Of a stretch of DNA of 64,000 bases, positions 1 to 64,000 are shown piece by piece. How positions within the stretch are numbered: the first letter of the stretch is position 1; the number at the start of each line of letters is the position of its first letter. Origin of the DNA: Candidatus Falkowbacteria bacterium RIFOXYD12_FULL_34_57 (lineage in GTDB: Bacteria > Patescibacteriota > Patescibacteriia > Patescibacteriales > UBA12075); assembly GCA_001780285.1 (NCBI GenBank), contig MFGN01000007.1, positions 7,346-71,345 on the forward strand, given 5' to 3'. The notes beneath the pieces were generated by a model. It did no database searches. It saw only the letters and a program-made list of their open reading frames with translations, and was not told the origin of the DNA. A program made the position numbers and the translations under genes.

Positions 1-2
1 AA

Positions 3-1619
3 TTTACTATTTTAGCCGGGTTTGATTATACTGATGTAGATATAGCTACCTCATCTACTGAGAATGGTGTTTTTGTTGACCGGTTTTTATCTAGTTCATC
101 TACTGTTTTTTTTGATACCGCCAGCACCACATCTAGTGCAATTGAAATTATTTTAAATACTTCATTTGGAATAAAAAAGAGCACTTATGTCAAAATAGAA
201 CTTGGAACCAATGCTTCATTTGGTGCAATAGGAGATAGACAGATTGCAAACCCTATGGCTATTGGTTCTTATGAAGTTGAATTAGAAACATTTAATGTTT
301 CGGGTAACAGAATAAAAAGAGCTACTTTAATGATATCCACAGCACTTCCCGTTGGTATGTCGACTGAAAGTGAAAGTATGAGGACGAGCGGAAGACCCGT
401 TGGATATTTGTCTTATGGTACAACTCAAACCATCATGTCTCTTATAAACAATTATAACTCTACCTGTAAATATGATACGGCCTCAGGTACTCCGTATGCG
501 AGCATGGCTTATGAGTTTGATTATACCGGTGGTACTTTTCATACACATATTTTAAACGGTTTAACTAATGGTCCCCATACTTTTTATGTTCGTTGTGATG
601 GCCTCACCCAACAAGGAGACAGTTCAACTCAGTGTATTTACACCACCGCCACCGGAACACCCACGGAGATTACTAATTGTATTGACTACGTGATATCCTT
701 TATTATATCTTCTTCCGAGGGGGAAGAGGGAGGAGAGGAGGGAACGGGGGGTGATGAGGGAGAGGGAACTGGATCTGCAAGCGGAGGGGGTGCTGGAGGC
801 GGAGGATCCGGGGGGGGTATTCAAGGAGGCAGAGGACAGGAAGTCGGACGGGGAGCCGGAGTTTTTTTACCATATCCTCCATTGCCCGATGCTCCAGGAG
901 TGGCATTTTCCGGATGGTCTTATCAAAATAGCGATGTGGTGGTGATGAAAGATGGAGAAGAACAAGGAAGCATATCGGCTGATGCATCTGGTGTTTTCGG
1001 GGCGTTTTTAACAGAGCTAGAACAGGGTGTTTATACTTTTGGGGTTTGGTCTAAAGATCAAGTTGGGCGGAGGTCAAGCACTTATTCAACCACATTTTGG
1101 ATTGACGAAGGAACACAAACAGTTGTATCCGGTATTTTTATTTCGCCAACTATAGCACTGCAAAAAAATTCAGTTCAAACCGGAGAAAGCGTAGAGGTTT
1201 TTGGTTTTAGTGTTCCAAATAGTACAGTAGAAACTTGGATTTATCCCAAGAAGCAAACAAAAGTCTTAGATTCTGAAATTAAAAAACAATCTGTACAAGC
1301 CGGAGCAGACGGTTCTTGGTCTATGTTTATAAATACAGATGGATTTAAGGGGGGTATTTATTTATTAAAAGCCGGGGGGAAAAAAGACGGAGTCAGTGAT
1401 AGTGGTTTTAGTCAAACATTAGAATTGGCTATAGGTGGAGAATTAGAAAAAGGAGCTTGTCCCGGGGCTGATTTAAACAAAGATGGCAAAGTTAATATTA
1501 CTGATTTTTCTATTCTTTTGTATTATTGGGGGACAAATGATGCATGTGCGGATCAAAATAGTAGTGGTAATGTAGATTTGATTGATTTTAGTATTATGAT
1601 GTATTATTGGACAGGATAA
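3..1619 (+). CDS. Surface/secreted protein with its 5' end outside the window; Gly/Glu-rich linker and C-terminal dockerin-like module
   Basis: I translated frame 3 from nt 3 and found no stop before the listed ATG at 255, so the ORF is open to the window edge. The C-terminus has two EF-hand-like dockerin repeats (DLNKDGKVNITDFSILLYYW; DQNSSGNVDLIDFSIMMYYW). A GC-rich EGEEGGEEG/GGGAGGGGSGGG linker lies at nt ~700-870. Confidence 0.7.
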   Translation, partial: FTILAGFDYTDVDIATSSTENGVFVDRFLSSSSTVFFDTASTTSSAIEIILNTSFGIKKSTYVKIELGTNASFGAIGDRQIANPMAIGSYEVELETFNVSGNRIKRATLMISTALPVGMSTESESMRTSGRPVGYLSYGTTQTIMSLINNYNSTCKYDTASGTPYASMAYEFDYTGGTFHTHILNGLTNGPHTFYVRCDGLTQQGDSSTQCIYTTATGTPTEITNCIDYVISFIISSSEGEEGGEEGTGGDEGEGTGSASGGGAGGGGSGGGIQGGRGQEVGRGAGVFLPYPPLPDAPGVAFSGWSYQNSDVVVMKDGEEQGSISADASGVFGAFLTELEQGVYTFGVWSKDQVGRRSSTYSTTFWIDEGTQTVVSGIFISPTIALQKNSVQTGESVEVFGFSVPNSTVETWIYPKKQTKVLDSEIKKQSVQAGADGSWSMFINTDGFKGGIYLLKAGGKKDGVSDSGFSQTLELAIGGELEKGACPGADLNKDGKVNITDFSILLYYWGTNDACADQNSSGNVDLIDFSIMMYYWTG

Positions 1620-1662
1620 GAATAGTAAAAAGTTGAAAGTCGAAAGTTTATCAAGTAAGATT

Positions 1663-1691
1663 TTGGATTTTTATATATTTTATGTTATAAT
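1663..1691 (+). promoter_or_regulatory. Sigma70-like promoter for hsp20 (-35 TTGGAT, 17-bp spacer, extended -10 TGtTATAAT)
   Basis: TTGGAT at 1663-1668, TG at 1683-1684, TATAAT at 1686-1691. It lies about 40 nt upstream of the ATG at 1730. Confidence 0.45.
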
Positions 1692-1729
1692 ATAAGTGTT
1701 AAAAATAAATAATAATAATTTATAAATAT

Positions 1730-2194
1730 ATGAGTTTTTTAGACAAATTAAAAGTAAAAGTAGAAGAAAATGAACCTGTTTCAGGGGATGAAGAGACCAA
1801 CAAAAAAGAAGCTTCCGGATTTTTACAGCTTGATGTTGATATTTATCAAACTAGCTCGGATATTATCGTGATTGCACCTATTCCGGGAGTTGAGGTAGAT
1901 AATTTGGATATAAACATTGAAAATGAAAATGATGTAGTAACTATTCAGGGCAAAAGAGAGATGCCTCGCTTAACAGACTATAAGAGTGAAAATAAATACG
2001 AGGATGATGATTTTGAAAGTAAATATCTTCGCCAGGAATGCCAATGGGGCCCTTTTTATAGACAAATTATACTTCCGCAAGAAGTTGATGTAAATAGGGT
2101 AGAGGCTCGATTTAAGAAAGGAATATTGATATTAAAGCTTCCCCTGCTCAGGCTTCAGGGAAAAGGAAAAAAGAAAATAGAAATAACGAATTAG
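1730..2194 (+). CDS. Small heat-shock protein, Hsp20/alpha-crystallin family
   Basis: 154 aa. Alpha-crystallin core pattern (DVDIYQT..IVIAPIPGV...VVTIQGKRE ... RQIILPQEVD..VEARFKKGILILKLP). Confidence 0.85.
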   Translation: MSFLDKLKVKVEENEPVSGDEETNKKEASGFLQLDVDIYQTSSDIIVIAPIPGVEVDNLDINIENENDVVTIQGKREMPRLTDYKSENKYEDDDFESKYLRQECQWGPFYRQIILPQEVDVNRVEARFKKGILILKLPLLRLQGKGKKKIEITN

Positions 2195-2233
2195 CTAAAA
2201 GTCTATAAAGTTTATAAAGTCAAAAGTTATAAT

Positions 2234-3994
2234 ATGAGAAAATTTTTTGTAAGAATTTTTTTATTAATTTTTCTGTATTCGGCTTGTTTTTCTTTTTTTA
2301 TTTTTCCGGTAGCAGCGCAGGAAAGCAAGGCTACTTTGTTTTTATCTCCGGCTAGCGGAAATTATACTGTTAATAAGAGTTTTGTGGTAAAAGTAATGGT
2401 AAATAGCGGAGAGGGAGTTGGTATTAATGCTGCCGAGGGGGTTATTAATTACGACCCGTCTTATGTTTTGGTTTCTAAATTATCAAATGCCAGTTCAATT
2501 TTTAAATTATGGACCACGGATCCGACTTTTTCTAATTCTGATGGTAAGATAACTTTTGGAGGTGGTTCTCCTGGAGCTTACAAGGGTTCTGCTGGAGAAA
2601 TATTTAATATAACATTTACTGCCAAGAAGTCAGGATTGGCTAATGTGACTTTTTCCTCGGGCATAGTGCTCGCAGCGGACGGAAAAGGGACCAATGTTTT
2701 TGGCGGGTTCGGACACGGTAAATACACCATATCAGAGGGAGCGGCTTCTCAGGAAAAGCCGGTTACTCCAACGCCCCCAGAAGAAGAAAAACCAAAAGGG
2801 TTATTGCCGCCAACTCCGGAAGTATCCTCCGAGACACATCCAATAGAAGATGTTTGGTATTCCAATAATGAACCTGAGTTTTCATGGAAATTATTAGCTG
2901 ATTTGGTTGGTGTAAGTTTTGAAATCGACACAGAAGAGAAAACTGAATCGACAGCTAAAATTGAAGGAGTATTGGAAAGTTATAAATTTGAACCGCAGGA
3001 TGACGGAGAATTTTATTTCCATATTAGATATAGAAATAAATTTGGATGGGGACAATCTTCCCATAGAAAATTATTAATAGATGCTACCCCCCCTAACCCC
3101 TTCTTTATTACCGTGGATAACGAAGGAGATCCAACCAACCCGACTCCAAAATTAAAATTTAAAACAAATGATAAAACATCGGGCATTGATTATTATGAAG
3201 TTGTTTCGGGGGAAACAAGAAAAAAAATCTCTGTTCAGGATGTAGAAAAAGGATATTATAAGACAGAACCGCTTGTTCCTCGTGAATATACATATACTAT
3301 TGCAGCTGTGGATAAGGCCGGAAACGCAGCATCCTCTTCTGCCACTTTTATTATAGAGCCTTTAAAGGCGCCGATTATCACCAGTATTCCCAAGGTTATT
3401 ATCAATAAAGATGAATTGATAATCCGCGGAACATCTTTCTATCCGCAGATAAATGTTGAATTGTTTATTGGCAAGGATGAAAAGAGCATGAAGAGCTTTA
3501 TGACCCAAACTGATAATGAGGGAAATTGGTCTTATTTCCACAAAGAAAAACTTGAAAAAGGAGATTATGAGATTTGGGCAAGATTGATTGATAATCGCGG
3601 AGCTAAAAGTTTGGATAGCACAAAATATTTACTCACAGTTGTTTCTCCTGGCATAATTGAATCTTTTGGATGGTTAATCATTGTTATTTTACTAATCATT
3701 ATAATAATATTAATATTATATATTTTGTATCAAAGAAATAAGTATATTTTGGAAAAAAGAAGAATAAAACAGGAAACAGAAGAAATGAAAAGCAAACTTG
3801 GAAAAATATTTGCAGCATTGCGCGAGGAAGTTGATGAGTTGATAGAACTTGCCGATCAAAGGCCCGGTCTTTCTGAGTCTGAAAGAAGGGTAAAAGAAAA
3901 ATTACAAGAGTCTTTGGACATTTCAGAAGAGTTTATCACCAAAGAAGTAGAAGATGTAGAAAAGGAAATCAAATTAAAGGAAAGAAAGTTGTAG
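2234..3994 (+). CDS. Membrane-anchored cohesin-domain protein (scaffoldin-like) with a beta-rich middle region, one TM helix and a cytoplasmic coiled-coil tail
   Basis: Signal peptide (FPVAAQE). Cohesin-like N-domain (ATLFLSPASGNYTVNKSFVVKVMVNSGEGVGINAAEGVINYDPSYVLV...IFNITFTAKKSGLANVTFS). Pro-rich linker. TM helix WLIIVILLIIIIILILYILY followed by a K/E-rich coiled coil. Confidence 0.65.
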   Translation: MRKFFVRIFLLIFLYSACFSFFIFPVAAQESKATLFLSPASGNYTVNKSFVVKVMVNSGEGVGINAAEGVINYDPSYVLVSKLSNASSIFKLWTTDPTFSNSDGKITFGGGSPGAYKGSAGEIFNITFTAKKSGLANVTFSSGIVLAADGKGTNVFGGFGHGKYTISEGAASQEKPVTPTPPEEEKPKGLLPPTPEVSSETHPIEDVWYSNNEPEFSWKLLADLVGVSFEIDTEEKTESTAKIEGVLESYKFEPQDDGEFYFHIRYRNKFGWGQSSHRKLLIDATPPNPFFITVDNEGDPTNPTPKLKFKTNDKTSGIDYYEVVSGETRKKISVQDVEKGYYKTEPLVPREYTYTIAAVDKAGNAASSSATFIIEPLKAPIITSIPKVIINKDELIIRGTSFYPQINVELFIGKDEKSMKSFMTQTDNEGNWSYFHKEKLEKGDYEIWARLIDNRGAKSLDSTKYLLTVVSPGIIESFGWLIIVILLIIIIILILYILYQRNKYILEKRRIKQETEEMKSKLGKIFAALREEVDELIELADQRPGLSESERRVKEKLQESLDISEEFITKEVEDVEKEIKLKERKL

Positions 3995-4015
3995 AATATT
4001 TATATACACATTTAT

Positions 4016-4049
4016 AGAGACGCGATTAATCGCGTCTCTTCTTTTTTGC
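4016..4049 (+). terminator. Rho-independent terminator after the cohesin gene
   Basis: Perfect 24-nt palindrome AGAGACGCGATT/AATCGCGTCTCT (4016-4039) followed by TCTTCTTTTTT. Confidence 0.8.
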
Positions 4050-4093
4050 ATTTTTTATTGAAAGTTAAATCTTTTCTTGATATAATTAATATT

Positions 4094-4711
4094 ATGAAGA
4101 CACTAGAATTAAAAAAGACAGACAGGGCTTTAGTCCTCGTAGCGCATCCGGATGACGAGACTATCTGGATGGGGGGAACTTTATTTCAGAATTTACAAAC
4201 AGACTGGACGATTTTTTCTCTTTGTAGAAAGAGTGATAATGATCGTAAACCAAAGTTCGACAATGTTTGCGCTTTTTACGGAGCACGTGGAATTATTACC
4301 GATTTAGATGATGAGGATAAGCTGAGTACCGAAAAAACCATCCCCATTATACAGGAATTAGTAGAGGAAGAAATCGGCCGAGAAAAATTTGATTATATTT
4401 TTACTCATGGTGCAAATGGCGAATACGGCCATCCCCGTCATATCGGAGTTTATTTGGCCGTGAAACTGTTAATAAAGAATAAAAGATTAAACATTAAAAA
4501 TGTTTTATGTTTTAATTATAAAAAATATAGAGAAGAAGAAAACGGGCTCATAGATATGCGCGCAAAACCAGACTCTGATTTTTTATTGGAGTTGGGGAAA
4601 AATGATATAAACCGGAAGAAGAAAATTATTGCTGAAATGTATGGATATTCATATAATGGGATAGATGTTAATCTATGTCCCAAAACAGAAGCTTTTAAAA
4701 TTTTAAGATAA
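4094..4711 (+). CDS. PIG-L/LmbE-family de-N-acetylase
   Basis: VAHPDDETIWMGG and HGANGEYGHPRH motifs. I prefer the ATG at 4094 (MKTLELKK) over the listed upstream start at 4046, which overlaps the terminator T-tract. Confidence 0.75.
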   Translation: MKTLELKKTDRALVLVAHPDDETIWMGGTLFQNLQTDWTIFSLCRKSDNDRKPKFDNVCAFYGARGIITDLDDEDKLSTEKTIPIIQELVEEEIGREKFDYIFTHGANGEYGHPRHIGVYLAVKLLIKNKRLNIKNVLCFNYKKYREEENGLIDMRAKPDSDFLLELGKNDINRKKKIIAEMYGYSYNGIDVNLCPKTEAFKILR

Positions 4712-4909
4712 TATATAAATAATAATGCGAATCTGCAAATGATATGTCTGCCAAAGGCAGATCAGTCCTCAACAGACGATTTATTTCAACATTGTTTATT
4801 GGCTGACGAATATGGCGAATTCGAATCATACGAATTAAATAAGATATTATTCGTATAATTCATTATTTGTGAATTTGTATAAAATTCGTAGATTTGCATT
4901 GTAAGTATT

Positions 4910-6055
4910 ATGAAAATTGCAGTTTTATATGCTCATCCGGTAGAGCCGGACGGATTAAGCATTCAAGGTAATCTTTTATATAGGGGGTTAAAAGAGCTTG
5001 GAGTTGATATTATGCCTTGCAATTATGCGCCCAGTTTTCAAAAACAATGGGTGCTTGATGCCTTTAAGCCTGATGTGGCGATTGGTGTCGGTTGTTGGAC
5101 ATATTACAAAGATATTATTTTGAGTCCGCAAAATCATGGAGTTATTCCCGTGCCTTGGTTTGTGGCTAATGGTTGGGTGGCTAATTATCACAAGGCGCTT
5201 GGTGATCTCCCGTTGACTTTTACTACTAGTCAATGGGTAACAGATACCTACAAGCGAGATGGTGTAGATGTGTCAAATTTTAGAGTTTTACCAATTGGTT
5301 TTGATCCGGAAGAGATAAAGCCAATACCAAAGAACGATCCCAAGGTGCAGAAATTACGGGAAATGCTTGGGATACAGCCTCATGAAAAGATGATTTTGAC
5401 TATTGGCGGAGATGTAACCAGCAAAGGCGCCCAAGAGATGTTTAAGGCTCTTGCGGAAGTGGATAAAGATTTTAAAGATTGGAAATATGTTTTAAAGCAC
5501 TGGGAATGTGAATCAGCAGAAGTTCATGGAGCAGAAGAGGATTTATTAATCGATCAGTTGGGACTTGATCGTGGTAAGATTCAATATTTATCCGGAGCTT
5601 TTTCGCATGAATTTATGTCTTATTTAATTGGCGCTTGCGATATTTATGCCGCCCCTTCCAGATTGGAGGGTTTTGGCATGATTCAAATGGAAGCAGAAGC
5701 TTGTGGTAAACCGGTAATTTCTATTGAAAAAGGGGGTCCGGTTGATACCATTATTCATGGCAAGACCGGATTTTTAGCGTCTGTAGGCGAGGAGATTATA
5801 TTGACCGAAGAGTGGGCATATGAGTCTATGGGTTTTGAGGCGGATCATAAGATAAGATTTGACAAGCCGAAAGTTTTTGCATATCGCGCCAGTGTTCCTG
5901 ATCTGACAAAATACACCCTCCAACTTTTAACTGATGATAAATTACGGGAAGAGATGGGAAAAAATGCCCATATTCATGCTCGAGATAATTTTCAATATAA
6001 AATTATAGCAAAAAGGGCACTGAGTATGCTACAGGAGAAATTAGGACTGGAGTAG
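4910..6055 (+). CDS. GT-B fold glycosyltransferase (GT4-like)
   Basis: C-terminal EGFGMIQMEAEACGKPVIS...GGPVDTIIHGKTGFL (the E-x7-E type motif of retaining GT4 enzymes). Confidence 0.75.
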   Translation: MKIAVLYAHPVEPDGLSIQGNLLYRGLKELGVDIMPCNYAPSFQKQWVLDAFKPDVAIGVGCWTYYKDIILSPQNHGVIPVPWFVANGWVANYHKALGDLPLTFTTSQWVTDTYKRDGVDVSNFRVLPIGFDPEEIKPIPKNDPKVQKLREMLGIQPHEKMILTIGGDVTSKGAQEMFKALAEVDKDFKDWKYVLKHWECESAEVHGAEEDLLIDQLGLDRGKIQYLSGAFSHEFMSYLIGACDIYAAPSRLEGFGMIQMEAEACGKPVISIEKGGPVDTIIHGKTGFLASVGEEIILTEEWAYESMGFEADHKIRFDKPKVFAYRASVPDLTKYTLQLLTDDKLREEMGKNAHIHARDNFQYKIIAKRALSMLQEKLGLE

Positions 6056-6097
6056 GCAGGTTATTAATTAAAAATCAAGAATTACGAATTTTTTGTA

Positions 6098-6122
6098 GAG
6101 ACGCGCTGATAGCGCGTCTTTT
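6098..6122 (+). terminator. Rho-independent terminator after the GT4 gene
   Basis: AGACGCGCT (6098-6106) / loop GAT / AGCGCGTCT (6110-6118), then TTTTGG. Confidence 0.7.
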
Positions 6123-6125
6123 GGT

Positions 6126-6154
6126 TTGACAAAAAATGGATATTGTGATAGATT
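6126..6154 (+). promoter_or_regulatory. Sigma70-like promoter (-35 TTGACA, 17-bp spacer, TGaTAGATT extended -10)
   Basis: TTGACA at 6126-6131 and TAGATT at 6149-6154, with TG two nt upstream. It precedes the three-gene small-ORF cassette. Confidence 0.45.
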
Positions 6155-6200
6155 GTTGAAATGTGTATTAAATTATTAATATTTTACAAAGGATGGAATT

Positions 6201-6533
6201 TTGGATAAAAAATATCATATAAAAGAGCATCTTTATTGGTTGTTGTGGCATAAAATTCCTGGATTTCGGAATTTGTCCATGGATAGGCAGGGCGAAATTG
6301 TTTTAGAGATTTTAGAAGCAGAAGAATCACTTGAGAATATTATTTTTAAATCCTTGGAATTAATAGGTATAAATAAAGATTTGGTTGCACTAGAAGCAAA
6401 AAAAATAGTTTCTGATTTAGAAAATGAAGGTATTTTGCTTAGCGGTATTTTCGAGGGTATTTTAATGGGCGCACATAAGGGATTGAAATTTTTAGAAGAA
6501 GAAATAGATAAGATGATTAAGGAGAAAAAATAA
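6201..6533 (+). CDS. Hypothetical acidic soluble protein (110 aa, TTG start)
   Basis: ORF-track entry. AAGGA lies about 7 nt upstream of the TTG. Its stop overlaps the next ATG (TAATG). No family recognised. Confidence 0.45.
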   Translation: MDKKYHIKEHLYWLLWHKIPGFRNLSMDRQGEIVLEILEAEESLENIIFKSLELIGINKDLVALEAKKIVSDLENEGILLSGIFEGILMGAHKGLKFLEEEIDKMIKEKK

Positions 6534-6775
6534 TGTTCGGGTATGTACCGATTTTTTTAGACAAAGAGATTATTGAAATGATGGATAAACCTTCTTTTAT
6601 TTTTGTGCTTATTGGATATGCTTTTGTTTCTTTTATTTTATTTTTAATTTCTTTTGCTATTCCTGATGTTATGCTTAGATGGGTAATTATTTTTTGTTCT
6701 TTAACTTTTTTATTTTCTGTGTTCAGAATGATAAAAGTAAAAATAAATATCATGGAGAAAGATAAAAATGAGTAA
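6533..6775 (+). CDS. Hypothetical small membrane protein (80 aa, two TM helices)
   Basis: Two hydrophobic spans (FIFVLIGYAFVSFILFLISFAI; WVIIFCSLTFLFSVF). Translationally coupled on both sides. Confidence 0.5.
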   Translation: MFGYVPIFLDKEIIEMMDKPSFIFVLIGYAFVSFILFLISFAIPDVMLRWVIIFCSLTFLFSVFRMIKVKINIMEKDKNE

Positions 6776-6947
6776 TGTGATTCAAAGAAAAAGCGAAAAA
6801 ACTAAAAAAGCAATAGAGTATATTTCGGAAGAAAAGAAAAACAATCCCAACAGAAAAATTTTTGATATAATAAATGAAGCCTCTTTGAAATTTGATTTAA
6901 GCCCAAAAGAAGAACAGTTTCTTTATAAAAATTTTTCAGAAAAATAA
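6768..6947 (+). CDS. Unlisted 59-aa hydrophilic ORF (below the ORF-track cutoff)
   Basis: I translated from the ATG at 6768, which overlaps the previous gene by 8 nt: MSNVIQRKSEKTKKAIEYISEEKKNNPNRKIFDIINEASLKFDLSPKEEQFLYKNFSEK, stop at 6945-6947. A strong terminator follows directly. Confidence 0.45.
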   Translation: MSNVIQRKSEKTKKAIEYISEEKKNNPNRKIFDIINEASLKFDLSPKEEQFLYKNFSEK

Positions 6948-6950
6948 AAC

Positions 6951-6979
6951 AAAGCGTTCTAATAATTAGAACGCTTTTT
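6951..6979. terminator. Bidirectional Rho-independent terminator between convergent genes
   Basis: 13-nt arms AAAGCGTTCTAAT / ATTAGAACGCTTT (6951-6963 / 6965-6977), with an A-tract before and a T-tract after. Confidence 0.75.
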
Positions 6980-7032
6980 AAATCAGTTTTACTTAATGGA
7001 TTCTAAATAAAGCTCAGAATAACAGTAGGGGT

Positions 7033-8187
7033 TTATTCAAAAAATATCGCTTTTTTTTGTTTTACGCAGTTATAGGCGTAAATATATGTTCCGGCTGACC
7101 AGGCTTGGTAAGGTTCTCCTTTTGGTTTTCCGGTTTCGCCGTGGAGCCATTCATTAAATTCGTATTTTCCTTTTAAGTCGCGGGTGCTTATTTTCTGCAT
7201 ATTGGCTTGCGCTAATTTTTTCAATTCCATTTCAGCTTCTTTATACATATTCATTTTTGTTAGCACGGCTACATAAAATCCGCCAATAAAAGGCCATATT
7301 CCGCCATTTAGATAATACAGAGGTGTGCGCGCATTGCACTTGGAAAAATAAGAATGCCATTCTTTATCTCCCCTTTTAATCGGCGGCCAGATAGCTTTCA
7401 GTCCGAAGGGTTCATTGATTTTTTCTTTTTTAATATGTTTAATGATATTTTTTGCTATTTTTCTCGTTGCCAGGCCGGTTAAAATCGCCAGAATATTCCC
7501 GAGTGAATCAAACCACTCTTCTTGTTCTCTGTCGCCGTCATGATTTTTCCAGTTCCACGGCAGATAATATCCGAGTTTTTTATTATAAAGATCAAGGTAA
7601 GATTCAATATCTCCGTTTACATTCTTTTTTAAATGTTTTGCAGTTTTATTATCCCCGATCATTTTTAGTACACCATAGTAGAGAGCCTGAGTATTGATGA
7701 CATGTCCGTATTTATGGGGAAAAGCATCCTGCCAATCCATGGTGGGAAGCTGGGTAATCATCCCATCTTCGTTGGGGTCTTGATATTTGAGCCAGACAAT
7801 TGCGCGAGCAATATTTTTTTTATATTTTTTCAACAAAGACCTGTCATGATAGCTATTAGCATAAACATAATGTCCCACTATAAACCAAAGCGATGAATCT
7901 ACGGTGTTATAAGTTTTGTCTGATCGTCGGTCGGTATTGTATGATCCAACACAATTTGGAATTTGCCCCTTGGGAGTCTGCCATTTAGCAAGAAGTTCCA
8001 AGCTTTTTTTAAAAGGCTTTTTAAATTCTTCTTCAATCAAAGAAGCGCCCAATGCAGTAATCATGCTATCGCGAGACCAAAGAGCTTCATACCCACCTTT
8101 TAGTCCGGAAGCATAAAATCCGCTTTTGTGAGAACATTTTTTTATAACCTCTACGGCCTGTACATAGGCCTTATCAATAATAGACAT
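7033..8187 (-). CDS. (alpha/alpha)6-barrel glycoside hydrolase, amylo-alpha-1,6-glucosidase/GDE_C-like
   Basis: GFYASGLKGGYEALWSRDSMITALGA, with W/Y-rich helical repeats throughout. ATG at 8187; the listed TTG at 8211 is an alternative start. Confidence 0.6.
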   Translation of the reverse strand: MSIIDKAYVQAVEVIKKCSHKSGFYASGLKGGYEALWSRDSMITALGASLIEEEFKKPFKKSLELLAKWQTPKGQIPNCVGSYNTDRRSDKTYNTVDSSLWFIVGHYVYANSYHDRSLLKKYKKNIARAIVWLKYQDPNEDGMITQLPTMDWQDAFPHKYGHVINTQALYYGVLKMIGDNKTAKHLKKNVNGDIESYLDLYNKKLGYYLPWNWKNHDGDREQEEWFDSLGNILAILTGLATRKIAKNIIKHIKKEKINEPFGLKAIWPPIKRGDKEWHSYFSKCNARTPLYYLNGGIWPFIGGFYVAVLTKMNMYKEAEMELKKLAQANMQKISTRDLKGKYEFNEWLHGETGKPKGEPYQAWSAGTYIYAYNCVKQKKAIFFE

Positions 8188-8257
8188 AAGGAAATATAAC
8201 TCAAATCGCAAAATGCAAAACTAATAATTAAACATTTTTTAAGTTTTGAGTTTTGAA

Positions 8258-8833
8258 TTAATTTTTTATAAAAAAATTATAATGATGCGCACCATTGTTG
8301 CATGTAAAAGAAGTTCCTCTTAGTGGTTTAAGATAAAAAGGTTCGAGTTTTAAAAGTCCGTTAATTTTTGAAAATGGAACAACTTCATCATTCCATCCAA
8401 AAACCAAAATTCCTCCTTTTTTAAGTATGTTGAAAATAGCATTAAACGCATCCTGAACATCTTTTTCTTTGTTTAGACCCCATCCATAAACACCATTAAA
8501 TAATATAAAATCAAAAGTATTATTTTTAAAATATTTTTCCAGGTTAACAACATTATCCGTGATGTGATTTTTAGCTCCAAATTCTCTTCTTTTAGGATCT
8601 ATATCTATAGTCCATAATTCGCGATTTTTAAAAAATTCATTATAAAATATTTCGTAATCCTCCCGTCCAATGTCAAGTATTTTTTGGGGGTTGTAATTTG
8701 TGAGTATAAAAGGAAAAATAATTTCTTCTAAAATATATCGATCGTCATTTTTGTTTCTATTATATGTAACGTTTTTTTTGATAATTTTTTTTATAAAAAA
8801 ATAATAATAAATCTTTTTAAATAATTTTATCAT
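8258..8833 (-). CDS. Class I SAM-dependent methyltransferase (putative)
   Basis: ILDIGRED (motif I-like), FDFILFNGVYGWGLN, LKKGGILVFGWND. Lies inside the glycan operon. Confidence 0.6.
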   Translation of the reverse strand: MIKLFKKIYYYFFIKKIIKKNVTYNRNKNDDRYILEEIIFPFILTNYNPQKILDIGREDYEIFYNEFFKNRELWTIDIDPKRREFGAKNHITDNVVNLEKYFKNNTFDFILFNGVYGWGLNKEKDVQDAFNAIFNILKKGGILVFGWNDEVVPFSKINGLLKLEPFYLKPLRGTSFTCNNGAHHYNFFIKN

Positions 8834-8848
8834 AATTTTTACCTAAAA

Positions 8849-11068
8849 CTATTCGGTTATTTTTTCAATAGCCATTCTAGCCAAGAGATAAGAAATAGAC
8901 GATTCCGCCCCTTGATTAAAATTAATAGAATATTTTCCCAATCCGTCATAACTTCCGCCTGTAGCCTCATCATAAATCATCTGATTTAAATGATTTTTCC
9001 CCAAAAACCACTCAAAGGCCATTTTAGCGTTTTCTTTGTATTGTTTCTTTTTTGTAACCTGATATGCGAGCACAAGAGTTTCTACTGCCGTGGCGGCATC
9101 TTCCGGTTGTTGATCAAAATATGCTCTTTTTCCATCCTTAAAATACCATCCATCCTGCCCGATTGGAGAAAAATATTTTTTGTTTTCAAAAGTAATAGAC
9201 ATTAAAAATTTAATGCTTTTTTCCGCAATTTTTAAATATTTTTTTTCGCCGGTTATCTGGTAAACGCGGAAAAGCGCTTCCGGCAGCTTATAATTTGAAT
9301 ATGTGAAACAATTTTCAAACCATAACCATTTATGATTTGAATCTTTAGAGTGCGTCTCAAAGCTTTTTGTTAATTTATCCCCTAATAATCGGATTAATTT
9401 TATGGTTTGAGTATTTTTGTTTTTTATGGCCATGCGCCCAAGGCCTGTAATGGCAAAGGCGATAGCCCGAAGCGAATTTAAACCGGATATCCATTTTTTA
9501 GATTTTTGCAATATGCGCTGCGCTTGACCCTGGATATTTGCGGGGAGTTTTTCATTGCCGATCACCGAGCCTATGGCCCAAATTGCTCTGCCGAAAGAGT
9601 CTTTGCTCTCTATTGAGTCGATAAATTTTTTATGGTAATTTACAAAATTATAAAACTTTCCGTTTGGCTTTTGGTTGAATTCTATAAAATCAAGATAAAT
9701 TTTTATTAATTTAAGGAGTCCCAGAGATTTCCTTTTTTTATATTGTTCGGCGCATGCTATTAATCCTCGCGCATTATCATCCAGGCAATATCCCGAATGT
9801 TTGTCAGGCTTTGTGTGGTTGGCAAATTGAATCATACCAAAGCCGTCTGTTAGATTTTTAATGTAATCCAGATTTATTTTTGGCAACTTTCCTCTTTTCC
9901 GCGGAATGATTTTAGCGTATTTATTAAACAGTTCAAAATAAGAAAGAGCTACATTTTGCCATGTCATATGCCTGGTGAAGAAATAAGTATTTTTTAACAT
10001 TTCTTTGCAAAGGTTTTTATTTCCCAATAACTCCAATAAGGAGGCGGTGATATCTTTTGAGTTTCTAAATCTAACAAACCTGCCGCGTTCTTCATTGATA
10101 ACACTTTCGGCATATTGAGTTTTAGTGGTGATAGCCGGACAGCCGCAAGCCATGGCATCGGAGAGTGAACCGCTTGATGCTTGCTGACGGCTAAGTATGG
10201 GGTAAACATAAATATCGGTGGCCTTGAGGTAATCAACAACCTCTTTATCTGTTAAATAGCGGTTGTAAAATTTTACATAATCTTTTAGTTTGTGTTTTTG
10301 AATTAATTTTTTCAACTTATTGCGATATTTTTCACCCTCTTCTTTTAATACTTGAGGATGTGTGGCGCCGATAATCAAATAAAGTACATTAGGGTGCTCC
10401 TCTATTACTTTTGGCAAGGCTTCTATTGCGTATTCTATTCCTTTATCACGGCTAATCATGCCGAAGGTAGAAATAATTATTTTATTTGAAAGATTTAGCT
10501 TCTTTTTAGCATGAGACTTGGAGGGGAAGGGGATATGAAATACTCCATGGGGAATGATGGAAATTTTATTATTTTTTATTCCATAATTTTCATATAGTAT
10601 TTTTTTAGCAAAGTGATTCATAACCACAATACCGGCCGCCTTTTGAGAAATTATCTGCGCCACCTTTTTCATTTTTTCATCAGGTTTTGGTAATACGGTG
10701 TGCATGGTGATGATTACCGGTTTTTTAACAATTTCTAAAAAAGGTATCAAAAATTCTCCATATTCTCCGCCAAAGAGTCCATATTCATGTTGAATATTAA
10801 CAAGTCTGATGTCTTGGGATTTATTTATTTCGTTGGCCCTGTTTAGGTAGTCCTCTATCTCGGTTTCATTAATTTGCATGCTTACTTTTCTTGGGTAGTT
10901 ATAGATAGATGTTCCATTAGAATTGATTGCGAGTATTTTACTTTTAATTTCCGGTGAAAATTCTTTATCAATGGCGGTGGTTAATCTTTTGGTAAAAGTA
11001 GCAATACCGCATTCTCTGGGGGGGAAGCTTCCAAAATACAAAATGCTTGGTTTTTTTATTTTTTTCAT
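8849..11068 (-). CDS. GT4-like glycosyltransferase fused to a ~350-aa C-terminal helical (six-hairpin-like) domain
   Basis: N-terminal half is GT-B (ILYFGSFPPRECGIATF..., ...SSGSLSDAMACGCPAITT). The C-terminal half is rich in W/Y/F helical repeats (…GRAIWAIG…, …PEDAATAVETLVLAY…, …NQGAESSISYLLA). Its start overlaps the GH130 stop (ATGA). Confidence 0.7.
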   Translation of the reverse strand: MKKIKKPSILYFGSFPPRECGIATFTKRLTTAIDKEFSPEIKSKILAINSNGTSIYNYPRKVSMQINETEIEDYLNRANEINKSQDIRLVNIQHEYGLFGGEYGEFLIPFLEIVKKPVIITMHTVLPKPDEKMKKVAQIISQKAAGIVVMNHFAKKILYENYGIKNNKISIIPHGVFHIPFPSKSHAKKKLNLSNKIIISTFGMISRDKGIEYAIEALPKVIEEHPNVLYLIIGATHPQVLKEEGEKYRNKLKKLIQKHKLKDYVKFYNRYLTDKEVVDYLKATDIYVYPILSRQQASSGSLSDAMACGCPAITTKTQYAESVINEERGRFVRFRNSKDITASLLELLGNKNLCKEMLKNTYFFTRHMTWQNVALSYFELFNKYAKIIPRKRGKLPKINLDYIKNLTDGFGMIQFANHTKPDKHSGYCLDDNARGLIACAEQYKKRKSLGLLKLIKIYLDFIEFNQKPNGKFYNFVNYHKKFIDSIESKDSFGRAIWAIGSVIGNEKLPANIQGQAQRILQKSKKWISGLNSLRAIAFAITGLGRMAIKNKNTQTIKLIRLLGDKLTKSFETHSKDSNHKWLWFENCFTYSNYKLPEALFRVYQITGEKKYLKIAEKSIKFLMSITFENKKYFSPIGQDGWYFKDGKRAYFDQQPEDAATAVETLVLAYQVTKKKQYKENAKMAFEWFLGKNHLNQMIYDEATGGSYDGLGKYSINFNQGAESSISYLLARMAIEKITE

Positions 11069-12096
11069 TCCTTGTTTTTATATTTATATAACTCCTTTAG
11101 TAAATCTTTTAAATTTACGCTGGCAACAGCAATATATTTATCTGATGTTCCATAGTAAATATATAAAATATCTCCAAAGCGGGCAGTTCCTGTCGGGAAA
11201 ACTACATTATGGACATGGCCCTTTTTTTCAAAATCTTTTTCTGGTGAAAATAGCGGATAGGGGAGTCTGGCAATTACCCTTGTTGGATTTTTTAAATCAA
11301 CAAGAGCCACCCCTGCATGATAGATGCGTCCTTTGTTCATTGGCTCTACCCCATGATAAATGAGCAGCCACCCCCCTCTGGTTTTTATCGGCGGACATCC
11401 GCCACCGACATTGCGAGATTCAAATCCATGCTTGCTTTCAAGTATGACATATTTAGAAAGAGATCTAAAATACTCCTTCCAATATTTTTTGCTTTTTATT
11501 TGTTTAAAATCTTTAAAATATATTACCTGAATATCCGGCAGTACACGATGCACAAGCGCATAGTTGCCGTTAATTTTTTCCGGAAAGAAAAAAGCATCCT
11601 TATCCCAAATTTTTACATCCTTATCAACCATATCCTTATAATAAGATTTAAAAAAGTAGTATTTATCTTTTAGTTTAGAATATTCAAAGAGCTTGCCTAA
11701 TGCATCATATTTAAGCTTTGAACTTATAATTCCCCCCCTCCTCATTTTAAATAAATTTTTTCCATGTGAATATGCAATCAAAGCATTAATGCCGTCATGG
11801 ACAACATATGTCATATAAAATTCGTCTTTGATTTTTACAATTCGCGCATCTTCTATGCCGTGTTTTTCATAACTATATTTTGGGAATAAAAACGGTTTTT
11901 TCCATCTTTCTATTATCTTGGTCGGACCTTTTAATCGAGCATAACCAATAGAAGAAACAAATTTTTTGTCCAAAGCACGATAAAAGACATGTACACTATT
12001 TCCATCTTGGTAGATAGCGGGATTAAAGGTGGACAGATCTTCAAAAGGCAAACTAGTAGGCCTCAGTATTACGCCGTGTTTTTTAATTTTTATCAT
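11065..12096 (-). CDS. GH130-family (DUF377) glycoside phosphorylase/hydrolase
   Basis: FNPAIYQDG..HVFYRA, GIEDARIVKIKDEFYMTY, GGCPPIKTRGGWLLIYHGV, YHAGVALVDLKNP, YIYYGTSDKYIAVASV. ATG at 12096; the listed TTG at 12132 is an alternative start. Confidence 0.75.
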   Translation of the reverse strand: MIKIKKHGVILRPTSLPFEDLSTFNPAIYQDGNSVHVFYRALDKKFVSSIGYARLKGPTKIIERWKKPFLFPKYSYEKHGIEDARIVKIKDEFYMTYVVHDGINALIAYSHGKNLFKMRRGGIISSKLKYDALGKLFEYSKLKDKYYFFKSYYKDMVDKDVKIWDKDAFFFPEKINGNYALVHRVLPDIQVIYFKDFKQIKSKKYWKEYFRSLSKYVILESKHGFESRNVGGGCPPIKTRGGWLLIYHGVEPMNKGRIYHAGVALVDLKNPTRVIARLPYPLFSPEKDFEKKGHVHNVVFPTGTARFGDILYIYYGTSDKYIAVASVNLKDLLKELYKYKNKE

Positions 12097-12229
12097 AAAC
12101 AATTTTAGAGATTTATTTTTTGTAAAATACAAAAATTAGAAATATTTTAAAAACAATTTCTAATTTAATTATAACATAATCAACTTATTTTTTACAATAA
12201 AAATAATGTTTTTTGAAATAATTTTTTTA

Positions 12230-12258
12230 TTGACCTTTTTGTTCATTATTAGTATAAT
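12230..12258 (+). promoter_or_regulatory. Sigma70-like promoter for the response-regulator gene (-35 TTGACC, 17 bp, -10 TATAAT)
   Basis: TTGACC at 12230-12235 and TATAAT at 12253-12258. Confidence 0.55.
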
Positions 12259-12326
12259 TTAAGTATAATAAATTGGACGCACAATTATGGTTGCGCTCCC
12301 TATTTAATAATTTTAAAATAAAATTT

Positions 12327-13001
12327 ATGCGAATATTAATCGTTGAAGATGAAAAAGAAATTTTAGATTTTTTGAAGAAGAGTTTAAAAAATGAATGTTA
12401 TGTGGTAGATACGGCCAGCGACGGCGAACAGGGATCATATTTAGCCAGAACCAATGATTACGATTTAATTATTTTAGACAATGTAATGCCTAAAAAGACA
12501 GGGCTTGAAGTTTGTCGGGATGTTCGCAAAGACAATAATTTTGTACCAATTCTGGTTCTTTCTGTTAAATCGGAAACAACCACTAAGGTTGATTTGCTTA
12601 ATGCCGGTGCAGATGATTATTTAACCAAGCCTTTTTCTATCGATGAATTATTTGCTCGAATCAAAGCCCTGCTTCGAAGACCAAAGGGTATAGAAAACGA
12701 AAGATTACAGGTTGATGATTTGGTTTTAGACTCCAGTAAACACATTGTTAAGAGGGGGGATGAGGATGTGTATTTAACCAGAAAAGAGTTTACGCTCCTT
12801 AAGTATTTAATGAGGCATAAGGGAACAGTGCTTTCTCGAAGCATGATCATGGAGCATGTGTGGGATATGACCGTCGACCCTTTTTCCAATACCATTGAGT
12901 CGCATATTGTGAGCCTCCGAAAAAAAGTAGATTTAACGGGTCATAAAAAATTAATTCACACAGTTTCAGGCAGAGGATACAAACTTGATACCAAAAATTA
13001 G
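12327..13001 (+). CDS. OmpR/PhoB-family response regulator (REC + winged-helix)
   Basis: MRILIVEDEKEI..DLIILDNVMPKKTG..LTKPF, plus a C-terminal Trans_reg_C pattern (LTRKEFTLLKYLM...VSGRGYKL). I trimmed the start from the listed 12273. Confidence 0.9.
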   Translation: MRILIVEDEKEILDFLKKSLKNECYVVDTASDGEQGSYLARTNDYDLIILDNVMPKKTGLEVCRDVRKDNNFVPILVLSVKSETTTKVDLLNAGADDYLTKPFSIDELFARIKALLRRPKGIENERLQVDDLVLDSSKHIVKRGDEDVYLTRKEFTLLKYLMRHKGTVLSRSMIMEHVWDMTVDPFSNTIESHIVSLRKKVDLTGHKKLIHTVSGRGYKLDTKN

Positions 13002-13024
13002 TATTTTCACGCTTTATTTTATAA

Positions 13025-13056
13025 AAAAACATACTTATACACAGGTATGTTTTTTG
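13025..13056 (+). terminator. Rho-independent terminator after the response-regulator gene
   Basis: AAAAACATAC (13025-13034) / 10-nt loop / GTATGTTTTT (13045-13054). Confidence 0.7.
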
Positions 13057-13079
13057 CTTATTTAAGTGTTTTTAATTCA

Positions 13080-13123
13080 TTTCTTTATATTTTTTTTATA
13101 ATTTCTTTATATTTTTTTTATAA
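13080..13123. repeat. Perfect tandem duplication of a 22-bp unit, equal to four 11-bp direct repeats TTTyTTTATAw
   Basis: TTTCTTTATATTTTTTTTATAA at 13080-13101 repeats exactly at 13102-13123. Each unit splits into two 11-mers matching 9 of 11 positions. Confidence 0.9.
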
Positions 13124-13142
13124 AAATTTTATCTTTTTGGTG

Positions 13143-13148
13143 TATAAT
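13143..13148 (+). promoter_or_regulatory. Candidate -10 box (TATAAT) with no recognisable -35
   Basis: TATAAT at 13143-13148. The -35 position (13120-13125, ATAAAA) falls at the 3' end of the direct-repeat array. GGAGG RBS at 13207-13211. Confidence 0.35.
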
Positions 13149-13217
13149 AAAATTGATATTTAACAAATTATCATTATTTTTATTGTTCTTTAAAAATATT
13201 TTATATGGAGGTAGAAA

Positions 13218-14528
13218 ATGTACTGGAAAGAATTGGTAGAAGTTCAAAATTTTGGATTTAATGCCATTACTATCAGCGCTATTATTATTGTTATTTTTTC
13301 AATTTTGGAATCTTGGGGAATATATAAACAAAATAAAAAGATATGGGATAAAAAATCAGGCGAGTCTGTTTCTGTTGCCTGGTTTATTTATTTTATGTTT
13401 ATGCTTTTTTCTTATTTTGTTTATGGTATTTTTACAAAAGAAGCCGCAATTATTATTAATGGCTTAGCTTCTTTGTTTGTGGTTCCGATTGTTGTCGGTC
13501 TTTGGAGATTTAAGGGTTTTTCCAAGATAGATTTTTTTGTGTTTTTATTATGTGTGCTTGGTTTTGTTGTTATGTTGATATTTCCTTTTAAGAAAATCAT
13601 GTTTTTGTTATTCTCGTTTGGAAGTATTTTGGCTTTAATTGCGCAACTTGTGGAAATGCACAAAACAAAAGCTGTAGGAGTTATTGAAATAAAGCTAATT
13701 CGGGTTTATTTAGTTAGCACTGCGGTTTTTGTTGTTTATTCAATTTTTGTAAATGATTGGCCGCTATTAATTATATCTGTTTTGAGTTTTATTTTACTGG
13801 TTATAATATTATTGTCTTATTATCGCTTTATGGCAGGCAGCACTTTTAATGATATTCGCAGCACGACTTATTATAACAGGATAAAAATAGGCTTTTCTTC
13901 TTTGGTTAAGAAATGGAAAGGATCAGAAGCTGTATTTACTGAACATACTTTGGAGATTGAGGGCCATCCGGTAATGGAAGATTGGGAAGATGGGTATATG
14001 AAGGAGTTAGCGGAGATTGCCTGTATGAACGGCGGAGATATATTGGAAGTGGGTTTTGGTATGGGGATTTCATCCGGATATATACATAAACATGATATAT
14101 TATCACATACAGTAATAGAGGCAAATGAAGATGTATATAAAAGATTGGTAATGTTTTCTTTTATTGCAAAACACATTATCAAACCTTTGTTCGGTTTTTG
14201 GCAGGAAATAACCAAGTTTATTCCTAGTGAAACTTTTGACGGCATATTATTTGATACATATCCGATTACAAAGGAGGAAATACACAAGAATCATTTTCCG
14301 TTTTTCTGCGAGGCTTTTCGACTTTTAAAAGATGGCGGAGTTTTGACTTATTATTCTGATGAAATAGACAGTTTTTCCGAGGAACATATCAATTGTTTAA
14401 GGAGAGCCGGTTTTACCGATATTCAAAGCATGGTTTGTGTAGTTAATCCACCACAGGATTGTAAATACTGGAAGAGTGACAGAATTTTGGCGCCGATTAT
14501 TTTTAAAGGAAGAAAAGGGGGTGAATAA
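13218..14528 (+). CDS. Fusion protein: N-terminal 7-TM PQ-loop/SWEET-like domain plus C-terminal guanidinoacetate N-methyltransferase (GAMT/RMT2-family) domain
   Basis: aa 1-205 show seven hydrophobic helices in a 3+1+3 arrangement, with K/S-rich loops after TM1 and TM5. aa ~235-436 match remembered GAMT blocks: HPVMEDWEDGYM, GGDILEVGFGMGIS, FDGILFDTYP, FRLLKDGGVLTYYS, NPPQDCKYW...PIIFKG. Confidence 0.7.
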   Translation: MYWKELVEVQNFGFNAITISAIIIVIFSILESWGIYKQNKKIWDKKSGESVSVAWFIYFMFMLFSYFVYGIFTKEAAIIINGLASLFVVPIVVGLWRFKGFSKIDFFVFLLCVLGFVVMLIFPFKKIMFLLFSFGSILALIAQLVEMHKTKAVGVIEIKLIRVYLVSTAVFVVYSIFVNDWPLLIISVLSFILLVIILLSYYRFMAGSTFNDIRSTTYYNRIKIGFSSLVKKWKGSEAVFTEHTLEIEGHPVMEDWEDGYMKELAEIACMNGGDILEVGFGMGISSGYIHKHDILSHTVIEANEDVYKRLVMFSFIAKHIIKPLFGFWQEITKFIPSETFDGILFDTYPITKEEIHKNHFPFFCEAFRLLKDGGVLTYYSDEIDSFSEEHINCLRRAGFTDIQSMVCVVNPPQDCKYWKSDRILAPIIFKGRKGGE

Positions 14529-15004
14529 TGACTAAAGAAATTAAAAATTTTGGGCCGCATTTGATAATTGACGGATACGGCGCCGATCCTAAATGTTTGG
14601 AAGATGAGAAATTAATGTATTCCATATTGGATGAATTGCCTGGTTTAATCGGAATGCATAAGATTGATAAGCCGAAAGTTTACAAGTTTGACCAGACAGA
14701 AATTGCCGGAGCTTCTATTTTCGGATTTTGTTATCCTCAAAAGAATATTTTTCAAAAATTTTTTGCTTGGCTTAATAAGGGGCTTAATTTTAAAGTGGTT
14801 GGTTCGGTGTTGATTGTGGAGTCGCATATCAGTATTCACACATATTCTAAAAAAGATTGTATATTTATTGACATTTTTTCCTGTAAAGATTTTGATATCC
14901 AAAAGGCGATTGATTTTTTAGGAGATAAATACAAGATTGAGCATATGGAGATACAATTGATTAAAAGAGGAAAAAAATTTCCGATTTATAATTTACACGA
15001 ATAG
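14528..15004 (+). CDS. Pyruvoyl-dependent decarboxylase of the class-1 S-adenosylmethionine decarboxylase (SpeH/AdoMetDC) family
   Basis: GPHLIIDGYG..., then the self-processing signature VLIVESHISIHTY (Glu98-Ser99, nt 14819-14824), then IFIDIFSCKDFD. Its start overlaps the upstream stop (TAATG). It carries a ~35-aa insertion relative to remembered SpeH. Confidence 0.75.
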   Translation: MTKEIKNFGPHLIIDGYGADPKCLEDEKLMYSILDELPGLIGMHKIDKPKVYKFDQTEIAGASIFGFCYPQKNIFQKFFAWLNKGLNFKVVGSVLIVESHISIHTYSKKDCIFIDIFSCKDFDIQKAIDFLGDKYKIEHMEIQLIKRGKKFPIYNLHE

Positions 15005-15051
15005 TTTATTATTTATTAAATTTAAGCTATAATTTATAAAGGAGGCTTAGA

Positions 15052-15729
15052 ATGGAAGATATTATTATTAGAGAAGCAAGACCGGAAGACTATAAAAGTT
15101 TTAGAAAGATGGAAGAAAAAGTTTGGGCTAATTCCGATGTCCCGGTGTTAAGCGAGGAAATGTTTTTGGCTTGGATAGATGTTTTTCCACAAGGTTTTAT
15201 GTTAGCGATAAAAGACGGAGAAGTTGTTGGACATATTTATGCGCAAGTTTGTGATTTTGATCCTAAAGACGAGACTGATGAAAGAAATCTATATGAAATG
15301 ACAGATAATATGTGGACAAGAAAAACACACAACCCAAATGGTAACTGTATTTATTCTTTTAGTATTAATTCAATCCACATGGGAGCTGCTCAAAAATTAA
15401 ATTGGTATTTTATTAAGCTAGTTGAAAAACTAAATAAAGATTACTATGGCGGTCCGGTTAGAATGCCGGGGTTGGGTGAGTATATGAAAAAAATGCAGAG
15501 AAAACGTTTAACAAAAAAATTCGTAAAAGAATATGCGCAATATGCTCATGACACCATTAAGGGTTTAAGAAAAGAAGAGCCTTTGGTTTATGATATGGTT
15601 TTAACACCACTGTTTAAATTGCCGGTTGCGAAATTTGGTAAAATTATAAAAAATTTTTTTCCATACGCGAAAGGCGCAGAAAGATGGGCATGTGTTGTTT
15701 ATTGTGATAATTTAAAATATATAAAATAA
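15052..15729 (+). CDS. GNAT-like N-acetyltransferase (tentative)
   Basis: IIIREARPEDYKSFRKME..., ..LAIKDGEVVGHIYAQ.., and ..SINSIHMGAAQKLNWYFIKL resemble the GNAT beta-strand/AcCoA-loop layout. Weak call. Confidence 0.45.
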   Translation: MEDIIIREARPEDYKSFRKMEEKVWANSDVPVLSEEMFLAWIDVFPQGFMLAIKDGEVVGHIYAQVCDFDPKDETDERNLYEMTDNMWTRKTHNPNGNCIYSFSINSIHMGAAQKLNWYFIKLVEKLNKDYYGGPVRMPGLGEYMKKMQRKRLTKKFVKEYAQYAHDTIKGLRKEEPLVYDMVLTPLFKLPVAKFGKIIKNFFPYAKGAERWACVVYCDNLKYIK

Positions 15730-15735
15730 TTTTTT

Positions 15736-15765
15736 AAGGACGATTTATTGTAATCGTCCTTTATT
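15736..15765 (+). terminator. Hairpin (possible attenuator/terminator) immediately upstream of the kinase gene
   Basis: AAGGACGATT (15736-15745) / loop TATTGT / AATCGTCCTT (15752-15761), then TATT. It ends 10 nt before the ATG at 15772. Confidence 0.4.
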
Positions 15766-15771
15766 AATAAT

Positions 15772-17931
15772 ATGTTTATTTTTGATTATTTATTAATATT
15801 TTTAGCTATAGGCATTATTTTTTGGTCTCTTCTATTTTTTTTCAAAAAGCGTAATATGCGAGAAGCAAAATATCTTGCATTTTTTATTTTTTTTACCGGT
15901 TTTTGGATGTTGTCATTATATATAGCCCTTTTTGTTAAGAGTGTTTTTGGTGTCATTCTTTGGACTAGAATGTCTTATTTTTTTGGTTTTTTAGCAATAC
16001 TTTATTTTTTGTTTTTTATATCAATTTTTTATAATTTATCTGAAAATTTATTTAAAAAATATAAAATTATTATTATTATTTCATTTATTTTTTGCATTTT
16101 AAATTTTATTCTTCCAAACAATTATATATATTCAGGTGTGGAAATTTTTAAAGAACAGACACCCCGTGGCCAATATGGAAATTTTTATAAATTTTTTTCA
16201 ATTTTTATTCTTTGTATTATTCTATTAACTATAAAAAAAATTTTTTCTGAATATAAAAATTTAACTAATAAAAAAAGACAACAAATAAAATATGTTATAT
16301 TGGGGGGTATTGTGGCCATACTTGGTGGAATGATATTTGTTGTTTTGTTGCCATTGTTTGGTATTGAAGAATTTTATAGCATTGGCCCATTATTTTTTAT
16401 GTTTTTTATAGGTTTTACCAGCTACGCAATTATTAAACACCAGCTCCTTGATATTAGAATTATAATACAACGCAGCATTATTTATTCTTTTTCGCTAGCT
16501 TTTATTGTGGCATTATACTTGGTGCTGCTTTTTATTTTTGAGTTTATTTTTAAGAGCATTACCAGTGTTACTATGACCAGTGCTATTACCACCGTGATTA
16601 TTGGTATTTATGGCGTGCCGCTGATTGAGGGATATTTTAAAAAAATAACTGATAAAATATTTTTTAAAAATAAATATAATTATTCTGTGGTTTTGTATGA
16701 AATTAGCGAAATTTTGAACAACAACATTAGTCTGGAGGTGTTGCTTGAAAAGATATTTAATAAATTCAAAAAAATATTAAAGGTTGAAAAAATAAGAATA
16801 ATTGTACTTGGACAGGGAATTGTTTTTGATGAATATGCAAATCTGCGAAGTATCAGAGAAGAATTTCCCAGTGAATTTGAAGAGATGATTGTGGGACATA
16901 ATAATTCAGTCTTAACCAATTTTGATATCTATAAATTACTTGAAAAGATTGATCATCAAAATAAGAAAGATTTGGTTTATAAAAAAGTTTTAGAGAGAGC
17001 TCAAAAACTTGAAAAAGAAAATGACTTTGAAATTTTTGTAGCTATGATTTCCAGAAAGAAATTAATCGGTCTTATGTTTTTAGGTAGAAAAATGTCCGGT
17101 GATGATTATACTAAGGAAGATATAAACTTATTAAAAACATTCGCTCACCAAGCGGCGGTTGCATTGGAAAAATCACAGTTATATGAAAAAGCCAAAGATT
17201 ATTCCAGGGAATTAGAAAAAAAAGTGAAAAAAAGAACATCGAGAATAAGCGGCCTGCAGGAAGAACAGAAACAAATGATGCTGGAAATCGCCCATGGTCT
17301 GCAAACACCGCTTACTATTATCAAGGGGCAGCTCTCTGCGCTTCAGGAAGAGATCAAACACTCAGAGAAAATAGAATCACTAGAGAAATCAATAGATCGT
17401 ATTTCTAAATTTATTTATGCCATGCTTAGATCGGCCAAGCTTGATTCTCGAGATAAAAGTGAATATAAATTGATAAACCTTAGTGCCCTATTGGAAGAAT
17501 TTTCAGAAAGTGTTCATATTATTATTCAGGAAAAAAGCATAAAACTTATTCACGACATAGAAGAAAATATTTGTATTATGGGAAACAAGGGGGAAATTGA
17601 AGAACTTTTGATGAATCTGATTAGCAATAGTATTAAATACATGAATGAAGATCGGGAAAATAAAATTATTATTAATTTGTATAGACATAAAAATAAACAC
17701 AACAAAGCGATATTAACTATAGAGGATACGGGTATAGGTATTAGCAGTGAGCATTTGCCGAATTTATTTAGCAAATTTTATCGTATTAAAGATGACACCA
17801 AGACAAAGGGCACGGGTCTTGGGCTGGTGATTTGTAAAAAAATAGTCGAAAAACATAATGGCAGAATAAAGGTGGAAAGTCAGGTTGGAAAAGGGACAAA
17901 ATTTATTATTGATTTTCCCTTGAAAAAATAG
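15772..17931 (+). CDS. Sensor histidine kinase with a polytopic N-terminal membrane sensor, GAF-like region, HisKA and HATPase_c
   Basis: About 8 hydrophobic helices in aa 1-290. H-box EIAHGLQTPLT. N/G boxes LISNSIKY, EDTGIGI, GTGLGLVICKKIV. Confidence 0.85.
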   Translation: MFIFDYLLIFLAIGIIFWSLLFFFKKRNMREAKYLAFFIFFTGFWMLSLYIALFVKSVFGVILWTRMSYFFGFLAILYFLFFISIFYNLSENLFKKYKIIIIISFIFCILNFILPNNYIYSGVEIFKEQTPRGQYGNFYKFFSIFILCIILLTIKKIFSEYKNLTNKKRQQIKYVILGGIVAILGGMIFVVLLPLFGIEEFYSIGPLFFMFFIGFTSYAIIKHQLLDIRIIIQRSIIYSFSLAFIVALYLVLLFIFEFIFKSITSVTMTSAITTVIIGIYGVPLIEGYFKKITDKIFFKNKYNYSVVLYEISEILNNNISLEVLLEKIFNKFKKILKVEKIRIIVLGQGIVFDEYANLRSIREEFPSEFEEMIVGHNNSVLTNFDIYKLLEKIDHQNKKDLVYKKVLERAQKLEKENDFEIFVAMISRKKLIGLMFLGRKMSGDDYTKEDINLLKTFAHQAAVALEKSQLYEKAKDYSRELEKKVKKRTSRISGLQEEQKQMMLEIAHGLQTPLTIIKGQLSALQEEIKHSEKIESLEKSIDRISKFIYAMLRSAKLDSRDKSEYKLINLSALLEEFSESVHIIIQEKSIKLIHDIEENICIMGNKGEIEELLMNLISNSIKYMNEDRENKIIINLYRHKNKHNKAILTIEDTGIGISSEHLPNLFSKFYRIKDDTKTKGTGLGLVICKKIVEKHNGRIKVESQVGKGTKFIIDFPLKK

Positions 17932-18008
17932 AGTAGTTTTAAGTATTTCAACAATAAAGCTATTGTTTTTTAATTTATTAAAATTAGCTATGATTACATA
18001 GTAATTTG

Positions 18009-18017
18009 TGGTATAAT
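18009..18017 (+). promoter_or_regulatory. Extended -10 promoter element TGgTATAAT
   Basis: TG at 18009-18010 and TATAAT at 18012-18017, about 80 nt upstream of the ATG at 18099. Confidence 0.4.
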
Positions 18018-18098
18018 ATTTGTTAGTTGAAAGTTTATAAAATAAAAAGTTTAGAAAATTAAAGATTTTAAGTTTATTATATTTTTTTAAAAAAAATT

Positions 18099-19124
18099 AT
18101 GTCTGAAGAAAATAAAAAGTGCTCATCTGTTTTGCCATCTATTTCACAGGAGGGGCTTGATAATTTGCCTTTCGGGGTCTATATAATCAAGAAGGGGGGG
18201 GTGGTAGAATTTTTCAATAAAGAAATGGCTAAAATCAGTGGAGTAAAAAATCCCAAAGAAGTAGAGGGTCAAAATATCCTCGAAATCCCCAACTATAAGA
18301 AATATGGACTAGATAAGTATGTTAAACAAGGTCTGGAAGGAAAGCCGTTTAAGTTAGAAAATATAAAATATGTGTCCTATATTGGAAAAAAAAGAACATA
18401 TCGAAGTTATTATGGTATTCCAATTAAAAACGAGAAAGGCGACACCATAAAACTTTTTTGTATAGTGGAAGATGTTACCGAGAAAAAGGAAAATCAAAAG
18501 AAAATACAAGACAACCTGGAAGAAAAAGAAGCATTGTTAAAAGAACTGCATCATCGGGTAAAAAACAATATGCAAATTATTTATAGTCTTTTAAATACAC
18601 AAGTTTCAAAAATTAAAGATGAGGAAGCATTGGAAATTATAAAAGAAAGCAAAAACCAAATTAAGAGCATGCTTTTAATCCATGAGAGCCTGTATCAGTC
18701 TAATAATTTAGCTGGTATAAATTTAAAAGAATATATAGAGGATTTGGCTGATAATTTGTTTGTTGCTTATGGTACTGATAGAGATTTGGTGCATTACGAC
18801 ATAAAAATAAACAGCGCTGAATTAAATATTGAAAAGGCGATTCCCTGCGCCCTAATTATTAATGAGCTTATTTCTAACTGTTTAAAACATGCTTTTCCCG
18901 GGAAACGAAAAGGTAATATAGAAATAAAATTAAGTTCTGTTGGTCGGGGATATGAGCTGGAAATCTGTGATGATGGTATTGGCCTTGATTGTGAGCCTAA
19001 TCTGGAAGACATTAAGAGTATAGGACTTGATTTGGTTTCTACGCTAACCAAACAGCTCGGGGGTATTTTAGATATTATTTCCAGTGGTGGCACCAAGATC
19101 AAGATAAGTTTCCCCAAGTTTTAA
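18099..19124 (+). CDS. Cytoplasmic PAS - HisKA_2 - HATPase sensor histidine kinase
   Basis: HisKA_2 signature LLKELHHRVKNNMQIIYSLL. ATPase region LIINELISNCLKHAF...DDGIGL. Confidence 0.8.
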   Translation: MSEENKKCSSVLPSISQEGLDNLPFGVYIIKKGGVVEFFNKEMAKISGVKNPKEVEGQNILEIPNYKKYGLDKYVKQGLEGKPFKLENIKYVSYIGKKRTYRSYYGIPIKNEKGDTIKLFCIVEDVTEKKENQKKIQDNLEEKEALLKELHHRVKNNMQIIYSLLNTQVSKIKDEEALEIIKESKNQIKSMLLIHESLYQSNNLAGINLKEYIEDLADNLFVAYGTDRDLVHYDIKINSAELNIEKAIPCALIINELISNCLKHAFPGKRKGNIEIKLSSVGRGYELEICDDGIGLDCEPNLEDIKSIGLDLVSTLTKQLGGILDIISSGGTKIKISFPKF

Positions 19125-19137
19125 TTGTTGTAAATTT

Positions 19138-20031
19138 ATGATAAATACAAAAAACATAAAAGGACAGAGAATTTTGATTGTAGAAGATGAGGCTATTGTA
19201 GCGAATGATATCAAAAATACTCTAGAGAAACTAAACTATTCCGTAGATGGTATTTTGGACACAGGAGAAGATGTGTTGAATATCATAAAAGAAAAGAAAT
19301 TAGATTTAATTTTGATGGATGTTAAGTTAAAGGGGAAAATAGACGGAATAGAGACAGCAAAAAGGATAAAAGAATTTAATATTCCGATTATTTACTTAAC
19401 AGCTTATAGCGACAAAAAAACCATTGAGAGGGCCAAAGAAACAATGCCTTATGGGTTTTTACTTAAGCCTTTTGACAATCAGGAATTAAATTCTGTGATT
19501 CAAATGGCGATTTATAAGCATGAAGCGGAAAAAAGACTAAAAGAATCCGAAGAAAAATATCGGTATTTATTGGACCATATTGAAGAATTTGTGTTAATTG
19601 TTGATCAATCGGGAAAAATATTATTTGCTAATAAAAGCGCGCTTCAGGTTGTTGGAAGAACAGAAGGCGAAATGGTGGGAAAGCCTATAAGTGATTTTTT
19701 AAGCAAAGAATCATTGCTTCTGGCTATTGAAGCCATAAAAAGTGAATTTGCAGGGAAAACCATAGATTTAGAAGAGGTTGAGGTAGTTAATAAATCAGGG
19801 GAAATTCGAAATTTAAAATTGGACCCAGGCTCAAAATTTGTAAAAGAAGAAGGTAAAATTATTGGAATGTTGATTAGTGGATTAGATATTACGGAACAAA
19901 AAAAAATAAATAAAGAAATAGAACAGCAAAACATAGCACTGGAAAAAGCTAATAAATTAATGGTTGGCAGAGAATTAAAGATGATAGAATTGAAAAACAA
20001 GATAAAAGAACTTGAAAATAAATTAAAATAG
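19138..20031 (+). CDS. Response regulator (REC) - PAS - C-terminal coiled-coil protein with no recognisable output domain
   Basis: ILIVEDEAIV..DLILMDVKLKG..LLKPF. PAS-like block (FVLIVDQSGKILFANKS...). Ends in ...ANKLMVGRELKMIELKNKIKELENKLK. Confidence 0.8.
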   Translation: MINTKNIKGQRILIVEDEAIVANDIKNTLEKLNYSVDGILDTGEDVLNIIKEKKLDLILMDVKLKGKIDGIETAKRIKEFNIPIIYLTAYSDKKTIERAKETMPYGFLLKPFDNQELNSVIQMAIYKHEAEKRLKESEEKYRYLLDHIEEFVLIVDQSGKILFANKSALQVVGRTEGEMVGKPISDFLSKESLLLAIEAIKSEFAGKTIDLEEVEVVNKSGEIRNLKLDPGSKFVKEEGKIIGMLISGLDITEQKKINKEIEQQNIALEKANKLMVGRELKMIELKNKIKELENKLK

Positions 20032-20037
20032 CTATAT

Positions 20038-21087
20038 ATGTTTAAAAAAATTATAATTTTATTATTTGTTGCATTATTTTTATCCGGTTGTGGACAGAAA
20101 ATTAAAACTGAAAACACGCAAGGAGAAAAAGAATTGAATATTTATAACTGGGAGGATTATTTAGGGGAAACCACGATTGCAGATTTTGAGAAAGAATTCG
20201 GCGTCAAAGTAAATCTTTTTACTTTTGAAGATGAAGATTTTATGCTCTCTGATGTGCAGGTTAATCCGGATAAATATGATTTAATTATTGCTTCCGATGG
20301 ATTGATTTATAACATGAGTGAATTAAAGCTTTTGTCTAAGATTAACAAGAACGATATTCCTAATTTAAAAAATATTGAAGATAAATTTTTAAATCTCTGG
20401 TATGATTCGGAAAATAACTACTCAGTTCCCTATTTATGGGGAACTACCGGGATTATTTTTAATACCAAATATATTCCCGAAGACACAGACAGTTGGTCTA
20501 TTTTGTTTAATGAGCAATATAAGGGAAAAATAGCTATGTTGAATAATAACGAGGAAGTAATTGGCGCCGCCTTGAAATATTTAAATTATCCCTTTATGGC
20601 CAAAAGCATAGAACAACTGGAAGAAGCAAAATTGATTGCGGAAAAACAAAAGGATATTATTAGTGGATATGAGGATGTTGTTGCTATTCGCAGTGAAATG
20701 ATTGACGAGAAATTATGGGTAGCTCAAATCTATAGTGGAGAAGCACTGTATGCGATGAATGAAAATAAAAATTTAAAATATATAATTCCCCGCGAAGGTG
20801 CTGAGGTCTGGATTGATAATTTGGCTATCCCGTCCGAAGCCAAGAACAAAGAAACGGCGGAGAAATTTATAAATTTTATTTTGCGTCCCGACATTAGCGC
20901 TGATATAGCCAATTACTTATGGTATGCCAATACTAATGACGCGGCTCGGGAATTTACAAATGCAGAAATTTTGGAAGATGAAGCGCTTTATCCTCCGCAA
21001 GATATTTTGGAAAAGTTAGAATACCTTAAACCCAATAAATTTAATAACGAGTATAATAAAATATGGTCACAGCTCCAATTAAAATAA
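20038..21087 (+). CDS. PotD/PotF-family polyamine-binding lipoprotein (orphan; no ABC permease or ATPase adjacent)
   Basis: Lipobox LFLSGCG. LNIYNWEDYL...FEKEFGVKV...YDLIIASDG...YSVPYLWGTTGIIFN tracks remembered E. coli PotD blocks. Confidence 0.8.
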   Translation: MFKKIIILLFVALFLSGCGQKIKTENTQGEKELNIYNWEDYLGETTIADFEKEFGVKVNLFTFEDEDFMLSDVQVNPDKYDLIIASDGLIYNMSELKLLSKINKNDIPNLKNIEDKFLNLWYDSENNYSVPYLWGTTGIIFNTKYIPEDTDSWSILFNEQYKGKIAMLNNNEEVIGAALKYLNYPFMAKSIEQLEEAKLIAEKQKDIISGYEDVVAIRSEMIDEKLWVAQIYSGEALYAMNENKNLKYIIPREGAEVWIDNLAIPSEAKNKETAEKFINFILRPDISADIANYLWYANTNDAAREFTNAEILEDEALYPPQDILEKLEYLKPNKFNNEYNKIWSQLQLK

Positions 21088-23924
21088 AATTTAGAACAAA
21101 ATTTTTTATTTTGTTGATCCTTGTTTCCGTTACCCCCCTGCTTCTTTTGTATTTTTTATTGCCGTTTCGCATTGAAGAAGAAACCAAGAAGATATTGGTG
21201 GAAGATTTTAAAGAACATGCCCACCACACCTCTGTAACAGTAGAGAGTTTTTTTGACCGTATAGAGCAGGATGTTATTTTATTGTCAAAGAACAGAATAA
21301 TAGAATCTCCGGAGACGGGCACAGAAGAGAAATTAAAAGAATTACAAAAAATGAAAGAAGTTAGGAATATATACGATGACATTATTTTAATAAATAAGGA
21401 TGGTAATGTCCTAACCTCTACCTCCTTTAATTATCGTGGTGCATGGGAATCACGCGATTATTTTCAAGAGGCTCTACAGGAAAAGGTGGTACTTTCAGAT
21501 GCGCACTTGATACTTGAACCTAAAAAATTAGTTTTAGTTGCTGTTGCTCCTGTTTTTTTTGGAAATGAAGTATCGTCCGTGGTTGCTATTCAGCTGGATA
21601 TGCAGCATGTTTGGAGCTTGATTAAAAATTTTACTAGTGATGAAGAATATTATTTGGTAAATAATAATGGAAGATTAATATCTGAATATGAAAATATGGA
21701 TATTTTTGAAGAATTTAAAACAAAAGAAGATGTTAAATGTTCATTGAGATTTAAAGAATACACAAAAGACGGTCAAAAAATATTAGAAACATCAGCCCCC
21801 ATAATGAAAAATAAAATTTATAAAGGAGAGGGGTGTTGGAATTTAATATTTACCAAGAATGAATCAGGATTATTGGTTTATATTAATGGAATTGAGAGAT
21901 TAATATTCTTGATTTTATTTTTGGCTATTTTATTGTCTGTTTTGGTAAGCGCATTTTTAGCAAGATCTATTTCTGCTCCAATTGAACAGCTTGTAATAGC
22001 CACAAAGGAATTTGCGCGTGGTAATTTTAATTTTAAAACCAAAATTAAAGCCAATAATGAATTAAAAATGCTTGGAGATTCCTTTAATAAAACAGGAGAA
22101 GAAATTTTAAAGAGTCATAATTTAGAAAAAATATATAGCAGGAAATTGGAAGATGAGGTGCGGGAAAAAACTGAAAAATTAACCAAAACGCTCAATTCAA
22201 TGAAACGCGACAAAGATAATCTTGAGAGTCAAAGAGTAGCAACATTAAATATTCTGGAGGATATATCCGAATCACAAAAAGAAATGGAGGATTTAAATAT
22301 TAAATTAAAAAAACGAACAGGAGAACTGGAGGCTCTGCGAAAATTGGGTAATGACCTGAGCGGGGTCCTGGATATGGAAGAGGCAGTTACTGTTATAAAT
22401 CAATATTTGGACAGCTTTTTGGATTTTAGCACGGTAACTTATTTAATTATAAATCCCATCAGGGAAGAAGAATTAATATATTCCACATACCTAAAAGAAG
22501 ATGTTAGTGAAAATTTTGTTGAAGAGGTGAAGAATGATTTATTGAAATTTATTGCTAATGAAACAGATAGTGAATTGTTATCGATTAAAAAAATTCTCAG
22601 TATTGTAAAACCTCATATTTTTGGTAAAAGGTTGAATAATAAAAATGAATCTAAAATTATATCTAAAATAATTTTCCCCTTAAGAATGGGAAGTTATTCT
22701 TTGGGGGCTATTCAGATTGCCTCAAGCAAGCCGGGGCTTTTTAGTAATACTCAAAACGGAATGACAAGCGCCATGGTAGCCACTTTTTCATTGTCTGTTG
22801 CCAAACTTCACACCTTAATACGCTCACAGCACTCTAAAACAATCTCCTTGGTTCAAAGTTTAAACGACGGAGTGGTGATGTTTAATATGGAAAAAAGCGT
22901 AGTGCTTACAAATAAAGCTATATTAGATTTTACTGGTTTTTCCAGCGATCATTTTAATTTATATGAATTTGACAAATTATTTAGCACTGTTGATGTAAAA
23001 AAAATGATTAATCAAATGTTTAGGGAGGGGAATATTGTTCATATTAGCGAAATACAATTTAAAAATAAATTTTATGAATTTTTAACAACGCCGGTAAAGG
23101 ATAGCTTTGGCAAAATTGTGGGCGGCGCTATTATTTTGCACGACATTACCCACTTAAAAGAAATAGATAAAATGAAGACAGAGTTTGTTTCCGTTGCTTC
23201 CCACCAGCTCCGCACCCCGCTTACTGCTATTAAGCTTTTTACTGAAATGCTTATTAATGGCGATGTGGGAGAGTTGCAAGACAGACAGAAGCAGTACCTG
23301 GGAGATATTTATGAGTCTACTACCAGAATGGTAAGACTGGTAAATGATTTGCTTAGCCTGTCTCGTTTAGAATCAGGAAGACTTCGTGTCGAACCCGTTG
23401 ATACTAATATGATTAGTTTTATTCAAAGTATAATTGAGGAAATTGTTCCGCTTGCTTCCAGTAAAAATATTAAAATAGTTTTTGAAAAAATAGTGGATGA
23501 ATTGCCAAGTGTGGCAATAGACCCAACGCTTATGAGACAGGTTATCAACAATCTAATAACTAATGCCGTAAGATATTCTTTGGGCAGAAAAGAGGGGCTA
23601 GTTAATGTTAATATTAAGAAAAAAGAAAAGAATATTGAGATATCTATAAAGGATAACGGAATTGGAATCCCTAAAGAAGTTCAGTCTAGAATTTTTGAAA
23701 AGTTTTTTAGGGCAGATAATGCCATAAAGAGCGAAACAGAAGGAACAGGATTGGGGCTTTATGTTTCCAAGATGATAGTGGAAAGTTCTGGAGGAAAAAT
23801 ATGGTTTAAATCGGAAAAAAATAAAGGTACTACGTTCTTTATTTCTATTCCTGTGGGCGGTATGAAAAGAAAAAAGGGGGAAAAGACATTGGCCGGCTCT
23901 AGTGGAGAAGTTAGTTATTCATAA
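21063..23924 (+). CDS. Sensor histidine kinase: TM - dCache-like periplasmic domain - TM - HAMP - coiled coil - GAF/PAS - HisKA - HATPase_c
   Basis: Its start overlaps the PotD-like gene by 25 nt. H-box FVSVASHQLRTPLT. LITNAVRY, DNGIGIP, GTGLGLYVSKMIV. The first TM helix follows Met1 directly, so no downstream start is plausible. Confidence 0.85.
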   Translation: MVTAPIKIKFRTKFFILLILVSVTPLLLLYFLLPFRIEEETKKILVEDFKEHAHHTSVTVESFFDRIEQDVILLSKNRIIESPETGTEEKLKELQKMKEVRNIYDDIILINKDGNVLTSTSFNYRGAWESRDYFQEALQEKVVLSDAHLILEPKKLVLVAVAPVFFGNEVSSVVAIQLDMQHVWSLIKNFTSDEEYYLVNNNGRLISEYENMDIFEEFKTKEDVKCSLRFKEYTKDGQKILETSAPIMKNKIYKGEGCWNLIFTKNESGLLVYINGIERLIFLILFLAILLSVLVSAFLARSISAPIEQLVIATKEFARGNFNFKTKIKANNELKMLGDSFNKTGEEILKSHNLEKIYSRKLEDEVREKTEKLTKTLNSMKRDKDNLESQRVATLNILEDISESQKEMEDLNIKLKKRTGELEALRKLGNDLSGVLDMEEAVTVINQYLDSFLDFSTVTYLIINPIREEELIYSTYLKEDVSENFVEEVKNDLLKFIANETDSELLSIKKILSIVKPHIFGKRLNNKNESKIISKIIFPLRMGSYSLGAIQIASSKPGLFSNTQNGMTSAMVATFSLSVAKLHTLIRSQHSKTISLVQSLNDGVVMFNMEKSVVLTNKAILDFTGFSSDHFNLYEFDKLFSTVDVKKMINQMFREGNIVHISEIQFKNKFYEFLTTPVKDSFGKIVGGAIILHDITHLKEIDKMKTEFVSVASHQLRTPLTAIKLFTEMLINGDVGELQDRQKQYLGDIYESTTRMVRLVNDLLSLSRLESGRLRVEPVDTNMISFIQSIIEEIVPLASSKNIKIVFEKIVDELPSVAIDPTLMRQVINNLITNAVRYSLGRKEGLVNVNIKKKEKNIEISIKDNGIGIPKEVQSRIFEKFFRADNAIKSETEGTGLGLYVSKMIVESSGGKIWFKSEKNKGTTFFISIPVGGMKRKKGEKTLAGSSGEVSYS

Positions 23925-24035
23925 TTAATATTTAATAAGAAGTTTATAAAATAGTAGAAAAATTATTCAAAATTGTATTTAGTTCAAAACAATAATTTTG
24001 ATTTTTGCACTTTACATTTTGAATTTTTAAATTAT

Positions 24036-24449
24036 ATGACCGAAGAACAAAAAAGCGACAAAAAAATAAAAATTTTGTTAGCTGAAGATGACAAATTTAT
24101 CGCTCGCGCTTATACTGATGGACTTACTAGATCGGGCTATGAGGTAATAGCTGTAACAGATGGGCAAGAGGCTATTAAGCAAGCAAAAGAAAAAAAACCG
24201 GATATTATTTTATTGGATTTAATTATGCCCGTAAAGAATGGTTTTGAAGCATTAGAAGAAATTAAATCAGATAAAAACATGAAAGATGTTCCAGTGCTTA
24301 TACTTTCTAATTTAGGACAAGATACTGATATTAAAAAAGGAAGGGATTTAGGGGCTGTTGATTATTTAATTAAATCAGATTATAGCATGACAGAAGTTAT
24401 TAAAAAAATAAACAAGTATTTAAATAACGCGCCCGAGAATATTGAATAA
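24036..24449 (+). CDS. Single-domain CheY-like response regulator
   Basis: KILLAEDDKFI..DIILLDLIMPVKNG..VDYLIKS; REC domain only. I trimmed the start from the listed 23973. Ends 17 nt before pilB. Confidence 0.85.
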   Translation: MTEEQKSDKKIKILLAEDDKFIARAYTDGLTRSGYEVIAVTDGQEAIKQAKEKKPDIILLDLIMPVKNGFEALEEIKSDKNMKDVPVLILSNLGQDTDIKKGRDLGAVDYLIKSDYSMTEVIKKINKYLNNAPENIE

Positions 24450-24466
24450 ATACTTATTGCATTCCG

Positions 24467-26158
24467 ATGAAAATTTCCAATTTAAAATTAAAGAGTATTT
24501 TAGTGGATCCGGGGCATATATCAGAAAAAGATTTTAATCAGGCCATGAATCTTTCCAATGAAAAGAATATTTCAATTGAAGATATTTTATTGGATCGCGG
24601 TTTGATTAATGATGGACAATTGGGGCACATTATTGCCGAGTTTATCGGCGTGCCTTATGTTAATTTAAGAAAAGAAAAAATTGACGACATGGTTTTAAAT
24701 CTTATTCCAGAGATAATTGCCAAGTCCAAAAAAATTATTATTTTTTATGAAGATGAAAATGAAATTAAGGTAGGAATGATGGATCCGCAAGATTTAGAAA
24801 TTATTCATATTTTAGAAAAAAAATTTAATCGTCAAATTATTCCGTATTATATCACCAAAAATGATTTTTTAGAAAATTTATCAAGGTATAATGTGGGTAT
24901 TGATGAGGAAGCATCTTCGGTGCTTGCTAAATTGCAGGACAATAATTTGGATATGGATGAAAAAAATAAAGCTAATGTTAGAATGGTTGAATTATTATTA
25001 GAGCATGGACATTATAGCAAGGCGTCCGATATTCACATTGAGCCGTATAAAAAAATAGTGATTGTGCGTTTTAGAATAGACGGGGTTTTGCATGATGTAT
25101 TGGAAATTCCTAAAAATTTGCTTTCATTAATAATTTCCAGAATAAAAATACTTTCCAAAATGCGGATAGACGAGCATTTTGCCGCTCAAGACGGGAAGTT
25201 TCAATTTAAGGTGAAAAATGATCAGATTGATGTGAGAGTTTCTATTGTTCCGATTACGGAAGGTGAGAATGTAGTAATGAGGCTTCTTTCAACTAAGAGT
25301 AGAAAGATGGACTTGGACAGCTTGGGGCTGGATAGCGCCGATCTTGATAAAATTAAAAAGGCTATTAAGAGTCCTCATGGCATGATTCTGGTTACTGGGC
25401 CAACAGGATCCGGTAAGACGACTACTATTTATGAATTTTTAAAGATTTTAAATACCAAAGAAATCCATATCGCCACCATTGAAGATCCGGTAGAATATGA
25501 TATTGAGGGAATAAGTCAGATACAAGTTAACAAAAAAACAAACCTAACATTTGCTAATGGGCTTCGGGCGATAGTTAGGCAGGATCCGGATATTATCATG
25601 ATTGGAGAGATAAGAGATCATGAAACAGCAGATATTGCTGTTAATTCTGGTCTCACTGGTCATTTGGTACTTTCAACACTGCATGCTAATGATGCGGCAA
25701 CAACCTTGCCCAGATTATTGGATATGGGAATAGAGCCCTATTTAATAGCGTCTACGGTTAGGGTGGTGATAGCACAAAGATTATTGAGAAAGATTTGTGA
25801 AAAATGTCGGACATCCTATGAGCTTCCTGAAAATGAAATGATTATTGTAAGAAATAATAAAAAATTAAAAGAAATATTTAATATAAAAGAAGGGGAAGAT
25901 AAAAAAATAACTTTATATAAGGGGTCTGGTTGCAAGGTTTGTGCCCATACCGGATACAGCGGAAGAATCGGCATCTTTGAGGTTTTAGAGAATCGTGAGA
26001 ACATAAAAGAACTCATTATAAAAAGAGCTAGTAGCAGTGAAATTTCAAAGATGGCGCGTGCAAATGGGATGACCACCATGTTTGAAGATGGAATTCAAAA
26101 AGTTATTCAGGGCATTACTACCCTAGAAGAGGTTTTGCGGGTAGCGGAGATAGTATAG
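24467..26158 (+). CDS. pilB: Type IV pilus assembly ATPase PilB (GspE family)
   Basis: Walker A GPTGSGKTTT, Asp/His boxes, and a tetracysteine motif (CEKC...CKVC). Confidence 0.9.
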   Translation: MKISNLKLKSILVDPGHISEKDFNQAMNLSNEKNISIEDILLDRGLINDGQLGHIIAEFIGVPYVNLRKEKIDDMVLNLIPEIIAKSKKIIIFYEDENEIKVGMMDPQDLEIIHILEKKFNRQIIPYYITKNDFLENLSRYNVGIDEEASSVLAKLQDNNLDMDEKNKANVRMVELLLEHGHYSKASDIHIEPYKKIVIVRFRIDGVLHDVLEIPKNLLSLIISRIKILSKMRIDEHFAAQDGKFQFKVKNDQIDVRVSIVPITEGENVVMRLLSTKSRKMDLDSLGLDSADLDKIKKAIKSPHGMILVTGPTGSGKTTTIYEFLKILNTKEIHIATIEDPVEYDIEGISQIQVNKKTNLTFANGLRAIVRQDPDIIMIGEIRDHETADIAVNSGLTGHLVLSTLHANDAATTLPRLLDMGIEPYLIASTVRVVIAQRLLRKICEKCRTSYELPENEMIIVRNNKKLKEIFNIKEGEDKKITLYKGSGCKVCAHTGYSGRIGIFEVLENRENIKELIIKRASSSEISKMARANGMTTMFEDGIQKVIQGITTLEEVLRVAEIV

Positions 26159-26202
26159 TTTTATTTTTGAGAAATAATTTAAAAAAGGGAAAAAACAATA
26201 TT

Positions 26203-27285
26203 ATGGAGGAGAATAAAAAACAAAGAAATTTTTTAAATATATCTTTTGGCGGAGTAAATTTAAAAAGCAAAATACTTTTTGCCGACAATTTAGCCACCAT
26301 GTTGAAATCTGGTATGACCTTAACAGAATCTTTGATGATTATTGAGGATCAGGTGGCTGGGCGCATGAAAAAAATAGTGGGTTCAATTTTTAGGGCAGTA
26401 TCTTCCGGCAATTCTTTTTCTGAATCCTTAGATGTTTTCCCTAAAGTATTTTCTTCCTTTTTTATAAATACAGTAATGGTGGGAGAATCATCTGGTAATT
26501 TGGATAGTAATTTAAGAAATATTGCAGATGAATTAAAAAGAGAGAAAGATTTTTCTGAAAAGGTTCGCGGAGCAATGCTTTACCCCTTGATTATATTAAT
26601 CCTCAGTTTTGTATTGGGAGCAATTTTAGCATTTTTTGTGTTGCCGAAAATTATACCTATTTTTGCGGGGCTGAATGTTGATTTGCCGGCAAGCACCAGA
26701 TTTTTAATTTGGCTTTCAGGCTTGATTGAAAATTATGGAGCATGGATTTTTTTAGGCGCGTTTTTTATAATTATTTTTTTTATATGGCTTTTTAAACAAA
26801 AATTTTTTTATCCTATATCCCACTTTGTTTTTTTGCATTTTCCCATTATGGGAAATCTTACTCATAAAAAAAATATTGCCCAGTGCGCCCGTATCCTGGG
26901 TACTCTTTTGAAAAGCGGATTAACAATTGATAAATCGCTTTTTATCGCCGGAAAAACACTTAATAATTTTTATTATCAAAAAAGTTTGTTTAAAATTGCC
27001 GAAAATATCAGGGGTGGCGGAAGTTTGTATGAAAATTTGAAAAAAGAAAAAAAATATTTCCCCAAAATGTTTATTAGTATTGTTCAGGTGGGAGAAAGAT
27101 CGGGAAAACTGGAAGAAGAGCTTCTAAATTTAGAGAAATTTTACGAAGCCGAAGTAGAAGAGATAACTAAAAAACTAACCGTTATTATTGAGCCTGCTTT
27201 GTTGATAATCATTGGCGCCGTGGTCGCCTGGCTGGCACTGTCAATTATTACGCCGATTTACAAGGTTACTGGAAGACTTCATTAA
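26203..27285 (+). CDS. pilC: Type IV pilus platform protein PilC (GspF family)
   Basis: Duplicated GspF architecture with three TM helices (LATMLKSGMTL...; ...LGTLLKSGLTI...). ATG at 26203 preferred over the listed TTG at 26167. Confidence 0.85.
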   Translation: MEENKKQRNFLNISFGGVNLKSKILFADNLATMLKSGMTLTESLMIIEDQVAGRMKKIVGSIFRAVSSGNSFSESLDVFPKVFSSFFINTVMVGESSGNLDSNLRNIADELKREKDFSEKVRGAMLYPLIILILSFVLGAILAFFVLPKIIPIFAGLNVDLPASTRFLIWLSGLIENYGAWIFLGAFFIIIFFIWLFKQKFFYPISHFVFLHFPIMGNLTHKKNIAQCARILGTLLKSGLTIDKSLFIAGKTLNNFYYQKSLFKIAENIRGGGSLYENLKKEKKYFPKMFISIVQVGERSGKLEEELLNLEKFYEAEVEEITKKLTVIIEPALLIIIGAVVAWLALSIITPIYKVTGRLH

Positions 27286-27321
27286 TTAATCCCAGGGAGT
27301 ATAATTAAAGGCTATTGTAAT

Positions 27322-27828
27322 ATGTTTTTTGCGAAATTAATAAGAATAATTAACCCGGAACATGTCCCAAGTAAACAAAGTAATTTCTTGGGATTTTCAA
27401 TAATAGAGGTATTAATTGTCGTTGCTATTTTTATTATCTTATCAGCTATTTCTTTGCCCTTTTACAACAATTTAAATATAGAGTTATTGGTTGATAAAAC
27501 CAGAACTGATATTGTTCAAACATTGCGCTTAATTAAAATTAAAAGTGAATCCCGGGTTAATAATTCTGCACATGGAGTTTATTTTGATGCAAATACCATG
27601 ACACTTTATCAGGGAAGCTCATATGAACAAAGAAACAATGATTACGATCAAGAGTTTTTAATAGATGATGTTTTGTTGGTGAATTACAACCTGTCTTCAA
27701 GTGATATTAATTTTTCTAAAGGACTTGGATTGCCGTCTGCTACAGGAACGATTCAAATTTTAAGTGATTTAATAGATGCCGCTACAACCATAAGTATAAA
27801 TAATTTAGGTGTTATTGATTTTGATTAA
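27322..27828 (+). CDS. Pseudopilin / minor pilin (GspH/FimT-like)
   Basis: Prepilin-type N-terminus ...FLG/FSIIEVLIVVAIFIILSAI. Confidence 0.6.
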   Translation: MFFAKLIRIINPEHVPSKQSNFLGFSIIEVLIVVAIFIILSAISLPFYNNLNIELLVDKTRTDIVQTLRLIKIKSESRVNNSAHGVYFDANTMTLYQGSSYEQRNNDYDQEFLIDDVLLVNYNLSSSDINFSKGLGLPSATGTIQILSDLIDAATTISINNLGVIDFD

Positions 27829-27837
27829 GCAAATAAG

Positions 27838-28797
27838 ATGTATAAAATATTTTTAAAGAATTCTGGACAATCAATTTTGGAACTAGTGATAGCGCTGGGT
27901 GTTTTTTTGATTATTATCACAGTTTTTACTGATTTTATTTATGGAAATTTTGTTTTACTGGAAAGAGGAAGTGATTATGTTCAAGCTGAGGCAATAGCCA
28001 AGGAGGAGATAGAGGCGATTAGGTCGATAAAAAAAATGACCTGGAATGAATTTTTATATAGCACTAGCAGCGTTTCAGTTTTAAATAATAGGTGGGTTTT
28101 AAATGGGGAAGGAGTAATCGGAAATGTTGGTAAGTTTTTTTATTCCTCATCTTTTTATCCTGTTTACAGAAATACCCAAAAAGATATCGTTGAAGAATTA
28201 GATGGAGAAGAGGATATTTTAACCAAAAGAATGAAAACATTTATAGAGTGGGAAACTTCAGATGGTGTTAGTGCTATCATTGAAAAAAATAGTTATATCA
28301 GCGCTTGGAATAGCAAAAAATGGTTGCAAACTAATTGGTCTGGCGGACCGGGGCAATCTATCTGGGGTGATGCGTCTAAATACGAAAGTGATGATGGCAA
28401 TATTGATATTGGCATTGGCGGGCAATTAAGGATTGTTGAGGTTGCCACTTCTACTTATGTTTCTTCTGGGTACGCAATATCCTCAGCCTTTAATACAGAA
28501 AACAATTCTTCGTTTGTGGCTATTTTTTGGACAGAAAATATTCCTTTGGGGTGTGATATAAAAATTCAGATAAAAACCGCTCCAGATGCAGGGGGTATAC
28601 CCGGTATTTGGTCGGCTACCTGGTCTGGTCCGGATGGGGAGGATGGCAATGAGACGGATTATTATACTGTTCAAAGTGGACAAATAATCAATGTTGACCA
28701 TAATAATGATCAATGGATTAAATATAAAGTTTTACTGACTAGCGATAGTATAAACACCCCAGTTTTAAGCGAAGTTAGTTTTTATTATCAGCAATAA
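27838..28797 (+). CDS. Large pseudopilin with a C-terminal globular domain
   Basis: N-terminus ...NSG/QSILELVIALGVFLIII. The C-terminal ~160 aa begin WLQTNWSGGPGQ and end ...TPVLSEVSFYY. Confidence 0.55.
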   Translation: MYKIFLKNSGQSILELVIALGVFLIIITVFTDFIYGNFVLLERGSDYVQAEAIAKEEIEAIRSIKKMTWNEFLYSTSSVSVLNNRWVLNGEGVIGNVGKFFYSSSFYPVYRNTQKDIVEELDGEEDILTKRMKTFIEWETSDGVSAIIEKNSYISAWNSKKWLQTNWSGGPGQSIWGDASKYESDDGNIDIGIGGQLRIVEVATSTYVSSGYAISSAFNTENNSSFVAIFWTENIPLGCDIKIQIKTAPDAGGIPGIWSATWSGPDGEDGNETDYYTVQSGQIINVDHNNDQWIKYKVLLTSDSINTPVLSEVSFYYQQ

Positions 28798-28943
28798 GTT
28801 TAGAAGGACATAAGATACAAATAGTTTGTATTTTAAAGATTTTTTATGTCTTGTATCCTTGCAATTTCCATCTTCGAAATTATTTATACTATATGTGTAT
28901 AACCAAAAAACAAAATAACGGATTAAAAATTTATTCAGGGAAT

Positions 28944-29426
28944 ATGGTATATTTAAATGGTTTCACTTTAGTGGAAGCTTTAATCTATACTGCAATTATT
29001 GCTATTGTTGCCTCTAGTTTTATTTCTTTTGGTATTTTAATTTTAGAATTGAGAAGTAAAAGTGTGGCTATAGGAGAAATTAATATCAATGCCCAGAGTG
29101 CCTTAAATATAATTTCTAGTAAAATAAAATTAGCAGAAAGTGTTGGTTTTCCAACCGTGGGAGCAACTAGCAGTATTCTAGTTTTGAATATGGTTGACGG
29201 CAGTACCACGACTATGGAAATTGTTGATAATATTTTAGTTATAAAAGAGGGGGGGGTACAAATAAATATTACCAATAACAATATTTTGATTTCAAATTTA
29301 GAGTTTGTGTATATATTTTCAGATGGAAACAGCGCATCTGTAAGAATTTATTTTAATATCGCCTATAATAGCGAAATGGAGAATTATCAAAAAAACATTC
29401 AAACTACTGTAAGTTTAAGAAGATAG
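28944..29426 (+). CDS. Pseudopilin / minor pilin
   Basis: MVYLNG/FTLVEALIYTAIIAIVASSF. I trimmed the start from the listed 28851. Confidence 0.6.
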   Translation: MVYLNGFTLVEALIYTAIIAIVASSFISFGILILELRSKSVAIGEININAQSALNIISSKIKLAESVGFPTVGATSSILVLNMVDGSTTTMEIVDNILVIKEGGVQINITNNNILISNLEFVYIFSDGNSASVRIYFNIAYNSEMENYQKNIQTTVSLRR

Positions 29427-29459
29427 ATTTTATCTCCAGTTTAAATTGTTTATAAAAAT

Positions 29460-29861
29460 ATGGTTTGTGTTTACAAGCAACAATCAGGAGTAGCCATGCT
29501 TTTAATAGTTGTAATTATTAGCGTGGTTTTATTGTTAACCATAAAAACAGTATCGTTCTTAGGTATTAGTAATGTGGAAATGGCGGGAATCTTTGACAAA
29601 GGCGACAATGTTTTGGTTTTTAGCGAGGGGTGTGTTGAAGAAGCTCTGCGCCGAATTCAAATAGATAATAGTTACACAGTTAGTAATTTTCCTTTGTCTA
29701 TTGGCTCGGAATCTTGTATAATAAGTGTAGAGGATAATATTGGTCAAAAAATTATTACTATAGTTGGAAATACCGATAATTATTATAAAAAAATCAGAGT
29801 AATTATTTCTATAGTTGGCGAAGAAATAGCGATTCAATCTTGGGAAGAATTAACAGAGTAG
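29460..29861 (+). CDS. Putative minor pilin (PilX-like, non-canonical N-terminus)
   Basis: QQSG/VAMLLIVVIISVVLLL hydrophobic N-helix. Position within the pilin gene run supports the call. Confidence 0.45.
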   Translation: MVCVYKQQSGVAMLLIVVIISVVLLLTIKTVSFLGISNVEMAGIFDKGDNVLVFSEGCVEEALRRIQIDNSYTVSNFPLSIGSESCIISVEDNIGQKIITIVGNTDNYYKKIRVIISIVGEEIAIQSWEELTE

Positions 29862-29886
29862 TTAAATTATTAATTGTTAATAAATC

Positions 29887-31017
29887 ATGTTTATTAAAAA
29901 ATCAGTGGGTTTGGATATATCTGATCACACCATAGAAGTTGCTGAGTTGAAAAAAAGTGGTAATAATATTAGATTATCTAATTTGGGGCGTGTTCAACTG
30001 GATAAGGGCGTTGTGGTAAATGGCCGCATAAGGAATAAAACAAAATTATCCGAAACTCTTAAAAATGTATTAAAAAGCACTCAGCCAAATGCCGTCAAAT
30101 CTGTTGATTTTGTTTTTGGTTTATCGGAAAGTTGTGTTTTTACGCATATTTTTAAAATAAAAAACACAAAAGAAGAAATGTTTGAGCAGGAAATTTTAAA
30201 AGAAATTAAAAACACCATCCCCATTGAAGCAAAAAGATTGCTTTATGATTACCGTATTTTTCAGCCCTATAATTACAATGTGTTCAACACATCTAATGCT
30301 GAGAAAAAAAAGGGCGATGAAGATATTTTTGTGCGCCTAGTGGCTGTAGAAAAAAATATAATTTTTGAATGGAATGATTTTTTTAAAGAGAATGGTCTAA
30401 ATATTGAGATATTTGACATTGAGAGTCTGGCTACTTTTAGGGGGATGTTTGATGATTTTCCTGAAAATCCTGTGTGTATCGTGGATATTGGCGCCAACAA
30501 AACTAAAATATCAATTTTTACATTATTTGGCCTGGAATATTCATTTTTATTAAGTATAGCGGGAAATGATTTTACTGATATTGTTTCTAAATATTTTAAA
30601 ATTGATTTTGAGAAAGCAGAAAAAATAAAGCAAGAGAAAGGTTTTGTTTATGAAAAAAAAGACAAAAAACTTGAAAATGAAATAAAGGAAAAATTTAAAG
30701 AAATAATCAATCAATTAAAGTTAAACATTGATTATTTTGAGGAAAAGAATAATCAGGCGGTAAAAAAGATAGTTTTTATCGGGGGAAGCAGTAAAATGAA
30801 CGGTTTGTTTGATTATTTAAATTTATTAGATTTGCAGCATGAGTTTCAATTAGGTTCTCATCAATATGAAAATGTAAACTTAGAGTATATTGAAGCAATT
30901 GGACTTAATTTTAGGAATTTGGAAAAAAGATGGAAAAAAACTGATCCATGCTTTATAATAAATAGTAAGAGTAATATAAAATTATTTGAAAAAGTAAAGT
31001 TATTTTTTAAACAATAA
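29887..31017 (+). CDS. pilM: Type IV pilus assembly protein PilM (actin-like ATPase fold)
   Basis: VGLDISDHTIEVAELKK..., CIVDIGANKTKISI, VFIGGSSKMNGL. Confidence 0.75.
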   Translation: MFIKKSVGLDISDHTIEVAELKKSGNNIRLSNLGRVQLDKGVVVNGRIRNKTKLSETLKNVLKSTQPNAVKSVDFVFGLSESCVFTHIFKIKNTKEEMFEQEILKEIKNTIPIEAKRLLYDYRIFQPYNYNVFNTSNAEKKKGDEDIFVRLVAVEKNIIFEWNDFFKENGLNIEIFDIESLATFRGMFDDFPENPVCIVDIGANKTKISIFTLFGLEYSFLLSIAGNDFTDIVSKYFKIDFEKAEKIKQEKGFVYEKKDKKLENEIKEKFKEIINQLKLNIDYFEEKNNQAVKKIVFIGGSSKMNGLFDYLNLLDLQHEFQLGSHQYENVNLEYIEAIGLNFRNLEKRWKKTDPCFIINSKSNIKLFEKVKLFFKQ

Positions 31018-31032
31018 TTTAAATAAAATTTT

Positions 31033-31539
31033 ATGAAAATAATTTGCAGAAAAAAAGGGTTTACCCTAATTGAACTTTTAATAGTAGTGGCTATTATTGC
31101 CATACTTGCCGCCCTGGCCTTTGTGGCCCTAAATCCATTAGAGCGTTTTCAGGATTCTTATAATGCCCAAAGATGGGCAGATGTGAATGCTATTATGCAG
31201 GCGATTAAGTTATATCAACTGGATAATAATGGGGTTTATATAAGCGATATTGATGATTTGACCGTCGGTTTATATTATCAAATCGGCAGCGGTGACAGTT
31301 GTAATGATACTTGTTCTAATCCAACAGTGGTTTTGCAAACCGAATGTTTGGACTTAGAAGGGTTGGTTGATGAGGGGTATTTGGCTAGCGTGCCAATTGA
31401 TCCAAATGATACTAATGCCGGAGGGGACGAAACTAGGTATTATTTTATGAAAGCTAGCACGGGAACAGTTACGGTAGGAGCTTGCAGCGAGCAGCTTGGT
31501 TCGGATGCAGTTATTCAAGCAATTTCTGTTTCTCGGTAA
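31033..31539 (+). CDS. Major type IV pilin candidate
   Basis: Canonical class III signal KKG/FTLIELLIVVAIIAILAALA. Cys pairs in the C-terminal half. Last gene of the pilus run. Confidence 0.8.
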   Translation: MKIICRKKGFTLIELLIVVAIIAILAALAFVALNPLERFQDSYNAQRWADVNAIMQAIKLYQLDNNGVYISDIDDLTVGLYYQIGSGDSCNDTCSNPTVVLQTECLDLEGLVDEGYLASVPIDPNDTNAGGDETRYYFMKASTGTVTVGACSEQLGSDAVIQAISVSR

Positions 31540-31558
31540 TTATTTTTTAAATTATATC

Positions 31559-31839
31559 AAAAAACACCGCTATTTACTATTCAAGTTTTGGATCAAATTT
31601 AAAATGGCTTTCCATGTCTTTGTTTTTCTTGGAAAACAAAGTAGGATAAAAAAGGAATAAAAGGTTTTCTAAAAATTTATTTTATCAGAGAATTCTTGAA
31701 AATAATTTTAATTCGTTTTTATTGACTGGATTATTCCACCTCTATTAAACATTGAATTAAGATTAAACTGAATAATTATTTTTTTTCAGTTCCTATTATG
31801 GGTTAGCCAATTCTTGAATAGTAAATAGCGGTGTTTTTT
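31559..31839. repeat. 281-bp element bounded by perfect 27-bp terminal inverted repeats (MITE-like, invertible segment, or split terminator)
   Basis: AAAAAACACCGCTATTTACTATTCAAG (31559-31585) is the exact reverse complement of 31813-31839. ATTATA occurs just outside both ends (31551-31556; 31842-31847). No ORF inside. Confidence 0.9.
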
Positions 31840-31949
31840 TTATTATAAATTTACAAATTTTAACGCAAATATACAATAATTTATTTAATTTTGTAAACAG
31901 AATATTTCTCAGGACCAATTGATAATTTGATTTGCGTGTTTATTTTTTT

Positions 31950-33332
31950 ATGTCTATACAAATTAAAATATTTATTTTTATTGTTCTAATACTTTCCCCC
32001 TTCATGGTTTTAGCGGAAGATCTATCTCAAAAATTATCAGGCTATATCCTGTTGCAGGTAGAGCAAAACGGAGAAGCTTGGTATGTTAGTCCTGAAGATA
32101 GAATGAGGTATTTTTTGGGTCGTCCCGCGGACGCTTTTGATTTAATGCGCCGACAGGGTTTGGGTATAACCAATGTTAATTTGGAAAAAATACCAATAGG
32201 AATTAGGGGTACAGAAGAAACAGATACAGACGGAGATGGTCTTGGTGATAGTTTTGAAGAGGCGATTGGCACCGATAAGTATAAAAAAGACTCCGATAGC
32301 GATGGTTTTGATGATTTACATGAAGTACAAAATGGTTATAATTTTTTAGGAGAAGGTGCGGCGCCGATAGACATGGAATTCAGCAAGAATGCAATCGGTA
32401 AAATTTTTTTGCAAGTAGAGAACAAGGGAGAGGCTTGGTATGTGAACCCCAGGGACAACAAGCGTTATTTTTTAGGACGCCCCGCAGATGCTTTTCAAAT
32501 TATGCGTGATTTGGGTCTTGGAATTTCTAATTTTGATTTGGATGAAATTTCTGCCGTTACCCCGTCGTTTTTATTATCAGACTTGGAAAAAGACATTTAT
32601 AGTTTAATTAATGAGGAAAGAAGAAAAAGAGGACTTCAATTCTTAAAGTGGAATAATGATTTAGCTGTTACTGCCCGAAGGCATTCCAACAATTTGTCTT
32701 TAGAAAATAGTAAATTTACCGGTTTTGGGGTTAGCTGTGATTATCCTCTAATTCATCATGAGGGTTTTTATGGAGGGATATATAACAGTGAAAGACTTGC
32801 CAGTGACGGAATCTATTATTTCAGCAAGACTGGTGAGAATATAGCCCTGCTTTCCGGAGTGGCCCATAAAATATCTTTTTGGGAAGGAAATGGAATAAAA
32901 GAAAAGATAGAAGAATGTCAGATTACCAGGAGCGCTTGGGATCAGGAGATTAAAGATGCTATCCATGAAACCGAAGACGAAGCTCAAAAAATAGAAATGT
33001 TGAAAAAGGAAATAGAAAAGAGAAAAAATGAATTTCAGAAAAGTGTTATGGTAAATATTGTTGAATCAGTTTGGTTGACAAGAGAATCTTTGGCAATGAA
33101 GACTGTGGATGGTTGGATGAATAGCGATGGACACCGTAAGAATATTCTGGAAGGAGATTTTGACGAAACGGGAATAGGGGTTTCTTATATTAATGGGTAT
33201 TTTATTTCTACGCAAATTTTTATAAAACGCGCTGATTGCGGATTTAAGAATGGAGTATGCTGCGAGAAAGAAGGGTATTATCCTTACTGTTATATTCCAC
33301 TGGAATGCAATCAAAAAGATATATGTTTATAA
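31950..33332 (+). CDS. Secreted CAP/SCP/PR-1 superfamily protein with a duplicated ~50-aa N-terminal module and TSP3-like Ca-binding repeats
   Basis: Signal peptide. Duplicated module at aa 37-88 and 156-206 (LLQVE..GEAWYV.P.D..RYFLGRPADAF..MR..GLGI.N). DTDGDGLGD / DSDSDGFDD repeats. CAP block (...NDLAVTARRHSNNL...GENIA...WMNSDGHRKNIL...TGIGV). Confidence 0.7.
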   Translation: MSIQIKIFIFIVLILSPFMVLAEDLSQKLSGYILLQVEQNGEAWYVSPEDRMRYFLGRPADAFDLMRRQGLGITNVNLEKIPIGIRGTEETDTDGDGLGDSFEEAIGTDKYKKDSDSDGFDDLHEVQNGYNFLGEGAAPIDMEFSKNAIGKIFLQVENKGEAWYVNPRDNKRYFLGRPADAFQIMRDLGLGISNFDLDEISAVTPSFLLSDLEKDIYSLINEERRKRGLQFLKWNNDLAVTARRHSNNLSLENSKFTGFGVSCDYPLIHHEGFYGGIYNSERLASDGIYYFSKTGENIALLSGVAHKISFWEGNGIKEKIEECQITRSAWDQEIKDAIHETEDEAQKIEMLKKEIEKRKNEFQKSVMVNIVESVWLTRESLAMKTVDGWMNSDGHRKNILEGDFDETGIGVSYINGYFISTQIFIKRADCGFKNGVCCEKEGYYPYCYIPLECNQKDICL

Positions 33333-33383
33333 CATGATTACGCACTTGCATTTTTTAAAGTTTAATTTTAAAAAATAAAAAAG

Positions 33384-33408
33384 CCCTGATATTTTATCAG
33401 GGTTTTTT
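33384..33408. terminator. Bidirectional Rho-independent terminator
   Basis: CCCTGAT / loop ATTTT / ATCAGGG (33384-33402), with an A-tract before and a T-tract after. Confidence 0.8.
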
Positions 33409-33410
33409 AA

Positions 33411-33590
33411 ATCGTATAGGAATTTTCCCCCTAACCCCATATCTGTTATATGGCTTCATCTTATGGGGGATCTCCCGAAGGGGGATTATTTTTTACTATT
33501 TGAAAAGATAAAAGTGACTAATATTAAACATTCTGTAATTCACCACGCCAAAGGCGGACTTCAAAAAGCCTTTCAGGCTTTTCTTGAATT
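33411..33590 (+). repeat. Copy A of a structured intergenic repeat (candidate ncRNA or 3'-UTR module)
   Basis: Aligns with 44866-45088. The first ~85 nt differ at 3 positions. The middle is ~65-70% identical by eye. The blocks TTCACCACGCC and AAAAAGCyTTTCAGGCTTTTCTTGAATT are conserved. Contains the terminator-like hairpin AUCUCCC-GAA-GGGGGAU plus U-tract (33470-33494). Confidence 0.9.
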
Positions 33591-35198
33591 TTAATGAGTT
33601 TTATCCATACCCCCATATCTGCTATAGTTGCTACTTTCTTCTTTTTGTTTAACATCATAATTAATTTCCACGGAATGCGGCTTGGTCTGCATTTTTCTGG
33701 TTTCCAGTATTCCGTCGTTATTTTTATCAATGATGCTGATTCTTTTTTCTCCCTCGTCATAATCTATTCTAAAGGATTTTTTTTCAATTAAGTATTCAAA
33801 GATCATTCTTCTGGAGGCTTCATTGACAATGAATAGTTCCAAAACTTTTCCATTGATAACAATGTTGTCAAAAGAAAGTTTTTGGTATTCTTCATTTAGT
33901 CTGTAAAATTCTACCACCCTTCCCTTGATATCTCCGTATTTATTATCTTTTTTGTGGTAGCGCAATGCCATGTATTCAACTTGAAGGTTGTTCTTTTTAT
34001 CATGGTCATGATTTTGGGCAATTGATTCATCTTTGGCGTGTTCTCTTTTTTTGTATTTCACAAAAATTTCAAAATCACCATGTTGATAGTCAATCGGTTT
34101 ATCCCAACCTTTTTCATTAACCTCTTCTTGTGCTATCTCAATTTTTCCGGGTTGCGCAAAATAAGCTTTCATTTTTTGTTCATTGTAGGTGAATTTTTTT
34201 TCTTCTTTTCTGCCATTTATGGCCTTTTTTAAAGTCTCTTGTTGGTTTTTTTGAAAGTCTTCTATAGAGGAGATATATACTACACTAAATTCATCTGGTA
34301 TTCCAAATGACGGATCGCCTGGGCGATCTAGGTCTATAGACAGTATACTCATATTATCACTATCTATTTTGTGATAAATACTGATGATTGGATATTTTTC
34401 CGCTTTACCATCCGGATCTAGGCGGAAAATATGCAGATAGTCGCCCTTTTTGTCGCTATCAATATCAGTAATCGTGATTATTAGCTTTACTTTTTTTGTT
34501 TCCCAGATTTTTTTGTGGATTTTGTCTTTGTCAGGATAGTCGGGATTATCCACTTCTTCCATCCATGTTTTTTCAATGATTGCTTCTTCCAGTGTTTTAG
34601 CCCTTTTGTTTTCTAGCGCCCTCTTTACATATTCGGGTATAAAATTAGTTTCTTTTTCCAGATCGGTTCCGGGATACAGAACGACATTATCGTTCTTCCA
34701 TTTTTTAAAATTTTCCATTTGTTCTACATTAATGCCTATCATTTTGCACCATGCAATATATTGGCATATCCTTGTATACCGACTGGCATTTTCTTCTAGG
34801 ATTGTTTTTTGATATTCAATTCTCTTTTTGATTTCCGGATGATTTTTTAAATATTTTCCAATCTCGCTGGATGGATTTGTCTGGCGCGGGTCAAGCAGGG
34901 TGTTGGTGGTTTCCAGTAGGTCGTTTATTTGTTTCAGTTTTTCTTCTACTGAAAAAGCCTCATAATTAATGGCGTAGCCACTGTTGCCGTTTTCATCTAT
35001 TTCAATGATCATTTTTCCATTGGAATCTTTTCGAGCTTTATCTTTTAGTATAACTTGTGCCGCACCAGTGTCAGCCTCATATTCATTCATTCCATAAGTT
35101 TCTTTGAATATTTTTTTTGCCTCTTCTTCTAATGTTCCACAGGAACATAAACAAAAAAGCAATAGAAACGATAAGCTAAATATTTGGTATTTTTTCAT
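33591..35198 (-). CDS. Hypothetical lipoprotein (535 aa)
   Basis: Signal plus lipobox (LLLFCLCSCGT). K/E/D-rich. No family recognised. Confidence 0.6.
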   Translation of the reverse strand: MKKYQIFSLSFLLLFCLCSCGTLEEEAKKIFKETYGMNEYEADTGAAQVILKDKARKDSNGKMIIEIDENGNSGYAINYEAFSVEEKLKQINDLLETTNTLLDPRQTNPSSEIGKYLKNHPEIKKRIEYQKTILEENASRYTRICQYIAWCKMIGINVEQMENFKKWKNDNVVLYPGTDLEKETNFIPEYVKRALENKRAKTLEEAIIEKTWMEEVDNPDYPDKDKIHKKIWETKKVKLIITITDIDSDKKGDYLHIFRLDPDGKAEKYPIISIYHKIDSDNMSILSIDLDRPGDPSFGIPDEFSVVYISSIEDFQKNQQETLKKAINGRKEEKKFTYNEQKMKAYFAQPGKIEIAQEEVNEKGWDKPIDYQHGDFEIFVKYKKREHAKDESIAQNHDHDKKNNLQVEYMALRYHKKDNKYGDIKGRVVEFYRLNEEYQKLSFDNIVINGKVLELFIVNEASRRMIFEYLIEKKSFRIDYDEGEKRISIIDKNNDGILETRKMQTKPHSVEINYDVKQKEESSNYSRYGGMDKTH

Positions 35199-35199
35199 T

Positions 35200-36705
35200 T
35201 TATCCCTCCTCTCGCATCATTTCTACCATATCATAGACATGTATCTCTATTTGGGGAAGAGAAATAATCCCCTGATTTAGCATGTCGTTAAAGATGCGAA
35301 GCAAGTCTTCGTTGTTGCGATATGAAATATTAAGTATCCGGGCGCATGTTTTGGCCATGGAGATTATCATGTCTTGTTTTTTGGCTTCCTGTCTGTTTTT
35401 GTCTTTATCTTTGCCAAGATTGCTTTTAGCTTTTTTAAGAACTTCATTAATTATATTATCATTTTCCATGAGCCATTCTTGAGTTTTTTCCGGTCCGCCT
35501 AAAAGCGAGAAAGCATTTTTAGCATAAAAGAAAAGTTTATACCCACCATTTTTGTCCTGCATGTCGTCATTTAGACAGGCATAGAAAAATGGATTGGCAT
35601 AAAATTCCGGTAAAAATCTATCAAGGATTATTTCTCTGTAATTTGTTTTTATTTTTTCCGTTTCTTTCCAGTATTCATTAAATAATTCCGGATCAGTAAT
35701 TTTTATATTATTTACCGTAACATCAAACATATCATTCATGGCTTTTTGGATATCAAAACCGGTAGTCACCCGAGCAATTTTTCTTGTGGGAGCTTGATAG
35801 GGATGAAACATCATTGAATTTGCATAGCCATATCTCTCTATATATGACGCCCAAAGTTCTTTGTCAAAAAATGATCCAAGAAGCAGGCCCTGAAAGTGAA
35901 TATTTCTGTGCCACTGTTCATGAGTGGATGTGTCACCGAATTTATTATATTCATTAATCAGGGCAGCCGGATGATAATAGATGATGCCGCTGTCAGCGAG
36001 TGAAAGCCCGAATATTAAATAACCGTCGCCTCCCATGGGGGAGATAACCACTTCTTTGGGAATAAAGTCGGTAAACTTGGGTTTGGGTGGTATAAACATG
36101 AGCTCATCGGCCGGAATATTAGAATCAATTTTTGCTAATTTTTCTTCCAGAGAATCTCCTGCCTTCAATGTGCCAAAAATAATCAACTGTCCTTCTATTT
36201 TTTTAACTACTTTATCTCTGGCGTCTGTCGTAAGATTTGTTAAATACTCTGCACTTTCCACTATTTTGTTGGCCCATGTGAATTTTATTTTTTCAAATTC
36301 TTGAATGCTTACTTCTTGGGTTTGGCCATTGTGGAAATAAAATATTTTTTCGTTTAAGAAGCGGTATTCATTCATGGTGATAGGAAATTCGGCATTTCTA
36401 TTTGGAACTTTAACCGTAAAAGATATTCCTTGTCCCACCACATATAATGAACTTTCCCGATAATTGGAAAAAACATAGTTTTGGATATCTATCCATCTGG
36501 AAAATATTTCTGTTGGTTCAGCATCTTTTTTGATGCAGGGCCATTTTTTTACATATTCGGGGAGTTTTTCTTCAATAAAACGTTCCATATTGGGATGCGC
36601 TTCAATCACTACCGTTGAGTGCGGATCGTAAGATGGCGTAGCTGATGCTGCCGGGCAGATGATCCACAAGGCAAAAATAGCAGTAAGTATAAATAGTTTT
36701 CTCAT
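35200..36705 (-). CDS. Hypothetical secreted protein with an HExxH motif (possible zinc-dependent hydrolase)
   Basis: Signal peptide MRKLFILTAIFALWIICPAASA. THEQWHRNIH at aa 261-270 (nt 35908-35922 encode HEQWH). AGGAGG RBS upstream of the ATG at 36705. Confidence 0.6.
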   Translation of the reverse strand: MRKLFILTAIFALWIICPAASATPSYDPHSTVVIEAHPNMERFIEEKLPEYVKKWPCIKKDAEPTEIFSRWIDIQNYVFSNYRESSLYVVGQGISFTVKVPNRNAEFPITMNEYRFLNEKIFYFHNGQTQEVSIQEFEKIKFTWANKIVESAEYLTNLTTDARDKVVKKIEGQLIIFGTLKAGDSLEEKLAKIDSNIPADELMFIPPKPKFTDFIPKEVVISPMGGDGYLIFGLSLADSGIIYYHPAALINEYNKFGDTSTHEQWHRNIHFQGLLLGSFFDKELWASYIERYGYANSMMFHPYQAPTRKIARVTTGFDIQKAMNDMFDVTVNNIKITDPELFNEYWKETEKIKTNYREIILDRFLPEFYANPFFYACLNDDMQDKNGGYKLFFYAKNAFSLLGGPEKTQEWLMENDNIINEVLKKAKSNLGKDKDKNRQEAKKQDMIISMAKTCARILNISYRNNEDLLRIFNDMLNQGIISLPQIEIHVYDMVEMMREEG

Positions 36706-37054
36706 AACATACCTCCTGTTATTGAGTGGTTTTCCGGTCTTTTATTAAAAATCGGATTGGTTTTCAAGTTGGTTGGTTGATGGCTTGCGTTTTAAATCCT
36801 GTAATAATCATGAATTGGCTTTTGCCTCCGTTTCAAATCATTGATTTATATTAAATTGTCAAAGTCCAGAAATTTTTAAAATAAAACCTGAAACAAGAGT
36901 TTTTCCTCCTTTATTTCAGGTTGTTATAAATTTATTCTATTATATTAAATTTACCAACTTTAAGATAATGCGTCAATAGCTGAAAAGCAAATAAAACATA
37001 TATTGTTTTAATTTTATTTAAATTTTATCAGAATATAGGAATAATTTAATAGTG

Positions 37055-37083
37055 TTGATTTATCTCTTATTTTTTTATATAAT
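37055..37083 (+). promoter_or_regulatory. Sigma70-like promoter of the metK leader (-35 TTGATT, 17 bp, -10 TATAAT)
   Basis: TTGATT at 37055-37060 and TATAAT at 37078-37083. Confidence 0.5.
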
Positions 37084-37102
37084 TAAAACACAATTAAATA
37101 TA

Positions 37103-37275
37103 TTTATCATGATTGCGGTGAGAGATCTGGCTCTGCGACCCGCTGGCAACCATCTTTAAGAAAGTTTAAAGAAAGGTGCCCCATCCAGCCCTAAGAAGGG
37201 AGAGATAAAGGTCGATTTTTTATTGCGAATAAAAAAGTAAATCTTTCCCAAAATTTATATCAGGGAAAGTTTTTT
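37103..37275 (+). promoter_or_regulatory. SAM-I clan riboswitch (S-box or SAM-I/IV-like) with terminator expression platform
   Basis: P1 TTTATC (37103-37108) / GATAAA (37204-37209). Conserved cores GAGAGAUCUGGCUC...GCUGGCAACC and AAGGUGCCCCAUCC. Terminator CTTTCCC/GGGAAAG plus T6 (37243-37275). GGGAGAG (37198-37204) can alternatively pair with CTTTCCC as an antiterminator. Lies upstream of metK. Confidence 0.8.
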
Positions 37276-37295
37276 ATTATTTAAAAAATAAGAAT

Positions 37296-38342
37296 ATGAA
37301 TTATCAAACAAAAATTTGTACAGTAGAAAGCGTTACCTCTGGCCATCCGGACAAGGTATGCGATCAAATTTCTGACGCTGTTTTAGATGCGTGCCTAAAA
37401 GAAGATCCAAAGAGCCGCGTGGCGATTGAAACTTTCGGCGGCCATGGCCTAGTGGTGGTCGGCGGAGAGCTTACTACCAATGCCGATATCGACGCTAAAA
37501 AAATTGCCCAGGATGTTTATACCGGTATCGGTTATAATGAGCCGCTTGAGATTTTAACCAGAATAGTAAAACAATCGCCCGATATCAGCCAGGGGGTAGA
37601 CACCGGCGGCGCAGGGGATCAGGGCATTATGTACGGTTATGCTACGAACGAAACGAATGAATATCTGCCCGAGGGAGTTGTTCTTGCCCATAAATTAAGC
37701 CGCGGGCTTGAAGATTTGCGCAGGAGCGGGATAAACTGGCTAAGGCCGGACGGCAAATCACAGGTGACGCTTAAAGACGGCCGGGTAAAAACAGTCCTGA
37801 TAAGTACGCAGCACACCCAAGATGTTTCTCAGGAAGAGATAAAAAAAGTATTAACAGAAAAATTAATCAGGCCGATTATAAAAACTGAAGATATTGAGAT
37901 TTATGTAAATCCCACAGGCATGTTTTTGCAGGGCGGATTTGAGGCTGATACCGGTCTTACGGGGCGAAAATTAATGGTGGATACTTATGGCGGGCTTATT
38001 CCGCACGGCGGCGGATGCTTTTCGGGCAAAGATGCGACTAAGGTGGACCGCAGCGCCGCGTATATGTGCCGCTTTGCGGCTAAAAATATCGTAGCTAACG
38101 GTTTGGCTGATAAGTGCCTGGTGTCGGTTGCTTATGCTATCGGCATGGAAAAGCCATTGATGGTGGAAGCCGTGAATGAAAAAGGAGAAAGTTTGAGCGA
38201 GATTGTAAATAAAAATTTTGATTTCCGTCCCCCGGCAATTATTGAAAGACTTGATTTGCGCCGGCCAATATTTCAACAGACAGCCAGCTACGGGCATTTC
38301 GGCAAAGAGGGGCTGCCCTGGGAGGAGATGGTTGAAATATAA
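37296..38342 (+). CDS. metK: S-adenosylmethionine synthetase (compact bacterial type)
   Basis: ESVTSGHPDKVCDQISDAVLDA, GAGDQGIMYGYA, DTYGG..PHGGGCFSGKD.TKVDRSAAY. Confidence 0.95.
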   Translation: MNYQTKICTVESVTSGHPDKVCDQISDAVLDACLKEDPKSRVAIETFGGHGLVVVGGELTTNADIDAKKIAQDVYTGIGYNEPLEILTRIVKQSPDISQGVDTGGAGDQGIMYGYATNETNEYLPEGVVLAHKLSRGLEDLRRSGINWLRPDGKSQVTLKDGRVKTVLISTQHTQDVSQEEIKKVLTEKLIRPIIKTEDIEIYVNPTGMFLQGGFEADTGLTGRKLMVDTYGGLIPHGGGCFSGKDATKVDRSAAYMCRFAAKNIVANGLADKCLVSVAYAIGMEKPLMVEAVNEKGESLSEIVNKNFDFRPPAIIERLDLRRPIFQQTASYGHFGKEGLPWEEMVEI

Positions 38343-38420
38343 ATGAAATAAGTAATATTGAAGTGTTTAACCGTAAAAATAAAATGTTTAAAAGGTGAAA
38401 ACGTAAAATTAACATGGAAA

Positions 38421-38461
38421 ATACTAGAATTAATGCTAATATTAATTCTAGTATTTTTTTG
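38421..38461 (+). terminator. Rho-independent terminator after metK
   Basis: 14-bp stem ATACTAGAATTAAT / ATTAATTCTAGTAT with a 6-nt loop and T8. Confidence 0.85.
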
Positions 38462-38586
38462 TTTGCGTATTTTGGTGGACATAATATATTTTTTATGTTA
38501 AGTTTTATAAAATTTTAGGAGAAATTCATCAAAAACGCTCTTTAAAAATTATTTATAAATATATAACAAAACGGAGGTAATTTGCC

Positions 38587-40311
38587 ATGAAACGATTTTT
38601 TGTTTGTTTAAGTATTTTTTTGTTTGTTTTTTCAGGTATTGCTATTGCTGAAGAAAAAGCAAAAGTCCCCAATTTGAAGATACCATCAGCCGAGGTCTTA
38701 AAATCTGTTAATCAGGAATTGGTTACAGCTACAGTGGGAGATCCTAAAACTTTTAATCCAATCACTTCATCAGAAACATCTTCTTCGGCTATTTATGGTT
38801 ATGTATTTGAAGGTTTGATTGAACAAGATCCGATTACTTTGGAGTTTGAACCGAATTTAGCAAAAAGATGGGAAGTGGATAAAAGCGGTTTAATTTGGAC
38901 TTTTTATTTGCGTGATGATGTGAAGTGGAATGATGGTCAGCACAAATTTACCGCCAAAGATGTTTTGTTTACCTTAAATGCTATTTACGGCGTTCCTAAC
39001 GGTATGCAGGATATTTTAACGATTGATGGTAAAAAAATAGAAGCTAAAATTATTAATGATTTTACTATTCAGTTTATTTTACCAGTAAGATTTGCTCCAT
39101 TTTTAAGCGTAATGCAATGGCCTATTTTGCCGGAGTTTGTCCTGGGTGAGAGTTTGAAAAACGGTACTTTTGAAAGCCAGTGGAATATATCTACTAATCC
39201 TAAAAAACTTATTGGTACCGGACCCTATAAATTAGTTGAATATGAATCAACTCAACATGCTAAATATGAGCGCAATCCCCACTACTGGAAGAAAGATGAA
39301 AAGGGCAATAAATTACCATATATAGAAAAGAGAACTATTTTAATAGTTCAAGATGCCAATACTGCTTTTTTAAAATTTAAAAAAGGTGAAACTCATTTTT
39401 ACAGTCCGTCTCCGGAATATGTAGCGGAGTTGGAAGATAATCAAGATAAGTTAAAAATTGTGGTAAAAGAAATCGGAATTGGTCTTGGTGTGGAATTTTT
39501 AGTCTTTAATCGCAATCCTAAATATTACAAGAAAGAAGATAAGAAAACCAATCCAAAGTTATTGTGGTTTGAAGACTTGAATTTTCTTAAAGCCGTTAAC
39601 CATGCTATTGATAAGGAGAGTATTATTGTTTCAGTGCTTTACGGCATGGGTAAAATAGCACCGGCTATTATTGCTCCCAGTAATCACATTTTTACCAATA
39701 AGGATTTAAAGGATTATAAATATGATCCGGATTTAGCTGAAGAAATATTGGAAAAAGCGGGTTATATTGATCGTGATAATGATGGAATCAGGGAAGATGA
39801 AAATGGTAGTAAGTTGGAATTTGATTTATCAACCAATGCCGGTAATAATACCAGAGAAAAATTATGTTCCATAATCAAACAAGATTTAGAGGATATAGGA
39901 ATTAAAGTTAATTTTCGTCCGCTAGAATTTAATACTCTTGTTCAAAAGCTTATGGATAATTATGAGTGGGACGCGATTGTTATCGGGCTTACCGGTGGTT
40001 CAGAACCTCACAATGGCGCTAATGTTTATAAATCAAGCGGCAAATTGCATGTGTGGAATCCGGCACAGGAAAAACCAGCCACAAAATGGGAGGAGGAGCT
40101 GGATAGGCTTGTAAGTCAGGGCGCGCAAGAACTGGATTTGGAAAAAAGAATAAAGATCTACCACCATCTGCAAGAGATTTTGCATGAAAATTTACCATTC
40201 ATAGTTTTGCCGCGCAGCATCAGCTATACGGCTTACAATAAAAATATAGAAAATTATTTCTCAACAGTTTTCGGAACTTATAAATTAGAAAGAATTTTTT
40301 TAAATAAATAA
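38587..40311 (+). CDS. ABC transporter substrate-binding protein, family 5 (oligopeptide/dipeptide OppA/DppA-like)
   Basis: Signal peptide (not a lipobox). ...VGDPKTFNP..., ...GTGPYKLVEYE...RNPHYW... Confidence 0.85.
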   Translation: MKRFFVCLSIFLFVFSGIAIAEEKAKVPNLKIPSAEVLKSVNQELVTATVGDPKTFNPITSSETSSSAIYGYVFEGLIEQDPITLEFEPNLAKRWEVDKSGLIWTFYLRDDVKWNDGQHKFTAKDVLFTLNAIYGVPNGMQDILTIDGKKIEAKIINDFTIQFILPVRFAPFLSVMQWPILPEFVLGESLKNGTFESQWNISTNPKKLIGTGPYKLVEYESTQHAKYERNPHYWKKDEKGNKLPYIEKRTILIVQDANTAFLKFKKGETHFYSPSPEYVAELEDNQDKLKIVVKEIGIGLGVEFLVFNRNPKYYKKEDKKTNPKLLWFEDLNFLKAVNHAIDKESIIVSVLYGMGKIAPAIIAPSNHIFTNKDLKDYKYDPDLAEEILEKAGYIDRDNDGIREDENGSKLEFDLSTNAGNNTREKLCSIIKQDLEDIGIKVNFRPLEFNTLVQKLMDNYEWDAIVIGLTGGSEPHNGANVYKSSGKLHVWNPAQEKPATKWEEELDRLVSQGAQELDLEKRIKIYHHLQEILHENLPFIVLPRSISYTAYNKNIENYFSTVFGTYKLERIFLNK

Positions 40312-40323
40312 GCGCACACAAGC

Positions 40324-40349
40324 ATACCCTCAAAATCGAGGGTATTTTT
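40324..40349 (+). terminator. Intra-operon hairpin/terminator after the binding-protein gene
   Basis: ATACCCTC / loop AAAATC / GAGGGTAT plus TTTTA. A TTGACA box follows at ~40364. Confidence 0.6.
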
Positions 40350-40463
40350 ATTTGCTTTTTTTATTGACAAATAACTGTATTTTATGAGAATATATACCAC
40401 TACAGTTCTTTAAAATTTTAATTAAAATAAACAAATCTTGAACTTTTATAAGGAGAATCAGTT

Positions 40464-41441
40464 ATGAAGAGTTTTTTACTAAAAAGGTTGATACAAATCC
40501 CTTTTATTTTGTTATTAATTTCGTTTATGTCGTTTATGGTCTTGCAGCTGGCTCCTGGTGATTTTTTTACCGCCATGCAGATGAATCCGCAAATATCCGC
40601 GGAAACCATAGCTGAAATGAGTGCAAAGTATGGTTTTGATAAGCCTTTAATGGTGCAATACATTCTCTGGCTTAAAGGAATTGTATGCGGAGATTTTGGA
40701 CAAAGCCTGAGTTATCATGTATCAGTAGTGCAGTTAATTGGTTCCAGATTGGTCAGTACGGTAATTTTGAGTTTTTGTTCCATTTTATTCACTTGGGTAT
40801 TAGCTTTTCCATTGGGTGTTATTATCGCTCTCAAAGCCAACACAATTTTGGATAGGGGCTTATCATTTTTTGCTTTTTTGGGTATGAGTATGCCGTCATT
40901 CTTTTTTGCTTTTTTACTTTTGCTATTAGCTCTGCACACCGGATGGTTTCCGATTGGCGGAACTTTTTCTTCTGATTATTTTGATTTGTCTTTATGGGGA
41001 AAAATAATTGATCGAGGAAGGCATTTGGTAATTCCGGTACTTGTTTTAGGACTGGGCGGAATGGGATCGCTGATGCGCGTGATGCGTACTCAGGTATTAG
41101 AGATAGTAAACGCTGATTTTGTTAATGCTGCCAGAGCTAGAGGTTTATCTGAGTGGAGAGTGATACTGAAACACGTGGTACGCAATGCTATTAATCCGTT
41201 TGTAACCGGAATAGGTTATCTTTTTGGAGCATTAGTTAGCGGAGCAGCATTGGTGGAGATAGTGCTCAATCTTCAGGGACTTGGAACATTGGTTTTAACC
41301 GCAGTCCAATCTCAAGATCAGTTCGTAATCATGGGGGTGCTTTTGATCTCTGGATGCCTGCTCTTGGTGGGTGTATTAATCGCTGATATTCTGCTCACCT
41401 TGGTTGATCCTAGAATTACTTTCAAAAAGCTGGAGGGGTAA
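40464..41441 (+). CDS. Opp/Dpp ABC transporter permease (OppB-like)
   Basis: N-terminal LLKRLIQ..., six TM helices, EAA-loop region ..VNAARARGLSEWRVILKHVVRNA. Confidence 0.9.
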   Translation: MKSFLLKRLIQIPFILLLISFMSFMVLQLAPGDFFTAMQMNPQISAETIAEMSAKYGFDKPLMVQYILWLKGIVCGDFGQSLSYHVSVVQLIGSRLVSTVILSFCSILFTWVLAFPLGVIIALKANTILDRGLSFFAFLGMSMPSFFFAFLLLLLALHTGWFPIGGTFSSDYFDLSLWGKIIDRGRHLVIPVLVLGLGGMGSLMRVMRTQVLEIVNADFVNAARARGLSEWRVILKHVVRNAINPFVTGIGYLFGALVSGAALVEIVLNLQGLGTLVLTAVQSQDQFVIMGVLLISGCLLLVGVLIADILLTLVDPRITFKKLEG

Positions 41442-41442
41442 A

Positions 41443-42483
41443 ATGAAAGGAATATTGTCTTTATACAAACAAATGCACCTCACGGCTAAAATTAGTTTTT
41501 GGGGTATATTAATTCTTTATTCGGTAACTTTAATGGCGCCTATTCTGGCTCCCTATGATTATGCCGAGCAGCATCGCAAGCATCCACATGCACCGATTAC
41601 TAAAATTCATTTTATACATCAGGATGAAAATGGCAGTAAGATTGGATGGCCGTATGTATGTCAATACAAGTTAACAGATGTGAAAAGGCGTATCTATAAA
41701 GAAGATGTAAACAAGAAATACGCTATTCAATTTTGGACAGAAGATAATCGTTTATTCGGTACGGAAAAAAGAGGAAAAATATTTTTGCTCGGTACTGATT
41801 CTGTCGGTAGGGATATTTTTTCCCGCATACTTTACGGAGGAAGAATCAGTTTAACGATTCCTTTGGCCGGTGTGTTTATCAGTTTGTTTTTTGGCCTTTT
41901 GATTGGATCGGTATCCGGGTATTTCGGCGGATTGACCGATGATTTTGTTATGGGCATGTGTTTGATTATTATGTCTATCCCCGGATTTCCGTTATTGATT
42001 GTGCTCGCCGGGGTAATTCCGTCCGGAGTGTCATCGGCCATGACATTTTTAATGATTGTGGTAATTATGAGTTTTATCGGCTGGGCAGGGCTCGCACGCG
42101 TAATACGAGGAATGACCGCATCTACCAGAGAGCAGGATTTTGTTACGGCCAGTAAGGCTCTGGGCGCTTCTCATTGGTGGATTATTACCCGCCATATTCT
42201 TCCCTCTGTTTTGAATTATGCAATTATTTCTGCTTCAATGAGTATTCCCGGGTATATTATGGGAGAATCGGGACTCTCTATGATCGGTCTTGGAATTCAG
42301 GAGCCGCAAGCCAGTTGGGGGAATATGCTGTCAGAAGCTATGAAAAATGTGCAGATATTAAGCAGCCAGCCGACGCTGCTGGTTCCGGGGTTAATGATTT
42401 TGTTTACGGTGATGTATTTTAATTTTCTGGGAGATTTTCTGCGCGATTTTTATGATCCTCGAACAAAAAGAAGCCTAGGATGA
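41443..42483 (+). CDS. Opp/Dpp ABC transporter permease (OppC-like)
   Basis: LGTDSVGRDIFSRILYGGR, ...FVTASKALGASHWWIITRHILPS. The ATG at 41443 follows the upstream stop by 1 nt; the listed 41404 start is rejected. Confidence 0.9.
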   Translation: MKGILSLYKQMHLTAKISFWGILILYSVTLMAPILAPYDYAEQHRKHPHAPITKIHFIHQDENGSKIGWPYVCQYKLTDVKRRIYKEDVNKKYAIQFWTEDNRLFGTEKRGKIFLLGTDSVGRDIFSRILYGGRISLTIPLAGVFISLFFGLLIGSVSGYFGGLTDDFVMGMCLIIMSIPGFPLLIVLAGVIPSGVSSAMTFLMIVVIMSFIGWAGLARVIRGMTASTREQDFVTASKALGASHWWIITRHILPSVLNYAIISASMSIPGYIMGESGLSMIGLGIQEPQASWGNMLSEAMKNVQILSSQPTLLVPGLMILFTVMYFNFLGDFLRDFYDPRTKRSLG

Positions 42484-42497
42484 TATAAGGAGATAAA

Positions 42498-43463
42498 ATG
42501 TTATTACAAGTAAAAGATTTAAAAACACATTTTTTTATACAGGGAAAAACCGTAAAAGCGGTTGATGGAGTCAGTTTTGATATAGATAAGGGAGAAATTT
42601 TGGGCATAATCGGAGAATCTGGTTGCGGTAAAAGTGTATCGGCTATGTCTATTCTGAATTTGGTTCCGAAATCTGCCGGAAGGGTAGTGGGCGGAGAGAT
42701 ATGGTATAAAGACAAAAATTTGCTTGATTTTTCACCAAAAGAGATGCAAAAAATCCGAGGAAATGAAATTTCTTTGATTTTTCAGGAGCCGATTCAGGCC
42801 CTTGATCCCGTTTATACTATCGGCAACCACCTTTATGAAGCTTTGAGCGCTCATCAAAAGATATCCAAAGAAGAAGCGCGGGTTAAAGCTGTTGAATTGT
42901 TGCGATTAGTTGATATTCCTTCTCCGGAAATACGCATGGGGGAATATGCCCACCAATTTTCTGGAGGTATGGCCCAAAGAGCCATGATTGCTATAGCACT
43001 AGCTTGTAATCCTCATCTTTTGATTGCTGATGAACCGACCACTGCCTTGGATGTAACCATTCAGGCCGGTATTTTAGACTTGATTGTTGACTTGAGAAAC
43101 AGGCTTGATCTTGCAATTATCTTGATTACCCATAATCTGGGGATTGTAGCTCAAAACGCTGATCGTATCTGTATTATGTATGCAGGGCGAATTGTAGAAC
43201 AGGGAAGAACCGCAGATATTTTTAAAAATCCCAGCCACCCCTACACACAGGAATTGCTTCGAGCGGTCCCCAGGCTTGATTTGGATAATCAAAAATTACA
43301 AGAAATAGAAGGTACGGTTCCCAATTTGGCAGATTTACCAGAGGGGTGTAAATTTCATCCTCGTTGCCGCTTTAAAACCGATAAATGCACAAAAGAAGAG
43401 CCACTATTTTTGAAAGTTGGAGAAAAGCATCAAGTGAAATGTTTTTTAAGGGGGCGCGAATGA
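42498..43463 (+). CDS. Opp/Dpp ABC transporter ATPase (OppD-like)
   Basis: Walker A GESGCGKS, signature FSGGMAQR, Walker B LLIADEPTTALD, and a C-terminal Cys-rich oligopeptide tail. Confidence 0.9.
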   Translation: MLLQVKDLKTHFFIQGKTVKAVDGVSFDIDKGEILGIIGESGCGKSVSAMSILNLVPKSAGRVVGGEIWYKDKNLLDFSPKEMQKIRGNEISLIFQEPIQALDPVYTIGNHLYEALSAHQKISKEEARVKAVELLRLVDIPSPEIRMGEYAHQFSGGMAQRAMIAIALACNPHLLIADEPTTALDVTIQAGILDLIVDLRNRLDLAIILITHNLGIVAQNADRICIMYAGRIVEQGRTADIFKNPSHPYTQELLRAVPRLDLDNQKLQEIEGTVPNLADLPEGCKFHPRCRFKTDKCTKEEPLFLKVGEKHQVKCFLRGRE

Positions 43464-44410
43464 GTTTGCTTAAAGTAGAAAATTTAAAGAAATATTTTTC
43501 TTTAAATAAGGGATGGTTTAAAAAAGGAAAACTCTTAAAAGCTGTTGATGATATCAGTTTTGCATTAAATGAAAGAGAAACCCTGGGAATAGTAGGGGAG
43601 TCTGGGTGCGGTAAAACCACTGCAGCTAAAACTATTTTAAGGCTGTATGATCTAACCGATGGTCGTGTTGAATTTCAAGGAAGAAATCTCCATGATTTAT
43701 CCCGAAAAGAGACCAAAGAAGCCAGAAAAGATATGCAAATTATTTTTCAAAATCCGGTTTCCTCATTGGATCCCAGAATGAAAATTAGGGATATTGTCGG
43801 TGAGGGGCTCGATATTCATGGTTTAACCGAAAATAGAGCAGAAAAAATAGTATCGGTTTTGGAAAGGGTCGGTATTTCTTCCGACTACATAGATCGTTAT
43901 CCGCATGAATTTTCCGGCGGACAAAGACAAAGAATCGGTATTGCCCGTGCATTAATACTTGAACCAAAAATGATAATAGCTGATGAGCCGGTATCTGCTT
44001 TGGATGTGTCTATGCAGGCCCAGATTATTAATCTACTGAAAGAACTTCAAGAAGAGTATAACATGGCTTATTTATTGATTGCACATGACCTGAGTGTTGT
44101 GAAGCATGTTAGCCATAGGATAGCAGTAATGTATCTGGGAAAGATTGTGGAACTTGCAGAGGCTAAAGATCTTTGCAATAACCCGCTTCACCCTTATACC
44201 CAGGCCCTTTTGTCAGCAGTACCTGTTCCTAATCCGGAAATAAAAACCAAAAAATTGATATTGAAAGGCGATATCCCCAGTCCGCTTAATCCGCCCGCAG
44301 GGTGTCGTTTTCATACGCGTTGTCCATTGGCAAAAAATATATGCACAAGAGAAGAACCACAAAGACAAGAAATAAATAATCATCAGGTTTTTTGCCATTT
44401 ATTAAGTTAG
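43460..44410 (+). CDS. Opp/Dpp ABC transporter ATPase (OppF-like)
   Basis: GESGCGKTT, FSGGQRQRIGIARAL, IIADEPVSALD. ATGA overlap with the oppD-like stop; the listed 43385 start is rejected. Confidence 0.9.
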   Translation: MSLLKVENLKKYFSLNKGWFKKGKLLKAVDDISFALNERETLGIVGESGCGKTTAAKTILRLYDLTDGRVEFQGRNLHDLSRKETKEARKDMQIIFQNPVSSLDPRMKIRDIVGEGLDIHGLTENRAEKIVSVLERVGISSDYIDRYPHEFSGGQRQRIGIARALILEPKMIIADEPVSALDVSMQAQIINLLKELQEEYNMAYLLIAHDLSVVKHVSHRIAVMYLGKIVELAEAKDLCNNPLHPYTQALLSAVPVPNPEIKTKKLILKGDIPSPLNPPAGCRFHTRCPLAKNICTREEPQRQEINNHQVFCHLLS

Positions 44411-44436
44411 AATTATCAAAATAAAGGAGAAATATT

Positions 44437-44829
44437 TTGGAGGACAAAAAAGAAAATATAAAAAAAGAATTAGGTAAAAATACGGCATTATTGGTTTATA
44501 TTCTGCAAGGACTTGCTTTTTTTTCCGTTTTGACGGTCATTGTCGGCGCGATTATTAATTATGTGAAAATGAAAGATGTGCGAGGCACTTGGCTGGAATC
44601 TCATTTCCACTGGCAAATCAGCACATTTTGGTGGGGATTTATCCTATGGCCATTAATCGGATTTTTTCTTTTGATATATCCTTCAGGAATTGCAGTTATA
44701 ATATCTGTTGATTTAATATCTGTTATAGCGATTATTTTATCGGGATTAATATTTTTTGCAGATACAATTTGGGTGATTTATAGAATTATAAAAGGATTGA
44801 TTTTTTTGAACAAAGAAAAAGAAATATAA
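44437..44829 (+). CDS. Small integral membrane protein (DUF4870-like, tentative)
   Basis: Three to four TM helices. ...LESHFHWQISTFWWGF... motif. TTG start. Confidence 0.5.
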   Translation: MEDKKENIKKELGKNTALLVYILQGLAFFSVLTVIVGAIINYVKMKDVRGTWLESHFHWQISTFWWGFILWPLIGFFLLIYPSGIAVIISVDLISVIAIILSGLIFFADTIWVIYRIIKGLIFLNKEKEI

Positions 44830-44836
44830 TAAAAAA

Positions 44837-44865
44837 ACGCTTTGAAATAATTCAAAGCGTTTTTT
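44837..44865. terminator. Bidirectional Rho-independent terminator
   Basis: ACGCTTTGAA / loop ATAA / TTCAAAGCGT (44837-44860), with an A-tract before and T5 after. Confidence 0.8.
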
Positions 44866-45088
44866 ATCGCATAGGAATTTTCCCCCTAATCCCATATCTG
44901 TTATATGGCTTCATCTTGTGGGGGATCTCCCGAAGGGGGATTATTTTTTACTATTTATCAAGAGTAAAAGTGTTTAATATTTAGATACTCCATTATTCAC
45001 CACGCCCCCGTCTGGGGCGGGCATGGAAAGGCGCTGTGTCCCGCCTCAGGCGGAGACTTTAAAAAGCTTTTCAGGCTTTTCTTGAATT
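44866..45088 (+). repeat. Copy B of the structured intergenic repeat, carrying a 42-nt GC-rich insertion
   Basis: Same orientation as copy A. The hairpin-plus-U-tract lies at 44925-44949. The insertion at 45007-45048 replaces the AAA loop of copy A's CGCC/GGCG hairpin. Confidence 0.9.
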
Positions 45089-45110
45089 AGGAATTTTATA
45101 TCAGGATTGG

Positions 45111-46466
45111 TTAATTTAAATTTTCATAAAAATAAACAATAGTTTCTATCCCTTTAAACAATCTGTCTATTCCGAAATGCTCATTGGGGGAATGGATGGC
45201 ATCTGTATCAAGCCCAAAGCCCAGCAACAGCGGAGTTGCGCCCAGCACCTCATTAAAAATATTAGTAATCGGTATGCTGGCGCTGCCGCGAACCGACAGC
45301 GGTTTTTTGCCAAAAGCTTTTTTATAAGCATCGCTTGCCGCTTTGTATTCCTGAGAGTTGGTGGGTGTGAGCAAGGCAGCAGAAGCGTGAAAAGTTTTAA
45401 TATTCACTCTCACTGATTTTGGGGCAAGAGATTTAAAATATTTAATAAAATTTTTTTTGATTATTTTAGGATTTTGACCAGGAACAAGGCGCATAGAAAT
45501 TTTAGCATGAGCTTTAGATGGAATTACTGTTTTTGATCCCTCTTCTATGTATCCGCCCCAGACGCCATTTACATCCAGGGACGGCCTTGTACACAATCTT
45601 TCCATGGTACTGAATCCGTCTTCGCCCTCTATATCCGTTATGTTAATTTGTTTTTTGTATTTTTTTAAATTAAAGGGAATCTTAGTGATTTCATTTTTTT
45701 CTTTCAAAGAAAGCTTTACCCCATCATAAAAACCGGGGATAGTTATTTTTTTATTTTTATTTTTTAATTTTGCAATCATTTCGCAGAGTGTATTAATTGG
45801 ATTAGCTACAGCTCCGCCATAAAGCCCAGAATGCAGATCCCTATTTGGACCTATTATTTCAACCTCAAAGTAAGCCAGACCTCGAAGTCCGGTAGTAATT
45901 GAGGGGGTGTTTTCATTTAGTATTTCAGTGTCAGATATAAGAGTTGTATCAGCTTTTAATTTCTGCTTGTGGTCGCGAATGAATTTTTCCAGATTAACAG
46001 AACTGATTTCCTCTTCTCCCTCTATGACGAATTTTATATTGGTATGCATTTTTTTTTCTTTTAAAAGATACTCAAAAGCTTTAATATGGATAAAGACCTG
46101 TCCTTTGTCGTCAGATGATCCACGAGCGTAGATTTTATTATTTTTTATAATTGGCTTGAACGGAGGGTTTATCCATAGGTTTATCGGATCTACGGGTTGG
46201 ACATCATAGTGTCCGTAAACAAGCACAGTCGGCAGCTTTTTATTAATTATTTTTTCGCCATAAACAATGGGATGTCCGGAGGTGGAAAAAGTTTTTATAT
46301 TTTGGCCTCCTGCTTCTTTTAATTTGTCCGCGACAAATTTAGCGGTTTTAGCGACATCTTTTTTATATTTTACTTGCGCGCTAACCGATGGAATACTTAA
46401 AAATTCCAATAGTTCACCTAATATTCTTTTTTTGTTTTGTTTGAGGTATGATTTTATATTTGTCAT
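45111..46466 (-). CDS. M20-family metallopeptidase (dipeptidase/deacylase-like)
   Basis: VYGHYDVQP, ARGSSDDKGQ, FVIEGEEEISS, ...HSPNEH... Confidence 0.8.
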   Translation of the reverse strand: MTNIKSYLKQNKKRILGELLEFLSIPSVSAQVKYKKDVAKTAKFVADKLKEAGGQNIKTFSTSGHPIVYGEKIINKKLPTVLVYGHYDVQPVDPINLWINPPFKPIIKNNKIYARGSSDDKGQVFIHIKAFEYLLKEKKMHTNIKFVIEGEEEISSVNLEKFIRDHKQKLKADTTLISDTEILNENTPSITTGLRGLAYFEVEIIGPNRDLHSGLYGGAVANPINTLCEMIAKLKNKNKKITIPGFYDGVKLSLKEKNEITKIPFNLKKYKKQINITDIEGEDGFSTMERLCTRPSLDVNGVWGGYIEEGSKTVIPSKAHAKISMRLVPGQNPKIIKKNFIKYFKSLAPKSVRVNIKTFHASAALLTPTNSQEYKAASDAYKKAFGKKPLSVRGSASIPITNIFNEVLGATPLLLGFGLDTDAIHSPNEHFGIDRLFKGIETIVYFYENLN

Positions 46467-46553
46467 AAATTTGGAATTAATTACAGGTTATTTTTAGTTG
46501 TTTTAATTATAAAAAGAGGTTATTTTTATTATAAAACAAATTATTAAAAATAA

Positions 46554-46579
46554 AAACCCTGAAATTTATATCAGGGTTT
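46554..46579 (-). terminator. Terminator after the lipoprotein gene (read on the minus strand)
   Basis: AAACCCTGA / 8-nt loop / TCAGGGTTT. On the minus strand a T-rich tract follows. Confidence 0.6.
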
Positions 46580-46584
46580 AAATT

Positions 46585-47667
46585 TTATTCTTCAATTTTT
46601 TGCATTTCCAGCACGAAATTATACGGATCATCTTTGTATATAGCAATTGATTTTTGGATGCCAAGCCTTTTGACCGTTTCAATGCCTTTTTGGCGATACT
46701 TATATTGGGGATACTTGTTCTTATGATTTATATCTGCCTGTCTTATTTCCACGGGAAGAGAGTAGTTATTTTTTTGAAAAAATTCGTTAAGTAGCAGATC
46801 AACGATTCCGCCGACTAAAGCTTCTTCTACTCGAAAATAAACATGCATGAGGCGCAGAGCATCAGTGGGATTCGAGTCGCTTGTTTTTTCCAATGTATTT
46901 ACAATGTATTTATCAGTATATTCTCCGATAAGATAATGAAGAGACTCTTCTATTGGAATTGATAGCAATGTATAAGTGTTTCTTGTATCGGTTTGCCAGA
47001 TAGAAAGGGGCGTTCTTTCTGCTATGAATTTTCCATCTTTATTCATGTAAATTTGACAGGTAACTGATCCTAGCATATTTGATCCCATGCTCCCCGCAAA
47101 CCAATAAGGAATTTTTTTGTCACCGGAGAAAAAAACGCATCGGACGCGGAATTTTTTTGTTAGATTGTTGACAATCAGGGCAGTATTGTTTTTTTTCAGC
47201 TTTACGGCAGGATAATCGGAGTCAGCATATATTATTTGATCAATCGGAAGTTTAATTTTGTATTTTTCAAGTACGAATTTATTTATATCGCCGATATATT
47301 CGGAATAGGCGCTTTTAAATTCCGGTCTTGATTCAGGTACATAAGCGTAAGAGGTTTTTACTTCCCGAAAATAGATTTCAACTTTTTCTGTCCGAAGATT
47401 TTTTTTAAGTTTTTCCATTAAGGCGTCGTTTTTTTGGATATAGTTAATAATAAACAACTGTACCTCCAAATCTTCGCCTTCCTGATAATCCCAAAGAGTA
47501 TATTCAGGCTCCAGTAATGACTTTGCTTGGGCATATTGCTCCAGTGCCTGGAAATATCCAGGTGTTGGTTTAGGGCTTTCTGTGGGTTCAATTTTTATTG
47601 CCTGTTTATGGACGCTGCATCCAAAGAAGAATATTATAATAAATACTACCAAATTATTTTTTTTCAT
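46585..47667 (-). CDS. Hypothetical lipoprotein (360 aa)
   Basis: Lipobox FFFGCS. No family recognised. Overlaps the upstream gene by 14 nt. Confidence 0.55.
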   Translation of the reverse strand: MKKNNLVVFIIIFFFGCSVHKQAIKIEPTESPKPTPGYFQALEQYAQAKSLLEPEYTLWDYQEGEDLEVQLFIINYIQKNDALMEKLKKNLRTEKVEIYFREVKTSYAYVPESRPEFKSAYSEYIGDINKFVLEKYKIKLPIDQIIYADSDYPAVKLKKNNTALIVNNLTKKFRVRCVFFSGDKKIPYWFAGSMGSNMLGSVTCQIYMNKDGKFIAERTPLSIWQTDTRNTYTLLSIPIEESLHYLIGEYTDKYIVNTLEKTSDSNPTDALRLMHVYFRVEEALVGGIVDLLLNEFFQKNNYSLPVEIRQADINHKNKYPQYKYRQKGIETVKRLGIQKSIAIYKDDPYNFVLEMQKIEE

Positions 47668-48541
47668 TTTTTAACATCCTTTGTAGTTCTGGTATTCGGC
47701 TTTTGTGGATTACCAATAATTCATAGTTGCGTTGGATTATTTTTTCTACCGGTGGAAAATTTATTTCCATGATTTTATTTTTATCAATTCGGAAGAACCT
47801 AAATCCCATTTTTTTACTAATACCTATTACCGGATTAGAGTCCCAGGGGGTTTCATAATTTTTTTCTAAAAGAAGTCCACCAACCTCACTTTTCCATAGC
47901 AGGCTAAATGAAGTGCCAATGCTTCCATTAACAACTGTAATATTTTTAAACAAATCAATAATAATTTGGGATTGTTTAGTATGTTTTTTGGGTTTATTGC
48001 GGATCAGTATATACTGTTCCGCAATGCTTAGATCGGGGCATATTTCCAATTTTACAGCCTTGTCACAGCCTCCAGTTTGATAAATACGCCAAATATTTTG
48101 CGAGCATGGTCTGAATCCGAATAATTCTTGAGTATTAATATCGGCAATGAAAACAGCTATAATTTCATCTTCAATAACCAAAGATATCATGGTGGATACG
48201 CCCTGTGATTGCCGGCGGCTAAAAGCCTTGGTGCCATCCAGAGGATCAACTGTAAAATATATTTTGTGTTTGGTTTTGTGCTGTATTATTAATTCTTTTT
48301 CTTCGGCAATGATGCCGAAATTCGGGAAATTTTCTTGTAATAATTTGATGTATATTTTTTGTGCTTTGCGATCAGCACTGGTAACTAGGTCATTAAAATT
48401 GCCGTCATAGCCAGTTTTGGTTTCTTTTTCAAAAATGAATCTTTCTTCACGGATAGCATTAGCAACCCTTCTGACGATTTCTTTCATAATAATACCGATG
48501 CTATGTGAATTATATCCAAGAATTTTTTCTAAGTTTCTCAT
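47654..48541 (-). CDS. Inositol monophosphatase/CysQ-family phosphatase
   Basis: LVTSADRKAQ..., IIAEE, YFTVDPLDGTKAF. GGAAGGGGG RBS 5 nt upstream of the ATG at 48541. Confidence 0.75.
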   Translation of the reverse strand: MRNLEKILGYNSHSIGIIMKEIVRRVANAIREERFIFEKETKTGYDGNFNDLVTSADRKAQKIYIKLLQENFPNFGIIAEEKELIIQHKTKHKIYFTVDPLDGTKAFSRRQSQGVSTMISLVIEDEIIAVFIADINTQELFGFRPCSQNIWRIYQTGGCDKAVKLEICPDLSIAEQYILIRNKPKKHTKQSQIIIDLFKNITVVNGSIGTSFSLLWKSEVGGLLLEKNYETPWDSNPVIGISKKMGFRFFRIDKNKIMEINFPPVEKIIQRNYELLVIHKSRIPELQRMLKNEKK

Positions 48542-48704
48542 TCATACCCCCTTCCTTAAATTTATTGTTAAAGATCATTAATATATCACCTTAACATGTT
48601 TATTGTGGGGTGTAAATCTTGACAAAATAATATATTTATGATAAGGTGTTGAGTTGTATTTTAGAAAATAATTCATAACACAAAAAGTTGGAAAGGAGAC
48701 GGGA

Positions 48705-49193
48705 ATGACTGAAAAAGAAGAAAAAAGCGGGGATGAAAAAATCATAGAGCTTCAAGTTGCGCTGGAAAAAGCTTTAAGGCAGGTAGAATTTCATAGAAAT
48801 GAGACTAAAGAGGTTTTGGGTGGCATGAAAGCGCGTATTGATGCGGAAGTAATCAATAGAACCATTGAGGCGCGGAAAGATTTATATCGGAAATTATTTC
48901 CGGTTGTTGAACTTTTGAAGCTTACATGCGCCTCTATTAACGACAATGCGAGATTTGAAGACATAAGGAGTGGCGTAGACATGGTTTACCAACAAATGTT
49001 GACCCTGTTGAATATTTTTAATATTGAAAAAATAAAGACCGTGGGCGAGAAGTTTGATCCGAATTTTCATGAAGCAATAATGCAGGATGGTTCCGGTAAA
49101 TTCCCCAAAAATATTATCGTTCAGGAATTCGAATCTGGTTTTATTCTTGATGGCAAACTCTTGAAGCCGGCTAAGGTTTCTGTGTCAATGTAA
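48705..49193 (+). CDS. grpE: Nucleotide exchange factor GrpE (short form; no dnaK/dnaJ adjacent)
   Basis: Coiled-coil N-terminal half. C-terminal ...GEKFDPNFHEAIMQ...VQEFESGFILDGKLLKPAKVSV. Confidence 0.8.
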   Translation: MTEKEEKSGDEKIIELQVALEKALRQVEFHRNETKEVLGGMKARIDAEVINRTIEARKDLYRKLFPVVELLKLTCASINDNARFEDIRSGVDMVYQQMLTLLNIFNIEKIKTVGEKFDPNFHEAIMQDGSGKFPKNIIVQEFESGFILDGKLLKPAKVSVSM

Positions 49194-49207
49194 TAAGAAA
49201 ATAAATA

Positions 49208-49233
49208 ATCCAAGGTAGAACACCTTGGATTTT
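49208..49233 (+). terminator. Rho-independent terminator after grpE
   Basis: ATCCAAGGT / loop AGAAC / ACCTTGGAT plus TTT. Confidence 0.7.
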
Positions 49234-49337
49234 GTATTACAAAATATCATTGTGAGCAAAGAGTAGGAAGGGTGGTAATTTACCGGATTGTCATCCGCTC
49301 CCCATGGGTCTCCCTGTAATAATATATATTTAATTGA

Positions 49338-50582
49338 TTATTTTTCAAATTCTTCCCGCCATTTTTTTATGCTTTCAAAAAATCTTTCTTTATTTTCTTC
49401 TTTTATTGATTCACCGGGAGGCAGTACTTCGCGCAGGGGATTTGTTTTAACGCCGTTTTTTAACATTTCGTAGTGAAGATGAGCGCCGGTGGAAAATCCG
49501 GTAGAGCCGACATAACCTATTATATCTCCCTGTTTTACTTTTTGTCCGCGCTTTACTATTATTCTGGATTGATGCGCATAGTTGGTAGAATAAGTGCCGT
49601 TGTGCCGTATACTGGTCAGATTGCCATAGCCGGCGCTGCTCCATCCGGCAAAAGATACGGTGCCGTCTCCTACTGAGCGGATAGGCGTGCCAGCCGGAGC
49701 GGCATAGTCAATCGCCATATGGGAAGAAGTAAAGCGCTGGTATTGCCCGCCCACATATCTGGGACCATAAGAAAATCCGGAAGAAATATATTTAAATGCA
49801 ACAGGAGCCTTTAAGAACATTTTTTGTACCGAATTTCCTTCCACATCAAAATATCCCTTATTATCTTCTGTTTCTTCAAAATAAAAAAGTTCATATTTAA
49901 TACCGTCATTTACATATATTCCGGCCAGAATTTTTCCCGGCATGATATATTCGCCGTTCAAATATCTTTCTTCATAAATAAATTTGAAAGTGTCGCCGAC
50001 GCGAGGATCCATGGCAAAATCAATAGACCATTGAAAAGTATCAGCCAGTTCAATGATAGCGCGAATATCAATATTTTTCTCTAGAGCGGCCTCATATAAT
50101 GATGTTTCTATTTTTCCTTCGGTTTGTTTGATTTTTATTTCATAAGGAATAGGTTCTAATTTGGCTTGCCAGGTCACTTTTTCTTCTGAAGATGACCCGA
50201 CCCTGATTAGAGTTTTGCTTACGATTAGTTCATCTTCAGAATCTATTTTGTAGGATAATTGTTTTAATTCTTCTGTGTTTTTATCAAATGTCAGGTCTAT
50301 AAATCTGCCTAATCTTATTTTAATTAGGTCATAAAGAGGTTTAGCTGCCTCATAAATAGCGGTATAATCAGTATAATCAATCCCAGCTTCTTTCATTAGA
50401 TAGCCGTATGTTGCTTGTTCGTTTATTTCTATTTTAATAATTTTGTCTTTTTTTACAGGTTCAATGATTACAGTAGCATCTTCAATCTCTTTAATTGCCG
50501 CTACCTCTTTTTTATCAATTTTTTGGATAAAAATTATAGCAAAAAGGATAATAACAAAAAATGCTAATATTTTTTTTAGCAT
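49338..50582 (-). CDS. M23-family (LytM-type) peptidoglycan metalloendopeptidase, membrane-anchored
   Basis: N-terminal TM helix. HMAIDYAAPAGTPIRSVGDG...YAHQS...GYVGSTGFSTGAHLHYE. Confidence 0.9.
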   Translation of the reverse strand: MLKKILAFFVIILFAIIFIQKIDKKEVAAIKEIEDATVIIEPVKKDKIIKIEINEQATYGYLMKEAGIDYTDYTAIYEAAKPLYDLIKIRLGRFIDLTFDKNTEELKQLSYKIDSEDELIVSKTLIRVGSSSEEKVTWQAKLEPIPYEIKIKQTEGKIETSLYEAALEKNIDIRAIIELADTFQWSIDFAMDPRVGDTFKFIYEERYLNGEYIMPGKILAGIYVNDGIKYELFYFEETEDNKGYFDVEGNSVQKMFLKAPVAFKYISSGFSYGPRYVGGQYQRFTSSHMAIDYAAPAGTPIRSVGDGTVSFAGWSSAGYGNLTSIRHNGTYSTNYAHQSRIIVKRGQKVKQGDIIGYVGSTGFSTGAHLHYEMLKNGVKTNPLREVLPPGESIKEENKERFFESIKKWREEFEK

Positions 50583-50825
50583 AAATATTTTTTTATTAGT
50601 ATAGGTTTAATTTTATGATAATTAATGTGAGAAGTCAACCAAGAAAAAACCCCCTTAGTTTTTATAAGAGGGTGAATTGGTTAGTGAATTAAAAAGTTCA
50701 GGTGACAAGCATATTGGAATTGCCTATATCTTAAATTATCCAGCAATAATTGTCAATAGAAAAAATATATAGTGTATTTTTTTAAAAGATGTTATAATAA
50801 AGTAGTAAAATTAAATTATATATTT

Positions 50826-51431
50826 ATGTTAGATAAAGATGTTTGGAAACAAATTGACAATAACTCCACGGGGTATATGGGTAAAAAAAGAAATGAAGAA
50901 TGGGCTAAAAGAAATGCTTTATATGGAGTTGGTAATTGGCAAATGGGGTGGTTGGTAGAAGGTAATTTACTGGAATACTTTGAAATTTGCGAGATGTACG
51001 GAGAGGCTTATTATGCTTACTTTATGTTAAGGCCGGAACTTATGGATCATTTAGTGGAAGTAGCGTCTGATGTATATAATTATAGTCCGGAAGATATACA
51101 GGCAGGTGAAGATTTTAGTCATCGTGGTGACCTAGTAACGCATATTACCGATACCGTGATTAGACGTTGTGTAAATCGTTTTGGAAGAAAATTTAAAGGA
51201 AATAAGCTATTACAAATCAGGGATCGGATTGGACCTCATCCTTTGAGTCTGGCTCTGTCTCCGGGGCAGGTTCCGTTTAATGATCAAAAGATTTTATCTT
51301 TTCCGGATAATTTAGAAGAACTACATAAAGATGCTTGGTGGCTTCCAGGTTCTGTTGAGGATTTTTATCAAAGAGCCAAAAGGTTGTGCTTAAAAAAGGA
51401 AGTATTAAAGCAAATACAAGACAATAATTAG
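50826..51431 (+). CDS. Hypothetical cytoplasmic protein (201 aa)
   Basis: ORF trimmed to the ATG at 50826. W/Y-rich; no family recognised. Confidence 0.5.
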   Translation: MLDKDVWKQIDNNSTGYMGKKRNEEWAKRNALYGVGNWQMGWLVEGNLLEYFEICEMYGEAYYAYFMLRPELMDHLVEVASDVYNYSPEDIQAGEDFSHRGDLVTHITDTVIRRCVNRFGRKFKGNKLLQIRDRIGPHPLSLALSPGQVPFNDQKILSFPDNLEELHKDAWWLPGSVEDFYQRAKRLCLKKEVLKQIQDNN

Positions 51432-51475
51432 TTTTATAAACACTTTAAGCTCTTTAAAAGTAAAGGAGGAAAATC

Positions 51476-51712
51476 ATGACATCATCACCTGATGGGGTAA
51501 TTAAAAAAATTAGAGAAGAAAATGCCAAGGAAGAAAAAATAGATAAAGCTCTGGAGCGCATAAAGGGAGTAATGAAAAAGATTGATAAATTAGATACGGA
51601 AAACGAAGGCATACTAGAAGAAATATTAAAAAAAATAGAAGAAATGGCTGATGGATTTGACGAATATGCTGATTTTCTTGAAAACAATGAAATTGAAAAC
51701 GATGATGAATAA
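51476..51712 (+). CDS. Hypothetical small acidic protein (78 aa)
   Basis: GGAGG lies 8 nt upstream. E/D/K-rich helical sequence. Followed directly by a strong terminator. Confidence 0.5.
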   Translation: MTSSPDGVIKKIREENAKEEKIDKALERIKGVMKKIDKLDTENEGILEEILKKIEEMADGFDEYADFLENNEIENDDE

Positions 51713-51746
51713 AAAAAACGGTTTTGAAATTCAAAACCGTTTTTAT
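51712..51746. terminator. Bidirectional Rho-independent terminator between convergent genes
   Basis: ACGGTTTTGA / loop AAT / TCAAAACCGT (51718-51740), flanked by A8 and T4. Confidence 0.75.
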
Positions 51747-51758
51747 TTTTGTGATACT

Positions 51759-52991
51759 TTATTTTTTATTTTTTAGTTCTTCTATTTCTTTTTTTAATTC
51801 TACCATCCTTATTTCTCTTCCTACTGCCAGCTTGTTGAAATTTTCCAATTCTTCAATTTTTTTATTTAGTTCCCGGGTGCGTTCTTTTATTTTGTTTTCC
51901 AGGTTTTTGCTGTATTTTTCCAGTTTTTCATTGGATTCTTTTAAATTTTTAGCCATTTGGTTGAATGTTTGGGCGAGTTCGCCTATTTCATCTTTGGATT
52001 TTATGTCGATTTCAGTATCCAGTTTTCCAGAACCGAATTTACTCGCGGCATTTTTTAAGTATTTAATGGGGTCTGTAATCTTTTTTGTTAAAAATAAATT
52101 AATGATTATAAGCAGAAAGACAATTACCAGGTTTATAAAGGTTATAGTTTGCCCTAATTTTTTTGTGATAGCAAGCGCTTCAGTCTCATCAATTTCAGCC
52201 AGAAGACAAACATCTCGCCCTGGAATCCATTTGTAAATTCCAAGAACCGAAACATTTTTATAGTTTTTATACTTGCCATAGTTATTTTTCCCGCTTATAC
52301 ACTCTTTGATAGCGGGGGTGTATATTGTTTTTCCCAAAAATTTTTCCTCATTTTGCAGAGGTTTTGTGAAAATAATATTGATTTTATTAACTAAATATGT
52401 TTTTCCGGTTTCTCCAAGCCCCGATCTTTCCAGCATAATATCCGAAATACTTTCCAAGTTTACTCGGCCGACTATAATACTAATTAGGTTTTGATTTGCA
52501 TCTTTGACGGGCGTGGAAATAATCATTGTTGGCTTTTGCGTAGAAGGTGAATAATAAAAATCTTGGACAAAAGTTTCATTTTTACCTTTTGTAAAATAAT
52601 TTTTATCATTTTTTATTTTCCACTTTTGTGTTTGGTCTGTAGAAAAAATAATTTTACCACTCGGGTCTAAAATAAATATTTCAGAAAAATTATTATTAAA
52701 CAAATTTATTTTATTTTTTAATATTTCTTCAACATACTCATTGTTTGTCCAGTTTGTTTTTAATAATTCATAGAAAAGAATGTCGCCACGCATAAACTCT
52801 ATGTCTTTAATGCGCTCTTTTACAAGGTTGCGCAATTGATTTTCTTTAATCGTTGCCACGCTTTCAAGTTGCGCCTTAGTTCTTTCTTCAATCGCCCCAA
52901 TACTTAAATTTAAAAAAATTAACGCGCTGATAATAATCACCACTACACTGATTAATGTAAAAACAATGTTTAATTTATATTTTATTTTCAT
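51759..52991 (-). CDS. Membrane sensor protein: TM - Cache-like domain - TM - HAMP - coiled coil, with no kinase or other output domain
   Basis: Two TM helices flank a ~260-aa extracytoplasmic domain. HAMP region (DPIKYLKNAASKFGSGKLDTEIDIKSKDEIGELAQTFNQMAKNL). Ends ...FNKLAVGREIRMVELKKEIEELKNKK. Confidence 0.7.
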   Translation of the reverse strand: MKIKYKLNIVFTLISVVVIIISALIFLNLSIGAIEERTKAQLESVATIKENQLRNLVKERIKDIEFMRGDILFYELLKTNWTNNEYVEEILKNKINLFNNNFSEIFILDPSGKIIFSTDQTQKWKIKNDKNYFTKGKNETFVQDFYYSPSTQKPTMIISTPVKDANQNLISIIVGRVNLESISDIMLERSGLGETGKTYLVNKINIIFTKPLQNEEKFLGKTIYTPAIKECISGKNNYGKYKNYKNVSVLGIYKWIPGRDVCLLAEIDETEALAITKKLGQTITFINLVIVFLLIIINLFLTKKITDPIKYLKNAASKFGSGKLDTEIDIKSKDEIGELAQTFNQMAKNLKESNEKLEKYSKNLENKIKERTRELNKKIEELENFNKLAVGREIRMVELKKEIEELKNKK

Positions 52992-53015
52992 ATTCTACTT
53001 GAGTTTTAATTTGGA

Positions 53016-54908
53016 TTATTGAATGAACTCGTTGGTAAAAATTTGATCAACATCAAATTCATTTTTTATTTCTCCGATAGCCTTTAAATCATCGTAGGTT
53101 GTTTGCCATTTTTCTTTGGTCATTCTGCCGATCTGGGTATTTTTTTCCGGGGCTATATATCTTATTGAATCTTTTAACATTTTTTCCTGATGAGTCGGGT
53201 TTAAACCCATATCATATTCAAACACAAAATTAGTAGATTCATTTGGATGAGATACGACATATTTCCATCCCTCCAGGCTTGCTTTCATGAATTTTTTCAC
53301 AAGTTCAGGATTTTTTTGAATGAATTCTTCGGTGGCAAAAATAATATTGTGGTATCCGTTAATGTTGTTGTCTTTGGGATATAGGGCATTTAATTCTAAA
53401 TTATTATTTTGAGCGTCTATAAGTTCATTAAAAGATACTCCGGTCAAGACATCTACAGCAGGGTCTGTAAGGGATTTGATGCCGTATTTTTTTGGAATAA
53501 AATTAACAGAAGAGAAGTCAATATTATTTTTTGTAAGCATCATCTTGACGCTTTCTATTCCCGTGTCAGAGCCGGCCAAGGTGATATTTTTAAAATCTTG
53601 CAGCGTTTTCATGTTTTTTTCTTTTAGAGAGATAAATACGGTCGGATCTTGTTGGTGGATAGCGGCGATGGCTTTGAGTTTTTTTCCTTCGCTTATTTTT
53701 TTAAGAAAATTAATGGCGGTACTTACACCAAAAGAACTTTCACCGGCTAAAATCTGATCTTCAACCGAAAGTCCGTATCCAGCAGAATGCAAGTTTACAT
53801 TTATCCCCTCTTGGTTATAAAACCCCATTTGATCCGCAGCATAAAAACCGGCGAATTGATTTTGATGCAGCCATGAAAGCCTGACTGATACTTTTTGTTT
53901 ATTTTTTATATTATATATTTTATTTAAAAATTCCATAGTATAGGCATTTTCCGGTCTGATAGGCTTTTTTAATATTTCTTGGTCAAAAAGTGTTCTTTGC
54001 ACCCCTTCCCACTGTTTGGCATCCATCCATCCCAGGGGACTATCGCCCGTATAAATCAAGGGAATGGATGTTTCTAGCATATATTTTTGGTGTTCTCTTG
54101 AGCTGTTTACAGCATATTTTAAAATCATATCTATTGTCTCTTCCTGATTTTCAATAGCAAATTGCCATCCATCAAGTGTAGCTCTGACGAATTTTTCAAC
54201 CAAATCTGGTTTTTTATTAATAATGTCCTCCGTGGTAAATAAGACATCGGCGTACATATTAACACCATAATCAGCCATTAGGATAGTGTTTACTTTTTGA
54301 CCAGCCTCAACTACTTGGTGCGGTTCATTAATGATGTAGCCGGTAGATATATCTGTTTTGCCAGCCAAAAGCTCCGAAGCGTCATAGCCAATCGTAATTT
54401 CGTTTATTTTTTCTCTATTAATTCCGAGTCTGGACATCATGGCAGAATAAAGAATACCGATATTTACTTCCGTGCCGTCGCTGGCCCGCTCTATGCCGAT
54501 TGTTTTTCCCAAAAAGTCCTGAGGTTTTGTAATATTGCTGTTTTGCAGTGAATAAGCGCAGACCGGATTAGTTTTGTATATTACCGCTAAAGCTTTAATC
54601 GGCAGACCCTTTTCACGTGCGAGCATCAATTCATCCGCTCCGGTAATACCAAATTCGGCTTTTCCGGAAACCACAGCTTCAATAGTTGGGCTCTCAAAAG
54701 AAAAAGGCTCAAGTGTTGTATTTAGACCATATTTTTCGTAAATTCCTTTTTCTTTGGCGGCATAATTTCCAGCAAATTGAGCTTGGTGCAGCCATTTAAG
54801 TTTCAATGTTACATTCTCTAATTTGGGTGATTTTTTTTGCAGCGCGCATCCGGAAATTATAGAGATAATTGTAATAATCAACCCTAGAAAAAATATTTTT
54901 TTTGGCAT
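53016..54908 (-). CDS. Lipoprotein with two tandem NMT1/THI5-like (SsuA/TauA-type) substrate-binding domains
   Basis: Lipobox IISGCA. Duplicated LKWLHQAQFAGNYAAKEKGIYEKYGLN / LSWLHQNQFAGFYAADQMGFYNQEGIN modules. Confidence 0.7.
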   Translation of the reverse strand: MPKKIFFLGLIITIISIISGCALQKKSPKLENVTLKLKWLHQAQFAGNYAAKEKGIYEKYGLNTTLEPFSFESPTIEAVVSGKAEFGITGADELMLAREKGLPIKALAVIYKTNPVCAYSLQNSNITKPQDFLGKTIGIERASDGTEVNIGILYSAMMSRLGINREKINEITIGYDASELLAGKTDISTGYIINEPHQVVEAGQKVNTILMADYGVNMYADVLFTTEDIINKKPDLVEKFVRATLDGWQFAIENQEETIDMILKYAVNSSREHQKYMLETSIPLIYTGDSPLGWMDAKQWEGVQRTLFDQEILKKPIRPENAYTMEFLNKIYNIKNKQKVSVRLSWLHQNQFAGFYAADQMGFYNQEGINVNLHSAGYGLSVEDQILAGESSFGVSTAINFLKKISEGKKLKAIAAIHQQDPTVFISLKEKNMKTLQDFKNITLAGSDTGIESVKMMLTKNNIDFSSVNFIPKKYGIKSLTDPAVDVLTGVSFNELIDAQNNNLELNALYPKDNNINGYHNIIFATEEFIQKNPELVKKFMKASLEGWKYVVSHPNESTNFVFEYDMGLNPTHQEKMLKDSIRYIAPEKNTQIGRMTKEKWQTTYDDLKAIGEIKNEFDVDQIFTNEFIQ

Positions 54909-55105
54909 AAATTTTATTTATTAATTTTTTAATTGATTTGATTTTATTTAATTATAGCATTATTTTTTAAAAAAGATAAATTTTAATTTTGTTTTTATGT
55001 CTTGGTTGACTTTTTTGTCTGCTACATGGTAATCTTTATGAAATTATCTGGCCTTTTACAATACAATATTATAATATAACCAGTGACACAAAAGGAGAAT
55101 TTGTC

Positions 55106-57130
55106 ATGAGAAAATTGTTAAGATTTAGCTTGGTTGGTTTTTTTGTTTGTTTTTTTATTTTTTTAGGATGCAAAGAAGATGAAATTGTTTCTTCTCAGAA
55201 AGAAGATATTGCCCCTATTCTATATTATACGCAAGTTAGTATAAAGAAAGAAAATTACAGAATTTTTAAAGAAATTATCGAATCTTTAAATGATTATCAT
55301 TATGTAAAAAAAGAAATAAATGAAAATTTTTCAAAAGATGTTTTGGAGGAATATTTAAAAGGCTTGGATTTTTCCAAAACCAGCTTTTTTTCGTTTGATA
55401 TTGCCGAGTTTAGAAAACACAATTTTTCTTTAAAAAAAGATACAGACAATGATGTTGATTATGCGTATCAAATATATAACCTTTTTCAACTCAGGAAGCT
55501 GGAAAGAATTTTTTATGCACTAAATAGGCTGGAAGACGGGTTTGCGCAGTTGGATTTAGAAACAGACGAACAGCTTGAAACAGATTTTAGTAAAATAGAT
55601 TGGCCGGCCGGCGAGCTTGAACGCAGAGAGCTTTGGCGGAAAATTTTGAAAAACGAATATCTACAGCTGCATTTATCCGGCAAGACGGATGATGAAATAA
55701 AGAGGCGGCTTATCCGCAAATATCAAAACGAATTGAAGCGATTAAAACAGACAACAAGTGATGATGTTTTTAGTATGTTTACTAACTCTATCTGCGCCCT
55801 GTACGATCCGCATACTCAGTATATGTCGCCCATGGTTAAAGAGAATTTTGATATTAGCATGAAACTATCTTTATGTGGGATAGGGGCGATACTTAAAGAT
55901 GAAGATGGGTACATAGAAATAGTATCTTTGATTCCTGACAGTCCGGCCGATAAATCAAAAGAGCTTTTTCCCGGAGACAGGATAGTTGGCGTGGGACAGG
56001 GCGAGAAAGGCGAGATTGTAAATGTTGTCGAAGCGGACATTAGAGATGTTGTGCAAATGGTTAAAGGAGAAAAGGATACCGTTGTCCGCCTGGAGATTAT
56101 TCCGGTTAAATCTAAAAACAATCAACAAACAAAAATAATCAGCATTAAAAGAGACGAGGTGCAGCTCAAAGAACAGGCCGCGCAAAAAAGCATAAAAATA
56201 ATAAAGCAAAACGGCAAAGATTATAAAATCGGGATTATTACTATCCCCTCGTTTTATATGGATTTTAATGCTTATACCAAGGGAGAATCCGACTATCGAT
56301 CTGTAAGCAGGGATGTAAAAGAAATTCTTGAAGATTTTCAAAAGGAAAATATTGACGGCGTAATCGTGGACATTCGAGGAAATGGCGGCGGAGCTTTAAA
56401 TGAAGCAGTGGACTTAACCGATTTATTTATTGCCAATGGTTCGGTTGTGCAGGTTAAAATGTTTAATCATGATGTTAAATGTTTTAAGACTTCAGATGTA
56501 GGTAATATTATTTATGGCGGACCACTGCTTTTAATGGTAGATGTTGATAGTGCTTCAGCTTCAGAAATATTTGCCGGAGCCATTCAGGATTATGGCAGAG
56601 GAATTATTGTCGGATCTTCTACTTTCGGTAAAGGAACTGTGCAAGAGTTAAGTCCGCTTATTCAGGGGGTTTTAAAGATTACTATAGCTAAGTTTTACAG
56701 GGTTTCCGGTGAGAGTACTCAATACAAGGGGGTTATTCCTGATATAGAGTTTCCAAATATTTTTCAGGGAAGCGAAATGGGGGAAAAAAGTTTGCCCTAC
56801 GCGCTTCCTTATGACACCATCAAGCCTACTGATTTTAAAAAATATACTGATTTAAGCAGCTTAATTTCAAATTTAAAAGAGTATTCTAGAAAAAGAACAG
56901 AAACAGACGCGGACTTTATCGCCCTTGATAAAGAAATTAAGCATCTTGATAAAAGTCAAAGTACTTTAATTTCCCTGAAAGAATCAACAAGAAAAGCGGA
57001 AGTAGGGGCAGATCAGGCAAAAAAATCTGAATTTGATGGTTCTAAACAAGAAGAGTCGGGACAAGAGAAAAAAGACCCCTTTTTAAGGGAAAGCATTAAC
57101 ATAATAATTGATATGATTATATCAAAATGA
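55106..57130 (+). CDS. S41-family C-terminal processing protease (Tsp/Prc-like) with PDZ domain
   Basis: Lipobox-like FIFLGC. PDZ region (GDRIVGVGQ...). VDIRGNGGG and SASASEIFAGAIQDYGRGIIVG..TFGKGTVQ. Confidence 0.85.
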   Translation: MRKLLRFSLVGFFVCFFIFLGCKEDEIVSSQKEDIAPILYYTQVSIKKENYRIFKEIIESLNDYHYVKKEINENFSKDVLEEYLKGLDFSKTSFFSFDIAEFRKHNFSLKKDTDNDVDYAYQIYNLFQLRKLERIFYALNRLEDGFAQLDLETDEQLETDFSKIDWPAGELERRELWRKILKNEYLQLHLSGKTDDEIKRRLIRKYQNELKRLKQTTSDDVFSMFTNSICALYDPHTQYMSPMVKENFDISMKLSLCGIGAILKDEDGYIEIVSLIPDSPADKSKELFPGDRIVGVGQGEKGEIVNVVEADIRDVVQMVKGEKDTVVRLEIIPVKSKNNQQTKIISIKRDEVQLKEQAAQKSIKIIKQNGKDYKIGIITIPSFYMDFNAYTKGESDYRSVSRDVKEILEDFQKENIDGVIVDIRGNGGGALNEAVDLTDLFIANGSVVQVKMFNHDVKCFKTSDVGNIIYGGPLLLMVDVDSASASEIFAGAIQDYGRGIIVGSSTFGKGTVQELSPLIQGVLKITIAKFYRVSGESTQYKGVIPDIEFPNIFQGSEMGEKSLPYALPYDTIKPTDFKKYTDLSSLISNLKEYSRKRTETDADFIALDKEIKHLDKSQSTLISLKESTRKAEVGADQAKKSEFDGSKQEESGQEKKDPFLRESINIIIDMIISK

Positions 57131-57143
57131 TTATCTAAAAATA

Positions 57144-57169
57144 AAAGAGATAAAAATATCTCTTTTTTT
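57144..57169 (+). terminator. Rho-independent terminator after the S41 protease gene
   Basis: AAAGAGATA / loop AAAA / TATCTCTTT plus T-tract. Confidence 0.75.
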
Positions 57170-57177
57170 ATTTCCCC

Positions 57178-57206
57178 TTGACTTATTTTTCCTTTTTTGC
57201 TAAATT
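57178..57206 (+). promoter_or_regulatory. Sigma70-like promoter of the str operon (-35 TTGACT, 17 bp, -10 TAAATT)
   Basis: TTGACT at 57178-57183 and TAAATT at 57201-57206. Confidence 0.5.
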
Positions 57207-57222
57207 AAAAAAACAATAAGTA

Positions 57223-57246
57223 CATCCCATATTTGGGATGATTTTT
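57223..57246 (+). promoter_or_regulatory. Leader hairpin with short U-tract upstream of rpsL
   Basis: CATCCCA / loop TATT / TGGGATG (57223-57240), followed by ATTTTTG. Confidence 0.3.
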
Positions 57247-57293
57247 GTTGAACCATAATTTAATAATAATCAATAAAATTAGTATATAAAATT

Positions 57294-57713
57294 ATGCCAA
57301 CTACTAACCAATTAGTTCGAAAAGGAAGAAAACAAACTGCAAAAAAGAGTAAATATCCAGCTTTGCAGATTACTTTTGATTCACTTCATAGGAAAAAAAC
57401 AGAATTAAGAAAAGGAGCTCCGTTTAAAAGGGGGGTGTGCCTAAAAGTAACCACCACCACACCTAAAAAGCCTAACTCTGCGCTTCGAAAAATTGCACGT
57501 GTCAGATTGTCAAATGGCATGGAAGTTACTGCCTATATTCCAGGAATGGGACATAATCTACAAGAACACTCAATTGTTTTAATAAAAGCAGGAAGAACTT
57601 CTGATTTACCGGGTGTTCGTTATAAGGTTATTCGCGGAGTATATGATGCTCAAGGTGTAGAGGGAAGAAAGCAGTCAAGAAGTTCTTATGGGGCCAAGAA
57701 AGAGAAGAAATAA
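57294..57713 (+). CDS. rpsL: 30S ribosomal protein S12
   Basis: [12 protein letters not shown]...[33 protein letters not shown]. Confidence 0.97.
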
Positions 57714-57730
57714 ATAATAAAATAATCTGT

Positions 57731-57830
57731 TGTTATTCTGAGGAGTGATAGCGACGAAGAATCCCGTCAAATTGGATTCTATTGTTATCAACGAGGTTTT
57801 TCACTATGTTTATATTACGCTCAGAATGAC
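57731..57830 (+). promoter_or_regulatory. Structured region in the 213-nt rpsL-rpsG spacer (candidate S7 translational operator)
   Basis: TGTTATTCTGAG (57731-57742) pairs with CTCAGAATGACA (57820-57831), 12 bp with one mismatch. It encloses a GAATCC/GGATTC hairpin (~57759-57779). Confidence 0.3.
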
Positions 57831-57926
57831 ATTTGAGATTTAAAATTAAAATTAACTAAGATATTAGCGGGTTTGTGAATTTCCAGCGAGTTTATTCGTT
57901 GAGTGGTAATAAATCTGCAAAAAATT

Positions 57927-58394
57927 ATGAGAGGAAAACAAGCAATAAAAAGAAAAATAGAGGGAGATATCAGATATAATGACACTGATATTGCTAAATT
58001 TATTAATTACATTATGAAGGATGGAAAAAAAACCATAGCTCAAAAAGTTGTTTATGGTGCCTTTGATATTATAAAAGAAAAAACCAAGCAGGATCCGCGT
58101 CATATTTTTAATAAAGCTTTAAAAAGAATATCACCGCTTTTGGAGGTAAGGGGAAGAAGGGTTGGAGGAGCAAATTACCAAATTCCTTATCAGGTTCGTG
58201 GGGATAGGCGTTTTACCATGGGTTGCAGATGGCTGATTGAAGCAGCAAAAGACAAAAAAGGAAAACCTATGAGTGACAGGTTGGCAAGTGAAATTTTAGC
58301 AGCCTCAGAAGGAGAAGGGGCCGCTGTTAGAAAGAAAGAAACAGTACAAAAAATGGCAGAATCAAACAGAGCATTTGCTCATTTTGCAAGATAA
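57927..58394 (+). CDS. rpsG: 30S ribosomal protein S7
   Basis: MRGKQAIKRK...KFINYIMKDGKK..A..V...LEVR.RRVGGANYQIP. I trimmed the start from the listed 57903. Confidence 0.95.
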   Translation: MRGKQAIKRKIEGDIRYNDTDIAKFINYIMKDGKKTIAQKVVYGAFDIIKEKTKQDPRHIFNKALKRISPLLEVRGRRVGGANYQIPYQVRGDRRFTMGCRWLIEAAKDKKGKPMSDRLASEILAASEGEGAAVRKKETVQKMAESNRAFAHFAR

Positions 58395-58431
58395 ATTAAA
58401 TAAATAAATTCAAAACTAAACTTTAAATATT

Positions 58432-60510
58432 ATGTCTCGAGAATATTCATTGGAAAAAACAAGAAATATAGGCATTATGGCGCACATTGATGCCGGAAAA
58501 ACAACCTTTACCGAAAGAGTGCTTTTTTATACAGGAAAAAAACATAAAATTGGTGAAACTCACGACGGAGAAGCTGATATGGATTGGATGGAGCAGGAAA
58601 AAGAAAGGGGTATCACCATTACATCTGCCGCCACTACTGCTTTTTGGAAAAATCATCGTATTAATATCATTGATACTCCGGGACATGTTGATTTTACGGT
58701 AGAAGTGGAACGCTCGCTCCGGGTACTTGATGGTGCTATTGCTGTTTTTGACGGCGCAGCCGGAGTTGAACCTCAATCTGAAACTGTTTGGCGACAAGCT
58801 GAAAAATACAGAGTGCCTCGTCTTTGCTTTGTTAATAAAATGGATAAAATGGGCGGTGATTTCAACATGACTCTTGCGTCTATCCGAGATAGACTAGACA
58901 AAAAAGCGGTAGCTATTCAATATCCGATTGGAGCGGAAGATACTATGCGCGGAACCATTGATTTGGTTACCAGAAAAGCATATGAATTTCAAGGAAATTT
59001 TGGAGAAAAAATAATAGAAATAGATATTCCGGAAGAATTTAAAGAAAAAGTTGAGGCTCTAAGAAGTGAGATGGTGGAAATGGCAGCAGAGTGTGATGAT
59101 GATTTAATGGAAAAATATTTAGGAGGAGAGGAGTTGTCTGTGGAAGAATTAAAAAAAGCTATTAGGAAAGGAGTTTTGGCTTGCAAGCTATTTCCGGTTT
59201 TAGCCGGAACAGCACTGCAAAATATTGGTGTGCAACTAGCGCTTGATGCTGTAATTGATTATTTACCATCCCCCCTAGATACAAAACACATTGAGGCAAC
59301 CGACTCTAGGGATTTGGAAAAAAAGATTGAAATTAAAGCGGACGATAATGCCCCGTTTACAGGTTTGGCCTTTAAGATTGCAACCGATCCTTTTGTTGGA
59401 AAACTTTGTTTCGTTAGAATTTATAGCGGAGTTTTGCAGGCGGGTTCTTATGTATATAATGCTTCCAAGGGCAAGAGGGAAAGAATTGGAAGACTTGTCA
59501 GAATGCATGCAAATCACAGAGAAGAAGTAAAAGAAGTTTATTCTGGAGATATTGCTGCGATTATCGGACTCAAGGATACTATTACCGGAAATACTTTATG
59601 CGCTGAAGGAACCTCTGTGCTTTTAGAATCAATTATTTTTCCAGAACCGGTAATTAAAATTGCCGTAGAACCAAAAACAAAGCAGGATCAAGAAAAAATG
59701 GGATTTGCTCTGCAAAAACTTGCTGAAGAGGATCCGACATTTAGAGTGGAAACAGACGAGGAAAGTAATCAAACTTTGATTTCCGGAATGGGAGAGCTGC
59801 ATTTGGATATTATTGTTGATAGAATGAAAAGGGAATTTAAAGTAGAGGCAAACATTGGAAAACCGCAAGTGTCCTATAGAGAAACCATAAAGGGTACAGC
59901 TGAAGCTGAGGGTAAATATATTAAGCAATCAGGGGGACGCGGTCAATATGGTCATTGTTGGATTCGGGTTGAGCCTCAAGAAGAAGGCAAGGAAAGCGAG
60001 TTTGTGGATGAAATTAAAGGCGGAGTTGTTCCAAGGGAATATATTCCAGCAATTGAAAAAGGAGTTAATGAAGCCCTGCAACAGGGGGTTTTGGCCGGTT
60101 TTCCCATGGTTAATATAAAAACAGCTGTATATGATGGCTCCTACCATGAAGTTGATTCTTCTGAAAGTGCTTTTAAGATGGCGGCAATTTTTGGATTCAA
60201 AGACGCCTGTAAGAAAGCTAAGCCAGTATTACTTGAGCCGCTTATGAAAGTAGAGGTTATTACCCCGGAAGAATACATGGGAAATGTTGTGGGAGATTTG
60301 AATTCCAAAAGAGGACAAATTGAAAGAATGTCTGATCGCGGTAATTTAAAAATCATTGATGCAAAAGTGCCATTGGCTGAAATGTTTGGATACGCGACAG
60401 CTCTAAGATCCATGAGTCAGGGAAGAGCAAATTATTCTATGGAATTTTTGCAATACAGCGAAGCACCAAGAAATATAGCAGAAGAAGTAATCGGGGGAAA
60501 GGGTAAATAA
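58432..60510 (+). CDS. fusA: Elongation factor G
   Basis: [26 protein letters not shown], and the full 692-aa five-domain length. Confidence 0.97.
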
Positions 60511-60520
60511 ATTAAATTTT

Positions 60521-60883
60521 ATGAGAGATCAATTAAAAAAAGCAATAAAATTAGCCAAAAAGACTGGGGATAAGATCATGGTATTTGATTCCCCTGAGTC
60601 AGAAGATGCATATATTATAATGCCTTTTGAAGATTATGAAAAAATGGTGGAAATAGAGACGAATTCTAGGGGCTTGACAGAAATTGAATTAATTGATAAG
60701 ATAAATCGCGATATCGCCATATGGAAAAGTGAACAGGATTTAAATGAAGAATATGCTTTGCCCACAACACATAATACAGTATTCCCAAAACATATTTCAG
60801 AGGTAATAAAGGAAAAACAAAAGAAGAGTGGGTGGAACATTCCATCACAAAGAAAAGAAAAAGCTGCAGAAATAGAAGAGTAA
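60521..60883 (+). CDS. Hypothetical acidic protein (120 aa) inserted between fusA and tuf
   Basis: Starts 10 nt after the fusA stop. No family recognised. Confidence 0.5.
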   Translation: MRDQLKKAIKLAKKTGDKIMVFDSPESEDAYIIMPFEDYEKMVEIETNSRGLTEIELIDKINRDIAIWKSEQDLNEEYALPTTHNTVFPKHISEVIKEKQKKSGWNIPSQRKEKAAEIEE

Positions 60884-61010
60884 AGAATAATAAGTATTTG
60901 TTTATATATTTATAACAATTAATTAATAAAAATTTAATTTTTCGGCTGGTTGTTCTTTAAGGACAAGTAACCTCGAAATATAAAATTCGGGGGCCGTACA
61001 TTCTAATTAC

Positions 61011-62198
61011 ATGGCAGAAAAATTTGAACGTACAAAACCTCATGTAAACGTTGGTACTATTGGCCACGTTGATCATGGAAAAACAACCCTTACAGCGGCT
61101 ATTTTAAAAGTTGCAGCTGTTAAAGGACTAAAGGCATCTGCAAAAGATTTTGATCAAATCGATGCTGCGCCAGAAGAAAGAGAGCGTGGTATTACAATTG
61201 CTACTGCTCACGTTGAATATGAGTCAGAGAAACGGCACTACGCCCATGTAGATTGTCCGGGTCATGCTGATTATGTAAAAAATATGATTACCGGTGCTGC
61301 CCAAATGGACGGTGCTATTTTGGTAGTCGCCGCAACTGACGGACCCATGCCTCAAACCAGAGAGCATATTTTGCTTGCAAATCAGGTTGGTGTGAAAAAT
61401 ATAGTTGTGTTTTTAAATAAATGTGACATGGTGGAAGATGCTGAATTAATTGATTTAGTGGAAGAAGAAATTAGGGATTTGTTAACTAAGTATGAATTTG
61501 ATGGGGCAAATACTAGAATTATTAGAGGTTCCGCCCTTAAAGCCTTGGAAGCCCCAGAAGGTGATGCTGGACAAGCAATTATGGAATTATTAAAGGCTCT
61601 TGATGAAACTATTCCAGAACCAAAAAGAGATATAGAAAAACCATATTTAATGCCCATTGAAGATGTGTTTTCAATTGAGGGTCGTGGAACAGTGGTTACT
61701 GGAAGAATTGAAAGAGGTGTTATAAAAATTGGTGAAGAAATAGAAATCGTTGGTTTAAAAGAAACTAAAAAAAGTGTTGTGACCGGAATTGAGATGTTTA
61801 ATAAACAGCTTGATGAAGGCCGAGCAGGAGACAATGCGGGAATTTTGTTACGCGGAACCAAAAAAGACGAAGTAGAAAGAGGTCAAGTTTTATGTAAGCC
61901 CGGCACTGTAAATCCTCACACAGAATTTGAAGGAGAGATATACATACTTTCCAAAGAAGAGGGTGGAAGACATAAGCCATTTTTCAAGGGATACAAACCT
62001 CAATTTTATATTAGAACAACCGATGTTACTGGTGAAATTGAATTACCCGAAGGATCAGAAATGGTTATGCCTGGAGATACTGTAAATTTAAAAGTAAAAT
62101 TGATTAGTCCGATTGCTTTGGAAGAGAAGATGAAATTTGCTATTCGTGAAGGTGGAAGAACAGTTGGCGCTGGTGTGGTTACTAAGATTTTTAAATAA
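61011..62198 (+). CDS. tuf: Elongation factor Tu
   Basis: [38 protein letters not shown]. Confidence 0.98.
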
Positions 62199-62206
62199 AT
62201 ATTTAG

Positions 62207-62230
62207 CCCTGTCGTTCGTGAACGACGGGG
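62207..62230 (+). other. GC-rich stem-loop after tuf (weak terminator or processing site)
   Basis: CCCTGTCGTT / loop CGTG / AACGACGGGG (10 bp including one G-U). Only a short U-rich tail (TTGT) follows. Confidence 0.4.
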
Positions 62231-62262
62231 TTGTAATGTATATTTAAATAATTATAAATAAA

Positions 62263-62622
62263 ATGACAGAAAACAAAAGTACAAATACAGAAAAACAAGT
62301 GAAATCCGAAGACGAGTTCAAGCAGAAAATTCGTATCAAGATTAAAGCTTTTGATCACAAGATTATTGATCAATCAACAAAAACTATTATTGACACCGCT
62401 CATCGTAGTGGAGCTCAGGTTTTTGGACCAATTCCGCTTCCTACTGCCAAAAAGAAGTATACCGTTAATAGGTCAACTTTTGTACACAAAGATGCGCGTG
62501 ATCAATATGAAATGAGAATACACAAGAGATTGATTGATATCATTGAGCCATCAGCTAAAACCATTGAGGATTTAACCACATTAACCCTGCCCGCTGGTGT
62601 AGATGTAGAGATAAAAATGTAA
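62263..62622 (+). CDS. rpsJ: 30S ribosomal protein S10 with a ~17-aa N-terminal extension
   Basis: [18 protein letters not shown]...[31 protein letters not shown]. No in-frame Met nearer the conserved core. Confidence 0.93.
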
Positions 62623-62865
62623 ATTTTGTTAAATTACCCAAGGAGAAGTAAAATTCATTCAGTGGGGAAAACTTGACAAATGGCACTTGTAAAAATTTTT
62701 AATAAGCTATAATATTATGTTTATAATATTAAGTTTATATTAATACGATATAAGGAAGTATTTTAGCAACTCTATCTTTACATTAAAGGTAGAAAGTGCA
62801 AAATAATAATTATTATCGAATTTAGAAAGGTTTAATTCAACATAAGAAAACGAATAAAAATATTA

Positions 62866-62890
62866 GTAAATCCGTTTATTGGGGATTTAC
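62866..62890 (+). other. Stem-loop in the rpsJ-rplC spacer
   Basis: GTAAATCC (62866-62873) / 9-nt loop / GGATTTAC (62883-62890). Confidence 0.45.
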
Positions 62891-62900
62891 TTTATTCGGC

Positions 62901-62925
62901 AACTTGTTGAGAAACAAGTTTTTTG
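62901..62925 (+). terminator. Terminator-like hairpin with U-tract 35 nt upstream of rplC (candidate attenuator)
   Basis: AACTTGTT (62901-62908) / loop GAGA / AACAAGTT (62913-62920), then TTTTTG. Confidence 0.55.
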
Positions 62926-62959
62926 TTTACTTGAATTGCTTTAAAAATAACGAAAGATT

Positions 62960-63715
62960 ATGAAATTTATCATAGGAAAAAAAATTGAAATGACACAGGT
63001 TTGGAAAAATGATGATGAGGTAGTAGCAGTTACCAGAGTTCAAGCTGGTCCATGCACGGTAACCCAAACTAAAACCAAAGAGAGAGATGGTTATGTAGCC
63101 GTGCAACTTGGATATGGAGAGAAAAAAGAAAAAAATATAAGAAAACCACAAAGAAATCACTTGAAGGGTTTGGGGGACATAAGATTTATGCGTGAATTTA
63201 GAGTGGAGGCGGAAGGTTTAAATCGAGGAGATATCGTTGATGTGAGCTCTTTTGAGGTGGGAGATATAGTAGAGGTTGTTGGAGTATCAAAAGGAAAGGG
63301 ATTTCAGGGTGTAGTAAAAAGACATGGTTTTAAGGGAACAAAAGCTACTCATGGTAATAAAGATCAATTAAGAATGCCAGGCTCTGTTGGAGCTACTGGG
63401 CCAGCTCATATATTTAAGGGAACCAGAATGGGGGGGCGTATGGGGAATGATCAGGTAACCATTAAAAATTTAGAGATTGTTGAAATAGATAAAGAAAATA
63501 ATATAATCTCTGTAAAAGGAGCGTTACCAGGAGCTCGAAATAGTTTAGTATTAATACAGGGAAAAGGTGAAATGAAAATAGTAGAAAGTCCGAAGCCCAA
63601 GGTTGAAAGTCAAGAAAGCGAAAAAAAAGATGATAAAATACAGATTGAAAATAAAGAACAAGTTAAAACTTCAAAAGAAGAAGTGAAGAAAGAGAAAACA
63701 GAAGAAGAAAAATAA
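62960..63715 (+). CDS. rplC: 50S ribosomal protein L3 with a ~50-aa Lys/Glu-rich C-terminal tail
   Basis: GKKIEMTQVW...VTRVQAGPC.VTQ...GKGFQGVVKRHGF.G...THG...R.PGS.GA.  The tail at aa ~202-251 (nt 63563-63712) is K/E-rich. Confidence 0.95.
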   Translation: MKFIIGKKIEMTQVWKNDDEVVAVTRVQAGPCTVTQTKTKERDGYVAVQLGYGEKKEKNIRKPQRNHLKGLGDIRFMREFRVEAEGLNRGDIVDVSSFEVGDIVEVVGVSKGKGFQGVVKRHGFKGTKATHGNKDQLRMPGSVGATGPAHIFKGTRMGGRMGNDQVTIKNLEIVEIDKENNIISVKGALPGARNSLVLIQGKGEMKIVESPKPKVESQESEKKDDKIQIENKEQVKTSKEEVKKEKTEEEK

Positions 63716-63771
63716 TAAATTCAGAAGAAAGTCCAAAATTTAAAGTTTATAGACTTTTGACTAAATAATAT

Positions 63772-64000
63772 ATGATTAAAGTTAAAGTATACAATCAAAA
63801 AGCGGAAAAAATTGATGATATTCAGTTATCTGATAAAGTTTTTAATGTTAAAACAAATTTAGATTTAGTGCATCAGGCGGTGCTCAGTCAAATGGGAAAT
63901 ATTCGTCAAGTTTTGGCTCACACCAAAGATAGAAGCGAGGTAAGCGGGGGCGGAAAAAAACCATGGAGACAAAAGGGAACAGGAAGAGCTCGTGTCGGAT
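63772..64000 (+). CDS. rplD: 50S ribosomal protein L4 (3' end outside window)
   Basis: Not in the ORF track because it is open at the window edge. My translation is MIKVKVYNQKAEKIDDIQLSDKVF...HTKDRSEVSGGGKKPWRQKGTGRARVG. Confidence 0.9.
   Translation, partial: MIKVKVYNQKAEKIDDIQLSDKVFNVKTNLDLVHQAVLSQMGNIRQVLAHTKDRSEVSGGGKKPWRQKGTGRARVG

Follow-up and report, generated by a model that had tools for sequence, protein, structure and literature searches.

Why should a tiny groundwater bacterium join a seven-helix membrane domain and a small-molecule methyltransferase in one polypeptide? The question is raised by a gene on the plus strand (positions 13218–14528) of a 64 kb stretch of Candidatus Falkowbacteria DNA, referred to here as the window, which encodes a 436-residue protein composed of a 7-TM SWEET-fold domain and a methyltransferase of the guanidinoacetate N-methyltransferase (GAMT) family. 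The reading frame begins with ATG, is single and unbroken, contains no N bases and is preceded by the Shine-Dalgarno sequence GGAGG (13207–13211). A preliminary description of the locus had proposed such a single-ORF fusion, which is borne out by the intact frame, the fold matches of both halves (see below) and three more assemblies. The proteins P0003 (Logan SRR22388293, 68% identity), P0004 (ENA, 52%) and P0005 (Falkowbacteria MAG GCA_043801965.1, 50%) are built in the same way over their full length, their linker is conserved, and the identical 436-residue product is on record from three contigs. AlphaFold2 modelled the whole protein with a pLDDT of 94.6 and a pTM of 0.79, and the junction with a pLDDT of 81–83. 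The deposited annotation lacks the fusion because the GenBank entries of four sibling Falkowbacteria MAGs (OGF27271.1 and others) comprise only the last 87 residues of the gene, which could be taken as a sign of two separate genes joined through an assembly or sequencing error. However, the uninterrupted frame, the well-modelled junction, the repeated record of the exact product and, above all, the recurrence of the fusion with an invariant linker in three independent assemblies at 50–68% identity bring an artefact close to refutation, and we regard its probability as negligible. The linker (residues 210–232; 13845–13913, plus strand) is the methyltransferase's own N-terminal lid segment: it corresponds to the lid of stand-alone GAMT-like proteins, and its motif F.D.R..T...R..IGF is invariant across the four fusion proteins and also found at the N-termini of unfused GAMT-like homologs. 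The fusion is rare (one in 185,579 species genomes scanned), and no characterised SWEET-methyltransferase fusion was found in the searchable literature, in line with the earlier remark that no characterised fusion of a transporter with a guanidino-methyltransferase had come to notice.

In the AlphaFold2 model, residues 1–209 form a 7-TM domain of the SWEET/PQ-loop fold, whose helix boundaries confirm the 3+1+3 layout proposed earlier. The first triple-helix bundle (TM1–TM3, residues 16–98, 13263–13511; helices 16–45, 53–73 and 76–98) includes K37-Q38 and the KKSGESVS loop, the inversion linker helix TM4 (residues 103–121, 13524–13580) is defined by the model and by full-length superposition on 7-TM SWEETs, and the second bundle (TM5–TM7, residues 125–209, 13590–13844; helices 125–150, 158–177 and 181–209) includes A142-Q143 and the KTKAVGVIE loop, all on the plus strand. 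When the N-terminal domain was modelled separately (pLDDT 95.5) and compared with the PDB, eukaryotic 7-TM SWEETs ranked first, with AtSWEET13 (5xpd, TMq 0.73) and OsSWEET2b (5ctg, TM 0.71) as best matches, followed by cystinosin, the KDEL receptor and SemiSWEETs (TMt 0.83–0.88 per repeat), which supports the suggested SWEET-like domain over an unrelated polytopic protein. The 3+1+3 bundles superimpose on those of the two SWEETs (5XPD, 5CTG) with TMq values of 0.68–0.73 over about 207 columns; the window protein differs from SWEETs in its bacterial origin, a sequence identity of 13–17%, the enzyme at its C-terminus and the missing proline tetrad discussed below. At the sequence level, the NCBIfam profile SemiSWEET_2 matches the fusion protein in two stretches (E=1.1e-11; 44.7 versus a cutoff of 80) and Pfam MtN3_slv (PF03083) scores 22.4 bits versus a cutoff of 23.7; eight of ten scanned stand-alone relatives exceed the Pfam cutoff (25–41 bits). 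The PDB SemiSWEET 4rng matches repeat 1 (residues 17–93, E=5e-5), and repeat 2 (residues 134–208) yields weak SemiSWEET matches (4qnc, 9kax and 5uhq, E=0.09–0.25). The predicted cytoplasmic loops and the linker contain 18 lysine and arginine residues versus 4 outside, so that the model fits an N-out/C-in topology with a cytoplasmic methyltransferase, in agreement with the earlier argument from the odd number of helices.

The loops previously placed where PQ-loop repeats carry their signature do lie at the (P)Q sites of both repeats, with the spacing to K-S-x-x-G-x-S found in SemiSWEETs. Of the signature, only the glutamines in TM1 and TM5 are kept, as in SWEETs and SemiSWEETs, and the prolines are missing (K37-Q38, A142-Q143). 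Q38 is conserved in 100% and Q143 in 91% of 126 family members, and Y69/G70 in 95–97% of the family. A search of TM1, TM2, TM5 and TM6 revealed no proline, the only ones within residues 1–215 being P90, P123 and P182; the SWEET proline tetrad is therefore absent and transport only putative. Mutation of any one residue of this tetrad abolishes sugar transport by AtSWEET1, and prokaryotic members of the SWEET family are usually described as 3-TM SemiSWEETs (PMC9520054). The 7-TM family recognised here comprises about 500 representative clusters at 50% identity, all devoid of the canonical PQ prolines; its remoter members adjoin housekeeping genes and give no hint of a substrate, and sugar is an unlikely one in view of the operon. 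Complete loss of the prolines that act as hinges in SWEETs would also be compatible with a 7-TM domain that does not transport at all and instead tethers the methyltransferase, for example beside the 7-TM kinase of the operon, or binds a regulatory ligand. Scores under both the Pfam and the NCBIfam cutoffs, the replacement by phenylalanine of W171, which is 95% conserved in the family, and the presence among the structural matches of KDEL receptors, a precedent for such use of the fold, point in the same direction. Against this stands the strong conservation of pore-lining positions (Q38, Q143, Y69/G70) throughout a family that lacks the prolines as a whole, which suggests a conserved function rather than decay; together with the neighbourhood data given below, it makes a mere anchor or sensor unlikely in our judgement.

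The C-terminal domain (residues 233–431; 13914–14510, plus strand) is a class I SAM methyltransferase of the GAMT family, as previously recognised from sequence blocks, all of which recur when HMMER aligns the protein with rat and human GAMT (1xcj, E=7.4e-40; 3orh, E=1.8e-38): PVMEDWE..YM, GG.ILEVGFGMGI, FDGILFDTYP, FRLLKDGGVLTY and PPQDCKYW...P..FKG. In addition to this significant family match, Foldseek superposition on both structures gave TMt values of 0.86–0.87 at an rmsd of 1.7–2.0 Å and 36–38% identity, and homologs carry the precomputed Pfam assignment PF27704 (GuanidinoAc_N-MeTrfase). Shared with mammalian GAMT (1XCJ, 3ORH) are the fold, the N-terminal lid, SAM motif I (L276-EVGFGMG-283, aligned with rat L64-EVGFGMA), the ribose-binding glutamate (E301, rat E89) and the residues E257 and D346, the counterparts of rat E45 and D134. 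Of these, Glu45 serves as the guanidinium clamp. Asp134 is the catalytic base of GAMT, as cited in PMC12842229. Among 119 sequences (118 homologs and rat GAMT), VMEDWE is found in 91 and FDTYP in 88. Unlike the mammalian enzyme, the window protein has a 13-residue deletion after Y378, at the end of the β-strand 'LTY', which removes the loop CNLTSWGELMKSK. This loop is absent from 97 of 99 measurable sequences, the query included, and kept only in rat GAMT and P0116, the sole homolog fused to an amidinotransferase, the enzyme that makes guanidinoacetate. Komoto et al. are said to have reported in 2004 that L170 and T171 bind the guanidinoacetate carboxylate, and we take the deleted loop, which holds these rat residues, to be the carboxylate holder. 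As this presumed carboxylate-binding loop is missing, a function as creatine synthase was rejected. Further differences from mammalian GAMT are the fusion to a membrane domain and the partnership with a decarboxylase instead of an amidinotransferase; no amidinotransferase (AGAT) domain was detected among the ORFs of at least 150 residues in the 64 kb window.

What can be said about function derives mostly from the operon, on which the preliminary description had not remarked. Its conserved order is an OmpR-type regulator, then the fusion gene, a pyruvoyl-dependent decarboxylase gene and a GNAT-like gene, and finally a 7-TM histidine kinase gene. [quoted passage not shown] Four orthologs all have S99, H104 and C119, which correspond to S63, H68 and C83 of the T. 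maritima enzyme. The proline eight residues after the pyruvoyl serine (HTWPE in AdoMetDC) is replaced (HTYSK in the query), and the motif E|SHISxH(T/S)Y(S/A/E/K) without Pro(+8) recurs in 17 of 18 distinct GAMT-linked AdoMetDC-like loci, L024 alone retaining the proline. True AdoMetDCs keep this residue without exception, and homologs of the arginine decarboxylase (ADC) type have lost it (Li et al. 2023, PMC10407285). The ornithine decarboxylase (ODC) signature consists of Gln(-5), Thr(-1), Phe(+6) and Tyr(+14), positions inferred from supplementary Fig. S5 of the same article; the window enzyme has V, E, T and F at the four positions. By the Pro(+8) criterion a true AdoMetDC, whose Ser, His and Cys are kept, is unlikely, as is an ornithine decarboxylase of the SpeDC type on account of the absent diagnostic residues. 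The signature residues thus suggest an AdoMetDC homolog of the arginine decarboxylase type, the missing proline being a rule of thumb and SpeDA being poorly separated from SpeD (Li et al. 2023, PMC10407285). The likeness to SpeDA of that study, pyruvoyl arginine decarboxylases derived from AdoMetDC, comprises the kept Ser/His/Cys triad, the absence of both Pro(+8) and the ODC signature, and the lack of a nearby spermidine synthase: none was found among ORFs of at least 150 residues in the 64 kb window, nor did the profiled related loci yield one. The window enzyme differs from SpeDA in a 28-residue insertion ahead of the cleavage site, shared with its counterpart in L002, and in its partners: SpeDA goes with agmatinase or SpeY, the window enzyme with a methylase and a GNAT-like protein. 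No agmatinase domain was detected among the ORFs of at least 150 residues in the window.

The third gene (15052–15729, plus strand) encodes a 225-residue protein with a weak Pfam match to Acetyltransf_1 (E=0.23), which is named N-acetyltransferase domain protein in UniRef. A profile of four orthologs detected in the PDB the GNAT-like domain of CurA (2ree, E=0.0065) and the polyamine acetyltransferase of PBCV-1 (3qb8, E=0.16), and G111-A112 is invariant. Downstream of it lies the gene of a histidine kinase whose N-terminal part is a 7-TM sensor domain (15772–17931, plus strand; Pfam HisKA_7TM E=1.1e-12, HisKA and HATPase_c), found in the same position in L001, L002, L003, L010, L013–L020 and L068. 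Upstream of the fusion gene lies the OmpR/PhoB-family response regulator (12273–13001, plus strand; Pfam Response_reg E=5.9e-29, Trans_reg_C E=4.1e-25), in the same position in L003, L010, L013, L016–L018 and L020. Between regulator and fusion gene, an operator-like tandem direct repeat, 2 x TTCTTTATATTTTTTTTATAA (13081–13123, plus strand; start-to-start spacing 22 bp), is followed by an extended -10 element (TGTATAAT) and, within the 5' leader of the fusion gene, by a third TTCTTTA half-site. The only copies of the motif TTCTT[TC]ATATTT in the whole 64 kb window are those at 13081 and 13103, and the motif precedes the orthologous operons of L001, L002 and L068 as well. The adjacent OmpR-type regulator presumably binds this putative operator.

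A survey of 56 species-level loci with GAMT-like genes places the operon in a wider frame. A decarboxylase gene lies within 2.5 kb in 28 of them, AdoMetDC-like in 11 cases and a fold-III PLP enzyme in 17; the two types never occur together beside one GAMT-like gene, and both have become fused to it independently (P0007–P0010, P0012 and P0018; P0053, P0062, P0067, P0068, P0071, P0072 and P0083). Since decarboxylation of amino acids is the activity of this branch of fold-III enzymes, the exchange of one type for an unrelated one speaks for an amino acid as the substrate of the AdoMetDC-like partner, too. The regulator is found in 9 of the 11 AdoMetDC-type loci, and the GNAT-like gene likewise in 9 of 11 versus none of the 17 PLP-type loci. 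Eight of the latter are adjoined by a transporter of the EamA family, the well-known members of which are exporters, and its gene overlaps the fused decarboxylase-GAMT gene in L007 and L011. The sister locus L068, from the same metagenome as P0003, shares with the window the promoter, the GNAT-like gene (44% identity) and the kinase (62%). The 7-TM protein (55% identity) is encoded there by its own gene with a start/stop overlap, the methylase carries a B12-binding radical SAM domain instead of the GAMT fold, and the fused decarboxylase displays the ODC signature Q(-5), T(-1) and F(+6), with F at the fourth position, such that methylase type and decarboxylase signature change together. The unfused 7-TM neighbour in L068 and the EamA proteins of the PLP-type loci support a transporter as operon partner. 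They also weigh against an anchor or sensor, as EamA transporters fill the analogous place and the 7-TM protein of L068, a separate and translationally coupled gene product, is no mere tether.

The same data bear on two other roles for the GAMT-fold domain. If the neighbouring enzyme were a true AdoMetDC, the domain might transfer an aminopropyl group from decarboxylated SAM to an amine acceptor, which in other loci would be supplied by the fused PLP decarboxylases. Spermidine synthases are indeed the next structural neighbours after GAMT (TMt about 0.5, E about 1e-7), an aminopropyltransferase would naturally be partnered by AdoMetDC as well as by ornithine/arginine decarboxylases, and a PotD-like polyamine-binding protein is encoded 5.5 kb downstream. 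However, Pro(+8) is missing from all GAMT-linked AdoMetDC homologs except one, and motif I (LEVGFGMG) lacks the aspartate of the spermidine-synthase GGGDG loop, which selects decarboxylated SAM. The guanidinium clamp E257/D346 is retained, the mutual exclusion of the two decarboxylase types resembles replacement rather than complementation, and the decarboxylase of L068 is partnered by a radical SAM methylase-type enzyme, not by an aminopropyltransferase. A novel polyamine synthase is thus very unlikely.

Methylation of protein arginine, for instance in the adjacent membrane-proximal kinase, deserves attention because the GAMT family includes Rmt2, and yeast Rmt2 methylates ribosomal protein L12. 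The 28 of 56 GAMT-like genes without a decarboxylase neighbour would be compatible with such a role and indicate that the family may have more than one function; two homologs (P0090, P0091) are fused to SET domains, a 7-TM histidine kinase is found near 15 of the 56 genes, including the decarboxylase-less loci L015, L055 and L056, and loss of the loop for a small-molecule carboxylate would widen the pocket. Nevertheless, the repeated independent fusions and tight linkage to two unrelated decarboxylase families, the co-variation of methylase type and decarboxylase signature and the conservation of the N-terminal lid, which closes the GAMT site over a small substrate, render a protein arginine methyltransferase highly improbable.

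We tentatively favour, at somewhat less than an even chance, a bifunctional inner-membrane protein in a membrane-coupled pathway to an N-methylated and probably acylated agmatine-like amine, with export slightly preferred. The fusion probably arose when the two leading genes of a small operon were joined. The pyruvoyl decarboxylase, descended from AdoMetDC and presumably acting as an arginine decarboxylase, would supply the acceptor, most likely agmatine or acyl-agmatine, and the methyltransferase would N-methylate the guanidino group of this arginine-derived amine, with E257 and D346 clamping the guanidinium and D346 acting as the base like D134 in GAMT. The GNAT-like protein probably acylates the primary amine, and the 7-TM domain may conduct a substrate or product of the pathway through the membrane, the chemistry proceeding at the cytoplasmic mouth of the pore. 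Coupling of transport to methylation in the fusion protein is what we infer from this arrangement. The OmpR-type regulator and the 7-TM histidine kinase on either side would control expression via the conserved direct-repeat operator, and a metK gene preceded by a SAM riboswitch in the window supports the supply of SAM. A related chemistry is known from blasticidin S biosynthesis in Streptomyces, where BlsL, a bacterial δ-N guanidino methyltransferase reported to be 33% identical to GAMT, is efficient only once the neighbouring amine is acylated (PMC5572114). Judged by its published description, BlsL would resemble the window enzyme in the SAM-dependent guanidino methylation of an arginine-derived small molecule, which is assumed here, and it offers a precedent for acylation preceding methylation, paralleled by the pairing of methylase and GNAT-like protein; unlike the window enzyme it is soluble, acts on a peptidyl-nucleoside and is fused to neither a decarboxylase nor a transporter (PMC5572114).

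The direction of transport is the weaker part of this proposal, and the preference for exporting the finished amine is diminished by the potential. SWEET and PQ-loop proteins are uniporters, and the export of a cation through a uniporter opposes the membrane potential. Conversely, the inside-negative potential would favour entry of a cationic guanidino compound, such as external arginine, agmatine or a host-derived analogue, and methylation might trap it and make the uptake one-way. The model, the fold and the charge-based topology are equally compatible with this scheme, and the neighbouring two-component system might detect the compound outside the cell. PQLC2, a PQ-loop protein, carries the cationic amino acids arginine, lysine and histidine, a cargo that would suit an arginine/agmatine pathway. 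PQLC2 and cystinosin share the superfamily and the 7-TM fold with the window domain, cystinosin being among the structural matches; unlike SWEETs, however, they match it more weakly (E about 1e-2) and without a sequence-level assignment, and they are eukaryotic lysosomal proteins. The working principle, and only this, is also that of PnuC, a uniporter of SWEET-like fold for nicotinamide riboside, whose flux is made one-way by trapping in the cytoplasm through its partner NadR; unlike the two parts of the fusion protein, PnuC and NadR are separate and the modification is a phosphorylation. Dependence on uptake would suit Patescibacteria, for which limited biosynthesis and apparent host dependence are described (PMC12102498). 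However, a common amino acid does not obviously require a dedicated importer, the PLP-type loci are partnered by an EamA-family protein, and it is the methylase that is fused to the pore, though the decarboxylase would act first on imported arginine. Import and trapping is accordingly a possible reading, rated well below an even chance.

An extension of the export pathway, doubtful at present, would view the operon as a small-molecule signalling cassette of Patescibacteria whose logic resembles agr-type quorum sensing, made up of a regulator, a signal synthase with the SWEET-fold domain as built-in exporter and a 7-TM kinase that senses the released amine. Chemical dialects would arise by module swaps: the window would combine arginine-type decarboxylation with a guanidino N-methylase, L068 ornithine-type decarboxylation with a methylase of the B12 radical SAM kind, and the promoter, the GNAT-like protein and the kinase would form the constant chassis between related strains. 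Were this so, a candidate pathway for a signalling metabolite would be known for the first time in the candidate phyla radiation.

The genomes of Patescibacteria are very small and their biosynthetic capacity is limited (PMC12102498, PMC11665869). In such an organism a conserved operon under two-component control, which would spend SAM and presumably acyl-CoA on modifying an arginine-derived amine, is unlikely to be incidental. More generally, complete 7-TM proteins of the SWEET fold form a family of considerable size in bacteria, and one branch of it has taken on an enzyme at its cytoplasmic end, a natural example in which the coupling of transport to chemistry could be tested for this fold. 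GAMT, in turn, is joined by a large sister group in bacteria, whose substrate pocket is remodelled and whose genes are time and again neighbours of, or fused to, those of decarboxylases belonging to two unrelated folds; from this an undescribed class of N-methylated guanidino amines is predicted. The module swap in L068 provides a concrete hypothesis for the diversification of such pathways, and three small genes would suffice for testing the pathway proposed here.

The fusion gene is a single open reading frame on the + strand (13218..14528, 436 aa). It begins with ATG, contains no ambiguous base and is preceded at a distance of 6 nt by the ribosome-binding site GGAGG, and its stop overlaps the start of the decarboxylase gene behind it (TAATG). 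The exact 436-aa protein, together with its neighbours, is also recorded from Candidatus Falkowbacteria bacterium RIFOXYB2_FULL_34_18 on a contig of ~82 kb, and the same fusion with an invariant linker occurs in three homologs from unrelated assemblies, P0003 (68% identity), P0004 (52%) and P0005 (50%). The uninterrupted frame and the identical architecture of these three proteins substantiate the single-ORF fusion claimed in the preliminary description, and a joining of two genes by faulty assembly is essentially excluded. P0001, P0002 and other members of the "SRC" cluster are the query sequence with internal deletions, produced by protein-level assembly of SRR3989339, and were left out as evidence. 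The fusion gene is real but rare: among 185,579 species, represented by one genome each, 56 loci with a GAMT-like gene were found, and the 7-TM fusion is present in one of them, that of the Falkowbacteria MAG of P0005, while the remaining long GAMT-like homologs contain no hydrophobic segments. A tblastn match of another locus (L014) to query residues 140-430 was considered as a 3-TM::GAMT fusion and rejected on account of an upstream stop codon and the lack of a TM domain. Unfused GAMT-like homologs carry the linker motif, F.D.R..T...R..IGF, as their N-terminal lid. The fusion in the window is a join of adjacent operon genes. Four sibling Falkowbacteria MAGs in GenBank (OGF27271.1, OGF30134.1, OGF37615.1 and OGF39370.1) annotate solely the last 87 of the 436 codons (window 14268-14528) as "hypothetical protein", so that the fusion is not visible in the public annotation or in protein databases built from those records.

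AlphaFold2 modelled the whole fusion protein with a pLDDT of 94.6 and a pTM of 0.79, and residues 1-215 alone with values of 95.5 and 0.89. In both models the seven helices (16-45, 53-73, 76-98; 103-121; 125-150, 158-177, 181-209) adopt the 3+1+3 layout previously read from the sequence. Plant 7-TM SWEETs were the top matches of this domain in a Foldseek search against the PDB (AtSWEET13, 5xpd, TMq 0.73; OsSWEET2b, 5ctg, TM 0.71), followed by cystinosin and the KDEL receptor, and SemiSWEETs superpose on one repeat at a time (TMt 0.83-0.88, rmsd 1.0-1.4 Å). Sequence searches are consistent with a SWEET-fold domain, although the scores of the query itself are marginal: NCBIfam SemiSWEET_2 covers two stretches with E=1.1e-11, under its cutoff, Pfam MtN3_slv reaches 22.4 bits versus a cutoff of 23.7, and the SemiSWEET 4rng matches repeat 1 with E=5e-5 and repeat 2 more weakly. 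A profile search over 1.84 billion representatives recovered 505 relatives of the domain, 385 of them at E<=1e-10, nearly all of which are stand-alone proteins of ~210 aa aligned end-to-end. Of ten relatives sampled, eight pass the MtN3_slv threshold, and the domain is therefore a member of a genuine family of bacterial SWEET-fold proteins with the full 7-TM length. This family of ~500 clusters at 50% identity, which has its own motif set Q38, Q143, Y69-G70 and W171 and is devoid of the canonical PQ prolines, differs from the usual description of prokaryotic SWEET members as 3-TM SemiSWEETs; one of its loci (L078, among L069-L087) carries two such genes in tandem. Around more distant relatives (17 JGI metagenome loci and L070) lie genes with housekeeping roles (ParB, Pth, pyruvate kinase, DprA, CobW), which were discarded as a clue to the substrate.

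The family signature consists of E8, G13, N15, Q38 (100%), Y69-G70, Q143 (91%), G154, W171 and Y174. The two loops singled out in the preliminary description indeed lie at the positions of the PQ motifs, but the Gln alone is kept and the prolines are absent. As TM1, TM2, TM5 and TM6 of the query contain no proline, it lacks the SWEET proline tetrad, which is reported to be essential for sugar transport (PMC9520054). The distribution of Lys and Arg, 18 on the predicted inner loops and the linker versus 4 outside, supports the N-out/C-in topology proposed earlier and thereby a cytoplasmic methyltransferase.

Residues 233-431 match rat GAMT with E=7e-40 and human GAMT with E=2e-38 and superpose on GAMT with TMt 0.86-0.87 and an rmsd of 1.7-2.0 Å, which places the C-terminal domain in the GAMT family, as had been suggested from its sequence blocks. 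Motif I (LEVGFGMG), E301, E257 (rat E45) and D346 (rat D134) are kept, and D134 of rat GAMT is the catalytic base (PMC12842229). Unlike GAMT, which carries the 13 residues CNLTSWGELMKSK after "LTY", the query has this segment deleted. The stretch includes L170/T171, whose backbone amides reportedly hold the carboxylate of guanidinoacetate in the GAMT structure of Komoto et al. 2004. Across 99 sequences with measurable spacing (rat GAMT and 98 homologs) the short form is found in 97, and the long form occurs solely in rat GAMT and in P0116. P0116 is the one homolog with a fused amidinotransferase, which is the enzyme that produces guanidinoacetate. This distribution fits a loop tied to guanidinoacetate as substrate and suggests that the bacterial short-loop subfamily, including the fusion protein, acts on another guanidino compound. 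A "YSDE" motif was considered as an amine-binding stand-in for the lost loop and dropped, as the corresponding residues of rat GAMT are Y-T-D.

In the window and in the loci L001 and L002 the fusion gene is followed by the genes of an AdoMetDC-like protein (window 14528-15004), a GNAT-like protein of ~225 aa (15052-15729) and a 7-TM-sensor histidine kinase (15772-17931). An OmpR-type regulator (12273-13001) precedes the fusion gene in the window; none is visible upstream of it on the L001 and L002 contigs. Regulator-first blocks devoid of the membrane domain were found in L003, L010, L013, L014, L016-L018 and L020, and partially in L008/9 and L064, with methylase and decarboxylase either separate or fused. 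A census of the 56 GAMT-like loci by home-made profiles located an AdoMetDC-like decarboxylase within 2.5 kb of the GAMT-like gene in 11 loci and a PLP fold-III decarboxylase, LysA-like yet under the lysA cutoff, in 17. GNAT-like genes accompany the former type (9/11 versus 0/17) and EamA-family transporters the latter (8/17 versus 0/11), the EamA gene abutting a PLP-decarboxylase::GAMT fusion in L007 and L011; GAMT-like gene fusions are known for both decarboxylase types. A 7-TM histidine kinase lies within 4 kb of the GAMT-like gene in 15 of the 56 loci. Genes for ~100-aa 3-TM SemiSWEET-like proteins were detected within ~1 kb of GAMT-like genes in L055 (4589-4918) and L056 (7414-7719), from MAGs of Saccharibacteria and other Patescibacteria where 7-TM histidine kinases are neighbours as well; two of 56 loci are too few, and they were set aside as support. 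An additional gene of the NNMT/PNMT/TEMT amine N-methyltransferase family, present in L003/L019 (7155-7985), L024 and L028, separates the GNAT-like gene from the GAMT::decarboxylase fusion and hints at further methylation of the product.

The occupation of one partner position by two unrelated decarboxylase folds argues that the AdoMetDC homolog of the window would act on an amino acid rather than on SAM. AdoMetDC and its arginine- and ornithine-decarboxylase descendants share a Ser/His/Cys triad, one Pro is invariant in true AdoMetDC and not in the arginine type, and the ornithine type can be told by four residues (Li et al. 2023, PMC10407285). With the pyruvoyl Ser as reference point in the supplementary alignment of that study, the window enzyme (VLIVE|SHISIHTYSKK...IDIFSC) carries Glu(-1) and Thr(+6) as in AdoMetDC/ADC, Ser at +8 where true AdoMetDC has Pro, and no ornithine marker at the four positions compared. 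Pro(+8) is absent in 17 of 18 distinct GAMT-linked AdoMetDC-like loci. Residues 64-91 of the window enzyme (14717-14800), immediately ahead of its self-cleavage site, form a hydrophobic insertion of 28 residues, IFGFCYPQKNIFQKFFAWLNKGLNFKVV, which L002 shares and L001 and L003 lack. Among structural matches of the methyltransferase domain, spermidine synthases come second to GAMT by a wide margin (TMt ~0.5); an aminopropyltransferase using decarboxylated SAM is a weakened alternative in view of the decarboxylase without Pro, the mutual exclusion of the two decarboxylase types and the GAMT-type motif I. No spermidine synthase, agmatinase or amidinotransferase domain was detected in the window ORFs of at least 150 aa. 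Methylation of protein arginines is unlikely here, though it may apply to the 28 loci that lack a decarboxylase.

A sister locus, L068 (Logan SRR22388293_169438, 121-5370), derives from the same metagenome as P0003 and encodes P0271, which at 55% identity comes nearest to the 7-TM domain among its stand-alone relatives. Its GNAT-like gene and kinase are 44% and 62% identical to those of the window, and its 7-TM gene is separate, with a stop overlapping the next start, which marks the 7-TM protein as a partner of the whole pathway. Behind the 7-TM gene lies one that joins a B12-binding radical SAM domain, whose best NCBIfam matches are class B C- or P-methyltransferases (all under cutoff), to an AdoMetDC-like domain. 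Of the four ornithine markers this decarboxylase domain has three, namely Q(-5), T(-1) and F(+6). The guanidino N-methylase thus appears to pair with an arginine-type and the other methylase with an ornithine-type decarboxylase, a covariation expected if both enzymes act on the same amino-acid skeleton. The missing prolines would suit a 7-TM domain that serves as mere membrane anchor or sensor, but this explanation is weakened by the unfused, translationally coupled gene of L068 and by the strong conservation of the pore positions.

L068 shares the promoter of the window, including the repeats of TTCTTTATATTTTTTTTATAA and the element TTGTTCTTTAAAA in the leader. By direct pattern search the 21-nt motif TTCTTTATATTTTTTTTATAA occurs twice in the window at 13081-13123, with a start-to-start spacing of 22 bp and just 5' of an extended -10, and nowhere else in the 64 kb; a related TTGTTCTTTAAAA element lies in the leader (13183-13196). 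The motif is kept 5' of orthologous operons (L001 3234 and 3296; L002 9 and 31; L068 1-21) whose proteins are only 50-68% identical, and the OmpR-type regulator encoded next to it probably binds there. In a permissive Rfam search the 216-nt leader gave a single match, a chance sRNA hit (E=0.06), and neither a guanidine nor a SAM riboswitch. The gap between the GNAT-like gene and the kinase contains a perfect 10-bp inverted repeat, AAGGACGATT...AATCGTCCTT (15736-15761), without a strong T-run, possibly a partial terminator or processing site that splits enzyme and sensor expression. Farther 3', the gene of a polyamine-binding protein that resembles PotD/PotF (E=1.6e-52 with NCBIfam PotD), with no adjoining ABC permease or ATPase, overlaps the start of that of a dCache-HAMP-PAS histidine kinase (20038-23924); it looks like a polyamine-sensing input to this kinase, 2 kb 3' of the operon's own. 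A SAM riboswitch (Rfam RF00162, 57.4 bits) directly 5' of metK, the SAM synthetase gene (37101-38342), indicates that the organism makes and regulates its own SAM. Dockerin-/cohesin-domain proteins (255-3994) and a type IV pilus set (PilB-like ATPase, PilC, PilM and pilins; 24467-31539) are both surface structures such as an epibiotic lifestyle would lead one to expect.

The analysis directly supports the two-domain architecture, the signal for the topology, the conservation of the active site, the deletion of the loop, and the operon with its variants. We propose a scenario in which the pyruvoyl enzyme would decarboxylate arginine to agmatine, the GAMT-fold domain, with D346 serving as base, would methylate the guanidino group, the GNAT-like protein would acylate the free amine, and the 7-TM domain would move substrate or product across the membrane beside the active site. 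The bacterial enzyme BlsL of blasticidin S biosynthesis, 33% identical to GAMT, acts on a guanidine derived from arginine, whose delta-N it methylates only once a nearby amine is acylated (PMC5572114), and provides a precedent for this combination; the N-methylagmatine units of saskemycin have been attributed to an SznE-type enzyme, not to the GAMT type. The 7-TM domain may work in either direction: the EamA partners of the PLP-type loci and the need of a novel product for its own exit speak for export, the cationic cargo and the PnuC/NadR precedent for potential-driven import with trapping.

Each domain of the fusion protein falls into a known family, and the Pfam model PF27704 already covers GAMT-like proteins of bacteria. 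The literature searched on methylagmatine, GAMT homologs in Patescibacteria and SWEET-methyltransferase fusions yielded no description of this system: neither a SWEET-fold::methyltransferase fusion, nor the recognition that a bacterial subfamily lost the substrate-pocket loop of animal GAMT, nor a systematic pairing of GAMT-like proteins with decarboxylases of two folds, nor an operon that is flanked by a two-component system and whose methylase and decarboxylase modules can be exchanged. The interest of the operon would be larger still if its product proves to be a signal.

Follow-up and report, generated by a model that had tools for sequence, protein, structure and literature searches.

A PotD-like lipoprotein gene overlapping a dCache histidine kinase gene ahead of pilB: a candidate binding-protein-dependent input to type IV pili in Candidatus Falkowbacteria

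Genes at the locus

The window (the whole 64-kb stretch of DNA that was analysed) carries a run of signalling and pilus genes, all on the + strand. The gene at 20038..21087 encodes a PotD-like solute-binding lipoprotein of 349 aa, with matches to Pfam SBP_bac_8 (9.3e-28), NCBIfam PotD and PDB 4gl0. Its N-terminus, MFKKIIILLFVALFLSGC, contains the lipobox L-S-G-C, with Cys18 encoded at 20089-20091. An earlier note on this DNA had described a lipobox-bearing PotD/PotF-like gene at this position, and the LSGC motif and the SBP_bac_8 match confirm it. In NCBIfam the top matches, PotD at 178.5 bits and PotF at 152.8 bits, fall well short of the equivalog cut-offs of 582 and 636, respectively. Among solved structures the closest are Lmo0810 (4gl0, 1.7e-60), S. 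pneumoniae PotD (4eqb) and E. coli PotD; those of PotD and PotF match at E values of about 1e-45 to 1e-47, and the AlphaFold pLDDT of the lipoprotein is 92.1. There is no pot-type transporter within the 64-kb window, in keeping with the partner permease and ATPase previously reported missing nearby; the only ABC transporter in it is Opp-type, with its own SBP_bac_5 protein (38587-44410).

The next gene (21063..23924) encodes a sensor histidine kinase of 953 aa, identified from Pfam matches and motifs. Its order is TM1 (about aa 14-34, preceded by a short basic N-terminus), dCache, TM2 (about aa 277-299), HAMP, a linker of about 250 aa, PAS, HisKA and HATPase_c, which agrees with the dCache kinase of that length first described. 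The extracytoplasmic dCache domain (21165..21887, about aa 35-275) scores 51 bits against the Pfam dCache_1 cut-off of 45. An AlphaFold model of aa 1-300 has a TM-dCache-TM fold (pLDDT 85.6), and its top Foldseek matches are the ligand-binding domains of PctA, Mlp24, PscC and Tlp3, with E around 1e-11 for the first three. The HAMP domain (21954..22106, aa 298-348) is matched at 5.9e-09, and the linker at aa 351-600 has no Pfam match. The transmitter core (23172..23855) consists of HisKA (aa 704-772, 1.4e-21) and HATPase_c (aa 820-931, 8.7e-31). It contains an H-box, SHQLRTP, at aa 713 with the phospho-accepting His714 (codon 23202-23204), an N box at 830, and G1 and G2 boxes at 864 and 894.

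A receiver-only, CheY-like response regulator follows (24036..24449, 137 aa; Pfam Response_reg 3.4e-23, no other domain), with Asp61 (codon 24216-24218) as the predicted phospho-acceptor. Its start is most likely ATG 24036 rather than the TTG at 23973 of the mechanical ORF list, because the public gene call agrees and the orthologues are 127-132 aa long. The earlier note called it a CheY gene; the receiver-only fold stands, and the chemotaxis sense of the name falls away because no che genes lie near it, ie "CheY" here names a fold and not a pathway.

The pilus genes begin with the PilB-type extension ATPase (24467..26158; T2SSE 8.8e-132, N-terminal MshEN 7.3e-12, Pfam). The remaining type IV pilus cluster (26203..31539; Pfam T2SSF, N_methyl and PilM_2, and gene calls) comprises PilC (26203-27285), three pilin-like genes (27322-27828, 28944-29426 and 31033-31539), PilM (29887-31017) and two genes without an assigned function (27838-28797 and 29460-29861). 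Upstream of the binding-protein gene are further co-oriented signalling genes (15772..20031, Pfam) for a 7TM-GAF kinase (15772-17931), a PAS-HisKA_2 kinase (18099-19124) and a REC-PAS protein (19138-20031), the last of which stops 6 nt before it.

Junctions between the genes

The kinase reading frame starts 25 nt ahead of the binding-protein stop, giving an overlap (21063..21087) of the form ATG-19 nt-TAA. Three other loci (L004, L111 and L112) have the identical junction, and because it is kept there despite binding proteins only 62-67% identical to that of the window, it is not an artefact of start calling. The overlap is therefore real, as first claimed, though not for the reason then offered, namely that TM1 directly follows Met1, since TM1 begins at about residue 14. 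The receiver is encoded 111 nt downstream of the kinase stop and ends at 24449, leaving the gap of 17 nt before the pilB start at 24467 that had been noted for this single-domain gene. A scan for promoters and terminators yielded no signal above chance, and the operon structure is for that reason putative.

Co-occurrence of PotD-like and dCache genes

The closest binding-protein relatives retrieved came from 11 loci (L003-L013; 43-55% identity by tblastn or 55-62% by MAFFT) of Gribaldobacteria, Omnitrophota, Pseudomonadota, Aenigmatarchaeota and unassigned contigs. In all 11, a homologue of the sensor domain of the window kinase follows the binding-protein gene on the same strand. Relatives of 42% identity or less lie mostly in canonical potA-potB-potC-potD operons (25 loci). 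In a neighbour-joining tree the potABC-linked proteins form one clade without any dCache-linked protein, and none of 30 dCache-linked relatives has potA-potB-potC just upstream of the binding-protein gene, compared with the 25 canonical operons.

The sensor-domain family is small, with 434 of 1.84 billion representatives at E <= 1e-3. In the reverse test, which took the 18 metagenome loci with enough upstream DNA, a PotD-like gene was immediately upstream of the sensor in 13, and the other five are one orthologous group. The co-occurrence check proposed in the earlier note was thus positive in both directions, whatever the output domain. Among 72 family members the outputs were HATPase_c (38), REC (14), GGDEF (5), EAL (3), HD-GYP (1) and SpoIIE (1), with many having none. 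Two members with c-di-GMP output have a PotD-like gene 13 nt upstream, and one of these (L115, GGDEF-EAL) has the NspS-MbaA layout. The pairing spans phyla and five output types, and probably both domains of life. Judged by gene neighbourhood, the genetic coupling of binding protein and receptor is shown to be obligate; such comparative genomics supports a co-sensor reading, and we propose that the lipoprotein acts as an extracytoplasmic co-sensor.

The ligand pocket

Pocket positions were compared, in E. coli PotD numbering, between 31 dCache-linked proteins (the 30 from comparison loci and that of the window) and 25 transporter-linked ones. Among the dCache-linked proteins 29 have Tyr at position 229 and two have Phe, compared with Trp in 24/25 of the transporter-linked; Tyr85 is present in only 3/31 compared with 25/25; and position 35 is Glu in 18/31, compared with Gly, Ser or Ala in 24/25. 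The dCache-linked proteins keep W34 (31/31), W255 (29/31), D257 (28/31), Y293 (29/31) and an acidic E171 (Glu or Asp, 29/31). As judged from these residues, they have a pocket signature of their own, distinct from that of the potABC-linked proteins.

The window lipoprotein has Gly in place of Tyr85, Tyr in place of Trp229 and Asn in place of Asp168, and its position 35 has become Glu. Of the polyamine ligand first suggested, the core binding residues are kept, and the loss of Tyr85, the Tyr at 229 and the extra Glu count against it; the classical spermidine/putrescine geometry is not guaranteed, because Tyr85 is lost and Asp168 is Asn. The ligand would be a polyamine-like cation.

The same substitutions favour a rather unlikely alternative, in which the binding protein and kinase are a real sensor and the signal is something other than a classical polyamine, or the dCache domain binds the ligand and the lipoprotein only modulates or delivers. 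There are published SBP_bac_8 proteins for which spermidine/putrescine was predicted and GABA or 5-aminovalerate proved to be the ligand (PMC11113362). In fold, the dCache domain comes nearest to direct ligand binders, and of the family motifs found by alignment (YNYRGEW, SDAH and VVAGQ) the most conserved residues (YNYRGEW, SDAH and AGQ) sit in the membrane-distal module; given these residues and the PctA/Mlp24-like model, the kinase itself may bind ligand. Against this, acidic and aromatic residues still dominate the pocket (W38, E39, D40, Y41, D87, E173, Y232, E235, W258, D260, Y296), as a polycation would need, and no basic residue able to hold a carboxylate was noted among the positions compared. 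The proven polyamine sensor NspS reportedly relies on Tyr233 and Asp236 (PMC9993111), which would correspond, by residue number alone, to Y232/E235 in the window and Y233/D236 in L115. Candidate signals other than classical polyamines are GABA, 5-aminovalerate, agmatine, an acetylated or long-chain polyamine, or another amine.

Conservation of the pilus link

Six pilB orthologue loci from Patescibacteria were looked up (L111, L112, L113, L114, L117 and L118; 58-78% identity). All six have a kinase and one or two receiver-only genes beside pilB, so the kinase-receiver-pilus gene linkage described earlier recurs throughout. L111 and L112 have the complete set, with binding protein, dCache kinase, receiver and pilB. 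L113, L117 and L118 have no called PotD-like gene, and their kinases have a different sensor or none. Nevertheless the L113 kinase is 45% identical over aa 281-946 of the window kinase and that of L117 44.5% over aa 270-944 (HAMP to the C-terminus in both), and that of L118 40% from the PAS domain to the C-terminus. The window kinase is orthologous to those of L113 and L117 from about aa 270-281 on, and the transmitter is orthologous in three of the four pilB loci whose sensor part differs. In L114, pilB and pilC flank a receiver gene and the gene for a short kinase that lacks a sensor. Receiver orthologues are 85-87% (L111/L112), 67.5% (L113), 63.5% (L117) and 51.6% (L118) identical, and those of L111, L112, L113 and L117 always lie directly ahead of pilB. 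By these neighbourhoods the kinase-receiver-pilB gene order is shown to be conserved across Patescibacteria.

Since the transmitter is orthologous while the sensor differs, the binding-protein gene together with the 5' stretch of the receptor gene that encodes dCache looks like a swappable two-part input cassette. Its carriers are kinases, hybrid kinases, GGDEF-EAL and GGDEF-HD-GYP enzymes, and output-less dCache-HAMP proteins. From the alignments, the window lineage has it on a kinase linked to the pilus genes, and the orthologues of this kinase have other sensors or none.

With three kinases and three receiver proteins packed into 12 kb, adjacency could point to the wrong partners. The upstream signalling genes possibly share a network with the kinase and receiver, and in L113, too, a REC-PAS protein and a PAS-HisKA_2 kinase 58% identical to that of the window are encoded upstream of the pilB-linked kinase. 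Such clustering, and the purely predicted receiver-pilus contact, would fit a receiver that does not act on the pilus motor and instead serves the PAS-HisKA_2 and REC-PAS proteins as phosphate sink or intermediate, sharing only transcription with pilB. We consider this unlikely, as the pair is beside pilB in all six orthologue loci and within the pilus genes in L114, the examined stretches of L114, L117 and L118 have neither a PAS-HisKA_2 nor a REC-PAS gene call, and receiver proteins acting on PilB are known elsewhere in bacteria (10.1101/2021.06.11.447907; PMC13507683).

Proposed mechanism

The reading we lean towards, with somewhat better than even confidence, is a binding-protein-dependent two-component system feeding the type IV pilus machine. 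The lipoprotein, tethered on the outer face of the membrane, would catch a small, positively charged amine, with a polyamine the likeliest. With or without ligand it would dock on the dCache domain of the kinase whose gene overlaps its own, as for NspS-MbaA and LuxP-LuxQ, and this presumed contact would shift signalling through TM2 and HAMP. The kinase, with H, N, G1 and G2 boxes intact, would then phosphorylate Asp61 of the receiver. The receiver must work by protein contact because it has no DNA-binding domain; its predicted target is most plausibly PilB, or else PilC or PilM, and pilus extension would be tuned in this way. Of the sensing chain suggested earlier, the links from binding protein to kinase and from kinase and receiver to pili have strong comparative support, and the polyamine is only inferred. 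The thematic tie suggested earlier to a putative polyamine/guanidino cassette 5 kb upstream, of which domain calls were made, is conjectural.

An ordinary transport binding protein, with incidental or merely co-regulated kinase adjacency, is very doubtful: the full PotD/PotF fold and most ligand-contact residues are present, potABC may sit elsewhere as the genome was seen as one 82-kb contig, and AgtS and AruS showed no interaction with SBP_bac_8 proteins of adjacent genes (PMC11113362), a caution on any argument from adjacency, but the absence of upstream potA-potB-potC from all 30 dCache-linked relatives, their place outside the transporter clade, the breadth of the pairing and the conserved 25-nt overlap speak against it, and a receiver without a DNA-binding domain makes direct control of a transporter operon impossible.

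The proposed two-component system would give a testable route whereby Falkowbacteria, tiny symbionts, could control their pili.

Comparison with known systems

PotD and PotF of the PotABCD and PotFGHI importers have the same fold as the window lipoprotein, which retains equivalents of W34, Y37, E171, W255, D257 and Y293. It differs in the lost Tyr85, W229 to Tyr and T35 to Glu, in having no potABC nearby, in its sub-equivalog NCBIfam score and in lying outside the transporter-linked clade.

On the output side, PilG/PilH (Chp), the Synechocystis PATAN-REC proteins that bind PilB1 and Xanthomonas DrdR are receivers without a DNA-binding domain which control pili by protein contact (PMC10519157; 10.1101/2021.06.11.447907; PMC13507683; PMC11656802). 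They have a CheA-type kinase with chemoreceptor-like input, or are regulators with extra domains, whereas the window has a classical HisKA kinase and a bare receiver embedded among Patescibacterium pilus genes.

For the input, BasB-BasT and CosB-CosT of Halobacterium salinarum likewise have a binding-protein gene adjoining a dCache-like transducer gene, and BasB and CosB have a lipid anchor, their host having no periplasm (PMC8050422); their families are Peripla_BP_6 and OpuAC, however, and the output is a chemotaxis transducer. In LuxP-LuxQ, the Vibrio harveyi AI-2 sensor, the binding protein docks sideways on the dCache-type domain of a kinase (PMC8050422), but LuxP is a Peripla_BP_4 protein that binds AI-2, and LuxQ is a hybrid kinase acting through an Hpt relay on a transcription factor.

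NspS (SBP_bac_8) with MbaA (dCache-like domain), like LuxP with LuxQ, is a precedent for a binding protein acting with a receptor (PMC8050422), and NspS is a ligand-dependent co-sensor (PMC8050422, PMC9993111). Compared by family and layout, not by sequence orthology, the V. cholerae and S. meliloti systems share with the window a transporter-less PotD-like SBP_bac_8 protein, its gene directly upstream of and overlapping the receptor gene (by 16 bp in V. cholerae and 3 bp in S. meliloti; PMC9993111), and a dCache-like domain between two TM helices. The sensor family of the window itself includes the GGDEF-EAL member L115. The window output is a HisKA/HATPase kinase with a receiver-only partner instead of GGDEF-EAL, the organism is a monoderm-type candidate-phylum bacterium whose binding protein is a lipoprotein, and the downstream genes are for type IV pili, where NspS-MbaA controls biofilm matrix. 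With these differences, the window system falls in the known class of binding-protein-dependent dCache receptors.

Gene organisation of the locus

The window, with a GC content of about 32%, is from the genome of a member of the Patescibacteria (CPR) from the Rifle aquifer. Between 15.8 and 31.5 kb all the substantial ORFs are on the + strand and are tightly spaced. Genes for a 7TM-GAF histidine kinase (15772-17931, +), a PAS-HisKA_2 kinase (18099-19124, +) and a REC-PAS protein (19138-20031, +) precede those for the PotD-like lipoprotein (20038-21087, +; SBP_bac_8, lipobox), a 953-aa kinase (21063-23924, +), a receiver-only protein (24036-24449, +) and PilB (24467-26158, +), after which come PilC, pilin-like genes and PilM. 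Every feature of the lipoprotein-kinase-receiver-pilB layout described in the earlier note was found. The interpretation placed on it, a polyamine-sensing phosphorelay possibly controlling the type IV pilus and sharing its theme with a cassette upstream, stood in part: the wiring is strongly supported, and the ligand and the link to the cassette are not yet supported. A promoter and terminator scan of 17800-24600 gave the same counts as shuffled sequence, and is therefore uninformative on operon structure.

The binding-protein and kinase genes overlap by 25 nt, with a junction of the form ATG-19 nt-TAA. That junction recurs in L004, a locus encoding a close relative of the binding protein, and in L111 and L112, two Patescibacteria pilB loci, whose binding proteins are only 62-67% identical to that of the window, bearing out the view that the overlap is genuine rather than an artefact of start calling. 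The kinase consists of a TM helix, dCache_1, a second TM helix, HAMP, about 250 aa with no family match, PAS, HisKA and HATPase_c, and its catalytic boxes are all intact (SHQLRTP with His714, NLITNA, DNGIGI and GTGLGL). A GAF-like domain was suspected in the linker at aa 351-600 and is unsupported, as Pfam gave no match there. Residues 1-300 were modelled by AlphaFold (pLDDT 85.6) as a textbook dCache domain flanked by two long helices, and the closest solved structures found by Foldseek were the ligand-binding domains of PctA, Mlp24, PscC and Tlp3. Receptors of the PctA type have an R-x-W motif, and an Asp is expected for binding the amino group. In a comparison with this motif by residues and their spacing, the dCache family has Arg125 and Trp128 at a different distance and Gln177 in place of the expected Asp; an amino-acid-sensing role for the kinase's dCache domain was set aside as unproven.

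The 137-aa receiver has its acidic pocket at D18/D19, the phospho-accepting Asp at D61, S91 and K113, and no further domain, so that the H, N, G1 and G2 boxes of a two-component kinase and the acidic pocket, Asp, Ser/Thr and Lys of a receiver are all present in the pair. Its start is better placed at the ATG at 24036 than at the TTG at 23973 of the mechanical ORF list, and its end is 17 nt from pilB, as had been claimed from the sequence. The gene had been described as a single-domain CheY gene. A Pfam scan of the window's 29 larger ORFs, which took in every gene from 8.8 to 33.3 kb but left outside it the ORFs at about 55-64 kb and several small ones, gave no che-family gene. As the scanned genes include no che gene, the receiver was not accepted as a CheY of chemotaxis; it is a receiver-only regulator with a HisKA kinase as its partner. 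A PilS-PilR system was also rejected, as the regulator is 137 aa of receiver domain only, compared with the NtrC-type regulator with its AAA+ and DNA-binding domains.

The PotD-like binding protein

The lipoprotein has the lipobox LSGC (Cys18) and an SBP_bac_8 Pfam match of 9.3e-28, and its best named relatives are PotD and PotF. In the PDB these were matched at 1e-45 to 1e-47, the closest entry being the PotD-type Lmo0810 (4gl0, 1.7e-60), and the AlphaFold model has a pLDDT of 92; in homology and in fold it is a PotD/PotF-like protein. Identity as the PotD or PotF equivalog was rejected on the membership criteria, the curated cut-offs being missed by far (178.5 bits versus 582 for PotD, and 152.8 bits versus 636 for PotF).

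The spermidine contacts of E. coli PotD (W34, T35, E36, Y37, S83, Y85, D168, E171, W229, W255, D257, Y293 and Q327) correspond in the window protein to W38, E39, D40, Y41, S86, G88, N170, E173, Y232, W258, D260, Y296 and E328, respectively. The core of these contacts is retained, with Y85, D168 and W229 altered. The lipoprotein would be expected to bind a cationic amine. Because the pocket is very acidic and aromatic a polyamine is suggested, an assignment towards which we lean slightly, and in view of the Gly at position 85 and the added Glu this polyamine may be of greater size or higher charge.

Pairing of PotD-like and dCache genes across genomes

Homologues of the binding protein numbered 1160 at E <= 1e-20, and their context was established by look-up and by a one-genome-per-species scan, from which 80 loci were analysed. 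All 11 of the closest-relative loci (L003-L013; 43-55% identity by tblastn or 55-62% by MAFFT) have the binding-protein gene followed by a same-strand homologue of the kinase sensor domain. They belong to Gribaldobacteria, Omnitrophota, Pseudomonadota, Aenigmatarchaeota and unassigned contigs; for two of these unassigned contigs the gene content suggests an archaeon. Five more distant relatives have the same arrangement. A further 25 relatives, at 42% identity or less, are at the end of canonical operons of an ATPase, two permeases and the binding protein. No potA-potB-potC was present upstream in any of the 30 dCache-linked relatives in other loci, and neighbour-joining gathered the transporter-linked proteins in one clade, with no dCache-linked protein inside it.

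The pockets of the two groups (31 dCache-linked proteins, that of the window included, and 25 transporter-linked) also differ. By E. coli PotD numbering, position 229 is Tyr (29/31) or Phe (2/31) in the dCache-linked proteins versus Trp (24/25) in the transporter-linked; Tyr85 is present in 3 of 31 versus 25 of 25; and position 35 is Glu in 18 of 31 versus Gly, Ser or Ala in 24 of 25. W34, E171 (Glu or Asp), W255, D257 and Y293 are common to both.

A word-indexed search with the sensor domain returned two weak matches and missed the query's own protein, and exhaustive HMMER was used instead. The family is small, with only 434 representative clusters of 1.84 billion at E <= 1e-3. All of the best 72 of these 434 contain dCache_1, and the outputs among the same 72 are kinase (38), hybrid kinase with REC (14), GGDEF (5), EAL (3), HD-GYP (1), SpoIIE (1), or none beyond HAMP. 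Metagenomes were scanned with a single pattern from a 6-sequence alignment, [TV][DST][YF]NYRG[EAD]W, which gave 25 loci biased to that motif. A PotD-like gene is immediately upstream in 13 of the 18 with enough upstream DNA; the five loci lacking it are one orthologous group, and therefore count as one exception, not five. Two relatives with c-di-GMP output were looked up individually, L115 (dCache-PAS-GGDEF-EAL) and L116 (dCache-HAMP-GGDEF-HD-GYP). Each has a gene for a 358-aa PotD-like protein 13 nt upstream, 43.5% identical to that of the window and with the same pocket signature.

Co-occurrence of the pair across genomes, which the earlier note had put forward as a check, was thus positive whether the binding protein or the sensor was the starting point. 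Since the searches from both ends agree, the pairing is reciprocal and output-independent across several phyla, and it probably spans both domains of life. It goes with loss of the transporter genes and remodelling of the pocket. The genetic coupling of binding protein and dCache is obligate. A dedicated co-sensor would be expected to leave this pattern, which is far stronger than adjacency alone, the kind of link that failed in the case of AgtS and AruS (PMC11113362).

Several variants of the arrangement were observed. Many partners of PotD-like proteins are short dCache-HAMP proteins of 400-450 aa with no recognisable output (L004 2409-3650, L005 5882-7087, and the gene after the binding protein in L006 and L007); these might work together with kinases that lack a sensor, for example the 253-aa kinase of L114, a Patescibacteria pilB locus. 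The window has a second binding protein-dCache pair at 51759-54908 on the - strand, where the gene for a 630-aa protein (54908-53016, -) carrying two NMT1/THI5-like binding domains precedes, by 24 nt, that for a 410-aa dCache_1-HAMP protein (52991-51759, -), which like the short partners above lacks an output domain. In L005 an NMT1 protein and then a dCache kinase adjoin the PotD-like/dCache-HAMP pair. Tandem duplicated PotD-like genes precede a single dCache kinase in L013 (7995-10189), L106 (2880-4948) and L108 (3-1464), which suggests two binding proteins feeding one receptor. The one exceptional orthologous group of the sensor family (L090, L092, L094, L098 and L100) has no adjacent PotD-like gene, and its kinase gene directly follows genes for two conserved small Cys-rich proteins (about 150 aa, CxxCGxCC motifs). 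A further form occurs in Blastocatellia and some Clostridia (L039, L040, L041, L045, L047, L050, L052, L058, L059, L069 and L083), where a 610-640-aa protein with 7-8 predicted TM helices ends in the PotD-like domain and is apparently a fusion of permease and binding protein.

Association with pilB

Six further Patescibacteria contigs with a PilB orthologue (58-78% identity) were examined, and in every one a kinase and one or two receiver-only genes are beside pilB. Two of them, L111 and L112, repeat the full arrangement: a binding protein (65-67% identical), the 25-nt overlap, a 953-aa kinase (71-73%), a receiver (85-87%), then pilB and pilC. The L113 kinase is 45% identical to that of the window from residue 281 to the end, and its receiver 67.5%; at the N-terminus of this kinase an unrelated helical domain serves as the sensor, and there is no binding-protein gene. 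In L117 the kinase is 44.5% identical from residue 270, is essentially without an extracytoplasmic domain, and is accompanied by a receiver at 63.5%. A 928-aa sensor-like protein with PF22309 (HK-GC-Chemotax_sensor) is encoded before it with a 4-nt overlap (L117 1-4534), and looks like another way of supplying input in trans. In L118 the kinase is a cytoplasmic PAS kinase, accompanied by two receivers. In L114 the genes for the 253-aa kinase and for a receiver separate pilB from pilC.

The kinase-receiver-pilB gene order is thus conserved, and in the six-locus comparison PilB and the receiver make up a conserved unit with the transmitter portion of the kinase, whose input end is exchangeable. 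In the window's lineage that input is the binding protein and dCache cassette. At L111 (7726-13632), from a close relative, a gene for a 1968-aa surface protein with weak or faint matches to PKD, Big and peptidase C25 stands in place of, or in addition to, the pilin-like genes that come after pilC, so strains differ in the cargo or adhesin genes of their pilus clusters.

Other genes of the window

The cassette called polyamine/guanidino in the earlier note (13218-15729, +) encodes three proteins: one of 436 aa with SemiSWEET-like TM repeats and, on the public contig, a precomputed Pfam match to PF27704 (guanidinoacetate N-methyltransferase-like); an AdoMet-decarboxylase-like protein of 158 aa (Pfam 80 bits; NCBIfam 66.8 bits, below the 75.65 cut-off); and a third of 225 aa with a weak N-acetyltransferase match. 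It is compatible with synthesis of a modified polyamine. A dockerin protein (255-1619, +) and a protein with cohesin and Ig-like domains (2234-3994, +) are unusual surface-assembly equipment in a small-genome Patescibacterium. A SAM riboswitch (37101-37211, +; Rfam RF00162, 57.4 bits) is directly upstream of the S-adenosylmethionine synthetase gene (37296-38342).

Mechanism and significance

Starting from the established gene architecture, the intact catalytic and receiver residues and the dCache and PotD folds, we propose that the activity of the kinase is modulated by docking of the lipoprotein on its dCache domain, in the manner of NspS on MbaA or LuxP on LuxQ (PMC8050422). We regard this co-sensor step as probable, with good confidence. 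The chief alternative is that the sensor is real but its ligand is not a polyamine, or is bound directly by the dCache domain, leaving the architecture the same and the chemistry different. The membrane-distal residues of the dCache domain are highly conserved and the domain resembles others which bind ligands directly; we nevertheless consider it unlikely, though deserving of attention.

Beyond the co-sensor, the kinase would phosphorylate the 137-aa receiver, as conserved adjacency suggests, and the receiver may then contact the pilus motor as a protein, like receivers of Pseudomonas, Synechocystis and Xanthomonas (PMC10519157; 10.1101/2021.06.11.447907; PMC13507683). We favour this receiver-to-pilus step by a modest degree. 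That the receiver instead serves another branch of the local signalling cluster, with its 7TM-GAF and PAS-HisKA_2 kinases and REC-PAS protein, seems rather improbable. Least credible, and very unlikely, is an orphan transport protein. No potA, potB or potC partner is encoded within the 64 kb, where, in keeping with the earlier claim of no ABC permease or ATPase nearby, the sole ABC transporter is an Opp-type system 17 kb off with its own binding protein.

A broader and decidedly tentative reading goes further. The PotD-like and dCache genes may together form a two-gene input cassette, ancient and mobile, that is used across bacteria and archaea and of which NspS-MbaA would be one proteobacterial instance. 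In Patescibacteria this cassette would have been joined to a conserved kinase-receiver-PilB module not described before. A polyamine coming from the host, or made by the episymbiont itself, could then be the signal by which pilus extension, and with it attachment to the host, is turned on or off through direct contact between receiver and motor, without transcription.

Type IV pili are central to host finding and binding by cultivated Patescibacteria (PMC9894109, PMC11623550), and regulation of pilus extension and retraction in this group was listed as open in a study of Saccharibacteria (PMC11623550). From this locus and those related to it emerges a conserved kinase-receiver-pilB module whose sensors are exchangeable, and they point to the PotD-like lipoprotein as a concrete, purifiable input. 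What symbionts sense in order to deploy pili becomes a question of ligand screening and interaction, which brings the sensing of host or environment by CPR pili within reach of experiment. The signature W-E-D-Y, with Tyr85 lost and Tyr at 229, flags a systematically mis-annotated group of 'transport' proteins and could correct their annotations.

Comparison with known systems

No paper combining candidate phyla radiation, two-component, pilB and response regulator was found in the library searched, and neither the pairing of a histidine kinase with a PotD-like protein nor a kinase-receiver module inside Patescibacteria pilus operons was found described in the literature searched. The module is clean, widely distributed and apparently undescribed; the concept is not without precedent. 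NspS-MbaA is functionally the closest system, sharing the binding-protein family, the kind of receptor domain, the overlapping genes and the lack of a transporter (PMC8050422, PMC9993111). Here too the PotD-like gene overlaps its receptor gene, by 25 nt and without a transporter, in an arrangement conserved across loci, and a dCache-like extracytoplasmic domain lies between two TM helices (Pfam dCache_1, AlphaFold and Foldseek). The output differs, being HisKA and HATPase_c rather than GGDEF-EAL, which is found in relatives only (L115). NspS and the window protein were compared by published residue numbers only (PMC9993111). Strict membership of the NspS-MbaA class is denied because the output is a kinase and the sequence comparison with the Vibrio proteins is confined to those residue numbers. 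NspS-MbaA has been reported in <1.4% of proteobacterial genomes (PMC9993111), and the pairs described here extend its principle well past that range.

Follow-up and report, generated by a model that had tools for sequence, protein, structure and literature searches.

A short non-coding repeat family, probably mobile, next to transcription terminators in a Candidatus Falkowbacteria population

An uncultivated groundwater bacterium of Candidatus Falkowbacteria (CPR) carries at least eight copies of a short intergenic element. Copies A and B lie in the 64,000-nt stretch of contig MFGN01000007.1 that was analysed here (the window), the other six elsewhere, seemingly in the same genome or population. 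Since each copy sits behind the terminator of a different gene, the element most likely represents a small family of mobile DNA. We propose, with a probability of roughly 60%, that one Candidatus Falkowbacteria population harbours a lineage-specific, non-coding and non-autonomous interspersed repeat family whose members insert beside terminators.

Two copies of a modular element

The two copies in the window were described as direct repeats in a sequence-only reading, and alignment bears out their common orientation:

33411..33590, plus strand: copy A, 180 nt (nhmmer E = 3.6e-53)
44866..45088, plus strand: copy B, 223 nt, common subfamily (nhmmer E = 1.5e-64)
33411..33494, plus strand: 84-nt 5' core of copy A, with 94-98% identity to the other seven copies
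44866..44949, plus strand: 5' core of copy B, with the terminator-like hairpin at 44924-44942

Over the 5' 91 nt, both copies are 96.7% identical (blastn E = 1e-40), and the 5' part differs at the expected three positions, by substitutions at 33415, 33435 and 33463. Identity is 94% over the 3'-most 34 nt. This similarity is far beyond what chance can account for. The middle does diverge, but less than the 65-70% identity first estimated: it reaches ~80% once aligned (44/55 positions plus two gaps). The blocks TTCACCACGCC and AAAAAGCyTTTCAGGCTTTTCTTGAATT are kept in both copies, and the hairpin noted as expanded in copy B indeed contains an extra GC-rich segment of ~42 nt.

Several hairpins could be located within the element:

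33437-33453, plus strand: hairpin CCATAT/ATATGG in the core of copy A, preferred by folding programs
33489-33494, plus strand: T-run of the copy A core, following the terminator-like hairpin
33564..33582, unstranded: 3'-terminal two-way hairpin of copy A, AAAAGCCT-TTC-AGGCTTTT
45062..45080, unstranded: 3'-terminal hairpin of copy B, AAAAGCTT-TTC-AGGCTTTT
45008..45053, unstranded: GC-rich insertion of copy B, a palindromic CCGCCTNRGGCGG-like unit present twice, 18 nt apart

The proposed terminator-like hairpin GATCTCCC-GAA-GGGGGATT, followed by a T-run, is present at 33469-33487 in copy A and 44924-44942 in copy B. The CCCCAU/AUGGGG helix suggested to precede it can be drawn and is kept, by G-U pairing, in all copies, but folding programs favour CCAUAU/AUAUGG instead; because the two overlap, they are mutually exclusive. 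At the other end of copy A, 8 nt separate the 3' hairpin from the stop codon of a 535-aa minus-strand gene, which the hairpin probably serves as terminator. Terminator scoring found this hairpin terminator-like on the plus strand only; we call it two-way because the minus strand, read directly, also shows a T-run after the hairpin. The corresponding hairpin of copy B is located 30 nt ahead of the stop codon of an M20 dipeptidase gene.

At least eight dispersed copies

A search for further copies, as had been suggested with the original observation, yielded six beyond A and B: 20-mer scanning of metagenomes gave five loci, and BLAST revealed a sixth copy, more diverged than the rest, inside one of these loci, L004. 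One protein encoded at L004 is 100% identical to A2331_03200 of the window's own organism, and we infer that the remaining loci belong to the same population as well.

Across the family, which spans sizes of about 115-225 bp, the element starts with a near-invariant 84-nt 5' core, made of a hairpin and a terminator of its own, continues with a variable middle that holds 0-2 GC-rich palindromes, and closes with the terminal two-way hairpin. The initial description of a repeated, hairpin-rich, non-coding intergenic element with a strongly conserved 5' module, variable linkers and a GC-rich hairpin of variable length thus holds for the family; the number of CCGCCTNRGGCGG-like palindromic units differs between its members. 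Copy A has a diverged middle and lacks the GC-rich palindrome insertion. Its core shares 96-98% identity with the others while its middle is only 73-83% identical to theirs, which indicates modular subfamilies. At L002, an internal deletion has left both ends of the element in place, with the first 103 nt fused to a terminal TCAGGATTTTCT that matches the element's 3' end at 11/12 positions. A further remnant was detected to the right of copy A:

33596..33626, plus strand: decayed second repeat copy, 25/31 nt matching element positions 10-40

It now sits inside the final 12 codons of the 535-aa minus-strand gene. Its local alignment score is 32, compared with a maximum of 28 among 2967 random windows; by nhmmer alone it reaches only E = 2.1.

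Copies A and B had been thought to bracket an 11-kb segment, but they are merely two members of this dispersed family, and we infer that their 11-kb spacing is incidental. The segment contains metK with a SAM riboswitch, the opp operon (ABC transporter) and two lineage-specific proteins. Homologous recombination between direct repeats of ~90 nt with 97% identity, 11.4 kb apart, is possible in principle, and they could delimit a genomic island or another mobile or recombining segment, for instance one that is excised or duplicated. We consider this very unlikely: the segment holds housekeeping genes and no integrase or other mobility gene, its GC content falls inside the range of the remaining window, and the repeat also occurs at six other, unrelated sites. 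All assemblies spanning the region are identical, and none carries the suggested deletion or a circular junction.

The source is a metagenome-assembled genome, repeats are often misassembled, and short-read contigs end inside the copies, as a repeat would cause. An assembly or binning artefact, with chimeric joins or a contaminant copied into contigs, is nevertheless hardly credible. Both copies are spanned, with 100% identity, in the NCBI/ENA scaffold and two JGI metagenomes, which are independent; further copies are spanned by contigs of other samples, and the copies differ by substitutions and indels, like real paralogues.

All copies start directly behind a host terminator

Upstream of each copy in the window we found an intrinsic terminator:

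33377..33410, unstranded: host two-way intrinsic terminator before copy A (A-run, hairpin 33384-33402, T-run; dG -16.9 kcal/mol)
44832..44865, unstranded: host two-way intrinsic terminator before copy B (15-bp stem; dG -17.0 kcal/mol)

The first belongs to the upstream CAP-domain gene, the second to a DUF4870-like gene of 130 aa that closes the opp operon, and the respective copy starts directly after it. The hairpin upstream of copy A is unlike in sequence to those before the other seven copies, and the terminator is presumably the insertion target, outside the repeat proper. In the family as a whole, 8/8 copies begin 0-2 nt past the T-run of differing A-run/hairpin/T-run terminators (hairpin dG -10 to -24 kcal/mol), always in the same orientation. 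Even by lenient criteria, such locations make up only ~0.2% of the window's strand positions, so this placement is far beyond chance.

The genes on either side are housekeeping genes without relation to each other, arranged convergently at four copies, in tandem at three and otherwise at one. As originally described, each copy in the window has a two-way terminator on one side and, on the other, a minus-strand stop codon (33591 and 45111), 1 nt away for copy A and 23 nt for copy B, and at L003, L008 and L004a a minus-strand gene likewise ends 5-47 nt away. Together with the terminal hairpin, which can terminate that strand, this arrangement would suit a shared 3'-UTR or terminator module that stabilises or terminates the transcripts of the minus-strand genes. 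However, these genes are unrelated to one another, in the window as elsewhere (a protein without Pfam match, an M20 peptidase, a thymidine kinase and a phosphatase-like protein), and at L002, L004b and L005 the next gene is co-oriented with the element, leaving no minus-strand gene end. Moreover, the constant junction is on the opposite side, against the terminator of the upstream gene, and terminator use would be a consequence of insertion rather than the origin of the element. This explanation is therefore improbable, being already largely refuted by the tandem-gene contexts.

Coding capacity, relatives and marks of mobility

No reading frame is conserved among the copies: in copy B the ATG is changed to GTG and followed by an early stop, and L004a carries a frameshift. 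Pattern searches gave no matches among 185,579 GTDB species genomes (two patterns), in IMG/VR (three patterns) or among phages and plasmids. In the nearest relative found (63% protein identity), the family is absent from 21.8 kb. The close relatives in databases are of the same population only, and no empty site was found.

Within the element there are no terminal inverted repeats, and the ~150 kb examined encode no transposase, reverse transcriptase, integrase or HUH enzyme. No copy has a clear target duplication, and the four CTTGA-type copies show none at all. Possible duplications on both sides of L003 (TTTTTAT) and L004b (TTTTGTT(T)AT) are at best suggestive. Orientation relative to GC skew is the same in 6/8 copies, a bias that is not significant.

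A possible RNA role of the element

Alternatively, the copies could be functional non-coding RNA modules whose dispersal is secondary to their function. We regard this as unlikely, although it overlaps with the reading as a mobile family because mobile repeats are often transcribed. Such an RNA could be of ~85 nt on the plus strand, transcribed when the host terminator is read through and ending at the terminator of the core, or of ~100 nt on the minus strand, starting inside the element and having the host two-way terminator as its 3' end. In agreement with an RNA, the conserved core begins exactly at the host T-run and stops exactly where its own hairpin and T-run finish, in copy A it is better conserved than the middle, and two alternative C5/G5 pairings are possible. 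Copy B also shows a weak promoter-like sequence on the minus strand, TTTACT-17-AATAAT, pointed at the host terminator, but it is missing in copy A and as frequent in shuffled sequence. Both variable positions of the CCCCAU/AUGGGG helix remain paired on the plus strand via G-U, which had been taken to favour a plus-strand RNA; as two one-sided transitions that fit either strand by chance with a probability of ~1/4, they are too weak an argument.

Fold stability is no better than that of shuffled sequences (z = -1.35 for the plus and -0.26 for the minus strand). Compensatory changes, proposed earlier as a check, are absent from the eight copies (0 pairs on either strand), and the substitutions in the 3' hairpin, which differ between copies, favour the plus strand twice and the minus strand once. 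No Rfam family matches at gathering score, and no hit at E up to 10 is convincing. An independent sRNA gene is too weak a proposal in that the plus strand has no conserved promoter, the conserved sequence starting only 0-2 nt past the host T-run. The near-invariant 84-nt core, ending exactly at its own terminator, also resembles an RNA unit, and an RNA role beneficial to the host may exist.

Proposed mode of insertion

If the element is a mobile repeat, its copies would have arisen by orientation-specific insertion into the hairpin-plus-T-tract at gene ends, possibly at a T-run followed by AT, carried out by an enzyme encoded elsewhere in the genome. The 5' core would be constant because it is recognised, as DNA or RNA, by the mobilising machinery. 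Since the terminators face both ways, an insertion behind a gene should leave the termination of both neighbours undisturbed; if true, this would explain how the element persists in a very compact genome. In such a genome, selection alone favours copies that survive behind genes, which weakens the case for active targeting, but selection of this kind does not explain the nucleotide-level precision.

Comparison with known systems

S. pneumoniae carries SPRITE, a terminator-like repeat of ~105 bp (PMC3049150). By description, not by sequence, our element resembles it as a small, AT-rich, non-coding interspersed repeat with a structure like an intrinsic terminator (PMC3049150). Both lie near gene 3' ends, are enriched between convergent genes, lack convincing terminal inverted repeats, an established target duplication and a matching transposase, are restricted to one lineage and are possibly co-opted as terminators. 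In contrast to SPRITE, which forms one long 18-bp duplex, the element folds into several short hairpins, is modular (84-nt core, variable middle, terminal hairpin), extends up to 223 nt and abuts a pre-existing host terminator in 8/8 cases, which is not reported for SPRITE.

[quoted passage not shown] They typically lie just downstream of terminator motifs (an inverted repeat, then Ts) in fixed orientation (Toor et al. 2006, PMC1702495). Our element shares both features. The 5' end consensus of group II introns is GUGYG; the element has no intron-like 5' end, no match to domain V/VI or another group II Rfam family at E up to 10 and no reverse-transcriptase gene, and measures 0.1-0.2 kb, compared with about 0.7-2 kb for the introns.

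Elements of the IS200/IS605 type have neither inverted repeats nor target duplications, carry hairpins near both ends and insert orientation-specifically, their left end landing immediately 3' of a short target. The element is similar to these and their small palindrome-associated derivatives in lacking inverted repeats and duplication, in its hairpins near both ends, and in its presumed orientation-specific insertion with the left end 3' of the target, here possibly the T-run. Its two end hairpins, however, are dissimilar, the DNA examined contains no TnpA or TnpB gene, its orientation has no significant bias relative to GC skew, and there is no Rfam match to IS605-associated RNAs.

With MITEs and MITE-like repeats (Correia/nemis, RUP, bcr1; PMC3184786), the element has in common a size below 300 bp, multiple intergenic, non-coding copies, predicted folding, subfamilies, internal-deletion derivatives and presumed mobilisation in trans. 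Terminal inverted repeats and target duplications of fixed length characterise classical MITEs (PMC3184786), whereas our element has no inverted repeats and inconsistent duplications. REPs are palindromes of 20-40 bp, and most of them bear GTAG or CGTC as a tag on one side (PMC3733652). The small GC-rich palindromes within the element are similar in size to REP units, and like REP/BIME it combines intergenic palindromic repeats at gene 3' ends with variable modules, but its conserved unit is an 84-nt non-palindromic core. By analogy, the element is best read as one that behaves like the pneumococcal SPRITE and occupies sites of the group IIC intron type.

A dispersed repeat family with at least eight copies

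The two directly repeated stretches in this window represent a new family of interspersed repeats that sits next to terminators and is specific to one lineage, as a variant of the small repeats known from bacteria:

33411-33590, + strand: copy A (180 nt)
44866-45088, + strand: copy B (223 nt)

Reading and aligning both stretches confirmed that A and B are direct copies. Over the first 91 nt they share 96.7% identity (E = 1e-40), with differences at 33415, 33435 and 33463, in agreement with the three substitutions counted in the sequence-only reading, and their final 34 nt show 94% identity. The middle is variable as that reading had it, but its identity is ~80% when aligned instead of the 65-70% estimated by eye. 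The described hairpin expansion in copy B corresponds to an extra GC-rich segment of ~42 nt in the alignment, and both copies are indeed flanked by a two-way terminator on one side and, on the other, by the stop codon of a minus-strand gene. Scanning the whole window for repeats revealed no third copy.

To search for further copies, we scanned a 20-mer from the 5′ core of the repeat against metagenome contigs, which yielded six real loci and two chance matches. The chance matches (L001 and L006) lie within GC-rich coding sequence and were rejected as copies. Two of the real loci, L004 and L007, are one and the same, leaving five distinct loci, and BLAST revealed a second, more diverged copy in L004. 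Together with A and B there are eight distinct copies of about 115-223 bp (the others being L002, L003, L004a, L004b, L005 and L008), so that the family now numbers at least eight. With nhmmer, none of the fetched loci yielded an additional diverged copy. Because a protein on L004 is 100% identical to A2331_03200, from the same Falkowbacteria organism as the window, we assign the loci to further parts of that genome or population; for those other than L004, we infer it.

Beyond this population, the family gave no matches in 185,579 GTDB species genomes (two patterns), in IMG/VR (three patterns) or, by BLAST, in phage and plasmid collections. The nearest relative found (63% protein identity) has no copy within 21.8 kb around the orthologue. 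Logan short-read contigs, among them L013 (window 33558-44900), L014 and L023, end inside copies, which is the behavior of a genomic repeat and makes this element a systematic source of contig breaks in short-read assemblies of this population. Near one copy, L003 carries a run of defense-type genes (1623-6151) for a Fic/DOC protein, a topoisomerase zinc-ribbon protein, an Mrr-like restriction endonuclease, a DpnI-like methyl-dependent endonuclease and an HNH endonuclease.

The segment between copies A and B

The scaffold that contains the window is 82 kb long and belongs to Candidatus Falkowbacteria bacterium RIFOXY*_FULL_34, a member of the candidate phyla radiation from the Rifle aquifer with ~34% GC. 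Between the two copies we find the following features:

Between copies A and B: two lineage-specific proteins, metK, an opp-type ABC transporter and a small DUF4870-like membrane protein
37101-37211, + strand: SAM riboswitch upstream of metK (RF00162, 57.4 bits, E = 1.2e-10)
37296-38342: metK, downstream of the SAM riboswitch

The remaining window is likewise of housekeeping character, with type IV pilus genes, two-component systems, glycosyltransferases and the start of the ribosomal protein cluster; mobility genes are lacking, and the region from A to B is 100% identical in every assembly that covers it. The sequence-only reading had two copies of the repeat bracketing an 11-kb segment. The housekeeping content of this segment, the absence of a mobility gene from the window and the membership of both copies in a dispersed family rule out that it is special: the 11 kb shows nothing to mark an island, and A and B are not a special pair, which removes a false lead for annotation. 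The earlier interpretation is thereby only partly right, as the repeat is indeed structured and non-coding.

Three further observations concern the window itself. A type IV pilus or competence-like cluster (24467-31539, + strand) encodes a T2SSE/MshEN ATPase, PilM and prepilin-type proteins with an N-terminal methylation motif. The M20 dipeptidase (45111-46466, – strand) has two near-identical matches (92-93%), after which the next-best are Bacteroidota proteins at ~60-62% identity and one Falkowbacteria protein at 61%, a pattern that hints at gene transfer between phyla. Finally, 2167-2200, at the 3′ end of an ORF (1730-2194), and 44446-44479, at the 5′ end of a 130-aa gene, share a 34-nt A-rich stretch with 88% identity; this is probably a low-complexity coincidence.

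Anatomy of the repeat

An alignment of the eight copies revealed three recurrent parts:

5′ core: 84 nt, ATCGTATAGG...GGGGGATTATTTTTT, 93-100% identical among all copies
GC-rich palindromic unit: about CCGCCTNRGGCGG, 0-2 per copy; window 45008-45053, also in L003, L005 and L008
Terminal hairpin: AAAAGCCT-TTC-AGGCTTTT, then CTTGA in four copies

The element starts with AUCGUAUAGG, and its core contains a hairpin (CCATAT/ATATGG) followed by a terminator-like hairpin with a T-run. Two C5 and two G5 tracts within the core make alternative pairings possible. The middle is nearly identical across six copies and only 73-83% identical in copy A, the core of which reaches 96-98%; this contrast points to modular subfamilies or to a stronger constraint on the core. 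In this genome of 34% GC, the small GC-rich unit may represent an independent mini-repeat embedded in the larger element.

At the other end, the A and T runs beside the terminal hairpin could make it a two-directional terminator. It lies 8 nt (copy A) and 30 nt (copy B) from the stop codon of the adjacent minus-strand gene, and it probably terminates these genes. No terminal inverted repeats link the ends of copy B or L005, in which only internal hairpins were found. In L003 and L004b, a T-run followed by AT occurs on both sides of the element, suggestive of a flanking duplication; copies A, B, L005 and L008 show no consistent one.

Two copies are truncated in different ways. In L002, the first 103 nt are joined directly to the terminal TCAGGATTTTCT, with an 11/12 match to the 3′ end of the element, so that this copy is an internal deletion with both ends kept. 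In L004a, the 3′ side is shortened. Immediately to the right of copy A, 25 of 31 nt at window 33596-33626 match element positions 10-40, a score that tops all 2967 random windows, and we read this stretch as an older, decayed copy. The same stretch forms the last 12 codons of a 535-aa lipoprotein-like gene (33591-35198, – strand), which may owe its C-terminus to the repeat, either through extension into it or through replacement.

Coding capacity and RNA character

No reading frame is conserved among the eight copies. One JGI annotation lists a 43-codon plus-strand frame, which we rejected since its ATG is GTG in copy B, with an early stop there; a 16-codon minus-strand frame was discarded because it is frameshifted in L004a and ends differently in copy A.

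The sequence-only reading saw a resemblance to structured non-coding RNA. Two of the substitutions between A and B were said to convert Watson-Crick pairs to G-U on the plus strand, and this observation holds, but it consists of only two one-sided transitions; substitutions in the terminal hairpin favor different strands. No Rfam family explains the element: at gathering score, Rfam 15 reported only the SAM riboswitch in the whole window and nothing over the copies. Relaxed to E up to 10, the search over both copies peaked at 29-30 bits against thresholds of 47-54, with weak matches that align chiefly to terminators. No tRNA- or tmRNA-like gene was found. Single-sequence folds were no more stable than those of shuffled sequence, and folding the alignment of all eight copies, which are too similar for a covariation test, gave no compensatory pairs on either strand.

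There is no conserved plus-strand promoter, because conservation begins 0-2 nt past the T-run of the host terminator. On the minus strand, a weak promoter-like site is missing in copy A and no commoner than in shuffled sequence. The combination of a conserved promoter, transcript body and terminator expected of an independent sRNA gene family was thus not found. The repeat may have a role as RNA, but we consider this the less likely explanation.

The repeat lies directly behind intrinsic terminators

The conserved sequence starts 0-2 nt after the T-run of a host terminator, built of an A-run, a hairpin and a T-run, in all eight copies. The eight host hairpins all differ in sequence and length (dG –10 to –24 kcal/mol), and in every copy it is the same end of the element that faces the T-run. 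This left end is always preceded by a T-run, which reads TTTTAT in five cases. In a lenient scan, ~0.2% of strand positions in the window fall in a comparable terminator-adjacent spot; against this background, terminator adjacency in eight out of eight copies cannot be due to chance. Orientation is concordant with GC skew in six of the eight copies, which is not significant and is confounded with gene direction.

A shared 3′-UTR of particular genes, the alternative considered in the sequence-only reading, is ruled out because the neighboring genes and their arrangements vary. Unrelated to one another, these genes encode a CAP-domain protein, the M20 dipeptidase, thymidine kinase, RadC, a PfkB kinase, ABC transporters and, as recognized by eye in the translated sequence, a P-type ATPase. 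Four sites are convergent and three are tandem, and L004a separates a minus-strand gene from its own terminator.

A possible mechanism of dispersal

The repeat is dispersed in multiple copies with a fixed terminator junction and a fixed orientation. It is modular, restricted to one lineage, and accompanied by an internal-deletion derivative and a stacked decayed copy. From these properties we infer that an enzyme encoded elsewhere inserts it orientation-specifically at the hairpin plus T-tract, and that insertion is tolerated because the element brings its own terminators for both strands. The order of terminator, intact copy and decayed copy at copy A is the one that successive insertions next to the T-run would leave. 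By analogy to group IIC introns, the repeat could go further and represent a new kind of gene-less mobile element that recognizes the structure of intrinsic terminators as its insertion site by means of an ~84-nt core unrelated to theirs, and that is mobilized in trans by some enzyme, with RNA or single-strand DNA as possible intermediates; we give this reading a probability of about one in five. New copies would then enter right after the terminator and push older ones outward, as the decayed copy beside copy A suggests.

In a compact genome, selection that favors harmless sites would concentrate surviving copies behind genes, too; selection alone would not produce a nucleotide-precise junction. 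No transposase, reverse transcriptase or integrase was detected with Pfam in ~150 kb (the window, L002-L005, L008 and L022). Among relatives of the M20 dipeptidase, the 130-aa neighbor and the ABC transporter, no empty site was found: gene order differs around the Falkowbacteria M20 homologue (61% identity) and around the ABC-transporter relative (63% identity), which has no repeat copy, the M20 homologues at 92-93% identity lack a recorded contig, and no usable contig carries a close relative of the 130-aa neighbor.

Bacteria of the candidate phyla radiation are generally regarded as having very small, compact genomes with few recognizable mobile elements. The presence of the repeat at eight or more sites, always exactly behind a terminator, illustrates one route by which selfish DNA can maintain itself under such conditions, entering sites past the end of transcription and carrying terminators for both strands.

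Comparison with known systems

Classical MITEs are, like the repeat, small (<~400 bp), multicopy and devoid of a transposase gene, but an assignment to them was rejected since the repeat lacks terminal inverted repeats. Small elements derived from IS200/IS605 carry similar imperfect hairpins near both ends, which serve one Y1 transposase. In the repeat, the left hairpin (CCATAT-CTGTT-ATATGG) is unrelated to the right one (AAAAGCCT-TTC-AGGCTTTT), and an assignment to this group fails on that point. The position of the left end directly after the T-run might fit a short IS200/IS605 target but is inseparable from targeting of the whole terminator. REP elements are much shorter palindromes (PMC3733652).

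Compared by description, the closest analogue in behavior is SPRITE of S. pneumoniae. SPRITE-like is a descriptive class of interspersed, non-coding, terminator-like repeats near gene 3′ ends (PMC3049150), and the repeat shares with it a non-coding, interspersed nature, a terminator-like hairpin with T-tract, the location near gene 3′ ends and the lack of clear inverted repeats and of a clear target duplication.

Judged by position, the repeat most resembles the group IIC intron, which is found just after a terminator-like inverted repeat followed by Ts (PMC1702495), as the repeat lies directly downstream of a terminator in all eight copies. Unlike these introns, it starts with AUCGUAUAGG instead of the 5′ GUGYG, is too short at 0.1-0.2 kb and lacks domains I-VI, including domain V, with no Rfam group II match at E up to 10; as for the reverse transcriptase encoded by autonomous introns of this class, no copy contains a reading frame, and no RT domain was detected among the genes of the ~150 kb. 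If insertion is truly targeted, the enzyme that mobilizes the repeat would be of interest, and the repeat would represent, after group IIC introns, a second and unrelated system that reads the structure of terminators.
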